Positions 1 to 64,000 of a stretch of DNA of 64,000 nt are shown one piece after another. The stretch covers positions 53,692,001-53,756,000 of the forward strand of contig OX597829.1 of assembly GCA_951406725.2 (NCBI GenBank), in the 5' to 3' direction. Every line of letters begins with the position of its first letter. Within the stretch, counting starts at the first letter, position 1. The stretch is from Octopus vulgaris. Lineage: Eukaryota. The notes beneath the pieces were generated by a model. It did not search any database. It saw only the letters and a list, made by a program, of their open reading frames with translations, and was not told the DNA's origin. Made by a program: the position numbers and the translations under genes.

Positions 1-844
1 TCTTCACAATATTCTGGTCTGCAGGTATAACTACATCGATGAAGGCCCATTCTTAGACTCCTGCCATAGGAGAGTGATATCTGGTCAGTTATGGTGCAGC
101 TTCTTATCTGTGTAGATTGGTATATCTCATGTGAGTTCCAAACAGTAGAACTCCCATGTGAGTTCTACAGTTTGGTTTTTAATTTGATGTGAGTACAATT
201 GTAAAAACAAAAATGGTATTTATTCATCTATTTTCTACTTTTACCCCTTTGAACAAAAAAAAAACAAAAAAAAGAACCTTAGAACTTTTTGATGCAACTT
301 ATTTTCTGATGTAATTGTAAGAAAATAGGATATGGCAACAAGACGAATCAAGAAAGAAAATACACACACTTAATTAACAAAAACATTTGCACAGACAGTA
401 CCTCCCCCATCCCCACCCCACCCCACCCACACACAAAATATTTGGAATAAAATATGAACATTAAAAAAGAAAACCAACAATGATGTAACTAGTGTTTCTG
501 ACAGCAAAAACAGTTTATTTAAAGATTCACACAGCAGTAACATCAGCAACCATAAAAACACAGCGTCACACTCAGATAAATGAGAATATAAGAATATAAG
601 GATATAAGAATATAAGAATAAACAAGGAAATTCTGAACTTAAGCAGGTTCCTATTGAAGATTCAAGATTAGAAGGACTATATTACAAAAAAACAACTCTC
701 TCTCCCTTCTTCAAGATTTGGAAAGGAGAATGTTGGCATGCCTCATGAAAACAGAACAGGCTTTTTTATGTACTGTCTAAAATAAATCGAAGCAAGTTCT
801 AGCCAATGTATGGGACAATATTTTGTGTATTAAATGAGGCAAAA

Positions 845-985
845 AGTATTTCCTCAACACATGAACTGTTCAGAGTATTGCTGCCAGCTGTGTTCTTCCT
901 ATGAAGTTTGGTATTTTCAGCTTTTGATGCCAGAATATTGCTCTCTTTGAGACATTCCCAAGAGCACCAATCACAATGCTTTGTT
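845..985 (-). pseudogene. R4/Dong-like non-LTR retrotransposon C-terminal (RLE) relic
   Basis: Minus-strand translation IVIGALGNVSKRAIFWHQKLKIPNFIGRTQLAAIL*TVHVLRKYF resembles the PIVIGALG...Q.AA.LGT..ILRK end of R4/Dong ORFs; internal stop. Confidence 0.6.
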
Positions 986-1229
986 CTTGGGTAAGAACAA
1001 AGCTGAGTGATAAGATCCATACCTGCATGTAGACTCACATTATGGGACATGGGTCAACATGGCACAATGATGAGTGTTAGGAACGTCACCAGGAACATCT
1101 TGCAGCTCATCTTTATCTTTGTGAAGCAATATGGGTGGGTTGTGAGAGTTGTAGGAATGCAGAACATGTGGTTGAGAGGGATCTGTATAGACTTGTAAGC
1201 CCTTATGACCCCTACAAAACTACAAAGCT

Positions 1230-1800
1230 AATATAAAGTTGCACCCTCTCAGAAGGATAGAAATATGAGTGATCATACTGGGAAAAGGCCCAGTTACTGC
1301 CCTTGTTACTTGGCAACTTTATACCACACAAATGCCATTGTGAGGCTGTTGTTGATGGGTTTGGCCTGCATCTGCTTTCATGCCAACTTAGCACTGGCCT
1401 GTTCCCTCAACATGCTACTTTGAATGACATCATCAGGAGGAACCTCGACACAGTCAGCTTACCATCACAACAAGAGTTAGTTGGCCTTGAACATGGCACT
1501 GGTAAATGCCCCGACAGAATAACCTTCATCCCATTCAAGACAGGAAAATCTCTGATCTGGGATGTGATGTACTGCAACTCATTCTCTGCCACCAACTTTG
1601 TTGCTTCAGCTGCAAACCTGGGCACAGTGCCTGCAATGCAGAAGGGAGGAGGATAAGCAAATACCAGAGTTTGACCAACCACTTTTTCTTTTCCATACCA
1701 GTCACCTCTGATGTCCTTGGCCCCGACATTGCTAATTTTCTCTGCAAAACTGGAAAGACAGCATCCCCACCTGAGGAAAGTGCACTGTGAGGTAGAATGG
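1230..1800 (+). pseudogene. CRE-clade non-LTR retrotransposon zinc knuckle + restriction-like endonuclease relic
   Basis: ORF 1303-1656: CHCEAVVDGFGLHLLSC...HATLNDIIRR...GKCPDRITFIPFKTGKSLIWDV matches the CRE C-x-C..H.LSC / RH..LNDII / GKRPDG.T..P...GK.L.WD pattern. Confidence 0.8.
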
Positions 1801-2087
1801 CTGTTTCTGTGGGAAGCATTTCCCCTTTGGTTTTCAGGGGGGTCTTGGACCTGTGGGTTTCCTCAACTGACCACAAATGGAGGTTCTCCTTCTTTGAGAA
1901 AATTGAATCCTCATTATTTATTATTAACTTTATGTTTCATGTTTTGTTTTATTATTTTTTTATGGTGGGAGGGCCTCTGGAAGGGCCCCATTTGATTTTC
2001 TGCATAAATCCTCATACTGTCTTTTGTATGTCTTTGTAATTGATCCTCTTATCTGACACCATGGTGGCAAGAAAAAGCAATCATTGT

Positions 2088-2292
2088 TGAGCTGGCAGAA
2101 TCATTAGAGCTTTGTAAAAAATGCTTTCTTCTGGTTTTTTACATTCTGACTTCAAATCCTACCAGGGTCAATTTTTCCTTCCATCCTTTTAGGTTTGATA
2201 AAATATAATATCAGTCAAATACTAGAGTCAATGTAATCAATGAACTCCTTCCCCTAAAATTGCTGGTCTTTGGCAAAAATTTGAAGCAATTA
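2088..2292 (+). mobile_element. tRNA-derived SINE, Meta-domain-like family (degenerate)
   Basis: gagctggcagaa head and ttccatccttttaggtttgataaa core; same family as 18925-19140 and 19570-19794. Confidence 0.65.
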
Positions 2293-2519
2293 TTATTGTT
2301 ACCAGCAGGAGGGTTGTCCTCTGAGTGGTTTTTACTTGTCACTAAATAATATTTATTTATTCGATTCCCAATCCGTATGATTCTTCTGGTGTGTTATGTC
2401 TAATTTCCCTTTGAATCCTTTATTCAACCAAAAGCACTCACAGTAAATAAATCTAGAATAACACCAAACTCTCAGAGATTGTTAGAATTTATGAAGAAAT
2501 CCAGTATCATGTTGAATTA

Positions 2520-2745
2520 ATTTAGCCAATGTAAAAGGCCTCAGTTTATGAAAGAAACCACATTCCGTGAAGAAACATCTACAGAAATACCAGATTCGGG
2601 AATTCACAGTGCACATCAGAGCAACACAGCAGAACAGGGGCAACCTTAGAATCTCTGAGGCCATCCTCATACACCAAATAAAGCCATATATCAACAGCAG
2701 AAAAGAGTTATGGGAAGCTAGCTGGTTGCTAAAGCAGCACCTTTC
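2520..2745 (+). pseudogene. Penelope-like element GIY-YIG endonuclease C-terminal relic
   Basis: ORF 2567-2845 contains NLRISEAILIHQIKPYINSRKE, like the L.I.EA..I....P.LN end of PLE endonucleases. Confidence 0.6.
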
Positions 2746-2944
2746 CATGCATGTCCACTCGACACATGCTCACACACACACACACACACACATTGGCAAT
2801 ATTTGTCAGTTTCTTGAAAATGAGGCCATAACCCCAAATTATTGAATGCAAGGTAAGTCTATATTAATTCATATATTTGTTTTCTAGGGATTTGCCTTGC
2901 ATTTACTTCACATTGTTCTGGCCTTACCCACAATCCTATCCAAA

Positions 2945-3190
2945 CATGGCCAGTACCAGTACCCCCTGATGACTCCCGGGCTGGTGGCACATAAAAAGCA
3001 CCTACTACACTCTGGGAGTAGTTGGTGTTAGGAAAGGCATCCAACCGTAGAAAGATTGCCAGATCAGATTGGAACCTGGTGCAGCCTCCTGGCTTGCCAG
3101 TCCTCTGTCAAACCGTCCAACCCATGCCAGCATGGAAAACGGACGTTAAATGATGATTATGATAATGGTGGTGGTGGTGGTGGTGATGAT
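2945..3190 (+). mobile_element. RTE LINE 3' tail fragment
   Basis: ggcacataaaaagcacc...ccgtccaacccatgccagcatggaaaacggacgttaaatgatgat, the same end as the RT-containing copies. Confidence 0.8.
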
Positions 3191-3194
3191 TCAG

Positions 3195-3690
3195 CTTAGA
3201 TGGTCAGGTCATCCCACCTGCATGAGGGATATCAGAATTCCAAAGCAACTTCTCTTCGGCCAATTCCCAACAGGAATATCAGTTGGAAGGCCACACTCTA
3301 CTTCAAAGACAAACTAAAAGCCAATCTGAAGTGATGCAAAATTCCCTTTTCTTTCTGGGAAAACAAAGCATCAGAACACGGGACCTGGTGCCAGTCCTGC
3401 TTCTCCTCAGTTCAAAGATTTGAGCAAAGTCAACTCCAACATCAGGACCAGCTTCATACAAACATGAAGGTACACTGGCAGAACACTACTCCTCTAAATG
3501 GAAACCTTACCTGTCGTAGTTTTGTGGCACAAAGCAAAACAGACCTTGCCATCCGCTCAATAAAACACACAGTAAATAATCCACAAGCACTCGAGCAAAC
3601 TGAGTCCTCAACTTGTTCTATTTGCCAAAAGGTTTGCAAGGCACCAGCAGGCCTCAAGAGATATATTTGTGTCCATGAAACATGATTACC
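3195..3690 (+). pseudogene. Second RTE-type LINE, C-terminal relic with degenerate C2H2 fingers
   Basis: RIPKQLLFGQFPTG..GRP..FKDKLK.NLK motif, then CSICQKVCKAPAGLKRYICVH. Confidence 0.6.
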
Positions 3691-3799
3691 ACTTTATTTT
3701 ACTGAACTCACATTTGTTGTTCATGACAAGAGAATCCATCTTCATATTCTTTTATTATTTTTTTTCACTTATTTGTTTCAGTCATTTGACTGTGTTCCT

Positions 3800-4082
3800 G
3801 TTGATCTGACCAAGGGAACAGCCTGCTCATGAAATTCATATGCAAGTGGCTGAGTACTCCACAGACCCATGTACCCGTAATGTAGTTCTCTGGGAGATTT
3901 AGTTGTGATACAGAGTGTGATAAGGCTGGTACTTTGGAATACAAGTACAGCTCATTTTTGCCAGCTGAGTGGTATGGAGCAACATAGAATAAAGTGTCTT
4001 GCTCAAGGGTACAACATGCTGCCAGGAATCGAACTCATGACCTTACAACCATGAGCCAAACACACTAACCACTAAGCCACTC
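3800..4082 (-). mobile_element. tRNA-derived SINE, related to 7944-8332
   Basis: Shares aacagcctgctc.tgaaatt...caagtggctgag.actccacagac; tRNA-like head gtggcttagtggttag...gagttcgattcc on the minus strand. Confidence 0.7.
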
Positions 4083-5408
4083 ATGATTTACTGGTGTAAG
4101 GAAACTTAAAGACACCACTTTGTTTTCACCTTGCTGTACATGTGCCATGTCAAAGCTACCCTGCCAGAGCAATAAATTGGACATGAGATCAAGTTGTTCT
4201 TGTTTATGGTAAATAGTTGTTTTGTTGTTTTCTGGAGAAATAGAAAAGTAGAGCCACGGAAAATGTAAAAATAATATGAGTAGGCTGTCAGGAAAACAAG
4301 TTATTTGTAGTATAGCAAGAAACTGCCAAAACTCTTGGGATACTTTGAAATCTTAGCAATGTTTGATTACATTTTAAACAAACAAATATAATAGGCAGAG
4401 AAGTGATTCAAAAAGTGTGTCAAAATATTAGCATGAGAACTAAAAATGTTCTTCTGATAAGAATTGATATGACGCAAGTACAAGCAGTTATTAGTTGATA
4501 ATTTCAATAAGTATAAAAATGTCTATTAACTGAAGTCTGCCAATGTAGAACTATTTCCATAACTGTTGGCAGATAAAGCTAATGGAAGAAAACAAAGATC
4601 AAATACACGAACCAAAACAAGTCTGTTTTTGTAAGATACCAAATACGTATTATCTATTTTTGATTACCAGAATTTCATTTAGCGCATGAGAATGGCTTTC
4701 TTCTATAAGTTTTCAGATAAGATATAATCTAAAATTTTTGCAGACAAGACTCAAAAAATATTAACATGCATATTTATCTACATTGGATCTATATAAACGT
4801 TATAATACGCTATGGCAGAAGAGTGAAGGGATGGTGTTATGAAAAAGGATACTACATAGTTGACGGTGCTAGTGTTCATGATGTTGCATGGTGGTTCTGA
4901 TGGTAAAGGATATAAATTGCATAGAATAGCCATAGTGGTTGTCATCAGGTATCTGTGCTGCTGTTGATGGTGAGTTAGTGTTCTTGTTCTGAGTAGTCTT
5001 GATAAGCTCATTCAAACAGCTAAATGGCACAAATCTGGTCAATATGAAATGCTGAACTGCACTCAATTTGGAGCCTATACTATACACTCTGCCATGTATA
5101 TTTTAAGAACTTTACTGGTCAAACTATCTATCAAGCCTGTAATCTAAGAACTCTCCAATTTGTCAGTGATAACAAGAACTTAAGTTCACATCCCATAATT
5201 ATCTAAGATAATTTCCACTTTATAGAAATACTACCCTTTGAATAGTAATATTTAACCCTGTTAACATGATGAATCATACCAAAATACTCATCAGCTATCG
5301 ATCATTAAGTGTCATTAACTTTGAATATTCTATTGTAGAGTTATCAACATCTAAGCAGGAATATTGCCCCGATAAATGCAGAAGAGGCCTCCAAACAGTT
5401 TTGCAACT

Positions 5409-5553
5409 ATAAGGTTGTCCCAAAAGTTTGTAGAAAGTCTTGGAAAATAATGGTCTTTATTTTGAGGAATAATTTTTGTTGTTTTTTGTTAGTACTTGGT
5501 GAGTAAAAATTCAATTTTCGCAAGTGTTTACGAACTTTTGGGACAACCTAATA
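5409..5553. mobile_element. Tc1/mariner-type MITE
   Basis: TIRs aggttgtcccaaaagtttgta / tacgaacttttgggacaacct with TA flanks. Confidence 0.65.
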
Positions 5554-5990
5554 TATGGCTCAAATCTGTTTTGGTTTTAGCTAGCAATATGTTTTAATTT
5601 TCACAGGGATTGCAATAAATTATCAAATAAATTGCTCCTCTAAATTTTTAGATATGATTGGAATGGAAGAATTTAATAATGATTACATATGAAAATTCTT
5701 GATATTCTATAAAGTTTGTCAATATAACATTGTTTATCGAGTTGCAAATCTAACCAAATGATTCATTGTTAGAAAATTACTATTTGTAAATCTCACAACG
5801 AGAGATATTCAGCAGCAGTACTTTGTAGTAAAGATTATTTGCCAACATAACATGGCAGTCCTGGTTTAGGATGAATGTTGCTGTAATTTAGCCCCAGGAG
5901 ACATCGTCTCCAGCTGGTTATACGACACGATCTGTGTCCTTATATTTTTGAACAAGGGGATCTAGCACCCCCACTCAGCTCAAAACAATA

Positions 5991-6034
5991 TCTGTGTATC
6001 ATGATTTCTGGTTATTTCTCTTCATCAGCACAGA
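5991..6034 (-). ncRNA. Minimal type I hammerhead ribozyme motif
   Basis: UCUGUG-CUGAUGA-agagaaauaacca-GAAA-UCAUGA(palindrome)-UA-CACAGA; stem II weak. Confidence 0.6.
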
Positions 6035-6242
6035 ATAATTGTTTGGCTAGAGGTCCTAAACCAGGACTGCTATGTTATGTTGACAAATAATCTTTACTCC
6101 AAAGTACTGTTGCTGAATATATATCATTGTGAGATTTACAAATAGTAATTTTCTAATTTATAGATCAGTGACTAGTTGTCAATTTGAAAACTATATATTT
6201 CGAACGGGAATTTGGTAGCGCCACCTCTAGCCAAACAATTTT

Positions 6243-6287
6243 TCTGTGCTGATGAAGAGAAATAACCCAGAAATTGCGATACACAGA
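6243..6287 (+). ncRNA. Minimal type I hammerhead ribozyme motif
   Basis: UCUGUG-CUGAUGA-agagaaauaaccca-GAAA-UUGCGA-UA-CACAGA; 6-bp stem I, near-palindromic stem III, stem II weak. Confidence 0.6.
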
Positions 6288-6469
6288 TATTGTTCTGAGC
6301 TGGGTTGGGGTGCTAGATTCTCTTGTTCAAACATATAAGGACACTGATCATGTCGTATAGCCAGCTGGAGACAATGTTTCCTGGGGCTAAATTACAGCAA
6401 CATTCATCCTAAACCAGGACTGCCATGTTATGTTGGCAAATAATCTTTACTGATTCATTAAAATTTGAA

Positions 6470-7212
6470 TTCTTTAGCATTTAAACTGGCCATAAACCAG
6501 CCCTGATATTCTATGTGTTTTATATTAAACCTGACCACATCCAACCTCTCACACCTATTCTACAATATCATTCTAAAATATACAAACACACCATTGAAAC
6601 CTTGAAGCTACAAGAAAACGAATGATTAACTCAAAAGAATGTAAATAAATAAGCAAATACATTTCGTTTCTGGATTTGGTTTGCAAGATTCGTGTGTTGA
6701 AGCATATTCTGTTGTGTCTGAGGAGAGTCATTTTCTTTTTGTGCCTTATAATGTGTGTGTACATGAGGAACACTGCCACTGTAGGGACAAAACAAAAAAA
6801 AAAAGAGAACTTCTTGTGGTGTGATGCTGAACCTCTCTGTGTTCTAATCATTGGTTCTGATGTTGCATCTAGTGGCCTCTAGCAAAGTGATTAATGTTAT
6901 AGTAACTGAGTACACCATACAGCATGATGGTCTTTCACGGAGACTCTCTGTGCCGGCTGCTTCAGAACTTCTTCTCAAAGCTGATGAAGCTGATTGCAAG
7001 CAATTGCTGGAATTTGTGATTCTCAACAATGAAGACTACTGAAAAGGTTGCAAGATGCAACGAAAATTTTAGGAGAATAAAAATAAGAAATAAGTGGAAA
7101 TTTTACCGGTGAGTGTGTTACATTATAAGGCACAAAAAGAAAATGACTCTCCCTAGACACAACAGAATAAGCAAATACATTTGACAAAGAAATTTGAATG
7201 CTAAACCGTTAA
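6470..7212. mobile_element. TTAA/piggyBac-like MITE interrupted by the 6665-7165 insertion
   Basis: Ends tttagcattt / gaatgctaaaccgttaa; body matches the copy at 62225-62373. Confidence 0.55.
6665..7165. mobile_element. Penelope-like fragment with inverted ends and degenerate hammerhead
   Basis: 17-bp TSD aataagcaaatacattt (6648-6664, 7166-7182); ~50-bp inverted repeat 6705-6752/7119-7169; ctgaaaag-gttgc-aagat-gcaac-gaaa at 7039-7065. Confidence 0.55.
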
Positions 7213-7614
7213 TAATTAATCAGAGTTCACTGATTCTTTCTCTCAAACCTGTACCTACAACTCTTTTCGCCAAGTAAATGTTTTACCCCATGAAACTTGC
7301 CAAGTGTAACATCCAATGGGCTGTTTTCAGATTACTCTCCTATCTTCAGCCTTACTACCTTGCGTGGCCTTACCCACAAACAAATATTCTTCTGCCATTG
7401 CTCTCAGTTTCTCTGAAACATATAACGACATTCTTTTGCTGATGTGTCAGAATATAAACAGCTAATAAGGACGTGTTTGTCATCTAACTGTAAGTATAAT
7501 CAAGCAGGTCTATGATGAAAGGTCTTTCAGCCAATGATTATTACACATGTTTAAAAATATGTAGGACTACATCGTTTAATAAGGACATCCATACATTGCT
7601 GTCCTTCGTGATCA

Positions 7615-7656
<42 letters not shown>

Positions 7657-7689
7657 CTTGAAAATTCTTCACTGTCTCAAGCAATCTAA

Positions 7690-8520
7690 CAGAAATTTCC
7701 TCCTTCTTAAGAGCCTCTGTTGAACAGCATCACTCAGTCTTTGTCTTGTGTATGTTACTAAGCTCCAAGAGACTCCTTCCAATCATCAGATTGTGGTCTG
7801 GGCCAATGTCTGCTCTACAACACGCATAGACATCTTTCAAGAATGAATGCCACACAGTACTAATGCAAATGTAGTTGATTGTGTTCCTTACGATGCCACA
7901 CGAGGAAGTTTATGTAATTTTAAGCAAATGCTTTTAGCCAAGATGGATGGAAGCACTCCGTCGTTTACGAAGACGAGGGTTCCGGTTGATCCGATGAACG
8001 GAACAGCCTGCTCGTGAAATTAACGTGCAAGTGGCTGAGCACTCCACAGACACATGTACCCTTAACGTAGTTCTTGGGGATATTCAGCGTGACACAGAGA
8101 GTGACAAGGCCGGCACTTTGAAAATACAGGTACAACAGAAACAGGAAGTAAGAGTGAGAGAAAGTTGTGGTGAAAGAGTACAGCAGGGATCACCACCATC
8201 CCCTGTCGGAGCCTTGTGGAGCTTTAGGTGTTTTCGCTCAATAAACACTCACAACGCCCGGTCTGGGAATCGAAACTGCGATCCTATGACCGCGAGTCTG
8301 CTGCCCTAACCACTGGGCCATTGCGCCTCCACTTTAGCCAAGAACATGCTGTTGACACTGAGCTCAAAGCAGTTATTCAACACCAAAAGACTCTTGCCGC
8401 TGTTGTTTGTGCTGTTGACTAAACCATAAGGTTTGACTAAGTAGAATAACCACAACTGTTATTGTCCAGTTGTGCATTGAGCTCACCCAACTCATCTAGC
8501 CTCACTCCGTTGTTGTTCTT
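7690..8520 (-). pseudogene. LINE AP-endonuclease relic interrupted by a SINE
   Basis: Minus-strand SSCGIVRNTINYICISTVWHSFLKDVYACCRADIGPDHNLMI resembles the IDY...SDH end of RTE endonuclease. Confidence 0.55.
7944..8332 (-). mobile_element. Full-length, well-preserved tRNA-derived SINE
   Basis: 11-bp TSD tttagccaaga (7933-7943, 8333-8343); A box tggcccagtgg, B box gtttcgattcc; (CCAT)n tail; CpGs retained. Confidence 0.85.
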
Positions 8521-8611
8521 CACGTGATGAATTGCTTTAGCATCTTCTTCCGTCGGAACAGTCTGGAGTCAGGAGCTGAAGATCATGCAGTGAAGAAATC
8601 CACACATTACA

Positions 8612-8890
8612 CATTGTTGAGAAGAATCACAAATTCCAGCAATTGCTTGCAATCAGCTTCATCAGCTTCGAGAAGAAGGTCTGAAGCAGCCGGCACAGAG
8701 AGTCTCCGTGAAAGACCATCATGCTGTATGGTGTACCCAGTTACTATAACATTAATCGCTTTGCTAGAGGCCACTAGACGCAACATCAGAACCAATGATT
8801 AGAACACAAAGAGGTTCAGCATCGCACCACAAGAGAGTTCGCTTTTGCTTTTTTTTGTTTTGTCCCTACAGTGGTAGTGTTCCTCATACA
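8612..8890 (-). repeat. Inverted copy of 6760-7030
   Basis: ORF translations 6851-7042(+) and 8607-8795(-) are nearly identical. Confidence 0.85.
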
Positions 8891-9769
8891 CACACACACA
8901 CACATACACACACATACACACATGCATATAGATATACATGTATGTATGTATTTATGTATGCATGTATGTATGTATGCATGTATGTATGTATGTATGTATT
9001 TATGTATTTATGTAGGTATGTATGTATGTATGGATGGATGGATGTGTATGTATGTGTGATTATATGTATATCATCATCATCATCATCATCATCATTTAAT
9101 GTCCTTGTTCCATGCAGGCATGGGTGGATGATTCGACAGGATGTAATGGGTCCAACAATTGCTTTGACATGGTTCCTATGGTTTGATGTCTTTCATAATG
9201 CCAGCCACTTTGAAGAATGTAATGGATGCTTTTTCTAATGCCACCGGCACACAAGAGCAGGTTTTTGTTGTTGTTAGGGAGCTACATGGCTACTCACATT
9301 TAAGGGAGAGAGAATGAGAAAGAATCAATAGTAGCTACAAAGAGTAAAGTAATGGGGACACTTAATATAATGAGGGAACAGGTTTTAGTTAAACTTATGT
9401 CAATGGGGAGGAGGAAAAAAAGCGAGAGCTTAACTGAATTAGAAGTCTGAAGCAAAAAAAATACAATTCTGCTCTCTATTCTTTCACTTGTTTGTCATTG
9501 AGATCACAGACATGGATGTGTGTATATATATTTATGTTCCCTTAAATGCAATTTCTTTATTATCCATACGGATTAACACAGATGGGGACAATACAAAGGT
9601 TTGGGGTCAAAAATGGAACTTTTTACAATGAAAATCGGATGGGTTATTTACAGTGAGATGAAATTACAATGAAAATGAAATCAAATAAGAACAAATAAAC
9701 AAAAGAGACAAATGAAGTTAAAAGAACAGGTTAGCCGACCCCACGAGCCCTGTTATGTTCCTTTAAATG

Positions 9770-10683
9770 CATGGGTGGATCATTAGTAGTAGATAGCTTC
9801 TGTTACCTAGGAGACCAAGTTAGCAGTGGGGAAGGGAGTTCTGAAAGCATAGTTGCTAGGATAAGAACAGGTTGGGCAAAGTTCAGAGAGCTTCTATCTT
9901 TGTTGGTAACTAAGGGCCTCTCTCTCAGATTGAAGGGCAGATTGTATGATGCCTGTGTACGTACAGCTATGCTACATGGCAGTGACACATAGGCTTTGAC
10001 TACAGAGGAATTGTGAAGGATTGAAAGAAATGAAGCTAGCATGCTCTGCTTGATGGATAATATCAGTGTGCACACACACAACTGAGTGTAAATGGTTTAA
10101 GAGGAAAACTGGGTATGAGAGGCATCAGATGTGGTGGGCAAGAGAGAAGACTGTGCTGGTTTAGTCATGAGATGCATGTGGATGAGGACAGCTGTGTGAA
10201 GAAGTGTTAAGCTCTAATTGTGGAGGGCACTTGTTGAAGGGGGAGACCCAAGAAGATGTGGGGAGAAGTAGTGAGAAAGGATCTTTGGATGCTGGGCCTC
10301 ATTGTGGAAATGAAAAGGGACCAGGAGATGTGGTGATTTGCTGTACTTGAGAAGACATGTCAAGCTAAGTAAAATTGCTGTTTTCCACTCATACAGGCTT
10401 GTCCATTTAGGTGCCACTTAAAAGGCACCTGTGCCACTTAAAAGGCACCTGTGCCACTTAAAAGCACCTGTACTGGTACTTCATAAATGCAACCATGACG
10501 ATGACACACAAAAAGCACCAAACACACTCTGCTAAGTGTTTGTTTTAGGAAGGGCATCTAACCATAGAAACCCTAACCCCAACAGAGAATTGGAGTTGGA
10601 ACAGCTCCCAGCTGGCCAGCTCCATGTCAAACCATTCAGCTCATACCAGTATGGAAAACAGATGTTAAACAATGATGATGATG
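9770..10683 (+). mobile_element. 5'-truncated RTE LINE (RT C-terminus, 3' UTR, (GAT)n tail)
   Basis: VVDSFCYLGDQVSSGEGSSESIVARIRTGWAKFRELL...LKGRLYDACVRTAMLHGS; frameshifts and stops. Confidence 0.9.
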
Positions 10684-10695
10684 ATATATATATAT

Positions 10696-10902
10696 AAAGT
10701 GAATCCAAACAAGAAAGCACAAAAAAACACAACAACGCAAGGACGTGGAACAAATATAGTATTATTGGACGCTCAGGAAAGAAGGAGGGTTTAACGTTTC
10801 GAGCGGAGCTCTACGTTGGAAACATAGGAGAAGGAAAGATCCAGAGAAGGGAAGACAGAGGAAAAAAATCGCCAATGGTACACACGAGGTCACATTTTGA
10901 AA
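10696..10902 (-). mobile_element. Penelope-pLTR-like fragment with degenerate hammerhead (10789-10823)
   Basis: Minus strand guuu-ccaacgu-a-GAGC-ucc-GCUC-GAAA-CG-UU-aaac; CUGANGA core mutated; flanked by (TA)n. Confidence 0.55.
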
Positions 10903-10913
10903 ATATATATATA

Positions 10914-11360
10914 TGGATACATTGAAGCTCAGATATCTGGCAACTAACTTGGTAAACACCCACAAAATTATTAACCACCGTGCCAACCACCTTGTGCACC
11001 TTTTTGAATTCCATGTGTCTAACACATATGGGCATGCCTACAAAGTCAGAAAGCAGCACAGCTCCCATGACTTTCAGAAACATTTTTTTACACTCAGAGT
11101 TGCTGAAGCATGGAACAAACTACCTGCATCAGTTGTTAGTTGCTGAGACATTGCATCCTTTAAAACCTCCATGCTTGCTGAAATTCACCAACACTACACC
11201 TGACATCCCCTTCCCCCTCCATATGCATGCACACGTGTATATCATGACTCATACACTGTCCACTTTCCTGACTTTTCTACATAATTCTATGTACTGTACA
11301 TACACCTTTGATGAGTTGTAGTGCACTCAAGCACTGTACACAATAATTTCATTATTATTT
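10914..11360 (+). mobile_element. CR1-like LINE 3' fragment, same family as 42632-43661
   Basis: NTYGHAYKVRKQHSSHDFQKHFFTLRVAEAWNKLP and shared 3' end gcactgtacacaat-(tta)n. Confidence 0.85.
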
Positions 11361-11389
11361 TAAATGGATGTGTAAAAGATATATATATA

Positions 11390-11447
<58 letters not shown>

Positions 11448-11711
11448 ATATTTATATATATATATATTCTTTTTCTTTTATTTGTTTCAGTTATTTGACT
11501 GCAGCTATGCTGGAGCACAGCCTTTAGTCAAACAAACTGACCGCAGGACTTATTCTTTGTAAGCCTAGTACATATTCTATCGGTCTCTTTTGCCGAACCT
11601 CTAAGTTACAGGGGCATAAACACACCAACATCAGTTGTCAAGCAATGGTGGGGGGAACAAACACAGACACATACACAAATTTATACACACACAGATATAT
11701 ATATATATATC

Positions 11712-11903
11712 GGCATTAGTCGCCATGCTAGATCATTAGCAACTACACACATTTTTTCTCTCCTTGTTTTTTCTGTGTGCCTTTCTGTAGAAGAGCGTAA
11801 GCTCAAAATGTAAAAGACTCTTCCTACTCCTGAGCGTTATACTAATACATCTGTTTGTTTTGTACACCACCTGTCTTCGTCTTTTGTTTTTTTCGTAAAC
11901 TCT

Positions 11904-11908
<5 letters not shown>
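11712..11908 (+). mobile_element. Penelope-pLTR-like fragment with degenerate hammerhead (11781-11816)
   Basis: cuuu-CUGUAGA-a-GAGC-guaa-GCUC-aaaa-ug-ua-aaag; reverse-orientation relative of 10696-10902; sits in (TA)n. Confidence 0.55.
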
Positions 11909-11957
<49 letters not shown>

Positions 11958-12097
11958 GACAGATTTCTTTCAATTTCCATCTACCAAATCCACTCAGAAG
12001 GCTTTGGTCAGCCCAAGGTTATAGTAGAAGACACTTGTCCAAGGTGCCACACAGTAGGACTGAACCCAAAGCCATGTGGTTGATAAGCAAGCTACTT

Positions 12098-14126
12098 TAT
12101 TTCATTCAATTTGCCATCAAGGCATTACATAGAAGTAGTAGCTGTGGGCTGGACAATAACATTCATGAGATGAATGATGAAAAAAAAATGGTATTAATGA
12201 GGGAAGGCAGAAGACACCCACCGATCGCTGCTTCTGTAAAACATTGTTCTTTTACAAAACACACAATTTGAGGTAACAAGCCCCTTACTAATATTTCATT
12301 GGACACAAGGTCCTTACAATGAGGTGCTAAGCCTCTTACCAAAAATAACACAATGTCCTTACAAATGAGACATTAGGCCTCTTACGTTTTCTCTAATGGG
12401 CCATATGCCATTTCAGTAATGGGCACTCAGCTTCTTAATTTTTACTATTTTCTGCCCTGCTGGCACCTGACCAAAGTGTCACTTAAGCACACCGATAGTG
12501 CCAGGTCAGGGCGCCTTAATCGGAAGCGGAATACATCTTCTGGGAAGAAGTTTATTACCTTGAAAAGATCCGTGTCTGAGATGACCTCCACAGCCACCTG
12601 CAGAGGCCATCCAGGATCTTTAATGCAGGTTATGGCAAACTTTAGTAAACTTTCCCACCACCTCTCCCCTGTGGAAGAAGACCAAAAATTCCTCCTGCAC
12701 ATGGGTCAAGGCCACAATTTCCACTGTCAGTGGCACAATTCCCACTGATGGGGCTTTGGAACATGCTTTGGAACTGCTGGCACTGCCCCGTTTTTCTTCT
12801 TTTTTCTCCCTTTTACTACAGGATGGTGTAGTTCCTCTGCTTTAACCAGAGGATCTTCCCTCCCTCCCACAGCCTTGCGCACTTTCTTCCTTTTTTTTTT
12901 ACTTTTTTTCAGGGAGGTCTCCACTACCTCCATCTCTCCCTCCGAAGGAGGAGGTAGGGGTTCTTCCATAACTATCTGTTCCAGGACTCACTTTGGTGCT
13001 GGGGACAGTTCTTTTTAATGTGACCTGGTTCCAGGCACAGGTGGCACTTAGGAGCGGCATCCCTCAAGAATCACCGGATACCTACAACTGGCCATTCTTA
13101 GAAAATCTCAAAACAAAAAAATTCTTGGCTGATTGGGTCCACAGGGTCAAAATCACTTTTGACCCCACCCAATCAGCTGCCGCACAAACCCTGGCAGATA
13201 GTGTCTCCTATCCACTCGGGTTATATCCTGGGTGGCAACCTGCAGACCCAAGCCCTTGTCAACTTCTTCCCACAATATGTGAGAAGAAACAATATCTCTT
13301 CACCCTCTAAGGGCTGACTCGCAAAATTGCGAGCCTCTTCAGGGGTGTCAAATAGCAACCACACCGTTGCATATTTGACACCCCTGGAAATAAATTTTAT
13401 AGGTGGCATATATTCCGCCAACTCTCTCTATATATCAATCTTTTTGAAGAGGGTGATGGTGTTGAGCGACTTGGAGTACGTCCACAGTACCACCATCCTC
13501 TCCTCAAGACTTTTTATCCACTGTCTTGGTGGGGCAATTTCCCCACCCCAACACCTTATCAGCTTTCTTTGCCATGTTTTTAAGTCCAAAAAAAGTCAAA
13601 CACAAGTTCAAAAAGGTTCGAAGAAAAGAACAAAAAAAAAGAAGACAGAAGAAAGAAGGAAGACAGTTCAGAACACAGAAAAATTCAATAAAGCACAATT
13701 CCAGCTGACAGTACTCCTGGCCTAGGGTAATCCACCAGCAGGAACAGAGCTCCACAAATTGGTACAATTCCATGGATTTAACAAAATTTTGGTAAAATCC
13801 ACAAATTTCACAATTTTTGGTAAAATTCCACGAATTTCACAACATTTTTTATTTTGGAGGTGAGACATGCCCTCAAAACAACATAATTCTCACAGCTAAG
13901 TGAGTCACTTGGTGTGACTGCAGGCAGACAAATGTCCAGGACCCAGGGAGGATTTCTTATTTGCAAAAAGAAAAGCAATATCAAACAACAAAACCCCACT
14001 AAATTCCCCCAAAAAAACAGATGCCTACCTTACAGTCGCACCTTTAACGTTCTTCACTTCAAGAGCGCTGTGAAAGCAACGTCTTGACAATACCAGTGTA
14101 TCAGTAACTGACTAACGCATACACAG
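12098..14126 (-). mobile_element. ORF1-only non-autonomous L1/Tx1-like (HAL1-like) retroposon
   Basis: 14-bp TSD taagcaagctactt (12084-12097, 14127-14140); ends in AATAAA; broken ORF with a CCHC knuckle; no EN or RT motifs seen. Confidence 0.75.
12445..13575 (-). pseudogene. Gag-like ORF1 with CX2CX4HX4C zinc knuckle (frameshifted)
   Basis: MAKKADK...YATVWLLFDTPEEARNF (RRM-like)...CHLCLEPGHIKKNCP (~13002-13046), then a Pro/Lys-rich region. Confidence 0.7.
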
Positions 14127-14835
14127 TAAGCAAGCTACTTACCACACAGCCACTCCTATGCCTATATATTCAAACCTTTCAGTCATTAGACTGGCCATGC
14201 TGGGGCACTGCCTCGAAGAGCTTTTAGCCAAATCACTCAACTTCAGTACTTATTTTTTTAAGCCATGTACTTATTTTAACAGTCTCTTTTGCTGAACTGC
14301 AAGGTTACAAGAACCTAAAAACACTAACATAAGTTGTTAAACAGTGGTGGAGAACAAACACACACACACACACATGACGCACTCACACATATCTATACCT
14401 ATATCTATGTATCCATAAACTAGCCATGACTATCTTTATTTAAATATATAACTGGTACCTGTGCCAGTGGCACGTAAAAAGCACCCTCTACACTCTTGAA
14501 GAGGTTGGCATCCAGCCATAGAAACCTTGTCAGATCAGACTGGAACCTAGCTTACCAGTTTTCAGTCAAACCATTGGTTGATGGTGTGGTAAGAAGTTTG
14601 CTTCCCAACTATATGGTTCCAGGTTCTGTCCAACTGCATGGTACCTTGGGCATGTGTTATCAATGTGAATCATGTATGGTAAAGGAAAAAAATTGGTAGA
14701 ATAAGTATTAGGCTTATAAGTACTGGGGTTGATTTCTTCAACTAAAACCCTTTAAGGCAGTGCTGCAGCATGGCCACAGTCAAATGACTAAAACAAGTTA
14801 AAGAACAAAAGTATATATATATATATATACATATA

Positions 14836-15061
14836 TAAGGTGCATCAGAAAGGTTGTTCTGATTTCAAAGGTTAATAAAAGACAAACACAGGAAGATGCA
14901 AAACTTTGTATTTCTATGAAGTTCATTAAATGCCATTTTCTTTTACTGTTTCAGGTGGTGCCCCACCATGGCCTGGAATGCAGAACATTGTGAATTTGTT
15001 GTTGAAGAGCTTGTTTTTTATTAACCTTTGAAATCGGGGCAACTTTTCTGCCGCACCCCGT
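14836..15061. mobile_element. Tc1/mariner-type MITE
   Basis: ~45-bp TIRs ggtgcatcagaaaggttgttctgatttcaaaggttaataaaa / ttttattaacctttgaaatcggggcaacttttctgccgcacc. Confidence 0.7.
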
Positions 15062-15642
15062 TTTTATATATATATTTATAGACAAGATATAAATAATGGT
15101 CATTACCTATTTTATGTATATCTATACACACACACACATGCATGCATGTGTGTGTGTGTGTTTGTATGTATATTATCTGACTGATAAGTGATTCATAAAA
15201 TCAGGACATAAGATATGGTACCATGTTTTCCACACGTCTCTGAATATCACGATTACTTCAAGTCAAAGGAAGGAAAAGTTTGTCTAAATGGGAGTGTGTA
15301 TTGAAACACTCAGGTCCATCTGTGAAATGTTATCAATGGCATTGCACAAATTCCTTTGGCCTAATTTAGAACATAAGTGACAAAACTATGTTTGTCAAAA
15401 TAAAAACAACTTGAAAGCGCACCTTGAAGATAATTCCTCCACTTCCGCCTCAAACGAAAAAAATAAATAAATAAAGTGAATGTGTTTCTAATAGCAGAGC
15501 AGATTAGGCTGAAAGATAGGGAAACATTACAATAGGAGAAGGCTGAAGTACTGCAGATCCTGCATTCTTATTTATAGTATACGAAGGTGATGGTGCTAAG
15601 CAGTGATGTGAATAAATAAAAACGTGTTACTAGTCCAAAAAT

Positions 15643-16199
15643 GGTTGAGGAATATTCAAACCTGCAAGAAAGTGATTCACTGTGTTTTGCCATGAAAGAA
15701 ATTTCTTTTTGTTGACAAATAGGTGTAAAATACCCTGAATCAGCTCACAGCATTTCATTACCAGAGTGTGGGATGCATGCATTTCAGAGTGACTATTTCC
15801 TCTTCAGCCACAGAGACTGGAAAGGCAAACACTGAGAACTGACATGAGATGCAGATCCCTCTTATGATATTCCCATCATCGTTCAGTGGTTGGTTGTGCT
15901 ATTCCACAGCTCACTGTAAATTAAATACGGGGTGACAGTGCTAAGCATTGATGTGTATAAATACAAACTTGTCACCAGTTCAAATGTGTTGGTTCACATA
16001 TCAGTTCACAATGTCTGCTTTTCTGGTGTCTGTGCCTGAAGAGGAGATAACCACTCCAAAATACATGCATCCAACAGTCTGGTCAGTGAGCGTTGTGAAC
16101 AGACTCAGTGTATTTACATCTATTTGTCTACAACAAGAAATTTTCTTCAGGACAAATTACAGTGAATCACTTTCTTATGGGTTCGAATATGCCTTAAAC
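15643..16199. mobile_element. Inverted pLTR-like pair (~200-bp arms), each with a hammerhead motif
   Basis: 15643-15850 is a diverged reverse complement of 15990-16199. Confidence 0.7.
15761..15820 (-). ncRNA. Type I hammerhead ribozyme, core intact
   Basis: UGUGG-CUGAAGA-GGA-aauagucac-UCU-GAAA-UGCAUGCA-UC-CCACA; AUC cleavage triplet; extra CCAG/CUGG pairing. Confidence 0.75.
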
Positions 16200-16274
16200 A
16201 AGTTTGTATTCTTATTCATTGATACTAACCTTGAAAAAATAATAAGATTTGTTATGTTCTCAGATATACTTAAA

Positions 16275-17163
16275 TATTGGGTCATTCCATAATTAATGCA
16301 AATTTTTATACTTCTTTTATTTTTCAAAATTAAAATAAACAAAGTTCTTTTTTAATCTAAAATATACTCTCCTTCATTTTCTACAATGCTCTTCCATCTG
16401 TCTGGTACACTTGCAAGGCCCCTCTTCCAAAATTCACTTGTCCGTGACGAAAAATACTTCTCCAGTACTGTTCTGACTTCGTCTACAGAATTCATATTTG
16501 TTCCATCCAAATGATTTTGAAGATTGCGGAAAAACTGATAATCAGATGGGGCAATGTCTGGTGAATATGGTGAGTGGGGCATCGTTTCCCATTCAAACTG
16601 CTCCAGCTTTTGGAATGTCATCCTCACTAAGCATTATCCTGATGGAAGAACACCTTTTGTCTTGAAACCAAAGATGGTCATTTTTCTTCTGGTGCTGGTG
16701 TCGATGAATGGTTGAATGACCAAATCCAAGTTTCTCTGCTAGTTCCTCAACAGTTACCATAGTTTGCATGTTGAGCTCTAAAGATCTTCCAAGATGAGGC
16801 TCGTCTTGTAGGCTATAGTTTCTGGCTCTGAATTTCTGGAACCACTCTTGACACTGGGTTACACTTATTGTCCAAACCCCATATACTGCATTAATATTCC
16901 TGGCACTTTCCGTAGCGTTGTTGCTTTTATTGAACTCATAAAGCAAAATATGTCAAATATGCCCCTTTGTCACTTCCATTATAGCTTTGTGAAAATAACT
17001 TAAAATCGAACTGCTCTCTTTAAAACTTGAACTAGGAATAAGTACAAGATAAAATTACTACCTGCTTTTATAGCAAATTGATACAGGTAGTTTATCCCAT
17101 CCCCCTCCAACTTATAGTTCATGCAACTGAAAAAAACCACATTATTTATGGGATGACCCAATA
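16275..17163 (-). mobile_element. Internally deleted mariner transposon
   Basis: TIRs tattgggtcattccataa / ttatgggatgacccaata; LYEFNKSNNATESARNI HTH and WETMPHSPYSPDIAPSDYQFF. Confidence 0.9.
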
Positions 17164-17423
17164 TTTATGGTCAGTAAGACTAAAACATTTAGTACCATTC
17201 AGAAGATTCAGCTTGGACTGCATTGCTAAACAATGGTTGGATGATATATATTTATGAGCACAATGTGGGCCATTCACATGCTTTTGGTTCCTGCTTATAA
17301 CATTAAACGTATAGTGCTGCAACACATGAAGTGTCAGTCAGTTCTCATTTGTTAAAGAGACTTAAAACTGTCACAAATTGGTTAAACAAAATAGATTCTA
17401 TTACATATTTGCTTGACATCAAA

Positions 17424-17932
17424 TCTATATATATAAAACTGTAGTTGTGTGAGTGTCTGTCCCCTTCGATTTAGATTCCTAACTACTCCCACATTTTGAG
17501 GTGCAGTTTAACCAAATTCTGGTATCTTATAGTCGTGATTCATATCGAGCCCGTCTGGCTATTAGCGCGCGTCAACGATGAGTCTACGATTTTAAAAATA
17601 ATTAACATCATTTTTTATTCCATTTTAATGTATATTTTTTCGTGTGTCGATGGCGGCGGAGTTGGCGTCCACGCTCACACCTGCACCTGTTTGCTTCTCC
17701 CCCTTCCCTCCCTCGTGAATCTGTGGGGAAGGGAGTGTAAGGAAATCAACGTCGTAAAGCGTTGTCAAGGAGACCAGCGTTCTTTTAGAACAACGACTTC
17801 ATGGCTTGAAGACACCAAAACAGAAATGGCTAAGAAAGCCCGAATTGGCATCTATAAGGGAAGTAACTCTCTAAAAATGCTTATATAGTTATTTCCCTTA
17901 CAAACCCGAGCAACGCCGGGTGATACTGCTAG
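17424..17932 (+). mobile_element. Non-autonomous Helitron-like element
   Basis: A|TC 5' end, CTAG|T 3' end, subterminal hairpin cccgagcaacgccggg, CpG-rich interior. Confidence 0.75.
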
Positions 17933-18559
17933 TTCAGAATAAGAAAATTATCAAATTGGTAGCTAAATTAGATCATTAAAACCCTTTTGCTGACCTTGGA
18001 ATGAGAAGACAAGTCACTAAGTCACTGAAAAGGTCACAAACAGTAATGAAAAGATTTTGACTAACAAATAACTAATTGATTATTTAACCAGCTCATTAAA
18101 CAAACAATTGATTAGTTAGTTGGTTAGATATTCAACCAGTTGACTAACGGTAGAGAAGTGGAACTGAACCAGTGGCATAATGACCCTTTCAAGACACAAC
18201 AAAACATCATATCAAGATTTTAACAAATGTAAGAGAATGTCCCAAAATAAAATCACATACCAGAGAGCCACTGAATTTTCAGTCAGTTTTAAAATATCCT
18301 TACAAATTAAAACAGTTCCCTTAAGTACCTTTATTTTCCACTACCTGCCATTTTACTGTACTCACTCCAATAACAATAACCCTCTCCAATACCTTAAACT
18401 GACCCCAGTATTTTCCATAAAGTCAGTTCCACTGGAGACTTGCTCTCCAATGTCATTCATATTGTTGTTGTTGTTTTCAGTGTCAATAGAGTATTCATTA
18501 ATGTCTGATATATGAATTTCTTGGCAAAATTGTCCACCAATAGACTCCATCTCTTCCTT

Positions 18560-19470
18560 GTGTCTTGGAACCACAGTGTCCAATCAGATCACACCATCAC
18601 AGTATGTGCTGACAGAACTCTTTTTGACCCATGTTCTTTCGATCTTGAGGTGTCCCAGGATTTTGATTTAATCTCTGCACTTTTCTTTCTATACCTCAAT
18701 GATCTACTGATCCTTGTCTCAACAATGCTCACCTCTACACTGATTGTACCACTTTTTATTCCTTTCTAACCTTCCAAACTCAGGTGTCATCGACATACAA
18801 ACTAGACACAATATACCAAACCCACATTAATCCTTTCAACAGAGACCTTGAAAGTATTTTCCAGTGGGATCACGCCAAGCTCTTTCCCTCCAAGAATACA
18901 AAGGCAAAATCACTAACATAATATTGGTTTCAAATTTTGGCACAAGGCCAGCAATTTCTGGGGCGGGGGTGTAAGTCAATTACATCGACCCCAGTGCTCA
19001 ACTGGTACTTATTTTATCGACTCTGAAAAGACGAAAGGCAAAGTCAACCTCAGCAGAATTTGAACCCAGATCATAAAGATGGATGAAATGCCACTATACA
19101 TTTTGCCTGGCGTGCTAACGATTCTGCCAGCTCACTGCCTTATCACTATTCATTATTAAGAAAACATTATAGTAGTCTTCTCCCTGAACCATACACAACA
19201 CACAACACACAACTAAAAACTTCAAGGCCACTACAAATACTTAATCTTTCCATCACTGATGAACTTCCAGCTGAATATACTCTCACAACAAAGACTTACA
19301 TGACAATGACTAGATTTTCTCTTCAGAGCCATAAAATGCTTCTACCTTCAACAACCAGTTAATTTTTTATAAAGCTAAGATGAAATCTACAATAGCGTAT
19401 TGCTCCTGCATATGGGATGGTGCTGCTGTTACGTTCTTCAAAGAAATGCTACTTGATTGATTGGTATAAA
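18560..19470 (+). pseudogene. Highly degraded LINE RT relic interrupted by a SINE
   Basis: Remnants resembling VPQG...LF.LY.NDL; similar to the 24050-26300 relic. Confidence 0.4.
18925..19140 (-). mobile_element. tRNA-derived SINE, Meta-domain-like
   Basis: Reverse complement of the 19570-19794 family. Confidence 0.75.
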
Positions 19471-19531
19471 GTCATTCACCTACATACAAACATGTTATAT
19501 TCTCTATCACTCTCTTTCTCTCTCTCTCACA

Positions 19532-19563
<32 letters not shown>

Positions 19564-19569
19564 GATATA

Positions 19570-19793
19570 AGGCGAGCTGGCAGAAGCGTTAGCACCGGGT
19601 GAAATGCTTAGCGGTATTTCGTCTGCCATTACGTTCTGAGTTCAAATTCTACCAAAGTTGACTTTGCCTTACATCCTTTTGGGGTCGATAAATAAAGTAC
19701 CAGTTACGCACTGAGGTTGATGTAATCGACTTAATCCCTTTATCTGTCCTTGTTTGTCCCCTTTATGTTTAGCCCCTTGTGAGCAATAAAGGA

Positions 19794-19794
<1 letters not shown>
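19570..19794 (+). mobile_element. tRNA-derived SINE, Meta-domain-like
   Basis: ggcgagctggcagaa head, gagttcaaattc B box, gactttgccttacatccttttggggtcgataaataaagtacc core. Confidence 0.8.
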
Positions 19795-19841
<47 letters not shown>

Positions 19842-20136
19842 CAATAATAAAATAGAGGGGATCAATAGGTGGTTCATCAACTTTTAGACACTATATTATG
19901 TCAACTTATTTATTTATTTACTAAATTGACAATTACAAGAATATACATGCATGTATAACATGTTTTGCTTTACATATAAAATATATTGATATATAAAGAT
20001 ACCAGTAATTATTAAAATATAATATACAGGAATATAAATTGGGACAATAACTTACAGCTGTTTCGGCCAAGAGGCAAAAATACCTCATTCTACCTTTATT
20101 CCTCCAGTAGACTGAAGTAATAAGTAGATGAAATTG

Positions 20137-20167
<31 letters not shown>

Positions 20168-20197
20168 ACTGTATGCATGTATGTATGTGTGTATATA

Positions 20198-20257
<60 letters not shown>

Positions 20258-20261
<4 letters not shown>

Positions 20262-20400
20262 GGAGTAAACACGTAAATGTGAAACAAGGTGGAAAAAAGA
20301 GTACTCAAATACCAGTGGTAGAGTAATATGCTTTATTTTAAGCAGCAGAAAATTCAACAACAGATTTTGTTGAATTTTCTGCTGCTTAAAATAAAGTATA
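20258..20400. repeat. Palindromic pLTR-like remnant, related to 22985-23230
   Basis: ctttattttaagcagcagaaaattcaaca / tgttgaattttctgctgcttaaaataaag hairpin; shared left part aaacaaggt.gaaaaaa.agtact. Confidence 0.65.
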
Positions 20401-20448
20401 TATATATACATATATATATATGATGATATATATATATATATATATATA

Positions 20449-21326
20449 TCATCATCATCATCATCATCATTTAACGTCTTTTTTCATGCTGGCATGGGTA
20501 GGACAGTTGAACTGGGGACTGGCAAGCCAGTAGGCTGCACCAGCTGGATGCCCTTCCTAATACCAACCACTCTGGGAGTGTAGTGGGTACTTTTTATGCA
20601 CCACCGGCATGAGAACCAGTCAGGCAGTACTGGCATCGACCACATTTGGATGGTACTTTTTATGTGCCACCATTACTAGAGCCAGTTAAGGGGGGACTGG
20701 CATCAAACACATTCAGATGGTGCTTTTTACGTGCCACTGGCACAGGGAGCCAGTCAGGTGACACTGGCATCAGCCACAACTACAATTTCCATTTGATTTC
20801 GATCTTGATTTGATTTTGATTTTGAATAGGAGTTCTCAAGTGCAGCATATTGCCTAATGATTCAAGGGTACTTTTAAATGGGCAATGACAAGTGACCGAG
20901 ACCTTTGGTGATATGCTGTGCTTGAGAAGAAGAGCCATCAAGCTAAATGAATCTGTAGTCACAATCGATGCTGGTGTCACGTAACAGGCACCCATGCCAG
21001 TGGCACCCTTCAAATGTTGGACTTCGTGAAGGTAATAAGTGACCGAGACCTTTGGTGATATGCTGTGCTTGAGAAGACTGGTCAAGCCAAGTGAAATTGT
21101 AGTTGTGGCTGTTGCTGATGTCACATAACTGGCACAAGTGCTGGTGGCATGTAAAAAGGACCCATTACACTCTTGGAGTGATTGATGTTAGAAAGGACCT
21201 GCAGCTGTAGAAATCATGCCAAATCAGACTGGAACCTAATACAGCTCTCCAGTTTACCAGTTTCAGTCAAACTGTCCAACCCATGCCAGCATGGAAAGCA
21301 GACAATGAAGGATGATGATGATGATA
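20449..21326. mobile_element. Two divergently oriented RTE 3' fragments
   Basis: (CAT)n-started minus tail 20449-20885 joined to a plus tail ending (GAT)n at ~21325. Confidence 0.75.
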
Positions 21327-21454
21327 TATATATATATATATATATATATAATAGATAAGGATTCAAGTGAATCAGACATTTAAATGCTAAGGCACCAGGT
21401 CTAAAAATTCATTGAAACAGTTGTAGTAAACTTATACACCCACACACATATATA

Positions 21455-22715
21455 TATTAGGTTGAGTAAAAAGTAAGCAATGTTTTGAACCATGAAGAAT
21501 TTGTACCAAATATTTGAAGAGTTTTGAAATATTTTCTAACAGTTTTTTGCAATTGTCTGATAATACAGACATATACTTGCCCAAATGCATCAATATATTA
21601 ACATTGATATTTCTTTCACTATTGTTACAATCATCTGAAATGGAACTGTCAAAGTATGATATTCAAGCAATTTTGCTATTCAACTTCAAAACAGGACATA
21701 AAGCAGCTGAAACTGCTCATGATATCAACAAAACATTTGGTGAGGAAATGACCAGTGAGTGGTCAGCTCAAAAAAAGTTGAAACAGTTTCACAGTGGAGA
21801 CCTGAGGCTTGAAGATCGTGAGTGTAGTGGACACCCATCTGTATTGATGATAGTCAATTAAATACCATCATTGAGAAAGATCCATGTAGAACCACTCAAG
21901 AACTGGCAAAAGAACTTCAAGTTAACCAGAAAAATGCATGCAACCATTTGCATGCAATCAGAAAATCAAAAGAAGCTCAAGCAATGAGTACCACATGATT
22001 TGAATGAAAATCAGAAAAGGCAAAGATATGAAATTTGCTCATTGCTTCTTCTCCATAACCAGACTGATCCATTTCTTGATTATAACTTGTGATGAAAAGT
22101 AGATTCTGTACAATATAAAAAAAAAACTTGCTTCCTAGCAGTTGGACCAAAATGAAGCACCAAAAACCTTCCCTAAGCCCGAGCTCTTTAAAAAGAAGGT
22201 TATGGCAACTGTTTGGTGGTGTACTGCTGAACTCACCCGCTATAACTTCTTAAAACCTGGAAAAACCATTACTGCAGAAACATATTGCCATGAAATTGCC
22301 AAATTGAATGAAAAACTGCTACTCCTCCGTCCCAGACTGGTCAACAGAAGAGGGCCAATCATTCTTCATGACAATGCTCAACCACATGTTTCACTAATGG
22401 AAGTTGAGGGAACTTGGCTACAAAGTTCTTCCCCACCCAGCTTATTTCCCAGACCTTTCTCCCACCAACTACCACTTTTTTTAAGCACCTTGATGGTTTC
22501 CTGCGAGAGAAGGAGTTCAAAAATCAAACCAATGCTGAAAGTGTATTCAAAGAGTCCATCAGCTCCAGAACTCCAGATTTTGATGTTACCGGAATAAACA
22601 AACTTGTAACTCATTGGCAAAAATGTGTTGATTGTAATGGTACTGACTTTGATGAATAAAATTTCTGCATTGTTAAAATATATTGTGATGAATTTCATAT
22701 TTCAAAACGTTGCTT
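21455..22715 (+). mobile_element. Near full-length degenerate mariner transposon
   Basis: tattaggttgagtaaaaagt TIR; FKTGHKAAETAHDI HTH, VPHDL, TCDEK, KKVMATVWW, ILHDNAQPH; right TIR cut by an RTE tail. Confidence 0.9.
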
Positions 22716-22976
22716 TCTGCCGGTGGCACGTAAAAAGCACCATCTGTCCGTGGCCGTTTGCCAGCTCCATCTGGCACCTGTGCGGATGGCACGTAAAAAG
22801 CACCCACTACACTCATGGAGTGGTTGGTGTTAGGAAGGGCATCCAGCCGTAGAAACACTGCCAGATCAGACTGGGCCTGGTGCAGCCTTCTGGCTTCACA
22901 GACCCCAGTTGAACCGTCCAACCCATGCTAGCATGGAAAGTGGACGCTAAATGATGATGATGATGATGATGATGAT
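22716..22976 (+). mobile_element. RTE 3' tail (young subfamily, also 28012-28186, 31824-32102, 41950-42210)
   Basis: Near-identical ~260-bp tails ending gacgctaaatgatgat. Confidence 0.85.
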
Positions 22977-22984
22977 ATATACAT

Positions 22985-23230
22985 ACCAGAATAAGCATAT
23001 AAATGTAAAACAAGGTAGGAAAAAATAGTACTTGAATATTGAAGGTAAAATAGTATACTTTATTAACAGAGCTGCAAAACATCACAAAAAAACTGCTGCT
23101 GAGGGTTTCATGTTCCCGTTCGTTGTGATTCTGAATCAAAACTGTCCAACGAACGGAAACATGAAACTCTGAGTAGCAGATTTTTTGTGATATTTTTGTG
23201 ATTTTTTTGCAGCTTTATTAATAAAGTACA
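22985..23230. mobile_element. Palindromic pLTR-like remnant with degenerate hammerhead (23141-23180)
   Basis: Inverted arms around ~23130; acugu-ccaacga-acg-gaaa-cau-GAAA-CUC-u-GAG-UA-gcag. Confidence 0.6.
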
Positions 23231-23345
23231 CACAACACACACACACACACATATTGTCAGTAGATCATATATCTGAAAAAGAAGCACTCTCTGAACGTTG
23301 GAGCAGTAATGTATTTATAGGAAGTTAATTATATGTCCAGTCATA

Positions 23346-23405
23346 GAGTGACCAATAGTTTCACATCCATAAAGCGCTTAGCCTTATAGACAACTCATCA
23401 GTATC
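23346..23405 (-). ncRNA. Hammerhead motif with long stem II in a solo pLTR, family of 51024-51999
   Basis: CUGAUGA-g...GAAAC-uauug-GUC-acuc; flanking ataggaagttaa shared with 51024. Confidence 0.6.
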
Positions 23406-25083
23406 CTTAAATCCTTTAAAATGTTTTAGCCCGACGGCCGCGGCCATGCTGGGGCACCGGAAATATTTTGGTATTATTTATTCTCCGTTTCACATTTTTC
23501 ATTTGGTAATAGGAATGACAAAGGAACATTATGTGATTTCTCCCTATCTGAAGATTTTCTGATAGGAAATTCCTTATATGTCTATATAGCATGGAACCCA
23601 TTGTAATTATTATTAACAAATGAGACACATGTAATGGTGAATAAATAATGCAAAAAAATTTCTATTTTCCCATTTTGTTATCCAACAACTGCAAATAATA
23701 TTTCCATAATTATCAATTTTAATGTATGCTTTAATTAACATACAACAGTAACTATAGAGACATATTGATTGTAATAATAGAATAAGGAGATGAGCTCCAA
23801 GAAGAAACAGCTGGGATTTACCCTAACTATCTATCAATCTATATACACACACTCACATGTGTGTATTTTTCCACCACCACTTTGTAACTTAGCAAAAGAG
23901 ACTCGTAGAATATGTACCAGGCTTAAAATGAAAAGTAGTGGGAATGATTTATTCAGCTAAAACCCTTCAAGGTGGAGCCCCAGAATGGATGCATTCCAGT
24001 GACTGAAACAAGTAAAAGGATAAAAAATACAATTCTATACATTCCTTCAAGTACATCTTCCTCCATCACTCCTTGAACTATTCACACCATAAACAACCCT
24101 TTGATCATTTCTCCTCCTATATTAAAGACTTCTTCTGTCTCTCCCTTCCCTGAAGTCATCCTTTTTGGTGACTTCAATACTCATAACTCTTTAGGACTCT
24201 CACAGACATCTCATACCAATGTTGCTGGTGCAGAAGCTGAATTCCTTGCTCTTCCCATTTCTTTTCAAACAACTTGATTCACCTTCCTTGTGTATTCCAG
24301 CCCATACTATACTCATCTGATCTGATATGCAAAAGATGCCTTTGTCTATCACAACACCCTCAAGCTTTCTCCTATTTCCCAAACTGTCACTAATCCTTCT
24401 GGTCCCTTGCCAAAAGGATCTCCACCAACATTAGAATCCTCCTTGTCTAAACAACAATGGCTCTGTAAGTTGTACCTTCATAGAGAAAGTTTCTACCTTT
24501 ACTGCCTGCTTTGCATCTAACTGTGCACTACACATCTTTGGCCAATCTCCTCCAAATCCACCTTCTTCCACTTCAATAGGTTTCTTTCCTCACAAACCCA
24601 CACACCAATCAAGAAATAACTCTGGTTGCTTCAAATAAACAGTACCACAATTTTTGACAATGTCCTTTCCATTACACTTCATGTGCACCACAATTTGCTC
24701 CTACATTCCCCCAAACTCTTTAATCTGTCATTTTCTATGGGGATACATTCTGACATTTAGAAACATGCGTCATTATGCCCTATTCCATAGAAAGGTAACC
24801 CCTCTGAACCATCCAACTATTTTCCTATTCTAACATCTCTAAAACAATGTTGACAGCTATTAACAATGGCATTCCTTAACATCTAGAAATTCTCTTTCCC
24901 TTCAGCACAGCTTCTGCAGAACCAGATTCACAGGAAACCAATTTTTATATGCCATTCACCAGTGGGCTCCTGCTTTAGAAAAATTTTGGTAAAAGCAATG
25001 CTGAGGATCTAAATGTCAACAAAGCTTTTGATTGTGTCTAACACAAAATTTCCTGCTTATGAGCTCTATCTATGTCTTATTTC

Positions 25084-25312
25084 TTAACCCTTTCATTACT
25101 AACCCAGCTGAAACCAGCTCTGGCTCTGAGTACAAATATCTTGTTTTCATAAGTTTTGAATTAAAATCTTCCACCAAACCTTAGTCACAATTTATATTCC
25201 TAACACTAGCTTAATAGTAACTAAGTTATTGTACTAAATTCTTTGTTGTATTTAAAATTGATTGAAAGAAACACAGAGCATCTCAAAAGAAATAGGGTAA
25301 CAAAAGGGTTAA
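25084..25312. mobile_element. piggyBac-like MITE
   Basis: TTAA-CCCTTT...AAAGGG-TTAA ends. Confidence 0.75.
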
Positions 25313-25689
25313 TCAAATTCATTCCATGCTGTTGTTGTGGCTCTTTTCATCTCATCCTTAATCAACTCTGGTGTCCTTCAGGATTGATTGGACCATCCGA
25401 TTCTCTTCTTCCTTTAACATCCTTCTATTTGCTGCAACATGCAACAATATTCATTTTTATGTAATCAACACAACTTTTCATCTATTTTTTTCCTTGACCA
25501 TACATTGTCCTTATTGATTCCTTAAACAAAGACATGGAGAGCATTGAGACCATGCCAACTATTGTTGGCATTGGGACCATACCGTTTTTTTTCTTTCTTA
25601 GCAGTAAAGAAAACAAACTCAAACATTAATCAAGAAAACACTACCTCACTACGCCCACTCTAGACATGTACAGCTAAGAGTTGCAATAG

Positions 25690-25920
25690 GTTAGTCCACA
25701 TTACTCCATGGGGAGTATAGGGCAAGTTTCCCCAGTTTCTCTGGCGTATACAGTCCTTCCTGGACGGGACGCTGGTCCATTTTTAACAGCTGAGAGAACT
25801 GGAACAACATGAAATGAAATGTTTTGCACAAAAACACAAAGCATCGCCTAGTCCAGGAATCGAAACCACAATCTTAGGATCACAAGTCCAGCAACCTAAC
25901 CACTAAGTCATCCGCCTCCT
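25690..25920 (-). mobile_element. tRNA-derived SINE fragment
   Basis: Head ggaggcggatgacttagtggttagg...ggtttcgattcc on the minus strand. Confidence 0.6.
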
Positions 25921-27066
25921 CAAGAGCTGCTTTAGTCACTCCAAATGCTAGGATTTAATATCGCATTAGATCTCACCTGGAAAAAAACCCCACATCTTTA
26001 GCATAGCTAAGATTGTATAGAAAAATACTGGCTCTTTTCAGTCCTCGACAGCTGCTGACACTTAACAAATCTCAAGTGGGGCCCACGGTGGAGAAGTGCT
26101 CCCGCATCAAGGATAGTATCTAGTGCTAGACGAACATTTTGGACTGCATCTAAGTGAAGCCCCACTCAGATGATTGGCATTCAATCACGAATAGACACGC
26201 TCCTGCCCCTCGATTTCACTGTCTCTTCTCTTGGCCTTCTCTATCGTTATTACAATGGCCTCTGTGTATCCTGGAAGCTCGACGGTCTCACTTCTCCACA
26301 TCTTAAATACCAGTAACCCACAGACAAAGCATGTAAAATAAAAAACAAAATTGTGTTTGTACTGTGTATATAGGTACGGTAGTACAGTGTTGTATAATTA
26401 TATATAGTGTCGGTACTACATAAGTATGATAGTAGTTGCACTGCACATACAAGTACGACGGTATAGTGTTAGTATTATATAGTTATAATAGTAGTGTTTG
26501 TATCATATCGATACGATGATATAAAGTTTGTACTGTGAATTGATATGACAATAAAGTGTTTGCTGTAAATATTTAACTTCGGCATCAACTCTGATCGAAC
26601 ACATCTACAATCAAACACGTTTCGGCCATGACTCTCACGTGTATTTGTGTAACGGCGACTGTATTACGGAGAAAGGATTTAAATTCGAGATTTGGCTGCA
26701 ATTTCCATTAGATTAAACTACCTCGAAGAGGCTGCTTCAAAGATAAAACACTTGTATTTCTTAAATTTCTTAGTATACTGTTTACATTATACAAAAGGTA
26801 TGATTAATAATGTTAAACACATATTTCACAAATAACATATCCATTTATTAAATACATGCACATATGCTACACCGTCTGCAGTAATATCCCACGCATTAAA
26901 ATGTCCGAACGTGATATATATATATATATATATAACGGGGGAGGCTGGTTTACTCTGTTACCCTGGGTGAGATACTAAGGATACCCCATGAACCGGCCTC
27001 CTCATTATAATATTAACTGCTCTGCATCTTAGAGTGTGCTTCTCCTCCGGAGTTGTTTTCTACAAA

Positions 27067-27103
<37 letters not shown>

Positions 27104-28599
27104 TTATATAGATTTTCAAAGTGGAAAAATTTACAGATTTTTTCTCTTACGAGGTTTTTCACACTAACTACTGATAATTTCTTATAAAGATTTTATCCTT
27201 AATTTTAAATATATATATATATATAGGTAAACACTATCAAGAAGGAGCATGGTTTTATAAATATATAAATATTTTATCAAATACGTGAACAGTTTTCACA
27301 CAATTTTTTCCCGGGCGCATTTTCTCAAGAACCTGCTATGCCATAATTTACTTTTAGCTCTTTATTACTTGACAATATTTTAATTTTTTTTTTACACCAT
27401 TATTCTTTGCCAAATAATGATGATGCACTGAATGACTACCGACAGATAAACACCTCAATATTATCTAGATAGCTTCTAATAATAACAGTAATCTTAAAAA
27501 CGTGACACAAAAGCATCGACGATATTTCTTTGTTCGTCAAGGTTAATGTAATTATTAAATTAAATTACAATCCGAGTGTGGTTATCTCCCTTGGTTATTC
27601 ATAAAAGCAGACAGAAAAAAAGAATGAACAGCTGGAAGAAAGTTAGTATTAGTATGACTGAAAAGAATAAGGGAGAGTACCTTTCCATGAGAAAACTAGA
27701 TACCAGTTGGCATGACGAACCTACTTTGACAAATACGACACCGGACCTTGTTATCTGGCTTCCAGAAATCCTGAAACCTTGTACCATATTGGGCAATACC
27801 CAGTATTGAGAACACAAACCCTCTTTTTTTTAAAGTTGTTTAATTTGCATATGGCGAGTTAAAAACAGTTTTGATTCCCAGTTTTTTAAAATGAATTGAA
27901 TAAAGTTAAACACTCTGCTTTAAAAGTGTATTAATTTGTTGCTGATCTGTTGAATAAAATCATATTCTTTACTTTTCTTCCTTCAATTTTCGCTCTGTAA
28001 ATATTTTATTCATCATCATCATCATCATCGTTTAACGTCCGTTCTCCATGCCAGCATGGGTTGGACGGTTCGACCGGGGATCTGGGAAGCCAGAAGGCTG
28101 CACCAGGCTCCGGTCTTATCTGGCAATGTTTCTACAGCTGGATGCCCTTCCTAACGCCAACCACTCCGTGAGTGTAGTGGGTGCTTGTATATATTATACA
28201 ATAGATATATCTTCAGAGGATTAATAAAAATATTAAAAAGATCCTGCTTTAGAAGTGTATTAATCTGAATCTGTTAAATGTAATTTAATTCTTTATTTTT
28301 TATACTTTATTTTATATCTTAAGTATATATTTAGAGTGTCTACAGAAAATCCAGAAATCTGAGACCCTTCCAATTCTTAGTTTGCCAGGTAATTGGTCTG
28401 CCACCGTATTGTCTTTCACATTTGCAGAACTCGGATACTGCTTTTTAATATTTAAGAGAAAAAGAATATAATTCTCAAAGTAAACAGTAAGAAATGGTGA
28501 AAGAAGAAAATAAAGAGGAAATCAGTAAATAGATAATCGAAATAGAGATATGTATACCCATTGAATCATTCATCATGCCAGGAGAAACAAGGGCTCATC

Positions 28600-29100
28600 A
28601 GCATCAGCATCATTATCATCATCGTTTAACGTCCGTTTTCCATGCTGGCATGGGTTAGACAGTTTGACTAAGCACTGGTAAGCCAGAAGGCTGTACCAGA
28701 CTTCAGTCTGATCTGGCAAAGTTTCTACAGGTGTATGCTTTTCCTAATGCCAACCACTCCAAGAGTGTAGTGGCTGGTTTTTACATTTCACTGACACAGG
28801 AGCCAATCAGGTGGAACTGGCATCAACCACATTCGGATGGTGCTTTTTACATGCCACCAGCACAGGAGCCAGTCAGGGGGCACTGACATCGACCACGCTT
28901 GAATGGTGCTTTTTACGTGTCCCACTGGCATGAGGGCCAGTCAGGCAGCAATGGCATTGACCATGCCCGAATGGTGCTTTTTATGTGCTACTGGCACAGG
29001 ACCAGTCAAATAGAACTGGCATCAGTCACACACAAATGGTGCTTTTTATGTGCCACTGGCATGGGGCCAGTCAAGTGCCATTGGCATCGACCACGCTCGA
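28600..29100 (-). mobile_element. RTE 3' UTR with tandem ~65-bp subrepeats
   Basis: Five tggtgcttttta.gtgccac.ggcac.ggagccagtca units after a (CAT)n tail. Confidence 0.8.
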
Positions 29101-29249
29101 CTCTTTAAAAATTTTTAGATACTCCAAAACATTCATGACAGTATTGTTGGTGATTGCAAGTCTGAGACAGTGGAACAGCCAGGCACCAGGATAGAACTTC
29201 ATCTGGTACATCAGTTGAAACAAGATACTAAGGAAATGAAAACATTAAC

Positions 29250-31050
29250 CTTGCCAGTGGTCCCAGCTTCTATCAATATCATTAAAAAAAAAACACAAGT
29301 TTAATCATTTAACAGATATAAAGTATTTCAGTGTCTTATTTCATTCAGTTATGGATTCATTGACCTCAGTCACAGCATTAACAATATGTGATGGAGTAAA
29401 TGAGTTTCTTATGATGGTGTCCCATATGAGATATCTGTATCTTGTCTGAGAGTAAAGGGTAAAGAGTGAGTCCAATAGGCTTCTTCCCATTATCCTTATT
29501 GACTCCCTTATCTTGTTGACTCCGGGATTGAGGGAATATATATTCATTCCAATTAGGGTTTGTTTAATAATCAGGTTTATCTCTTTATGGTAAACAATGT
29601 GACTTGCATTTAGTCAAGATGACAATCCATGAAGACTTCTGGAATCAATGAGCATAGAACAAAGACACCTCAATCTGCCATATATCAACTTCATATCTGG
29701 AGTGGATGTGATGCAGACCTCAACAGGGCTAATTAAGGCACTGGTATTATCTAAAGGAAAGCATAAAGACTGAACAGCAAGAGAGTTGTGCTTTGGCTGC
29801 AAAATGTCCCAAACTCTCTGGGTTGAATCTCCCCACTCTGGAAGTAACGATTCTAGTAAATTCCACAGTTGTAGAACTTCATCCACTTCCCTTCAAGAGT
29901 TAGTCCATGTCAGGAAAGTAAGAGTACTGTCTGCCAAAGAGGAGTAAGCTTGACTGAAAGAGAGAGAGCAAGGAGGAAATTGACAAGAACATTTAAATTA
30001 GCCCCTTCCTCACTGATTCGGCAACACTGCCTGAGCAGAAGATACTGATGTGAGCTTAACATTGATTAGGTTTTGAATTTTTCTTGAATTGAATCATCAA
30101 AGTGTTGTAGAAATAGTAAGAATCTGACCAAGGGACTAGCCCTTACAATGTAAACTAGCTTGGAGATAAATGATAGTAAAAAGAAATCTTGATAGAACAC
30201 AATTAATGTTGGTGTTTTTCTGTCATTGTTTGTATTTTGTCATAGGAAAAAATAAATTAAAAAGCAAAATAAGAAATTGGGAATCCAAGGGAAGTCCATG
30301 CCAATGATGGAGAAACCATGATGACAAGGGCAAGAGGAGGGGATTTGATGAACAGATCCACCATAGTGTGCCATTGTGAAGATAAATAACCATTCATCTT
30401 TGCAATACCCAAAATTCACATTTGGAACTATTTGCTTCAAGACTCCTACAATTGAATTTATGAGTCACTAACAACAATCGCTCATGCAAATAATACAAGA
30501 CTAAGTTGCCTTTTCTGAAATCCTGAGACAGAAAACAAAATATGTGCCACTTGCTGAAGGGTAGAGGGCTCTAGATAAGCCTCCAAAGTAAAGTGGTAGA
30601 GCTTTGGAATCCTCTCTTTCACTAAACTGAGAATGACAACAGCAGGACTCCCTGGCTGAAAGGGTGCAGATTCCAAAGAGTGGTGATAGAGGCCTTTGAT
30701 AAACATGCTTTTGATGTGTGGCACCAGCAGATATGGGATGGAGATCACCATCAGGTTTAAAGAGACCAAGTAGCTGAACACCAAACAACAAACACTGTAT
30801 GTAGGGGAGTTTACTCTCTGAAGAAGAAAATTTATTCACTGACTGCATGAGACAATCCAAATCTTCAAGGCCAACATTACCACCTGACAAAGGAAATGTC
30901 ATCATTATGACTGTAAATGTGGTCTGATAACATTTGCTACAAGATTGTGGGGTGGAGTGAAGACCATCAATTCCAGGACCAGACCCAACAGGAAAAGAAC
31001 TGATTGCCATTTTGACATTATCAAGGGTCTTAAATACCCTAGTGGCTTAA
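29250..31050 (-). pseudogene. Degraded CRE-clade retrotransposon (RT and RLE remnants)
   Basis: AISSFPVGSGPGIDGL...LFKPDGDLHPISAG (RT domains 0-1); HKEINLIIKQTL, KDNGKKPIGLTLYP and YLIWDT (RLE) near 29400-29590. Confidence 0.75.
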
Positions 31051-32304
31051 GCCATTACAATCAATCTGCTGAAGGGGCAGGTGGGTCTTTCCTTCTCAAA
31101 TGATTCAAACGGACCCCGCATGAATTTGAAAGAAAAGAGGGAAGGTAGACCGCTCCTTTGATGTCATTGAATTTAGCATTGTTTGTAAAATGTTTGTTGT
31201 TTTTGTTCAGCACTAAGTCAGTCCTGACCAAGTAGGCCTATGGTTGAATACATTACAACAATGACCATCACTTCCAACCATTTTTTTTCAGGCAAATTGT
31301 ACTTCAAACTACATTGTTTAATGTACCCTATTTTTAAATTGGCAGGGTGTAGCTTGAGGGGTTTTTGTTTTGCTGTCATTTCTAGCAGTATGAGAAAACG
31401 TAGGGGCTTCTTTGATGGATTTTATGTGCATTGTATGCGATTGACTTCCTGGAATATAGTTTGGGATGCATTTTGTTGTGTTATTTGGTGTTTGTATTCT
31501 TATGTCTTTAATTGTTAACTTTATTTAACATGATTATAATAGTTTACACAGGTGGCAGGAGGTAGATTTCAAATTAAAAGTTATCTCTGGAATTACAAAG
31601 GAGAGAAAAAGATCTTCTTGCACAGGCATTGCACGATAACAACATTGATTAAGTTTCGTGCAATGGCCATACTCGATAACGAGGGGGCAGCCACCATGTT
31701 TGTATGTATGTATGTATGTATGTATGTATGTATGTATGTATGTATGTATGTATGTATACATGTATGCATGTATGCATGTATGTATGTTTAAATTCTACAG
31801 CATATAATTATTTATTTAGAACTCCGTCTGCCAGCCTCGTCTGGCACCTGTGTCGGTGGCACATAAAAAACACCATCCGAGCGTGGCCGTTTGCCAGCCT
31901 CGTCTGGCACCTGTGTCGGTGGCACATAAAATCACCCACTACACTCTCGGAGTGGTTGGCGTTAGGAAGGGCATCCAGCTGTAGAAACACTGCCAGATCT
32001 GACTGGACTGGTGCAGCTTTCGGGCTCCCCAGACCCCAGTTGAACCGTCCAACCCATGCTAGCATGGAAAGCGGACGTTAAATGATGATGATGATGATGA
32101 TGAACTCCATGTGCACACTCTCATAAAATAGAAAACTGATGAGGAATTCAAGTATTATAAAATATTTCTTCCCATAGTAAAAAAGATCTCAAAATACATA
32201 AGAAAAATTGGAGAGTGAGTTCATAAGGTGGTTTAATATTACCATCTTACATGTATTTCATTAACAATTATATCTGTTATATAAGGTGAACCCTTATAAA
32301 CAAA

Positions 32305-32495
32305 AGGCATCATGAGATCTTCAGAGATTGCATAACAAATGTGAATTACCCTAAAGTTTATAATGCATATTATACGGTGTTATGATATCAACAAACATAA
32401 CTACAATTTGTTGATACCATAGCACTGTCCGATGTCCATTATAAATCATAAAGGTTATTTACATTTGTTATACAATTTCTGAAGACTTGATGATA
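32305..32495. repeat. Degenerate ~190-bp palindrome
   Basis: tcttcagagattgcataacaaatgtgaat / atttacatttgttatacaatttctgaaga; centre gatatcaacaaa...tttgttgatacc. Confidence 0.7.
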
Positions 32496-33767
32496 TAATC
32501 TGCTAATAAGTTTTTACAGATCTTTTCTGTTGCTGTCACAGTTCTTGAAATTTTAAAATTAAATGAAAATTTTCAAATTTGTTATATTAATGTAATTTTT
32601 CATGCTGAATCTGATCTTGTTATTCACTTGTTCTAGAAAAGTTTTAGAAAAATGCTACAGAGGTTTAAAATGTGATAATTTTTACCCAGTCAGAAAACAG
32701 GATTTGGAAGTAGGCATTTTGTACATGATAGCTGTCTAGCACAACATTACACTGACAATGAAAACAATATTCTACCACAATGAAAGCTGTGAGAAGTTTT
32801 GAAGTATTAGTAATTTTAAATGAATAAAGTCATGTGAAACATTGTAACAGGCAATGAAATTTTCTTTAGGCAAAAAATTGCACAAAAGACAAATTGTACA
32901 TTATACTATTGTAGTTCGGGTCATGTAAACAATTAATACATTTTTTGTTACAAAATTTCATAAGACATACTCTAGGAGTTTCTCCTCAAATAAATTACAA
33001 TTTTTGTATCTCCTGTGCAGTGGCATCTCTTAAATAAAATTAGTGGGGGGGTGCTGCTTCAGAAAATTTTTAGCCCTTGTTTTAATATTGTGTAAAAGGA
33101 AAGAAACATATAAAAAGAAAATTTATATATAAACTTGATCAGTTCACGTTTTAGCCACTGCCGGGTGGTGTGTTTGATTTGTTCATTGAACACTGCTACG
33201 AATTCCCCCTTGTTTTTCAAAAATCCCTCCTAAATCACAAAATAATGGGGTGGGGATGTGCCCTATTTTTCAAATCCTGACAGCAACATTGACGCAGGAT
33301 AATCTAATTCTACACTTTATCACATTCAAGAATATAAATTAAGCATAACACACACACAGTCAAAAAGAAACACTACCTTTCACCTGGTACAGTCGTTCAT
33401 GCAGTGCTCTCTCTCCCCCTAGTGTGAAGCTTCCTATCTCGAATGTGAGCATGCACACAACAGCAAAAAAAAAAAACACATTGCTGGAACTGTGAAGTGC
33501 ATAGTTCTATTCAAGGATTTTTGTATTTTTTTCATTAACTAGGGGATGGTTACTGACCAAGGATTATACAATATACATGTATAAAGAAAGAATTAAAGAA
33601 AAAAGGACTCATTATATTGAATGTTATCAACAATATCGAGTGGAAATAGGGGGTGCTGCAGTTCCACAGTTCCTATACACAAGCCACCACTGCTCCTGCA
33701 CCACTTAAACTTGCAGAGATATGAACCATAGAGCAGTGGCTCCCACAGTGTCATTTATTCACTTGTT

Positions 33768-34035
33768 TCACTCTTGCCTATGTACTGTTTCTACTTGTAT
33801 GTGGGTACCATCTTTGGAATTAGTAAACTCCATGATGTGGTTCACTGTTCTATGCCAAAAATTATAACCATCAATTTCAGGAATGTGTGAGTAGGCCCTC
33901 AACAAGTCACTGAAAACTGTGGTTCTTGGAAGAATTGACTGACGTATGCATTCCTCTAGTGTGTTGTGATTCCAACATGGCACTGCATAAAGAAAAACCT
34001 GCCTGGTTTTGCAACAAACTCCTCCAAAAAACCTA
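33768..34035 (-). pseudogene. Merlin (IS1016/ISXO2-like) DDE transposase fragment
   Basis: FFGGVCCKTRQVFLYAVP...NTLEECIRQSILPRTTVFSDLLRAYSHI...HRTVNHIMEFTNSKDGTHIQ matches the GT.I.SD.W.AY / H.TVNH..F...G.HT signature. Confidence 0.85.
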
Positions 34036-34977
34036 CTGATCAGGTAGTACCTTTCCTCAGTTATATTTACATCTTCAGAAGACTGTTTCATTTATCTCAA
34101 CAATCTTCCAAGCAGGTCCTCCGCACATATTTCACAAACATAGCTTTTGTTATCAACAGCTGTGCAGTGGCTGATCCCCGTTTCTTCAACACAAAACGAC
34201 TGAAATGAGGCAATACAAACATTCAGAAAATAGGGACTTGTCAAAGGAAATAGACAAGTAAAAGCAATACACATAGTTGTAGTAATTTAAGCAGACTACT
34301 TGGCTTGATTCTATGGAAACAGACACCCGTATGTCTGTGATTTTCAATTTGCTAAAATTATCCAATATTCGCAAACTTTAAAAGTTGCTGGCTCTTTATT
34401 TATCAATTTATGGGAAAATGTTCATCTTTACCAATGAGAAAGACTGTTATCTACTTGCAGTTCCTCATATTCACAGTTTCCATACCAGTGTTAAAGGAAA
34501 TAAAATGATTCCTCCACAAGCCAGAGAAAAGTTGGCAATAAAAAGTAGCACTGCAAGAGATCTGAGTAACAATGGTTGACTGTTGCCAAGGACCACAGCC
34601 ACAAGATCAAGGATGTGTGGCAATTTGTAGCTGAGCCAAAGTTTCAGGATTTGAGAGAGATAAGAAAAAAATATCCAGGAAGGTAACCATTTTTTTGTCT
34701 TTTTACCAATTGCTACAATAACAGGATTGAAGGTTGGATGTTTGAATATTTTTGCTGACCTGAAGATGTTTGCCACTAATAATGTTTCTTTGCTTTTCTT
34801 AATACTTGGGATGTTGAAAACATAAGTAAATATCTGTATGTATCGTATGGCAACCAGTTTTATTCATGGGGCTGATTGACAGTGAAAAACTGGAAAAGTT
34901 ATAAATCCATCAGTTGCTGAAGTACTGAAGGTCTTCAAGTTGTTTACACACTTTATGAATTAGTTATTCAGGGATTA

Positions 34978-35293
34978 TTAACCCCTTACCCAACAATTAT
35001 TTTCAAAATAAATGTATTTTTTCAGACATATTTTTTAATTGTTTTATTTTACTATGTTTTGAATGGTGATTTCGAGGTATATTTCAAACCTTATTTATTA
35101 TAAATTTTAATTCAATAATATTGATTTTAAATTACCGCTTTGGGCAGAAATGAGTTAACCCGTTTTTAGACGAAGGAACTCCTTTGCTGTCGATTTTGGC
35201 GAGTCTATCTTTTGACGAGTTAACTCGCCAGAGATAGAAAAAAATGATTTCGGTCAAAACACATATATTCGTTTCTGCCGGGTAAGGGGTTAA
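34978..35293. mobile_element. piggyBac-like MITE
   Basis: TTAA-CCCCTTACCC...GGGTAAGGGG-TTAA. Confidence 0.75.
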
Positions 35294-35527
35294 GAAAGCT
35301 TCAAGCTTTAATGTAGGCTTTACGACCAAAGCATTTCCTTTTAGGGAGCAGAAAACATTTTAATCTTAAAAAAAAAAACCTGCACTAAAGAAGTGTTTAC
35401 ATATGTGAGATACACTTACATATTTTGCTGAATGAAAATGTAAGACGATAAATAAGTAATCAAATAACTGCTTGGTAAACAAACCTTCGCTACCAATAAT
35501 GTTCATCTAAGCACTGGCATGACTATA

Positions 35528-35699
35528 GGTGCAGGTGTGACTGTGTGGTAAGAAGCTGGCTTCCCAACCATATGGTTCTGGGTTCAGTCCCACTGCTTGG
35601 CACCTTAGGCAAGTGTCTTCTACTATAGCCTCAGGTCCACCAAAGCCTTGTGAGTGGATTTGGTAGACAGAAACTGAAAGAAGCCTGTTGTATATATAA

Positions 35700-35734
<35 letters not shown>

Positions 35735-35992
35735 TGTATGTATGTATGTATGTATGTATGTATGTATGTATGTATGTATGTATGTATTTATTAGTGTGTC
35801 TGTATTTGTGCCCCACCATTGCTTGACAGCTGATGTTGGTGTGTTTATGTCCTTGTAACTCAGCAGTTCAGTAAAAGAGAATAAGTACTGGGCTTACAAA
35901 GAATAAGTCCTAGGGTCAATTTGTTCAACTAAAAGCAGTGCTCCAGTATGGCTGCAGTCAAATGACTGAAACAAGTAAAAGAATAAAAGAAT
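35528..35992 (+). mobile_element. Complete CORE-type tRNA SINE with internal (TATG)n
   Basis: A/B boxes (ctgtgtggtaag, gggttcagtcc), accttaggcaagt core, tail gcagtcaaatgactgaaacaagtaaaagaat; partial copies at 14165-14400, 14585-14810 and 23870-24030. Confidence 0.8.
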
Positions 35993-36039
35993 ACACACAA
36001 TCATGTGTAGTACCCCTCAGAACTTGCACTCTATATACG

Positions 36040-37790
36040 ATCTTCTTGGAGGCTTAAGAATTCTGTGAATGGTCAGAGATTTAGAGACATCCTAATTGAA
36101 GCACTTAACAAGAAGTTGGAGGAGTTACAGACATGTAACATAGAGGACAATCAGAAGTTCCTACAGGACAACTTACTGAGTACCACAAACCAAATCTGTG
36201 ACTGGTGCAAAGTCCTGACCAGACGCAGGATGACGTGATGGTGGAACAGTGTAGTTGACAGGGCCATTAAAGTGAAGGATTGGGAAAATGGTGGAAACAG
36301 AGAACTATATCAGGTAGATAGAAGAGAAGTTAGAAGACACTTAGACAGGAAAGAAACAGAAAGAAAGAAGGTTTCCAGTGTCCTGCAGCAAGAGGACCAG
36401 AAACTTGAGGGGTTTGGGATTGCAAGACAGTGTCAGAGAAAGCCATGATGTTGTAGGAGAGAAGCACGTTCACATGAGTGATGGCTCATTTGTAGTTATG
36501 GATCCTGCAAAGAAGGAGGTTTAGAAGTGCCACTATGAAAAGTTGCTAAATGTAGAGAATGTATGGAAGAAGGAGAGCCTGCTTAATGTGGGCCCAACAG
36601 AGGGACCAGCTATCTGTATTGACAGTAGCTTAGTATATAAAGTAATTAAGAAGATAAAGACAGGGAAAGCCCTCAACCCATCAGGAATCACCACTGAAAT
36701 CCTTAATTTAGCAAAGACTAAAGTCCTAGTAAGTAGGAAAGTAGATGAATCACTGGTCCTTTCAGAGAAATGGCCCTGCTTAATATGTAGAAAAGGTGTC
36801 GGTAGAAACTCCATAAAGTGTACCCAGTGCAGGCTATGGACATATAAGAGGTGCAGCAGTATCACATGATGGTCAGCAGAAAAAGCAGTCTTTGTGTGTG
36901 GCAGATGTGCAGGTACATTAAACATGAGAAATGTCTGGGATGATCTTTTAGAAGTAGCAGACAGTTTCCATTACTTAAGCGACCAAGTTAGCTGTGGAGG
37001 AGGTAGTTCTGAAAGTGTAGATGCTAGAATAAGAACGGGCTGGGCAAAAGTTTAGAGAGCTGCTATTTCTGCTGGTAACAAAGATCTTCTCCTTCAGAGT
37101 GAAAGGCAGGTTGTATGATGTCTGTGTATGAACAGCTGTGCCACATGGCAGTGGAACATGAGCTGTGACTACTGAGGACAGGTTTGAAAGAAATGAAGCC
37201 AACAAGCTCCACTAGATGGCAGGGTGTGCATATACTCTGTATATGACTTAAGAAAAAATTGGATATTAGGGGCATCAAATGTACTGCGCTGGTATGATCA
37301 TGTGATGTATATAGATGAGAACAGCGGTATTAAGAAGTGCTAATCTCTAATTGTGGAGGAACTGTATGAAAGAGGTAGACCAAGGAAATTGGTGAGAAAG
37401 GACCATCAGACTTTAGGCCTCACAAAGATGTCAAGGAATTGAGACTTCTGTCGATTTACTATGCTTAAGAAGACATGTCAAGCTAAGCAGAATTGTGGCT
37501 GTCCATACGTACAGGCATTTCCTCTACATCCCTCTCTCAACTGAGAGGTCCCAGTTTTGCAGGCTTGCAGGTGCTGGTGCCATGTAAAAGCACCTGTGCT
37601 GATGCTACACAAAAGCACCCATGCTGGGGTTACATAAAACCATCCAGTACATTCTGTAAAGTGGTAGGTATAAGGAAGGACATCCAGCCATGGCAAAACA
37701 GACAAAATGGAGCCTGGGCATCTCTCCAGCTTTGTCAGCTCCTGTAGAATGGAGAACAGTTGTTAAATGGTGGTGGTGGTGGTGGTGGTT
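36040..37790 (+). mobile_element. Internally deleted RTE LINE
   Basis: KTGKALNPSGITTEIL is fused directly to NLAKTKVL, so RT domains 1-5 are deleted; PHD-like finger and 3' tail present. Confidence 0.85.
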
Positions 37791-38505
37791 TTCTTTTACT
37801 TGCTATCATAACATTTCCTGTCTCAACCTTTTAATTCTCTATTATATACTTTATCCAGTTCTTCCTTTCCCGGAACTGTATTAATTTAGAATTCATTCTT
37901 TATTTGTTAACTTAAGCTTTCGTGTGTCTGTGAAACCAACAAAAATTATATATTGTTTTGATTTTCCTCCACTCTACTGGAATTTTTTATGCAAAGGGTA
38001 GTTTTCTTCTTGAGTACAGAAAACGTGAATGTATGACTGTAAGAACCAAGAAAACAAATAGAGAATGGTCTCCAATAGTTACAATTTCTAAAACCATTTT
38101 CAAACAGAGAGACAAGTGCTGTAAAAAAAATAATAAATCTAATGGTGATGTATTACTTCAACATTGACACTAAACAGAAAATGAGATAATATATAAAATT
38201 AAAAAAACCTCAGCGATGACTAATGGACCTTCATAGGAAAAGCTATAAATCTAATAAGATGTAATTTAATTGTTGTAACAGTATTTAGGTAAATAATCTC
38301 ATTATTATAAAACATAATGTCAGTGAGAGACAGTGATTGGTGTCTAAAAGTAAAGAGCGTGGAAGACTTAGTAAATTATGTACATCGTACAGTGCAGCAG
38401 GTCTAATGAGGCGGGATTTTGTGTCAATAAAATGTTTCATTATGGCAGCAGTAACAGCAGCAGATTAAGCAGAATGAGGAGCAATGCTAGTGGCAACTTA
38501 AGCAC

Positions 38506-39226
<721 letters not shown>

Positions 39227-39481
39227 AACGTACATACGAGTGAGCGCACACGTGTATGTATGTATGTGGATATGTACGTATATATATATGTATGTATATA
39301 TGTATGTATGTAATGTATGTATGTATGTGTGTGTGTGTGTGTGTGTGTACATACATTTGTATGTATGTATATATATATATATATGTGTGTGTGTATATAC
39401 ATATCTATGCATGTAAGCATGTATGTATGTGTATGTGAGTATGTATGCGTGCATGTATTTTGTATGTGTGTGTGTGTGTGC

Positions 39482-39512
<31 letters not shown>

Positions 39513-39827
39513 TGTATGTACATGTGTGCATGTACATATATATTTATTTCTATATGTATGTATGAACATATGTGTATGTGTATGTGTGTGTGTGTGTGTG
39601 TTTGCACATATATATATATGTAAGTACCTGTATCATCATCACAATCATCATACAACATCTGCTTTTCATGCTGACATGGGTTACATGGTTCAACTGGAAC
39701 TGGTAAGCCAGAGAGCTGTTCCAGGCTCCAGTTTCATTGGTTTCCACAGCTGGATGCCCTTTTTAATGCCAAACACTCCAGGAGTGTAATTTTAATGAAA
39801 CTGTTTTGATCCATATATATATATATA

Positions 39828-40482
39828 CTAGCATTAAAGACCCGTCGTTGCCGGGTCATAGTGCTAGTGCATGCATATATGTGTATATATATGTGTACAT
39901 ATTACATGTACATCTATATATATACATCTACACGTAAAATACAAAATACAAAGTTATATATTGATATCGCTAGTTATAACAATACTCAAAATATATAACA
40001 GACTGGAATTGTTAGCCCATCTCTTGTAATTTCGATCAATTGTATCTTGTCCTCCCTCTTGTATAGAAGTGTGGCTACAATCCACAATTTTTTCCGGGAC
40101 GTCCTACATCCCAGATATAAAGGTAAGAATAAAATATTTCCACTTTGCAAATTTGAGTCAAGTACTCCCTTACACGCTCCGTTGACTCGAACCTTGCTTC
40201 TATTGTGACGAATTTACCGCCTCTGATTAGATACCTTTCATAGTCGCACCAAGACACTTTTCGAAGGTGCTTTCCTCCATGTGTTCAAATCTTTTTTCAC
40301 TACATTGTATACTTTATAGACAATAGTCTTTTCTTTAATTTAATTTTTGCCGATGACACTCCCCGTACCCTAAGTTAGGCATGCGTAAAATTTGAATGAA
40401 ATTGGTTGTGTAGTTCTCAAGTTTTAGGGAAACACACAGACAGACAGACAGACACACATTCTCAGTTTTATATATATAAAGA
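39828..40482 (-). mobile_element. Non-autonomous Helitron-like element
   Basis: Minus strand starts TCtttatatatataaaactg (like 17424), has (GTCT)n, ends with hairpin gacccggcaacgacgggtc and CTAG. Confidence 0.7.
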
Positions 40483-40500
40483 TATATATATATATATATA

Positions 40501-40708
40501 TCAAACTAAGCAACAAGGATATCCAGAGGTAATGCAGTATGATCGTTTCATGCAACTCCATTTAATTGAACAATGCAATCATTTCATTACATCAATTTAA
40601 AATGTAGAACATTTTAAATGATGTAATGATTTCATTGTTCAATTAAATGGAGTTGCATGAAACGATTGTACTGCATTACCTATGGATATCTTTGTTGCCT
40701 ATTTTGAT
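40501..40708. repeat. ~200-bp near-perfect palindrome in (TA)n context
   Basis: ggatatccagaggtaatgcagta.gatcgtttcatgcaactccatttaattgaacaatg mirrored around aaaatgtagaacatttt. Confidence 0.85.
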
Positions 40709-40860
40709 TTTAATCACCTTACTTTGAAATTGTATGGATAATACCGTACTAAATTCTGGTGCCTCAACTTAAGTACCATATCCATATATATATATATCAA
40801 TGTACAGGTGAGGATATAAACCTTGGGTATGCCTGCATTATTATTATTATTATTATTATT

Positions 40861-41397
40861 GAGTGAGAGAGCAGTTCATGCCATCAAAGTGACACTGGGG
40901 TAAAATATACGAAGCCCAATATACCCATCATGACTACCCGTCTGATAAAGGTACACCAGGCACATGCATCACAACCCTATGCGCGCAACATGATGGTCTC
41001 ATATCAAGATAAACAGCACATGACCTTGCAGGTGGGGCCCAATTAGAATTTTCTTCAGGTTGAGTAGCTCATCCCACTCAAAAGGTCCCTGAATAAGGGT
41101 TGCTTTAGGATGTTGAACGAAACACCTATGTTTCCAGAGGTGAATTATTCAAACTCCAAAGAATCCCTCTCAACACATGGCCATGATGCTCCCCCACTAC
41201 TTCTGCTCGTGATCAGAGATGCACATATCGTCAGCCACTAAGGGACATGCTCAACTGGTTAAGGTCAAACAACTGACAAGCAAATCTGTGGTATTGAGCA
41301 GAATATTTGCTGTAGCCCATCTTTTATACCAAGACAAAACAATGTACATGATAACACTTCCAATCAGTTAAGATCAGAAGCCATGAGAGCCACTGCC

Positions 41398-41399
<2 letters not shown>
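40861..41399 (-). mobile_element. ~540-bp non-coding element embedded in (TTA)n, possibly Dong/R4-dependent
   Basis: Flanked on both sides by (TTA)n (40838-40860, 41400-41593); Dong elements are known to target TAA repeats; family and strand inferred. Confidence 0.4.
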
Positions 41400-41475
<76 letters not shown>

Positions 41476-41534
41476 CATTATTATTATTATTATTATTATT
41501 ATCATTATTATTATTATTATTATCATTATTATTA

Positions 41535-41593
<59 letters not shown>

Positions 41594-42631
41594 TATATTA
41601 GTTTATGACTATAACTATTTTTTAGATAACTGTATCTATTTTTATTAATGTATATATATTTTAACTTTAATGGTACACTGTATTCTTCCTTTTCAATGTT
41701 TCCATTATGCTTTAAATATGATAAATTTCTTTGTACATTCTTCCTTAGAGATATTCTCACTTGTAGTAATTAAATAAATTGATTTAGTCAAATTAAATTA
41801 AGCATTGGCTGATTTTTATGTTGCATGTGATGAAGTGAAACAATTGTAGGTCTGATATAATAATGTATTAATGAACTTTTATTAATCTTATCTTCATCTT
41901 CTCTCTTGCTTTTGAATAATAATAATAATAATTATATATATATATATAGCCCCGTGCTGGTGGCACATAAAAAACACCATCTGTTCGTGGCCATTTGCCA
42001 GCTCTGTCTGGCACCTGTGCGGGTGGCACGTAAAAAGCACCCACTACACTCACAGAGTGGTTGGCATTAGGAAGGGCATCCAGCCATAGAAACACTGCCA
42101 GATCTGACTGGGCCTGATGCAGCCTTCTGGCTTCACAGACCCCAGTTGAACCGTCCAACCCATGCTAGCATGGAAAGCGGACGCTAAATGATGATGATGA
42201 TGATGATGATGATATATATATATATATGAGACAAGTATATCTAGCCAAAGGAGAAGCAGAATAGAAGTTTGCCAGTGTTCAGCACCATGAGGACCAACGA
42301 ACTGAATTATTTCATATTGCAAGACAGTGTGACAGAAAATTGTGAAGTCATAGGAGAGAAATGTGTATATATGGCTGATGGTGCCCTTGCATTTAATGAT
42401 TCTGCAAAGAAAGAGGCTTGGAAATGCCACTATGAAAGACTGTTGAATGTGGAGAATGAATGGGAGGAGGAGAGTCTGCCAAATGTTGACCCAACTGAGG
42501 AACCAGCTATCCGAATTGACAGTACCCAGGTAGATAAAGCAATTAAGAATATGAAGACAGGGAAAGCCCCTGGCCTATCCAAGATCACAACTGAGATGCT
42601 TAAAATATCTGGTGGTGTGGGCTATGGCTTA

Positions 42632-43661
42632 TATAATAATAATAATAATAATAATTGTGTACAGTGCTCAGGTGCACTACAACTCATCTAAAGTGTATAT
42701 ATAATCAGGTGTAGTTTCAGCAGATTTCGGAAAGCATGAGGGCCTTAAAAGATGCAGTGTCATGGCAGTCAACAACTGACGCAGGCAGTTTATTCCATGC
42801 TTCAGCAACTCTGAGCGTGAAAAAATGTTTCCGAAAGTCATGGGAGCTGTATTGTTTTCTGACTTTGTAGGCATGTCCACGTGTGTTAGACACATGGAGA
42901 TCAAAAAGGTGTTCAGTGTTGTTGTTGGTGAGGTGGTTGATAACTTTGTGGGTGTTTACCAAGTCCGTCGCCAAACGCCGGAGCTTCAGTGAATCCATGC
43001 CCAGGGAAACAAGGCGCTCAGAATATGGTAGGTGTCTGATGGAGGGTATGCGTTTGGTTGCACGTCTCTGGACAGATTCCAGGAGGTCAATGTTCTGTGC
43101 AAGATAGGGGTTCCAAACTGATGATGCGAATTCCAAGTGTGGTCGTACCATAGCTGTATACAGTTTTAAATAGATGGCTGGAGAGCGGCTAACAAAAGAC
43201 CTGCTGAGTGATGCCAAGACACCCTCGGCCTTCCTGACAATCTTAGAGATATGCTTTGACCAACGCAAATCACTGCTGACAGTGATGCCTAGGTCACGCT
43301 CGCAAGAGGATTTCTTGATATCAGTGTTGTGGAGGGAGTATGTGAACGCAGGGTTTTTTCTCCCAAAATGCATGGTGGTACACTTGTCCACAGCCAGTTT
43401 CAGTTGCCAGTCTGTGATCCATTGCTGCATTGTGTCTAGGTCTGATTGCAGGAAAGAGTTGTAGACATCAGGATCTGTCCTCTTGATTTCAAGGTACAGC
43501 TTGATGTCGTCTGCATATTTCAATACTGTGGCATTCTTTAAATTGGCATCTATGTCGTTAATGTATGCCACAAACAAGAGGGGACCAAGGACAGATCCCT
43601 GTGGTACACCCGATGACATCTCATATGGTGTAGAGTGCTGTCCTAGAACTGTGACTACCTC
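42632..43661 (-). mobile_element. 5'-truncated CR1-like LINE nested in the RTE
   Basis: (TTA)n tail; host frame GGVGYGL|VTHI resumes after the insert; CTTA duplicated (42628-42631, 43662-43665). Confidence 0.9.
42717..43661 (-). CDS. CR1-like reverse transcriptase, C-terminal half, uninterrupted frame
   Basis: GVPQGSVLGPLLF, YADD, ERDLG, VRPHLEFASSVWNPY, LESVQRRATKRI, TRGH; no stops over ~314 codons; no native start. Confidence 0.85.
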   Translation of the reverse strand, partial: EVVTVLGQHSTPYEMSSGVPQGSVLGPLLFVAYINDIDANLKNATVLKYADDIKLYLEIKRTDPDVYNSFLQSDLDTMQQWITDWQLKLAVDKCTTMHFGRKNPAFTYSLHNTDIKKSSCERDLGITVSSDLRWSKHISKIVRKAEGVLASLSRSFVSRSPAIYLKLYTAMVRPHLEFASSVWNPYLAQNIDLLESVQRRATKRIPSIRHLPYSERLVSLGMDSLKLRRLATDLVNTHKVINHLTNNNTEHLFDLHVSNTRGHAYKVRKQYSSHDFRKHFFTLRVAEAWNKLPASVVDCHDTASFKALMLSEIC

Positions 43662-45763
43662 CTTAGTCACCCATATTGTAAAACAGGTGGTTCATGAAGG
43701 AGTTGTACCCAATGACTGGTGCAGCAGCACCATAGTCAACTGCTACAAGGATAAAGGTGATGCCTTAGATAGAAATAATTACAGGGGTATCAAATTATTG
43801 GATCAGGTGATGAAAGTTACAGAGAGGATCATAGCCCAACTAATTAAGGAGAGAGTTAGCCTAGATGAGATGCAGTTTGGTTTTGTGCCAGGTAGAAGCA
43901 CCATTGATTCTATATTTCTGGTAAGACAATTGTAAGAGAAATACCTAGCCAAAGATAAACCTCTGTACTTGGCTTTTGTTGACTTGGAGAAAGCTTTTGA
44001 CAGAGTCCCCAATCCATTATCTGGTAGTCAATTCGGAAACTAGGGATAGACGAGTGGTTGGTAAGAGCTGTACAAGCCTTGTGGAGGGACATTATCAGGA
44101 AGGTGAGAGTAGACAATGGGTACTGTGAAGAGTTCAGAGTACAATTAGGGGTTCTCCAAGGATCAATGCTCAGACCCCTCTTGTTCATCATCCAGGCAAT
44201 AACAGGGGAATTTAAGACAGGATGCTTAACTGATGCTGATGACTTTACTTTTATAGCTGAATCATTACCTGAGCAAAAGAAGTTCCTGGTATGGAAACAA
44301 AGTCTATAATCAAAGGGCCTTAGAGTTAACCTAGCCAAAACCAAAGTCATAGTGAGTAGGAAAGCAGATGAATCACAAATCCCTTCAGGTAGATGGCCCT
44401 GCTCAAGCTGTAGAAAAGATGTAGGTAGAAACTCCATAAGATGTACCCAGTGTAAGCTATGGACACATGAGAGGTGCAGCAATATCAAAGGAAGGCTAAC
44501 TGGGAAGATAGTTTTTGTGTATGGCAGATGCACAGGGGCAATAAACACTGAAGATGTACAGAAAATAGACTCCATCAACTGCCAGGGGGGGAAAGCTAGA
44601 GGTAGTAGATAGCTTCCAGTATCTAGGCAACCAGGTTACTAGTGGAGGTAGTTGTTCCAAGAGTGTAGCTGTGAGAATAAGAATAGGATGGATAAAGTTC
44701 AGAGAGCTCCTACTCCTGCTGGCAACAAAGGGCCTCTCTCTCAGAGTGAAAGGCAGATTGTTTGATGCCTATGTGCATGGCAGTGAAACATGGGATATGA
44801 CTGCTGAGGACATGCGTAGGCTTGAGAGAAATGAAGCCAGTAGGCTTAGCTGGATGTGCAATGTCAGTGTGCATGTTTGACAGAGTGTAAGCATCTTGAG
44901 AGAAAAGTTAGGAATCCGATGTGGTATGGAAGAGAGACAACTGCACTGGTATGGTCATGTGTTGTATATGGATGAGGACAGTTGTGTAAAGAAGTGCCAA
45001 TCTCTAACTGTGGAAGGGACCTGTGGTAGAGATAGACCCAGGAAGACATGGGATGAGGCAGTAAAGCATGACTTCTAACTTTGAACCTCACAGAGGCAAT
45101 GACTAGTGACTGAGACCTTTGGTGATATGCTTTGCTTAAGAGGATCCATCAAGCTAAGTGTACCTGTGCTGGTGGCACATAAAAAAATTAACTTTTGAAT
45201 GTTGTGTCTCACTGAGGCAAAGTGGCTGAGCACCTTTGGAGTGTTGGGCCTTATGGAGGTGAGGTGGCTAAGTTCTTTTCAAGTACTGGACCTCATGGAG
45301 GCAAAGTGGAAGAGCTTCTGGGCTGCATGGAAGCAAATTGGCTGAGTTCCTTTTGAGTGTTGGGCCTCATGGAGGCGAGGTGGCTGAATTTCTTTTGAGC
45401 ACTGGGCTTTACCGAGGCAGTGACCAAGACCTTTGGCATTATGTCATGCTTGAGAAAAAGACCCATCAAGCAGAGCAAAATTGCAGTCGTGGCAGATACC
45501 AGTGTCATGTAAATGGCACCTGTGTCACTGGCATTTAAAAGCACCCATTACACTCTCAGAGGAGTTGGCATTAAGAAGGGCATCCAGTCATAGAAAACTA
45601 TGACAAATCAGACTGGAGTCTGGTGTAGCCTTCCAGTGTTCCAGCCCGGTCAAACCATCCAACCCATGCCAGCATGGACAATGGACATTAAATGATGATC
45701 ATGGTGATGATAATGATGGTGATGATGATGATGATGATGATGATACACATATATATATATATC

Positions 45764-46654
45764 TACTGGGTGCGGTGAATAAACTGTCATCCAAATTATG
45801 CAAGAACGAAAAAACACTGATATCTCATTTTAACAGATATATTTGCCAAAATCAGATAAAAATATTTTGAAATACTAAAGAGTAAATTTGTTTAATGAAA
45901 TCGCCATTTGCTTCAACCATAACCTCCAGACAACTTGGGAATCTCCTGCAACTCTTCTGGACAGTCTCTTTGTTTAAGTTGGTGAATACTGCCATAATCC
46001 TTGCCTTCAGTTCATCTTTGGTGTTACAAGGAGTTTTGTTGGTCTCTCTTTCAATTGCACCCTACATGTAATAATGAAGAGGGTTGCAGTCTCGGAAGTT
46101 AGGTGGCCAGATGTTGGGGGTGATGTGGTCACAGAAATTGTCTGACAGCCATGACTGGGTTCTCCTGCTTGTGTGGCATGGTGCAGAGCCCTGTTGCCAG
46201 ACATAGCATCTTCCAACAGCCACCCTCTTCACCCTAGGCAACATTACCTCCTCCAGACACTTGATGAAGGCCTCCATGTTGAGTCTGTGACTGTGTGGGA
46301 AGATAAATGGAGGCATAACTTCACCATCGCTAGTGATCACTCCAAACACCATGATGTTGTTTGAATGTTTGATTTTTACCACTCTCGGTACATGTCCTCA
46401 GATTGCACTGTCCACAGATTGACACCCAAACACTCTGAAATGTTCGTGTTGAAGCTTCTGGCACAAATGCAAAACAGTACAGTATGTTCTTTCCAAATTT
46501 CTGGCAGAATGAATCGCATTATAGTTTTTTTTTCTTATAAACAGTGCCCAACTGACCCTACTATACTGTGTAGTCGACAAAATCAAAAACAAACAATGCA
46601 CATGCACAAAATAAAAAATATAAAATGGAGACAATCTACCCGTTGCACCCTGTG
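45764..46654 (-). mobile_element. Tc1/mariner (maT/DD37D-like) deleted transposon
   Basis: MVFGVITSDGEVMPPFIF, YVWQQGSAPCH, WPPNFRDCNPLHYY; ends tactgggtgcgg / ttgcaccctgtg. Confidence 0.8.
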
Positions 46655-47182
46655 TATTATTTAAAACAGCTTCGTTCTGTCTTAGATAATAAATGTAACT
46701 CCTACTAAATGTGTTGAGTGCCTGAGTGACCTTTTCTTTCATTTTTCCACTCACATTATTGTATATCTACGTGGCGCGTGGACCACTACAAGGCAGAAGC
46801 TCTCCGCCAACTCCAAGACACCTCCTTCTCCTGCCCTCTGCCCTCCGACACCACGCCCAGCTACCAACAGATTGTGTCCTCTGCTATCCATGTACATCAA
46901 ATAAAAAGCAAATGGAAATTGTAGTCGTGATACCTGTGCCAGTGGCACGTAAAAAGCACCATCCGAATATGGCCAATGTTTGCCATGTGGTATTTTCCAA
47001 CTAATTGTTACCCATACACTAACATTAAACCACAACGCCATGTGATCTTCTTTGACCAATCACAGCCCACCTTACAATAATAACAATCAATTTATGTCAC
47101 TCAAATTCAAAATGGTTTACAACTAGCATCACGCTTGAAACTCAAGAATACCAATGAATTTGAATCAAACAGCTTTAATCTA

Positions 47183-47285
<103 letters not shown>

Positions 47286-47300
47286 ATGTATGTATGTATG

Positions 47301-47331
<31 letters not shown>

Positions 47332-47427
47332 GTATGTGTATATATGTATGTATGTATGTATTTATGTTTGTATGCATGTATGTATTGCAATAAATACAGA
47401 AAATGTATTTGATGTTTAAAATTTTAT

Positions 47428-47500
47428 AAAACATACACATGTTTCAGTAAGTCAAATGACAAGATTACACAGTCTTATCAGTGTACCTCATCAGAGTTTT
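47428..47500 (-). ncRNA. Hammerhead motif with extended stem II region
   Basis: aaaacu-CUGAUGA-GGUA...UACU-GAAAC-augu-GUA-uguuuu. Confidence 0.55.
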
Positions 47501-50301
47501 GGCAAAGAATACCAAGTGTAATGTAAAGATCATTCCTTATATATTCTTGTTATGCAAATTAACTATGACATCAATGGAGTATTGGAATACAGGGTAACAG
47601 AGTGGTTAGCAATAGAATATAGTAAGTAGAAAATAGAAGATTGAAGCAAGGAGAGTGATAGAGGCCATGGCTTCTCTTACATACTCAGGCAGATACTGAT
47701 ACATATGTACACTCAGACTTAAAAGCATTCATATATATACACAATATAAAGAAGAGAAGGAAAAGAGATAATCCCAAAGCAATGTAAACTCAGTGACAAA
47801 GACAGCAACAACAATAACAACAACAGCCATAACAACAATGACAATAGTTGAGAATTAAACAATTAATAGGCCAAAAGATAGTTCTGTTGATAGAATATGA
47901 ACTGTTGACTTTTTGGGTTGGCAGATCAACAACCTAGAGGACGGTTGTCGTTATCACTAGCTTCCTAATTGGTTTGGAATACACTTATTTTTTACGCTAA
48001 TTATTAACTTGTTAACAATCAAGGTATCTATTAGATATTTCAGTGTTGACCCAGATATTTATTAAATTTGGAAAGACGCCATAAAAGTGTTGGAATTATT
48101 TTTATGATTATTAATCTACAGATCAATTAGAGATTTTGCGCAGATAATGATTATCAAATGTTCAACTTGCAATTATATTGCAAAAGATATTTCTCATTAC
48201 AGTAAGAGAGAGAGAGAGTATGCAAATATACATGAATGTGTTTGTGGATGTATGTGTGCATGTGTGTGTGTGTATGTGTGTGTGTGTGCACGTGCATGTG
48301 TGTGTATTGGCGTGTGTATGCAGGTATACATGAGTATGTGTTTGTGAATGTGCATGTGGACATGTGTGTGTGTGTGTGTATCTATTATGAAACCCTTCTG
48401 TACTTATTCTAAAACACGCCTGAAATAAATTGATGCTTAATTCCAGTTATTATATACTTAGCTCAAACTAAATCAATGTTTCGTTAGAAAGATGAGACGC
48501 TGCTGTATGGCTGGCTTACAGTGCAAACATTATTAGATTAGTTGGAAAGTAATTCATCAATGGATCCATCGATGGAAAGAAGCGCTAAAGTGGACATCTA
48601 AAGAAAAACTTTGATAATAGATACAGATAACAGATAATAGATAATAAGACAAAGAGTCGAAGAAGCAGGAGTGAAAAGAGGAGAGGTGGGAAGTTGAAAG
48701 GAAAAGTAAAAAGACATTTTTAAAAGATGTGGGAGTGAGAAATAATAACAAGGGTTAAAATACAAGCTTAAAATCTTTTATGTAAGAGTAGATGATATTT
48801 CTAGGTACATTAGCTATGAGATAAACATTAACTGAATTATTGTTAAATTTCATTCAAAGGTGAGTGTAATCTTTTAATTATATTAGTTAATTAGACAAAA
48901 TCAGCAGTGATAGTTGTTCTTTTATCCCTTAAACTGGAAAATGAGAATTGGTGAGTGAGATGGTTCAGTGTGGATAGACACAGACTTTTCAACGTGACTG
49001 ACCGTCCTCAAACATTTATGATCTCTTTCTTAACTCTGAGCCCAACTTTTACTCTGGTTTCAACTTTCCTGTACTCATTAGGTTTATGTTAACTTACTGG
49101 TTGAAGACCTGCCAATTCTATGCCGATATCTCTTTGCAATAAATATGCACCATTCTGATCTGTCTGAGACAGCTAAAGAAGTAACTGTTACCACCCAGTT
49201 TGGTTTGTCCCTTACAACATCACAAAGTACTTAATCCCAAAACTGTTTACAAATGGAAGGAGTCACCAACCATGTTCCCATTCTAATTTGTGTACATGTG
49301 CATGTACATACACGGAAATGAAAAAAGAAAAGAAGACGGAATCATGTTTATTTTCTTAATTGAAGAAATTTGAGCAATAGTTAGTCATATGAATGTGCAT
49401 AAACTTTGCAAAGAAAGACAAAAATATGCAGACAATTTCTGTATATTTCTACCACAAAAAGAACTACAGGGAATATTCATCACCGATCTTCAGCTACAAG
49501 ATACTGTTGCTCGCAGAATAACTACTCTTTCAGGCAAACAAGAAAGAAAGTAATGGTTGTAACACAACTTGCAAATTCTCTCATCTCCAAACCAGTAACA
49601 AAACCTTTTGGCCCATTATCAAGAAAGTCTTTGAAGAATTCTCCCCAGATAAATATAAAGAGAAAATTTAAGAACAAAAAGAAAAAAAGATGAAGAAGTT
49701 TAACAGAAAACTTCAGTTCCAGTTAAAATAAAGAAAATACCAAGTGTAATGAAAACTTGTACAAGCCCAGTTGAAAGTATTTTACAGCTAGAAATGCAGA
49801 AAAGGTCAGCAGTAACCAAATCCTTCCTATATCAACAACCAACCAGAGAAAAGGGCTGAGGGAGTATTACGAAAGTAAAATGGCAGGACCACATGTGACA
49901 GGGTAAAGTATAAAATGTATGTATGTACGTATGTGTGTGTGTATATATGTATGTGTGTATGTGCATGTATGTGTATGTATGTATGTGTGTGTGTATGTAT
50001 GTATGTGTGCATATGTATGTGTGTATGTGTATGTATGTGTATGTATGTATGTGTGTATGTATGTATGTATGTGTGCGTATGTATGTATGAATGTATGTAT
50101 GAATGTCTGTATATGTATGTATTTATGTATGTGTGCGTATGTATGTGTATGTATGTATGTGTGTGTACGTATGTATGTATGTGTGTGTATGTGTGTATGT
50201 ATGTGTGTGTGTATGAATGTATGTATGCATGTGTGTATTCATTGTGTATGTACATATGTGAGTGTGTATATATTATAATATATATATTATATATATATAT
50301 A

Positions 50302-51010
50302 CATCATCATCATCATCGTCATCATCATCATCATCATCACCATCCATGGAATTGGATGGCTTGACAGGAGCTGATGGTTGGAGAGCTGTCCAGACTCTAA
50401 CTGTCTGTTTTGGCATGGTTTCTATGGCTCGTTGCCCTTCCTAATGCCAACCACTTTACATGCCACTAGCACAAGTGCATTTTATGTGGTACCGGCACCT
50501 GCAAGTAAAAGACCTTTCAGCTGGGAATGGGAGTGGAGACGTGGCCATAAAGGACACACTTGTATGTATGGATGGCCACGATTCTACTTAGCTTGACATG
50601 ATGGGATGGGTTGGATGGTTTGACCAGGGCTGGTCAGCTGGAAGGCTGCACCAGGCTTCAGTATGATTTGGCAGTGTTTCTACAGCTCAATGCCCTTCCT
50701 AATGCCAACCACTCCAAAAGTGTAATCGGTGATTTTATGTGCCACTAGCATAGGTGTCATTTGTGTGACACTGGTATCTGCCATGAGTGATTTTATTCAG
50801 TGTGATGGGTCTTTTTCTCAAGCATGACATAATGCCAAAAGTCTTGAGCATTGCCTCTGAGAGGCCCAACACTCAAAAGGAACTCAGCCACTTTGCCTCC
50901 ATGAGGCCCAATGCTTGAAAGGAACTCACCTCCATGAGGCCCAACGCTTGAACGGAATTTGCCTCCATGAGGCTCAACGCTCGAAAGGAACTCAGTCACT
51001 TTGCCTCCAT
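50302..51010 (-). mobile_element. RTE 3' UTR fragments including the minisatellite
   Basis: Reverse complement of the 45190-45700 region. Confidence 0.75.
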
Positions 51011-51023
51011 GTATGTATGTATA

Positions 51024-51999
51024 TAGGAAGTTAAAAGTTACAGCCACTCATAAAGTGACAATTGGTCTCGCACCAATAAAGCACTTAGCAGTATAGGCAA
51101 CTCATCAGTTTCAAATGGCTGAAGGCACATAACCTTTCTACAACTGGAGGAAGAAATACGTAACGGTCAGTTGGTATTGTAAACAAAAAAATAATTGTCC
51201 ATGCTGTGAGTGGGATGGGGTTATCACCCTTACGTTGGCTCCAGGGTGGTGGTTTTTTGAAGGAGGTGTGGCAGGACTATTCAATGATGATGGTGAATGC
51301 CAAATCTGAAGTAGGAAACATTTTAGATGAGTGCATTGACTAAATACTTCTTTCCTGGAGTTCAAAAAGATCCCCAGGTCAAGCAAGTTGTTTAGGATTC
51401 TTGCTCTCTATGCTAAGCAAAGCTTACATCATTTGCTCCTGTTTATATAAGCATCCAGTTGCTCAAGTAGCTTCCATTTAATTATGTATGGTGTTCTGTC
51501 CCCTTTTAAGCACCATATGTGGCTGACCAAGGATGTGACATTGCATCTTTCCAGTATCCTAAAAAGGTACTTGTGGTTTTTCAGATGTTGCTCAAATGGG
51601 GGCATGGTTGAACTGACATATTTTCATGTCTGTGGATTGGACGTGTTACCACCACTGTTGTTACATTCGTTAACTTCAGGCCCAATGTTATTGTTGTTGT
51701 TGCTGGAGTTGCTGCCAGAAATTTCCGGATGTGATTCTGGTAGTTCCATTGCTGCTGCCATAGCAACTATATCCAGCCACAAAACTGGAGTTGCTGCTGC
51801 CATCATAACTGTTACCATTGCTGTCATTGCTGTTGCTTGGGCTGTTACTCTGGTCACTGTTGTCACCATTATGTATTTCTTCCTCCATCTGCAGAGAGGT
51901 TATGTGCCTTCAGCCATTTGAGTCAACTATACTGCTAAGCACTTTATAGGTGCTAAACCAATGGTCACTCTATAACTGGCCATAACTTTTAACTTCCTA
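51024..51999 (-). mobile_element. Truncated Penelope-like element with inverted pLTRs
   Basis: Inverted ~110-bp ends (51024-51137, 51897-51999); hammerhead motif 51052-51112; GIY-YIG relic inside. Confidence 0.85.
51301..51630 (-). pseudogene. PLE GIY-YIG endonuclease relic
   Basis: KYVSST..FEQHLKNHKYLFR...TSLVSHIWCLK...IKWKLL...*CKLCLA*..LNSRKEVFSQCTHLKCFLL. Confidence 0.85.
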
Positions 52000-52177
52000 A
52001 AAGAAATATATTATGCTCTAATGCGTGCACTCACACACGTTCACACACTCACACACACATACATACACATGTATATGTAAGCACATGCAAAAGTGTATAT
52101 AAATATGTATGCATATCTATGAATGTATACACACACATATGTATACATATATGTATGTATTTTATATATACACATAC

Positions 52178-52380
52178 TTTGGTTTTGTATCTGGCTTGCA
52201 AGATTCTTTATGTGAATTCGTGTGTTGAAGCAAATTATGTCATGTCTGGGGAGGGTCATATTGTCTTAATGCCTTATTATCTAACACACACACCGTTTCA
52301 ATTTCCACTCATTTATTATTTATAGTTTACTTCCAAAATTTTCATTACTTATGCAACTTTGTCAATGGCTGTTGACTCTG
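52178..52380 (-). mobile_element. pLTR-like fragment related to the ends of 6665-7165
   Basis: Shares ttgcaagatt...cgtgtgttgaagca and ttgc...gaaaatttt. Confidence 0.5.
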
Positions 52381-52479
52381 TCCATTATTCAATAACTCTA
52401 CTCACTATGTGTGTGAGTGAGTGCGTGCATGCATGTGTGTGTGTGTGTGTGTGTGTGATATATATATATATTTATAGCT

Positions 52480-54710
52480 ACAATTATCTCCACCTGCACC
52501 CCACAAGTGGGCCTACCAAATGAACAGAAGGATCACTTTTATAATATTATGCAGGCTACCTCAAAGACAAGTGACAACGATCTCATCTTTGAGGCTAGAG
52601 ATTTTAATGGGCCTGTCAGACAGCATCCTGGTATCTTCATGGTGTTCCTGGGGGCCATGGAATTGGTACCAGAAATGAAGAGGGAACTAGGCTCCTGGAG
52701 TTCTGCGATGCAAATAGACTATTGTTCTGCAACACCAACTTCAGAAAGCCAGCTAGTCACCTGATAGCCTATCAGTCAGGTGACTCTGCTAACCGGATTG
52801 ATTTTATTCTCACCAGACAGTGGGATGCATGGTTGCTCTTAAATGCAAAGACCCTCCCTGGTGAAGTGTGCACCCCTCGACATAGACTAGTTATTAGTGG
52901 CTTTGGACTTGAGGTTAGAAGGATGCCAAAAACCAGACCAATCTGGAAAAGAAGGACTTGGAAGCTTAGGAACCCTTCACATGGTCAAAGATTTAGGGAT
53001 ATCCTTACCAAGAAATTAGACGATAGGGAGGAGGAGCTACAGTCCTGTGACAAAGAAGGCAGCTGGGAATTCCTGCGAGACAGCTTGCTGAGTGCCACAA
53101 ACCAAATCTGTGGCTGGTGCAAAGTCCCTTCCAGACCTAGGGTAACATGATGGTGGAACAATACTGTAGACAGGGCCATTAGAGCAAAGAAACAGGTTTG
53201 GAATGCCTGGAAGAGTTGGGGTACCAGGAGAATGTATCAGAGAGCCAAAAGGGAGGCTAAGAGAAGGTATATATAGCCAAGGGAGTAGCAGAAAAGAAGT
53301 TTGCCAATGTTCAGCGACATGAGAACCAAAGAACTGAAGTATTTCGGATTGCAAGACAGTGTGAGAGAAAAGTGTGATGTCATAGTGGAGAAATGTCTCT
53401 ACATGGCTAATAGTGCCCTTGCATTTAATGATTCTGCAAAGAAAAAGGTTTGGAGATGCTATTATGACAGACTGCTGAACATGAAGAATGAATGGGAGGA
53501 GGAGAGTCTGCCAAAGGTTGACCCAACTGAGGAACCAGCTATCCGAATTGACAGTACCCAGGTAGATAAAGCAATTAAGGATATGAAGACAAGGAAACCC
53601 CTGGCCCATCCAAGATCACAACTGAGATGCTTAAAATATCTGGCGGTGTGGGTTATGGTCTAGTCACCCATATTTTAAATCAGGTGGTTCATGAAGGAGC
53701 CATACCTAATGACTGGTGTAGCAGCACCATAGTTAGCTGCTACAAAGGTAAAGATGATGCCTTAGATAGAAATAACTACAGGGATATCAAATTGTTGGAT
53801 CAGGTGATGAAAGTTACAGAGAAAGTCATAACTCAACTAATTAGGGTGAGAGTTAGCCTAGATGAGATGCAGTTTGGCTTTATGCCAGGTAGAAGCACCA
53901 CTGATTCTATATTTCTGGTAAGGCAACTGCAGGAGAAATACCTAACCAAAGATAAACCTCTGTACTTGGAGAAAGATTTTGACAGAGTCCCTGATCCATT
54001 ATCTGGTGGTCAATGTGGAAACTAGGGATAGAGGAGAGGCTGCTAAGAGCTGTACAAGCTCTGTACTAGGATACTGTCAGTAAGGTGAGGGCTGGCAACG
54101 AGTATAGTGAAGAATTCCGAGTATAAGTAGGGGGTTCAACAAGGATCAGTCCTCAGACCCCTCTTATTCATTATAGTTCTCCAGGCAATAAAAGGAATTC
54201 AAGACAGGCTACCCCTGGGAGCTCTGCTATGCTGATGACTTTACTCTAATAGTCAAGTCACTGCCAGAACTGGAGACAAAGTTTAGGGTGTGGAAGCAAG
54301 GTCTAGAATCGAAGGGCCTTAGTGTTAACTTAGCAAAAACCAAAGTCTTAGCAGGTAGGAAGGCTGCCAAATCATAATCCCCTTCAGGTAGATGGCCTAC
54401 TTGATCTGTAGAAAAGGCATGGGTAGAAACTCCATACGATGCATGCAGTGTAAGCTCCATAGCTTACATAAGAGGTGCAACAATATCAAAGGAAGGTTAA
54501 CCAGGAAAATAGACTTTGTGTGTGGCAGATGCACAGGGCAATAAACACTGAAGATGTACAGAAAACAAATTCCATCACATACCAGGAGAAGAAACTAGAA
54601 GTAGTTAATAGCTTCTGCTACCTAGGTGACCAAGTCAGTAGTAGGGGTGGTTGCTCTGAGAGTGTAGCAACTAGAGTAAGAATAACCTGGGCCAAGTTCA
54701 GGGAGCTAAA
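52480..54710 (+). mobile_element. RTE LINE (EN C-terminus to RT), truncated at a mariner fragment
   Basis: RDFNG, NRIDFIL, RHRLV, NNYRDIKLL, QFGFMPGRST, YADD, FCYLG. Confidence 0.9.
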
Positions 54711-55328
54711 TCTGGCAAATAAGGCTGAAAGTGATACCATGTTGTTTTCTGGCAAGAATTTCATGAGTGAGGTGCAATATGCATTCTTGCCGTGAAGTCC
54801 AATTGTTCATGCTGCACAAACCCGGTCACTTTTGCCAAATGTCCTCCTCCCCCAAATGCTTCAAAACATCATTGATTCTCCTCTGACGATCTTCATGCAC
54901 AAGCTGATGAATTTTCTCTACATTTCTTGGGGTGACACTCTTGGCATGTCTTCAAGATCACTCATTGCCTTCCAGGGATGTTCTTCTGCTTTTGAAGTGC
55001 CTGTGTCACTTGAAACATTGCATACGACCCATAGTCTCATCAACATAAGCTTGCCAAAGCATGCTCAATGTCTTTGTAGCAGACTCCCCAAGTTTAACAC
55101 AAAATTTCATGTTGGCACTTTGTTCCAACTTCCTGTCCATAGCACAAATCACAGCCTACAGCATACACGTGATCACAAAAACACAAATTTCACAACTTGT
55201 CGAGTAAACACAGCAATATCACCTGGCACACTACCCCAGGAAGGTCACTGCTAGCTCTCACTGTGCATGCAAATGTGTGCTGCCATCTGCAGAACTAGTC
55301 TGAGAACTTTTTGATACCACCTCGATGT
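54711..55328 (-). mobile_element. Mariner fragment (internally deleted)
   Basis: TIR-like cgaggtggtatcaaaaagttctcagact; minus-strand IKFCVKLG...E..SMLWQAY HTH start. Confidence 0.65.
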
Positions 55329-55357
55329 ATGTATGTGTGTGTGTGTGTGTATTTATA

Positions 55358-56770
55358 TCATCATCATCATCGTCATTGTTTTATGTCTGCTTTCCATACT
55401 GGCATAGGTTGGACTGTTTGACTGGAAACTGGCAAGCCAGTTGGCTGCACCAGGCTCCAATCTGATCTAAGAAGGTTTCTACAGCTGGATGCCATTCTCT
55501 GAGAGTGTAGTGGGCGCTTTTACATGCCACTGGCACAGCAGCCAGTCAGGTGGTACTGGCATTGGCCACACTTGAATAGTGCTTTTTACATGCCACCAGC
55601 ACAGGTGCCAGTCCGGCAGCACTGGTATCAACCACAACTATGATTTCACTTACTTCAACAGGTCTTTACAAGCATTGGTGGTGGTGGGGGGGTGCTTTTA
55701 AATGGGCCAGTTATGCAACACTGGCATTAGCCATGACTACGATCTCACTTGGCTTGCTGGATCTTCTTAAGCATGGCATTTCTCCAAAGGTCTTGGTCAC
55801 TTGTCATTACTGCAATGAGGCCCAACGTTTGAAGGTCATGCTTCACCACCACATCCCATGTCTTCTTGGGTCTACCTCTTCCACTGTTAGGGTGTGTCAC
55901 TTCTTCACACAGCTGTCCTCATCCATATGCATCACAGGACCACACCAACACAGTTGTCTCACTTGCACACCACATCTAATGCTTCTTATATCCAACTTTT
56001 CTCTCAGGACGTTTACACTGTTGTATATATGCAGTGACATTGCAGAGCATACAAGCATCATTTCTTTCAAGCCTATGCATGTCCTCAGTAGTCACAGCCC
56101 ATGTCTCACTGCTGTGAAGTGTGGCTGTTCACACATGTATCATACAGTCTACCTTTCACCCTGAGCAAGAGGCCCTTTGTTACCAGCAGAGGTAGGAGCT
56201 CTCTGAACTTTGCCCAGCCTATTCTTATTCTACACTTTCAGAGCATCCAACCCTGCTACTGACTAGGTCCCCTAGGTAATGGAAGCTATCAACTATGTCT
56301 AGTTTTTCTCCCTGTAATGTGACGGAAGCTATTTTCTGCACATTTTCAGTGTTTATAGCACCCGAGCATCTGCTACATACAAAAGCTATCTTCCCAGTTA
56401 GCCTTCCTTTGATATTGCTGCACCTCTTATGTGTCCATAGCTTACACTTGGTGCATCTTATAGAGTTTCTACCTACACCTTTTCTACAGATCGAGCAGGG
56501 CCATCTACCTGAAGGGATTTGTGGTTTGTCTGCCTTCCTACTTATTAGGACTTTGGTTTTAGCTATGTTGACTCTAAGGCCCTTCGATTCTAGACCTTGC
56601 CTCCACACCTGAAACTTCTCCTCTAGTTCTGATAGTGACTCAGCAATTAGAGCAAGGTCATCAATATAGAGGAGCTTCCAGAGGCATTCTGTCTTGAATT
56701 CCTCCGTTATTGCCTGGAGGGCTATGATGAACAAGAAGGGGCCGAGGACTGAACCTTAGTGAACTCCTAT
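55358..56770 (-). mobile_element. 5'-truncated RTE LINE with intact PHD-like finger
   Basis: ORF 56225-56734: LLYIDD, GLRVNIAKTK, C4HC3 finger, SFHYLG. Confidence 0.9.
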
Positions 56771-56789
56771 CATCATCATCATCATCATC

Positions 56790-58171
56790 ATTCACTTTAC
56801 ACAGTGTGCTAGGTGCTTTTTACATGCCACTAGCACAGATATGTTTATGCAGCACTGTTACCTGTAAAGGACTAGCTTATATGTATAGATGACAATGATT
56901 TTACTTGGCTTGACACATTTTCTCAACTAAAGCAAATTGTCACAACTCTCAGTCCCTTCACATCTCCTTAGTGAACCCCAACATCTGAAGAGCCATCCTC
57001 ATTACTTTATTCACATTTTCATTTCCACAGGTTCCCTCCACAATCAGAACTCAGTACTTCTTTACACAGCTGTCCTCATCCATACACATCACCTGACCAA
57101 ACCAGCACAGTCTTCTCTTTTGCCCACCACATCTGATGCCTCTTATACCCAGTTTTCCTCTTAAATCACTTACACTCTTCTATTGTGTGTGCACACTAAC
57201 ATTACTCATCCAGCGAAGTATCATCATCATCATTTAACATCTGTTTTCCATGTTGGCTTGGGTTGGAAGGTTTGGCTGGGGCTGGCAAGCTGTAGGGCTA
57301 CACCAGGTTCCAATCTGATTTGACATGGTTTCTACAGCTGGATGCCCTTCCAATCACCAGCTACTCTAAGACTGTAGTGGGTGCTTTTTATGTTCCACTG
57401 GTATGGGTGCCATTGACGTGTCACTAGCATCAGCCACTACTATGACCTCACATTTTCACAAGCACAGTATATTGCCAAAGATTTCGGTCACCTGTCACTG
57501 CCTCCATGAGGTCCAACACTCAAACGGTGCTTTTTATGTCACCAGCATGGGTGCCAGTCAGACAGCATGTTAGCTTCATTTCTTTCAAGCTTTCATAAGT
57601 CCTCTGTAGTCATAGCCCATATTTCACTGCCATGTAGCATAGCTGTACCTACACAGGGCTGGCTCAAGGTATCAGCAACTTGAGCAGTCGCCCAGGGTGC
57701 CATGTGTTAGGGGTCACCAAGGAGGGCATGACAAAAACAAGGAAATTGCCATCACTGTCAGCTTATACATACTGAAATTCAACTTGCCTGGGGTGCAAGC
57801 AACACAAGGGTCAGCCCTAATCATACAATTTGCCTTACACTCTGAGGAAGGGACCCTTAGTTTTTATCAAAGGTAGAAGTTCTCTGAACTTTGCCCGGCC
57901 TGTTCTTATTCTAGAAACTACACTTTCAGAACTTTCCCCTCCACTGTTAGCTTGGTCACCGAGGTAACAGAAGCTATTTAGTACTTCTAATGATACCCTG
58001 CAAGCATTTCAGGAAGTCTGTTGTCTGCATGTTTGCTACACACAAATACAATATTCTTTGTTGACCTTCCTGTGATACTGCTACACTCCTTACATGTCCA
58101 AAGCTTGCACTGGGTACAACGTATGGAGTTTCTACCAACAGCCATTTTACATATCAAGCAGGGCCATCTCC

Positions 58172-58172
<1 letters not shown>
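56790..58172 (-). mobile_element. RTE LINE fragments with nested tail copy and possible hAT-like MITE (57655-57819)
   Basis: PHD finger to 3' UTR similarity; insert ends cagggctggc / gtcagccct. Confidence 0.7.
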
Positions 58173-58223
<51 letters not shown>

Positions 58224-58353
58224 GAATAAATGAAAGAATGGAGTCGAACGAAGATGTTAACAAAATTCCGTTACTCTCGACATTTTCCATGCTGACGATA
58301 AACATAGGATAATTCATTCACCTACTTAAATATATATATATATATAAACATAT

Positions 58354-58462
58354 AGTCTATATTCATTAAAAGAAGAAGAAAATGGAGATTGGAAGTTAAT
58401 AATTGTTTATTACTAACGACCCAATCTCCATTTACTTCTTCTTTTAAATGAATATAAACTGT
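58354..58462. repeat. ~110-bp hairpin between (TA)n tracts
   Basis: aaaagaagaagaaaatggagattgg / ccaatctccatttacttcttctttt. Confidence 0.75.
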
Positions 58463-58576
58463 ATGGTTTTATATATACCTATTATTTTAAGGAATATCAT
58501 TCCTCCAAAATACTAGGTATTGAACCTGTATTTCCTTGGATGAAACCACCTCATCATGAGGTTCACACATCCTCTA

Positions 58577-58642
<66 letters not shown>

Positions 58643-58765
58643 TTAGAGAGTAAAACTCCAAACTTACAGGGAAAAATTCAATTTAGTATTAAGTCAAATT
58701 TCACAATATAAATATATAATATATAAATTAGAGAAAAAATTGCATAATAGTAGTTTTTTCTCTAA

Positions 58766-58817
<52 letters not shown>

Positions 58818-60003
58818 CTCAAAAGCCTAATATAGATCCCTAGCTCCAGCCTCAGCTGTGAACTGGAACCTAATGGATGACCAAATATACCACTTATACA
58901 GTGTACCTATTCATTTAGATCACCAATGGACTAAACTCCTCATATTCTTTATATATACAGCAAACAAGAAAATGGAGGGGATACAAAAATTACATACATC
59001 AGCTAGTAGACATTCTAGTATGTCTGTTTACTCCAAAGTATTAGAAGAATATATGCACATGTAGTGACTATGTGTTACACACACATGTACTAATATTACA
59101 GAAAAGAGCAAAAGATCAGATTGTCAGAAATATATGCACACACACACATTCACTCACATGTATGAAACTTGGTAGTTGGATGAAATAAAGCCACATGATA
59201 GAATTTAGAAACAACAGAAAATGAACTGATTGTTATGGGATTAAGCTTCGATTTTTTTTTTAATATTTTAATTTAGAACATTCAATATGATGCGTAGAGA
59301 ACAGTAAAATACTTTTCAATCATCTGAAGTGCAAAATCCCAGAAGTCGAAAGGCTAAGGAAACACAAAAAGAAAAGTAAGACAGGTTCTAATCTCAGAGA
59401 CACCAAAATGCCATGGGGATACAAGGGCAACGAGAAGTAACAGTTCGGTTTGAAACAACAAGGCAAGCCTACATGAGGGAGAAGAGGGACCAGAGCAGGA
59501 AAGATGGAGATTGGAATCTCAAGCTGATAAACAAACCTGCTTGAGGAAACATGAGACATCAGAGCAGAAACAATGGAGGCTGGAACCTCAAACTGACAGA
59601 AAAGCCTGCTTAAGAGAACAGGTGTTAACAGAACAACTTGAAAACAATGCAGCCAAAGATACCTGCTCCAGAAAAAGGGAAATATCAGAACAATGACCAA
59701 TCGGGTTGGAATTTAGAACTTTTTTCTTCTGAAAAGTGGCAACTAGCAGCCCTTAATTGCAATCTGACACACAGACATTATGTTAGATGCCTTATGAATA
59801 CATTTGAGTGCAATACAGACCGGGGCAAAAGCCAAGTGATCCCTAATATATATAGGTAAATTAATTTAGAAATATGTCTTCTTGTTATCATCTCAGCTTA
59901 TCTATTTTCCCTTCTCTCCTAGTCTGAACTTAACCCTTTCCCTCACACCTACCTGACACTGACCATTTATCTAAACCTACCCCACAAACAGCTATTCTGA
60001 ACA

Positions 60004-60243
60004 CAGTGATCCCTCGCCATATTGCAGTTCACCTATTGTGGTTCACCCATCGCAATTTATTATTTAAGCGTATATCAATTCCTCTGTGGTGTTGTTTTTG
60101 CATTTATAATAAAATTAATATATACAAATTATGAAAATAATTTTTAAAGATATACAGTACAATACTGTTGCTTTTTTGTGGATTTTTACCTATCGTGGGG
60201 GATTTGGGAATGTAATACCTGCAATAGTCGAGGGATTTCTGTA
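60004..60243. mobile_element. pogo/Tigger-like MITE
   Basis: TIRs cagtgatccctcgccatattgcag / ctgcaatagtcgagggatttctg-TA. Confidence 0.7.
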
Positions 60244-61600
60244 TATACATTCTCTTTTAGTACCCCGTTCCCAATTCTTTAACTTTAAATTCTCTATCTC
60301 ACATTACTCCCTCCTTCCCACCAATAGTTTGTCCAAACTGGTAACCCCCCAACCTACACCACTTCCATGTCCTATTCCCTTCATTATCCCATATAGCATC
60401 CCTTGCCTCTACCCATATAAACATATGGTACTTCTTTATACATATCTTCCTCATGTTGTGGATCTTAACCAATCTACCACATTTCATGCATGTTTACTTC
60501 TATATATATGCAACTCTTCAAATGCATTCATATTATTCCACTGAATCTCAATGGACTTTCCCTCCAAACACTGGGTAGACTGCCACTAAAATGTTGGTTG
60601 TAGACAACTTGAAGGAACTGCACGAATTATTCTTGAAACAGCTGTAAGGGAGAGTCTGCACAGCTTTTTCTTCTCTTTCAATTTTAAAGTTCTTTTCCTG
60701 TAATCACCTTCTTTTACCTACTAGACTATAATATATCAATACCACAGACTTGCCTTATGCCTCTCCTTGGAATGTACCTGTGTACGTCACAACTACTATA
60801 AACACCTCATAGTGGAACTTTTACTGATTTCCTGACATATATACTCCTTTGTGCAATTGTTTCTCTGAGTTCTATGAATATAAGTATGTTACAAATCTGA
60901 CCTGATGCCAGTTGTTTGCCTGTCTATCCTGTTATTCTATAATTAATGAGTCAGTCTGAACAGGAGGTTATCTATGGCCAATTCTCATTTAGGCAACTAC
61001 CATATCCCTATATTTATTGATGCATTTAAAATCAGAGGTTAGGCATGAATATAACCTGAGCACTAATTGTATGTACCAATTATGTATCCAGATTGCTAAG
61101 ACTACACAAACACCACCAACTTGCTGTATCCATCAACACTTCTTAATTAACTTCAAATCACCAGCAACTGTCAATCTAGATATACCACCCAAGGTCTGGC
61201 AACCCCATATGCAAGGGCAGAATATTTAATCGCTACCATCTGTAAAGACTACAGCCCCGCTCATGTAGTTCATTCTGCCTCAATTTTAACCTTATACCAT
61301 CACATTTGGTTACTCCCATGAAAACACTGCTACTACTAATGTGTTGACACTACACCAAACAATAACTGAGCTACCTACCCACAATACCCTATCCCAACAT
61401 GTAAGGTGCTATATACAATAACCTGGTGTCACTGAATGCACTACACTGCAGCTGGAAATTTTCACCAATCTTAAAACTTGGTGTAAATGCAATGCCAATG
61501 TCCATAGCCAAATTGATTTTTAAAATATAAAGGGAAAGAGAGGGACTTAGAAGATTATAATAATAGATAGTTTCCTTCTCCATAAGCTCCATCTACATTC

Positions 61601-61897
61601 AGGGATTGGCACTTCCTTATACTTCTGTAGGAAATAATAATGGCTGGGTGTACATTAACGTCGTCATGGCAGATCGTCTGTCGCTGTGACTGGAACAAGT
61701 TGAGTAGCTCTGTGGCCAGAGGTTAGCCCTTATTAGGACTGGAACCAAAGACCGTGATTGGTTGGCTTTGGCCAGTGGTGTGAAATAAGTAGAGACAAAT
61801 CGCGCCACATGTCAACCAATCAGGTTAGTGGTTACAACAGGAACAACTCGGCCAAAGATGGCTGTAATCTCAAACGAGATCATCCTGCCATGTCTCT
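61601..61897 (+). ncRNA. Candidate structured RNA element, unassigned
   Basis: Several stems whose non-Watson-Crick pairs are G-U on the plus strand; GC/CpG-richer than flanks. Confidence 0.35.
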
Positions 61898-62224
61898 CAA
61901 ACAGTGAGGATATCAGAGACCGCTACACTTCTGTCCTTATCCCTAGACATCACATGTCCATACCAATACAGCCTTCATTCTTGCACAATTTTCTCCTATG
62001 CCTGATTTTTCTCACAAAATGTCACCCATGCTCACTTTCATCGCACATCCATATAGAGAATGGTAACGGTCTGTATCTCACTACCATGCAACCAAAAAGA
62101 AAGAGAAAGGAGAATAAATTCAAGTGTAATGTTATATTGTAAAATTGATAGATCACCTTTCAGTTGGGTTATGCATTTTTAGAATTTTTACAAGGAATCG
62201 GTCGACAGTTACTTTGAAGTTTCA

Positions 62225-62373
62225 GCCACACACCTACCCTACAATGTCATTCTAAAAACAAACAATCACATCACTGAAATTTCAAAGTGACAACATTATG
62301 CAAAATTAATACAAAACAAAGAGAATATATAAGTATAGCATTTGACAGAATAATCTGAAAGCTAAAGGGTTAA
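62225..62373. mobile_element. piggyBac-like MITE right half
   Basis: Ends gctaaagggTTAA; matches 6545-6664 plus 7183-7212. Confidence 0.6.
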
Positions 62374-64000
62374 ACAAACTTATTTCACTCACATAAACAG
62401 AACCTTCATACACACTTGGTCAATAAATTTTTCCCAATTTCATTTTAAAAACCAAATGCCATGAAAACAATACCCAAAGTCAAAATTAAAATTTATTTAA
62501 AATATAAGATCTAAATAAAAGTCCTTTTATTTTAATATTTTTTGATAAATTTGGATATGTTGATGAGGATGGAAATTTACAAAATATAGCATGTTTTGTG
62601 TAATTTAAGACGAAGTGAGGCATTTATACATAAATAAAAACACTAAATTGAGATAAGTGAAATTAACCTGTTTTCACCTACATGTAAATATTTAAGGAAA
62701 GTGTTGTTTGTTTTTTTATTATTATTATTAGTAGCAGTGAATACTAATAACTAATATGGAAACAGAAATAAAGAAACAGGAGTCAAAGTCGCAATTTTGA
62801 TTACGGAAAAGTTATTTTTGGTAGAAAATGTCACATTGCATTTAAATTTCGTAACTATTATAGCGAATGAACGAATATTTTAAGTATCATAACTGACATT
62901 ACGATCCGTAAATGTTGACAGCAATTTATATAATTGCAATGAATTTACGGGAACAAAATCATGTTTTATTCAATATTATAAATAAAACATTGAAATAAAA
63001 AAAATAATAAGTTGTTTCTTGAAGTTTTCTGCAGCCTTTTATACAATTTGGTTTTCTGTGGCATTTTTTTTCCGGCAGTTATTTAATAAACTGAACGCAA
63101 AATAAAATAGGTCATCGTCACCTACAAATTACTGAAATGTAGAACTTAACTATTTTCTGACATCTCTCTTTGCATGGAATTTATATATGTGCAAGAAAAT
63201 GATAATACTAATACTAATAATAACAATAATAATAATAATTTGTTTTTAGGACCCCTCCCTCCAAGAAAAACACTACTGTTTGCCTTTACCTGTATATAAC
63301 AAAATTATAATAAACGCTCTGACAACTAGGTAAAACATTAGTGAGTATTTTCTAATTATCTAGAATTATCTTTTTTGCAGTCACTGTCTTACTTCACACA
63401 ATAAATCATTTCCTTAGCACAACAACATGAAATTATTTGGATGAAAAGGTATTTGATATTACAATATAAGTTTTCTAACTGCTTCTATGGTACCGGTTAA
63501 ATTGGCCTCACTGAAAACTGAAACAAGGTTGCAAGCTTGTCATACTAAAAGTTTATTACTTGCTATAGCAAAGACATAAAACTACGAATATTTTGGAGCA
63601 AACAGTCAAGTTATTTTGAATATAATACTTATGAAGACTAGCTACAAAAATAATGGATTTTTTTTTTTACAACTAGAAACAGTAATTTCTCTTTTAAGCA
63701 AGAAATAATGACAAAGAGAAAAGCTACATCCTCATGGTGTCAGCTAATATGAATGAAATTCTGAGAAAATAAAACCTTGCAAAAAATATTAGAAATTGGT
63801 TGTAAACGCCAGAGAAAATTAGCATAGGAATAACTAGAAGAATTTAGTAGTTAGTAGCAACTTTTGAGTATGATTTATGTATGCATAATAAACACTTATA
63901 TCCTTCAAATTTTTAGACTTAAAAATTAAGATTCAAACGTAATTATAAAATTTGTTTTATGTAAATGGAACAAAAATAACAATTATTTTAATACCAATAT

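Follow-up and report, generated by a model that had tools for sequence, protein, structure and literature searches.

An aged, high-copy, non-coding 353-nt repeat with a predicted hammerhead in Octopus vulgaris, likely inserted by a Penelope-type enzyme

A 64,000-nt stretch of the Octopus vulgaris genome (assembly GCA_951406725.2, contig OX597829.1, positions 53,692,001 to 53,756,000; hereafter, the window) contains an insertion in which a 353-nt repeat with hammerhead ribozyme motifs lies in both orientations. The original prediction described it as a candidate non-LTR retrozyme, i.e., as cDNA copied from a circular or multimeric self-cleaving RNA. The locus raises the question of what kind of element this is, which enzyme wrote it, and from which form of RNA.

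Structure of the insertion

The head-to-head insertion of the 353-nt repeat, flanked by a target-site duplication (TSD), is real. The 9-bp sequence TGATTCATT lies on the forward strand at positions 5759–5767 (left copy) and 6451–6459 (right copy), and these are its only two occurrences across the whole window. When 200,000 random placements of the same size were considered, such a flanking 9-mer was found within ≤3 nt of both ends in 216. A single additional base, G5768, separates the left TSD from the element, with the family end mapping to 5769, and the first base of the right TSD, T6451, also matches the element. The inverted arm (5769–6054, reverse strand; 286 nt) is 5′-truncated at unit position 6223 and finishes at the long 3′ end of the family, and the forward arm (6054–6451, forward strand; 398 nt) comprises the 353-nt unit plus 45 nt and finishes at the short 3′ end. 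The two arms meet head to head at position 6054 and have the base T6054 in common.

In a self-comparison of the window, the 45-nt repeat (6054–6098 and 6407–6451) recurred at a distance of 353 nt with 96% identity, and the locus holds 1.13 tandem units, with one ribozyme motif per orientation. The alignment of the arms showed that the inverted arm corresponds to unit positions 6223–6406 followed by 6054–6156, with 264 of 287 columns identical (92%). Two further segments can be distinguished: a 58-nt tail running from the short to the long 3′ end (5769–5826, reverse strand), delimited by contig ends and by a depth ratio of 0.36–0.50, and a spacer that closes the unit between the tail and the ribozyme motif (6157–6222, forward strand), which occurs in the forward arm only at this locus and is multi-copy in the family. 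The unit has a GC content of 36.5%, which together with its length places it inside the range of non-LTR retrozymes (150–450 bp, <50% GC), and the 9-bp target duplication exceeds the >4 bp used as a criterion for them.

No coding capacity was detected. The longest frame within the element is ≤67 codons in the ORF list, and Pfam gave no match in any of seven short frames tested. No long frame, and hence no ORF combining reverse transcriptase and GIY-YIG as in autonomous Penelope-like elements (PLEs), lies within or adjoining the insertion, and no Penelope-type ORF was recognized by eye among the long frames of the window. The predicted 9-bp TSD around a single insertion, the approximately 1.1 tandem copies, and the ORF-less unit were all borne out. 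The predicted span (5768–6450) was correct as to the insertion being there, but its start is at 5769, G5768 is extra, and T6054 and T6451 each belong to two parts at once. The inverted copy was likewise found as described, but the junction (6406/6054) through which it reads is the truncation point of the forward arm only.

Hammerhead ribozyme motifs

A type I hammerhead motif is present in each arm, at 6232–6297 on the forward strand (core 6249–6255 and 6270–6273; predicted cleavage after 6281) and at 5981–6045 on the reverse strand, where stem II is almost gone. Each motif contains CUGAUGA...GAAA, a two-pair stem III, UA, and a 6-bp stem I. Searching the window for the hammerhead pattern with a 6-bp stem I gave two hits, whereas 100 shuffled sequences averaged 0.02 (maximum 1), although the two hits cannot be counted as independent. 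The prediction of a single type I hammerhead in each unit is supported by the core and stem I in both arms. The 6-bp stem I was described correctly as far as it went, but the pairing analysis showed that, beyond an internal loop, it is extended by another 6-bp helix; as for the palindromic stem III (UCAUGA/UUGCGA), UUGCGA is palindromic only when G–U pairs are allowed. A search with hammerhead models, the check proposed for the prediction, did not bear it out: Rfam scans reported no hammerhead family even at E values of up to 5–10, so that the ribozyme call rests on the motif and its pairing. An Rfam match to MIR7533 was rejected as merely reflecting the inverted repeat.

The suspicion that stem II is weak and that the copies may be inactive was upheld. 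Only two pairs of stem II remain in the forward arm and one in the inverted arm, the constrained hammerhead fold reaches −2 kcal/mol against a minimum of −9 to −12 kcal/mol, and free folding misses the full fold in both copies. Both arms also retain an A between stem II and GAAA, so that two A residues face each other at the base of stem II, where the usual pair is G10.1–C11.1 (PMC4209133). The hammerhead copies at this locus are probably inactive, as judged from the modeled folds. Family-majority letters repair the motif: among the 40 of 85 entries listed, the majority adds a G to the 5′ strand of stem II, bringing it to three, makes the stem III palindrome better with a C, and gains one distal stem I pair through a U. 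Because the majority letters improve the motif, the ancestor would have been better formed than the copies at the locus. When the unit was folded as a circle, it was 66% paired, with a z score of −1.8 against 60 shuffles, a value obtained with a decayed copy.

Abundance and age of the family

The family was followed in four public contig runs, with DNA on record or presumed and carrying species labels A–D, from which 10,187 to 20,825 contigs per run were aligned to a 1,351-nt stretch that also includes other repeats. Parts of this stretch were present in 20 of the 24 public runs listed; in presumed-RNA runs, the word share was 0.21–0.24. In all four contig runs, coverage of the element exceeded that of the single-copy flank by orders of magnitude, with ratios of approximately 28,000 (X8) and 129,000 (X1), which are not copy numbers. 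Coverage so far above that of the flank implies a family of thousands of copies or more, and the large family suspected originally is thereby supported. A pattern scan over metagenome contigs returned no matches.

The majority letters, as well as some individual junctions, were common to all four runs. Between the two arms of the locus, the 21 differing columns of 287 included 13 transitions, and several of the 21 lie at CpG sites. One contig from organism D carries the left flank with approximately 5% divergence and extends 22 nt into the element, where the bridging rule of the tool is 31 nt; this hints that the insertion is older than the split from organism D. No empty target site was found among the 15 joints listed (519 further joints were recorded). 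Judged from these sequences, the repeat family is high-copy and old, and the insertion itself is aged.

Ends of the arms across the family

The family copies distinguish sharply between the two ends of an arm. Among 32 pieces selected by the tool from approximately 64,000, all 11 that bore a 3′ flank (at least 31 loose bases on the 3′ side of the element) stop at two sites 50–58 nt apart: six of these 11 at 5772–5777, the long end, and five of the 32 at 5823–5829, the short end, which is the equivalent of the forward-arm end at 6451. Contigs leaving the element at 5769 numbered 83 (X1), 100 (X6), and 75 (X8), and their flanks were unrelated (agreement 0.41–0.42). Position 5769 was among the six loose ends listed in three of the four runs and was the only one of them within the element. 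The summed depth of the tail was 0.36–0.50 of that just upstream in all four runs, the ratio expected if roughly half of the arms use each 3′ end, although contig depth is a poor measure; in the same runs, summed depth dropped toward the 5′ side of the element.

The 5′ ends, in contrast, scatter. In the locus and 15 head-to-head joints picked from those listed, the 5′ starts fell at 27 separate positions from 6054 to 6407, and most arms in this survey were shorter than one 353-nt unit. From the contig sequences, an insertion probably tends to pair a long-ended arm with a short-ended one, the 5′ truncation point of each being variable. The original prediction held that random start points would support a circular template; this fails at the 3′ ends, which cluster at two fixed sites among the listed pieces, and random 3′ permutation was rejected. 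Because only the 5′ ends scatter, the different starting point of the inverted arm reflects 5′ truncation and is not evidence of a circle. At some family joints (6394 to 6173 and 5988 to 6242), the filler contains telomere-type GGGTTA repeats, and one GGGTTA-bearing filler was common to runs X1 and X6.

Relationship to known elements

Fixed 3′ ends with scattered 5′ ends have been described for ordinary PLEs (PMC8557442, PMC11167929), as have partial tandems, an adjoining inverted 5′-truncated copy, a 30–40-bp tail at one end, and duplications of 8–10 bp (PMC8557442, PMC3846280). The present locus has the same partial tandem with an adjoining inverted, 5′-truncated copy, head-to-head joints recur in further copies, and the Penelope-type inversion noted at the outset is supported in that the inverted arm and the TSD match PLE insertions. 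With the endonuclease-positive PLEs (Penelope/Poseidon and Neptune), as far as the published descriptions go, the element shares the partial tandem, the head-to-head inverted copy, the one-sided tail, the 9-bp duplication in an AT-rich target, an additional base after A9, and a hammerhead upstream of two fixed 3′ ends. It differs from them in that it has neither a reverse transcriptase nor a GIY-YIG ORF and in that its entire unit measures 353 nt, and its 58-nt tail is longer than the published 30–40.

The element also resembles the metazoan non-LTR retrozymes, which have an ORF-less unit of approximately 350 nt with a GC content below 45% (PMC7229834; 10.64898/2026.07.22.740005), a single type I hammerhead in each unit, its helix III short and palindromic, a TSD of more than 4 bp, and a proposed dependence on PLEs. 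In that literature, a mismatch at the base of helix II is also reported for the axolotl HHR_Amex2. However, because it holds just 1.1 tandem units, the locus falls outside the 'active' retrozymes of Li, Clavereau and Pollet 2026, for which two ribozymes are required, and the resemblance lies in features of the DNA. Cervera and de la Pena 2020 (PMC7229834) do not use the word 'inverted' in their main text, and the accessible text of Li et al. 2026 (10.64898/2026.07.22.740005) offered no analysis of insertion ends. The Chlamys elements, such as MRC1, are likewise non-autonomous Penelope-type elements with pseudo-LTRs and head-to-tail insertions, but they occur in green algae and belong to a clade mostly without canonical hammerheads (PMC8557442).

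The element is not an autonomous PLE. Its sequence fits a non-autonomous PLE that also falls under the DNA-level definition of a non-LTR retrozyme. Among the paper titles listed, none concerned such a cephalopod family, and Repbase, Dfam, and the supplements of two papers may list it.

Proposed mechanism of insertion and the form of the template

On balance, we favor the reading that this is an aged copy from a high-copy, non-coding hammerhead family, likely written by a PLE reverse transcriptase–endonuclease and likely from uncleaved tandem RNA. In this scenario, an autonomous Penelope-type protein would bind the RNA downstream of the ribozyme and nick both strands of the AT-rich target 9 bp apart. 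Each nick would then prime cDNA synthesis at a fixed internal site, 170 or 228 nt past the predicted cleavage; the two sites are visible as a footprint, and the priming is our interpretation of it. At the locus, the two cDNAs end prematurely after 286 and 398 nt and meet head to head; the predicted cleavage site lies within both, and the longer of them exceeds a full unit. Later decay, often at CpG, has affected the copies and has removed most of stem II here. Two nicks and two start sites of a Penelope-type enzyme would account for every part of the locus without a circle. Such behavior is consistent with work on the purified anole enzyme (PMC11167929), which cleaves and extends both target strands, begins reverse transcription at two internal sites bounding the tail, and uses unprocessed RNA, hammerhead cleavage being dispensable. 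Priming by microhomology was rejected, with just one base in common at the right end and nothing that clearly matches at the left. The ATT that ends both TSD copies, considered as the cut motif of the anole enzyme, was given no weight because ATT is common in the AT-rich DNA here.

Because the predicted cleavage site is traversed in both arms and one arm is longer than the unit, a cleaved linear monomer was not the sole template; the enzyme would have copied either a tandem transcript left uncleaved or a ligated circle, or else have jumped between templates. We rank a linear read-through transcript of a partial-tandem copy above a ligated circle because of the in vitro result with the anole enzyme and the weak stem II; the DNA sequence itself agrees with either template.

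The closest competitor, which we consider possible but clearly less probable, is a non-LTR retrozyme cycle in which tandem transcripts self-cleave as dimers, ligation closes the 353-nt monomer into a circle, and this circle is then copied by a Penelope-type enzyme from both nicks, at the two fixed internal sites. The unit size and the GC content of 37% agree with the circle-forming retrozymes of mussel and axolotl, whose similar-sized repeats form abundant circles (PMC7229834), and the crossing of the cleavage site by both arms, one of them longer than the unit, would be expected from a circle as well. The improvement of the ribozyme by the majority letters in stem II, stem III, and distal stem I points the same way, and three non-majority letters common to the arms (6258/6019, 6329/5949, and 6406/5872; two at CpG) fit a single template. 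However, both arms carry the additional A before GAAA and the A–A mismatch at the base of stem II, the circular fold is only mildly stable (z −1.8), the majority of arms are below one unit in length, and in vitro cleavage was seen in only one of nine predicted Xenopus retrozyme dimers (10.64898/2026.07.22.740005). A bolder form, to which we give somewhat less credence still, holds that both nicks of a single target were used by a Penelope-type enzyme to copy the same 353-nt RNA circle and that the family reached many thousands of copies, its non-standard ribozyme being dependent on dimerization or protein. If so, with the circle copied at two fixed sites, the tail footprint would assign the mobilizing enzyme to animal retrozymes, and a ribozyme whose stem II is closed by an A–A mismatch would be able to cut only when dimeric or when helped by a protein.

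Composition of the unit and the possibility of a coding relative

An unlikely alternative is that the arms are the truncated pseudo-LTR and tail of a coding PLE, with the 353-nt period limited to a deleted subfamily or to this locus. All of the insertion features are shared with coding PLEs, and spacer depth is low, at 5–7% of peak depth in four runs, so that many copies might carry other sequence upstream; judged from this depth, the family might have a coding relative. In Schistosoma, minimal hammerheads occur in opposite-strand pairs 100–700 bp apart, and most motifs there are thought to be tied to truncated elements (PMC4209133). Against this, single contigs join the tail to the spacer (records 15 and 23) or the spacer to the ribozyme (records 23, 31, and 32) with 11–14% difference from the locus copy, and such one-piece contigs come from three other runs. 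In each run, 72–102 variant contigs cover the spacer, carrying the majority letter at positions 6182 and 6216. No conserved upstream continuation was found among the 24 loose ends listed (2,814 more were recorded), and the seven frames tested showed no coding remnant. The tandem order is seen in contigs of other copies, which are shorter than would be needed for dimers. Taken together, the contig sequences favor an ORF-less tandem unit.

Local duplication and inversion of a satellite-like repeat at the DNA level, with no RNA step, is very improbable, for although satellite-type amplification of retrozyme units has been proposed (10.64898/2026.07.22.740005), the 9-bp TSD, the dispersal of copies in unrelated flanks, and the fixed 3′ and scattered 5′ ends all speak against it.

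Other repeats in the window

Some 10 kb away, at 15573–16207, lies an older element built in the same way, with no significant sequence match to the first; its presence counts in favor of the Penelope-type reading. It is flanked by the 9-bp duplication ATTCTTATT at 15564 and 16208 and consists of a 345-nt unit in head-to-head arms that are 78% alike, with a tail of approximately 62 nt; each arm has a hammerhead core, with GAAA broken in one of them. At 5408–5553, 25-nt inverted arms that are 92% complementary lie 96 nt apart in a repeat that is high-copy in the public contigs and is likely a small DNA-transposon derivative. At 6702–7172, 53-nt inverted arms lie 365 nt apart, accompanied by a 17-nt direct repeat (6648 and 7166) and very deep contig coverage; this abundant repeat appears again near 8500–8900. 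Inspection by eye also suggested broken frames resembling LINE-type reverse transcriptases (42720–43691, reverse strand; 52608–54022, forward strand; 56228–56755, reverse strand) and decayed frames resembling mariner-type transposases (16330–16950, reverse strand; 21800–22600, forward strand).

Significance

The value of the locus is modest: it belongs to an established class, its copies are old and likely dead, and tests would be better made on younger families. Mobilization of animal retrozymes by PLEs has so far been proposed from co-occurrence and terminal homology (PMC7229834; 10.64898/2026.07.22.740005). The octopus family supplies footprint support for Penelope-type mobilization, in the form of fixed 3′ ends, a one-sided tail, an inversion, and a 9-bp TSD on an ORF-less hammerhead unit, and this footprint agrees with the two internal start sites measured for the anole enzyme. 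It also shows that a circularly permuted insertion of this type need not have come from an RNA circle.
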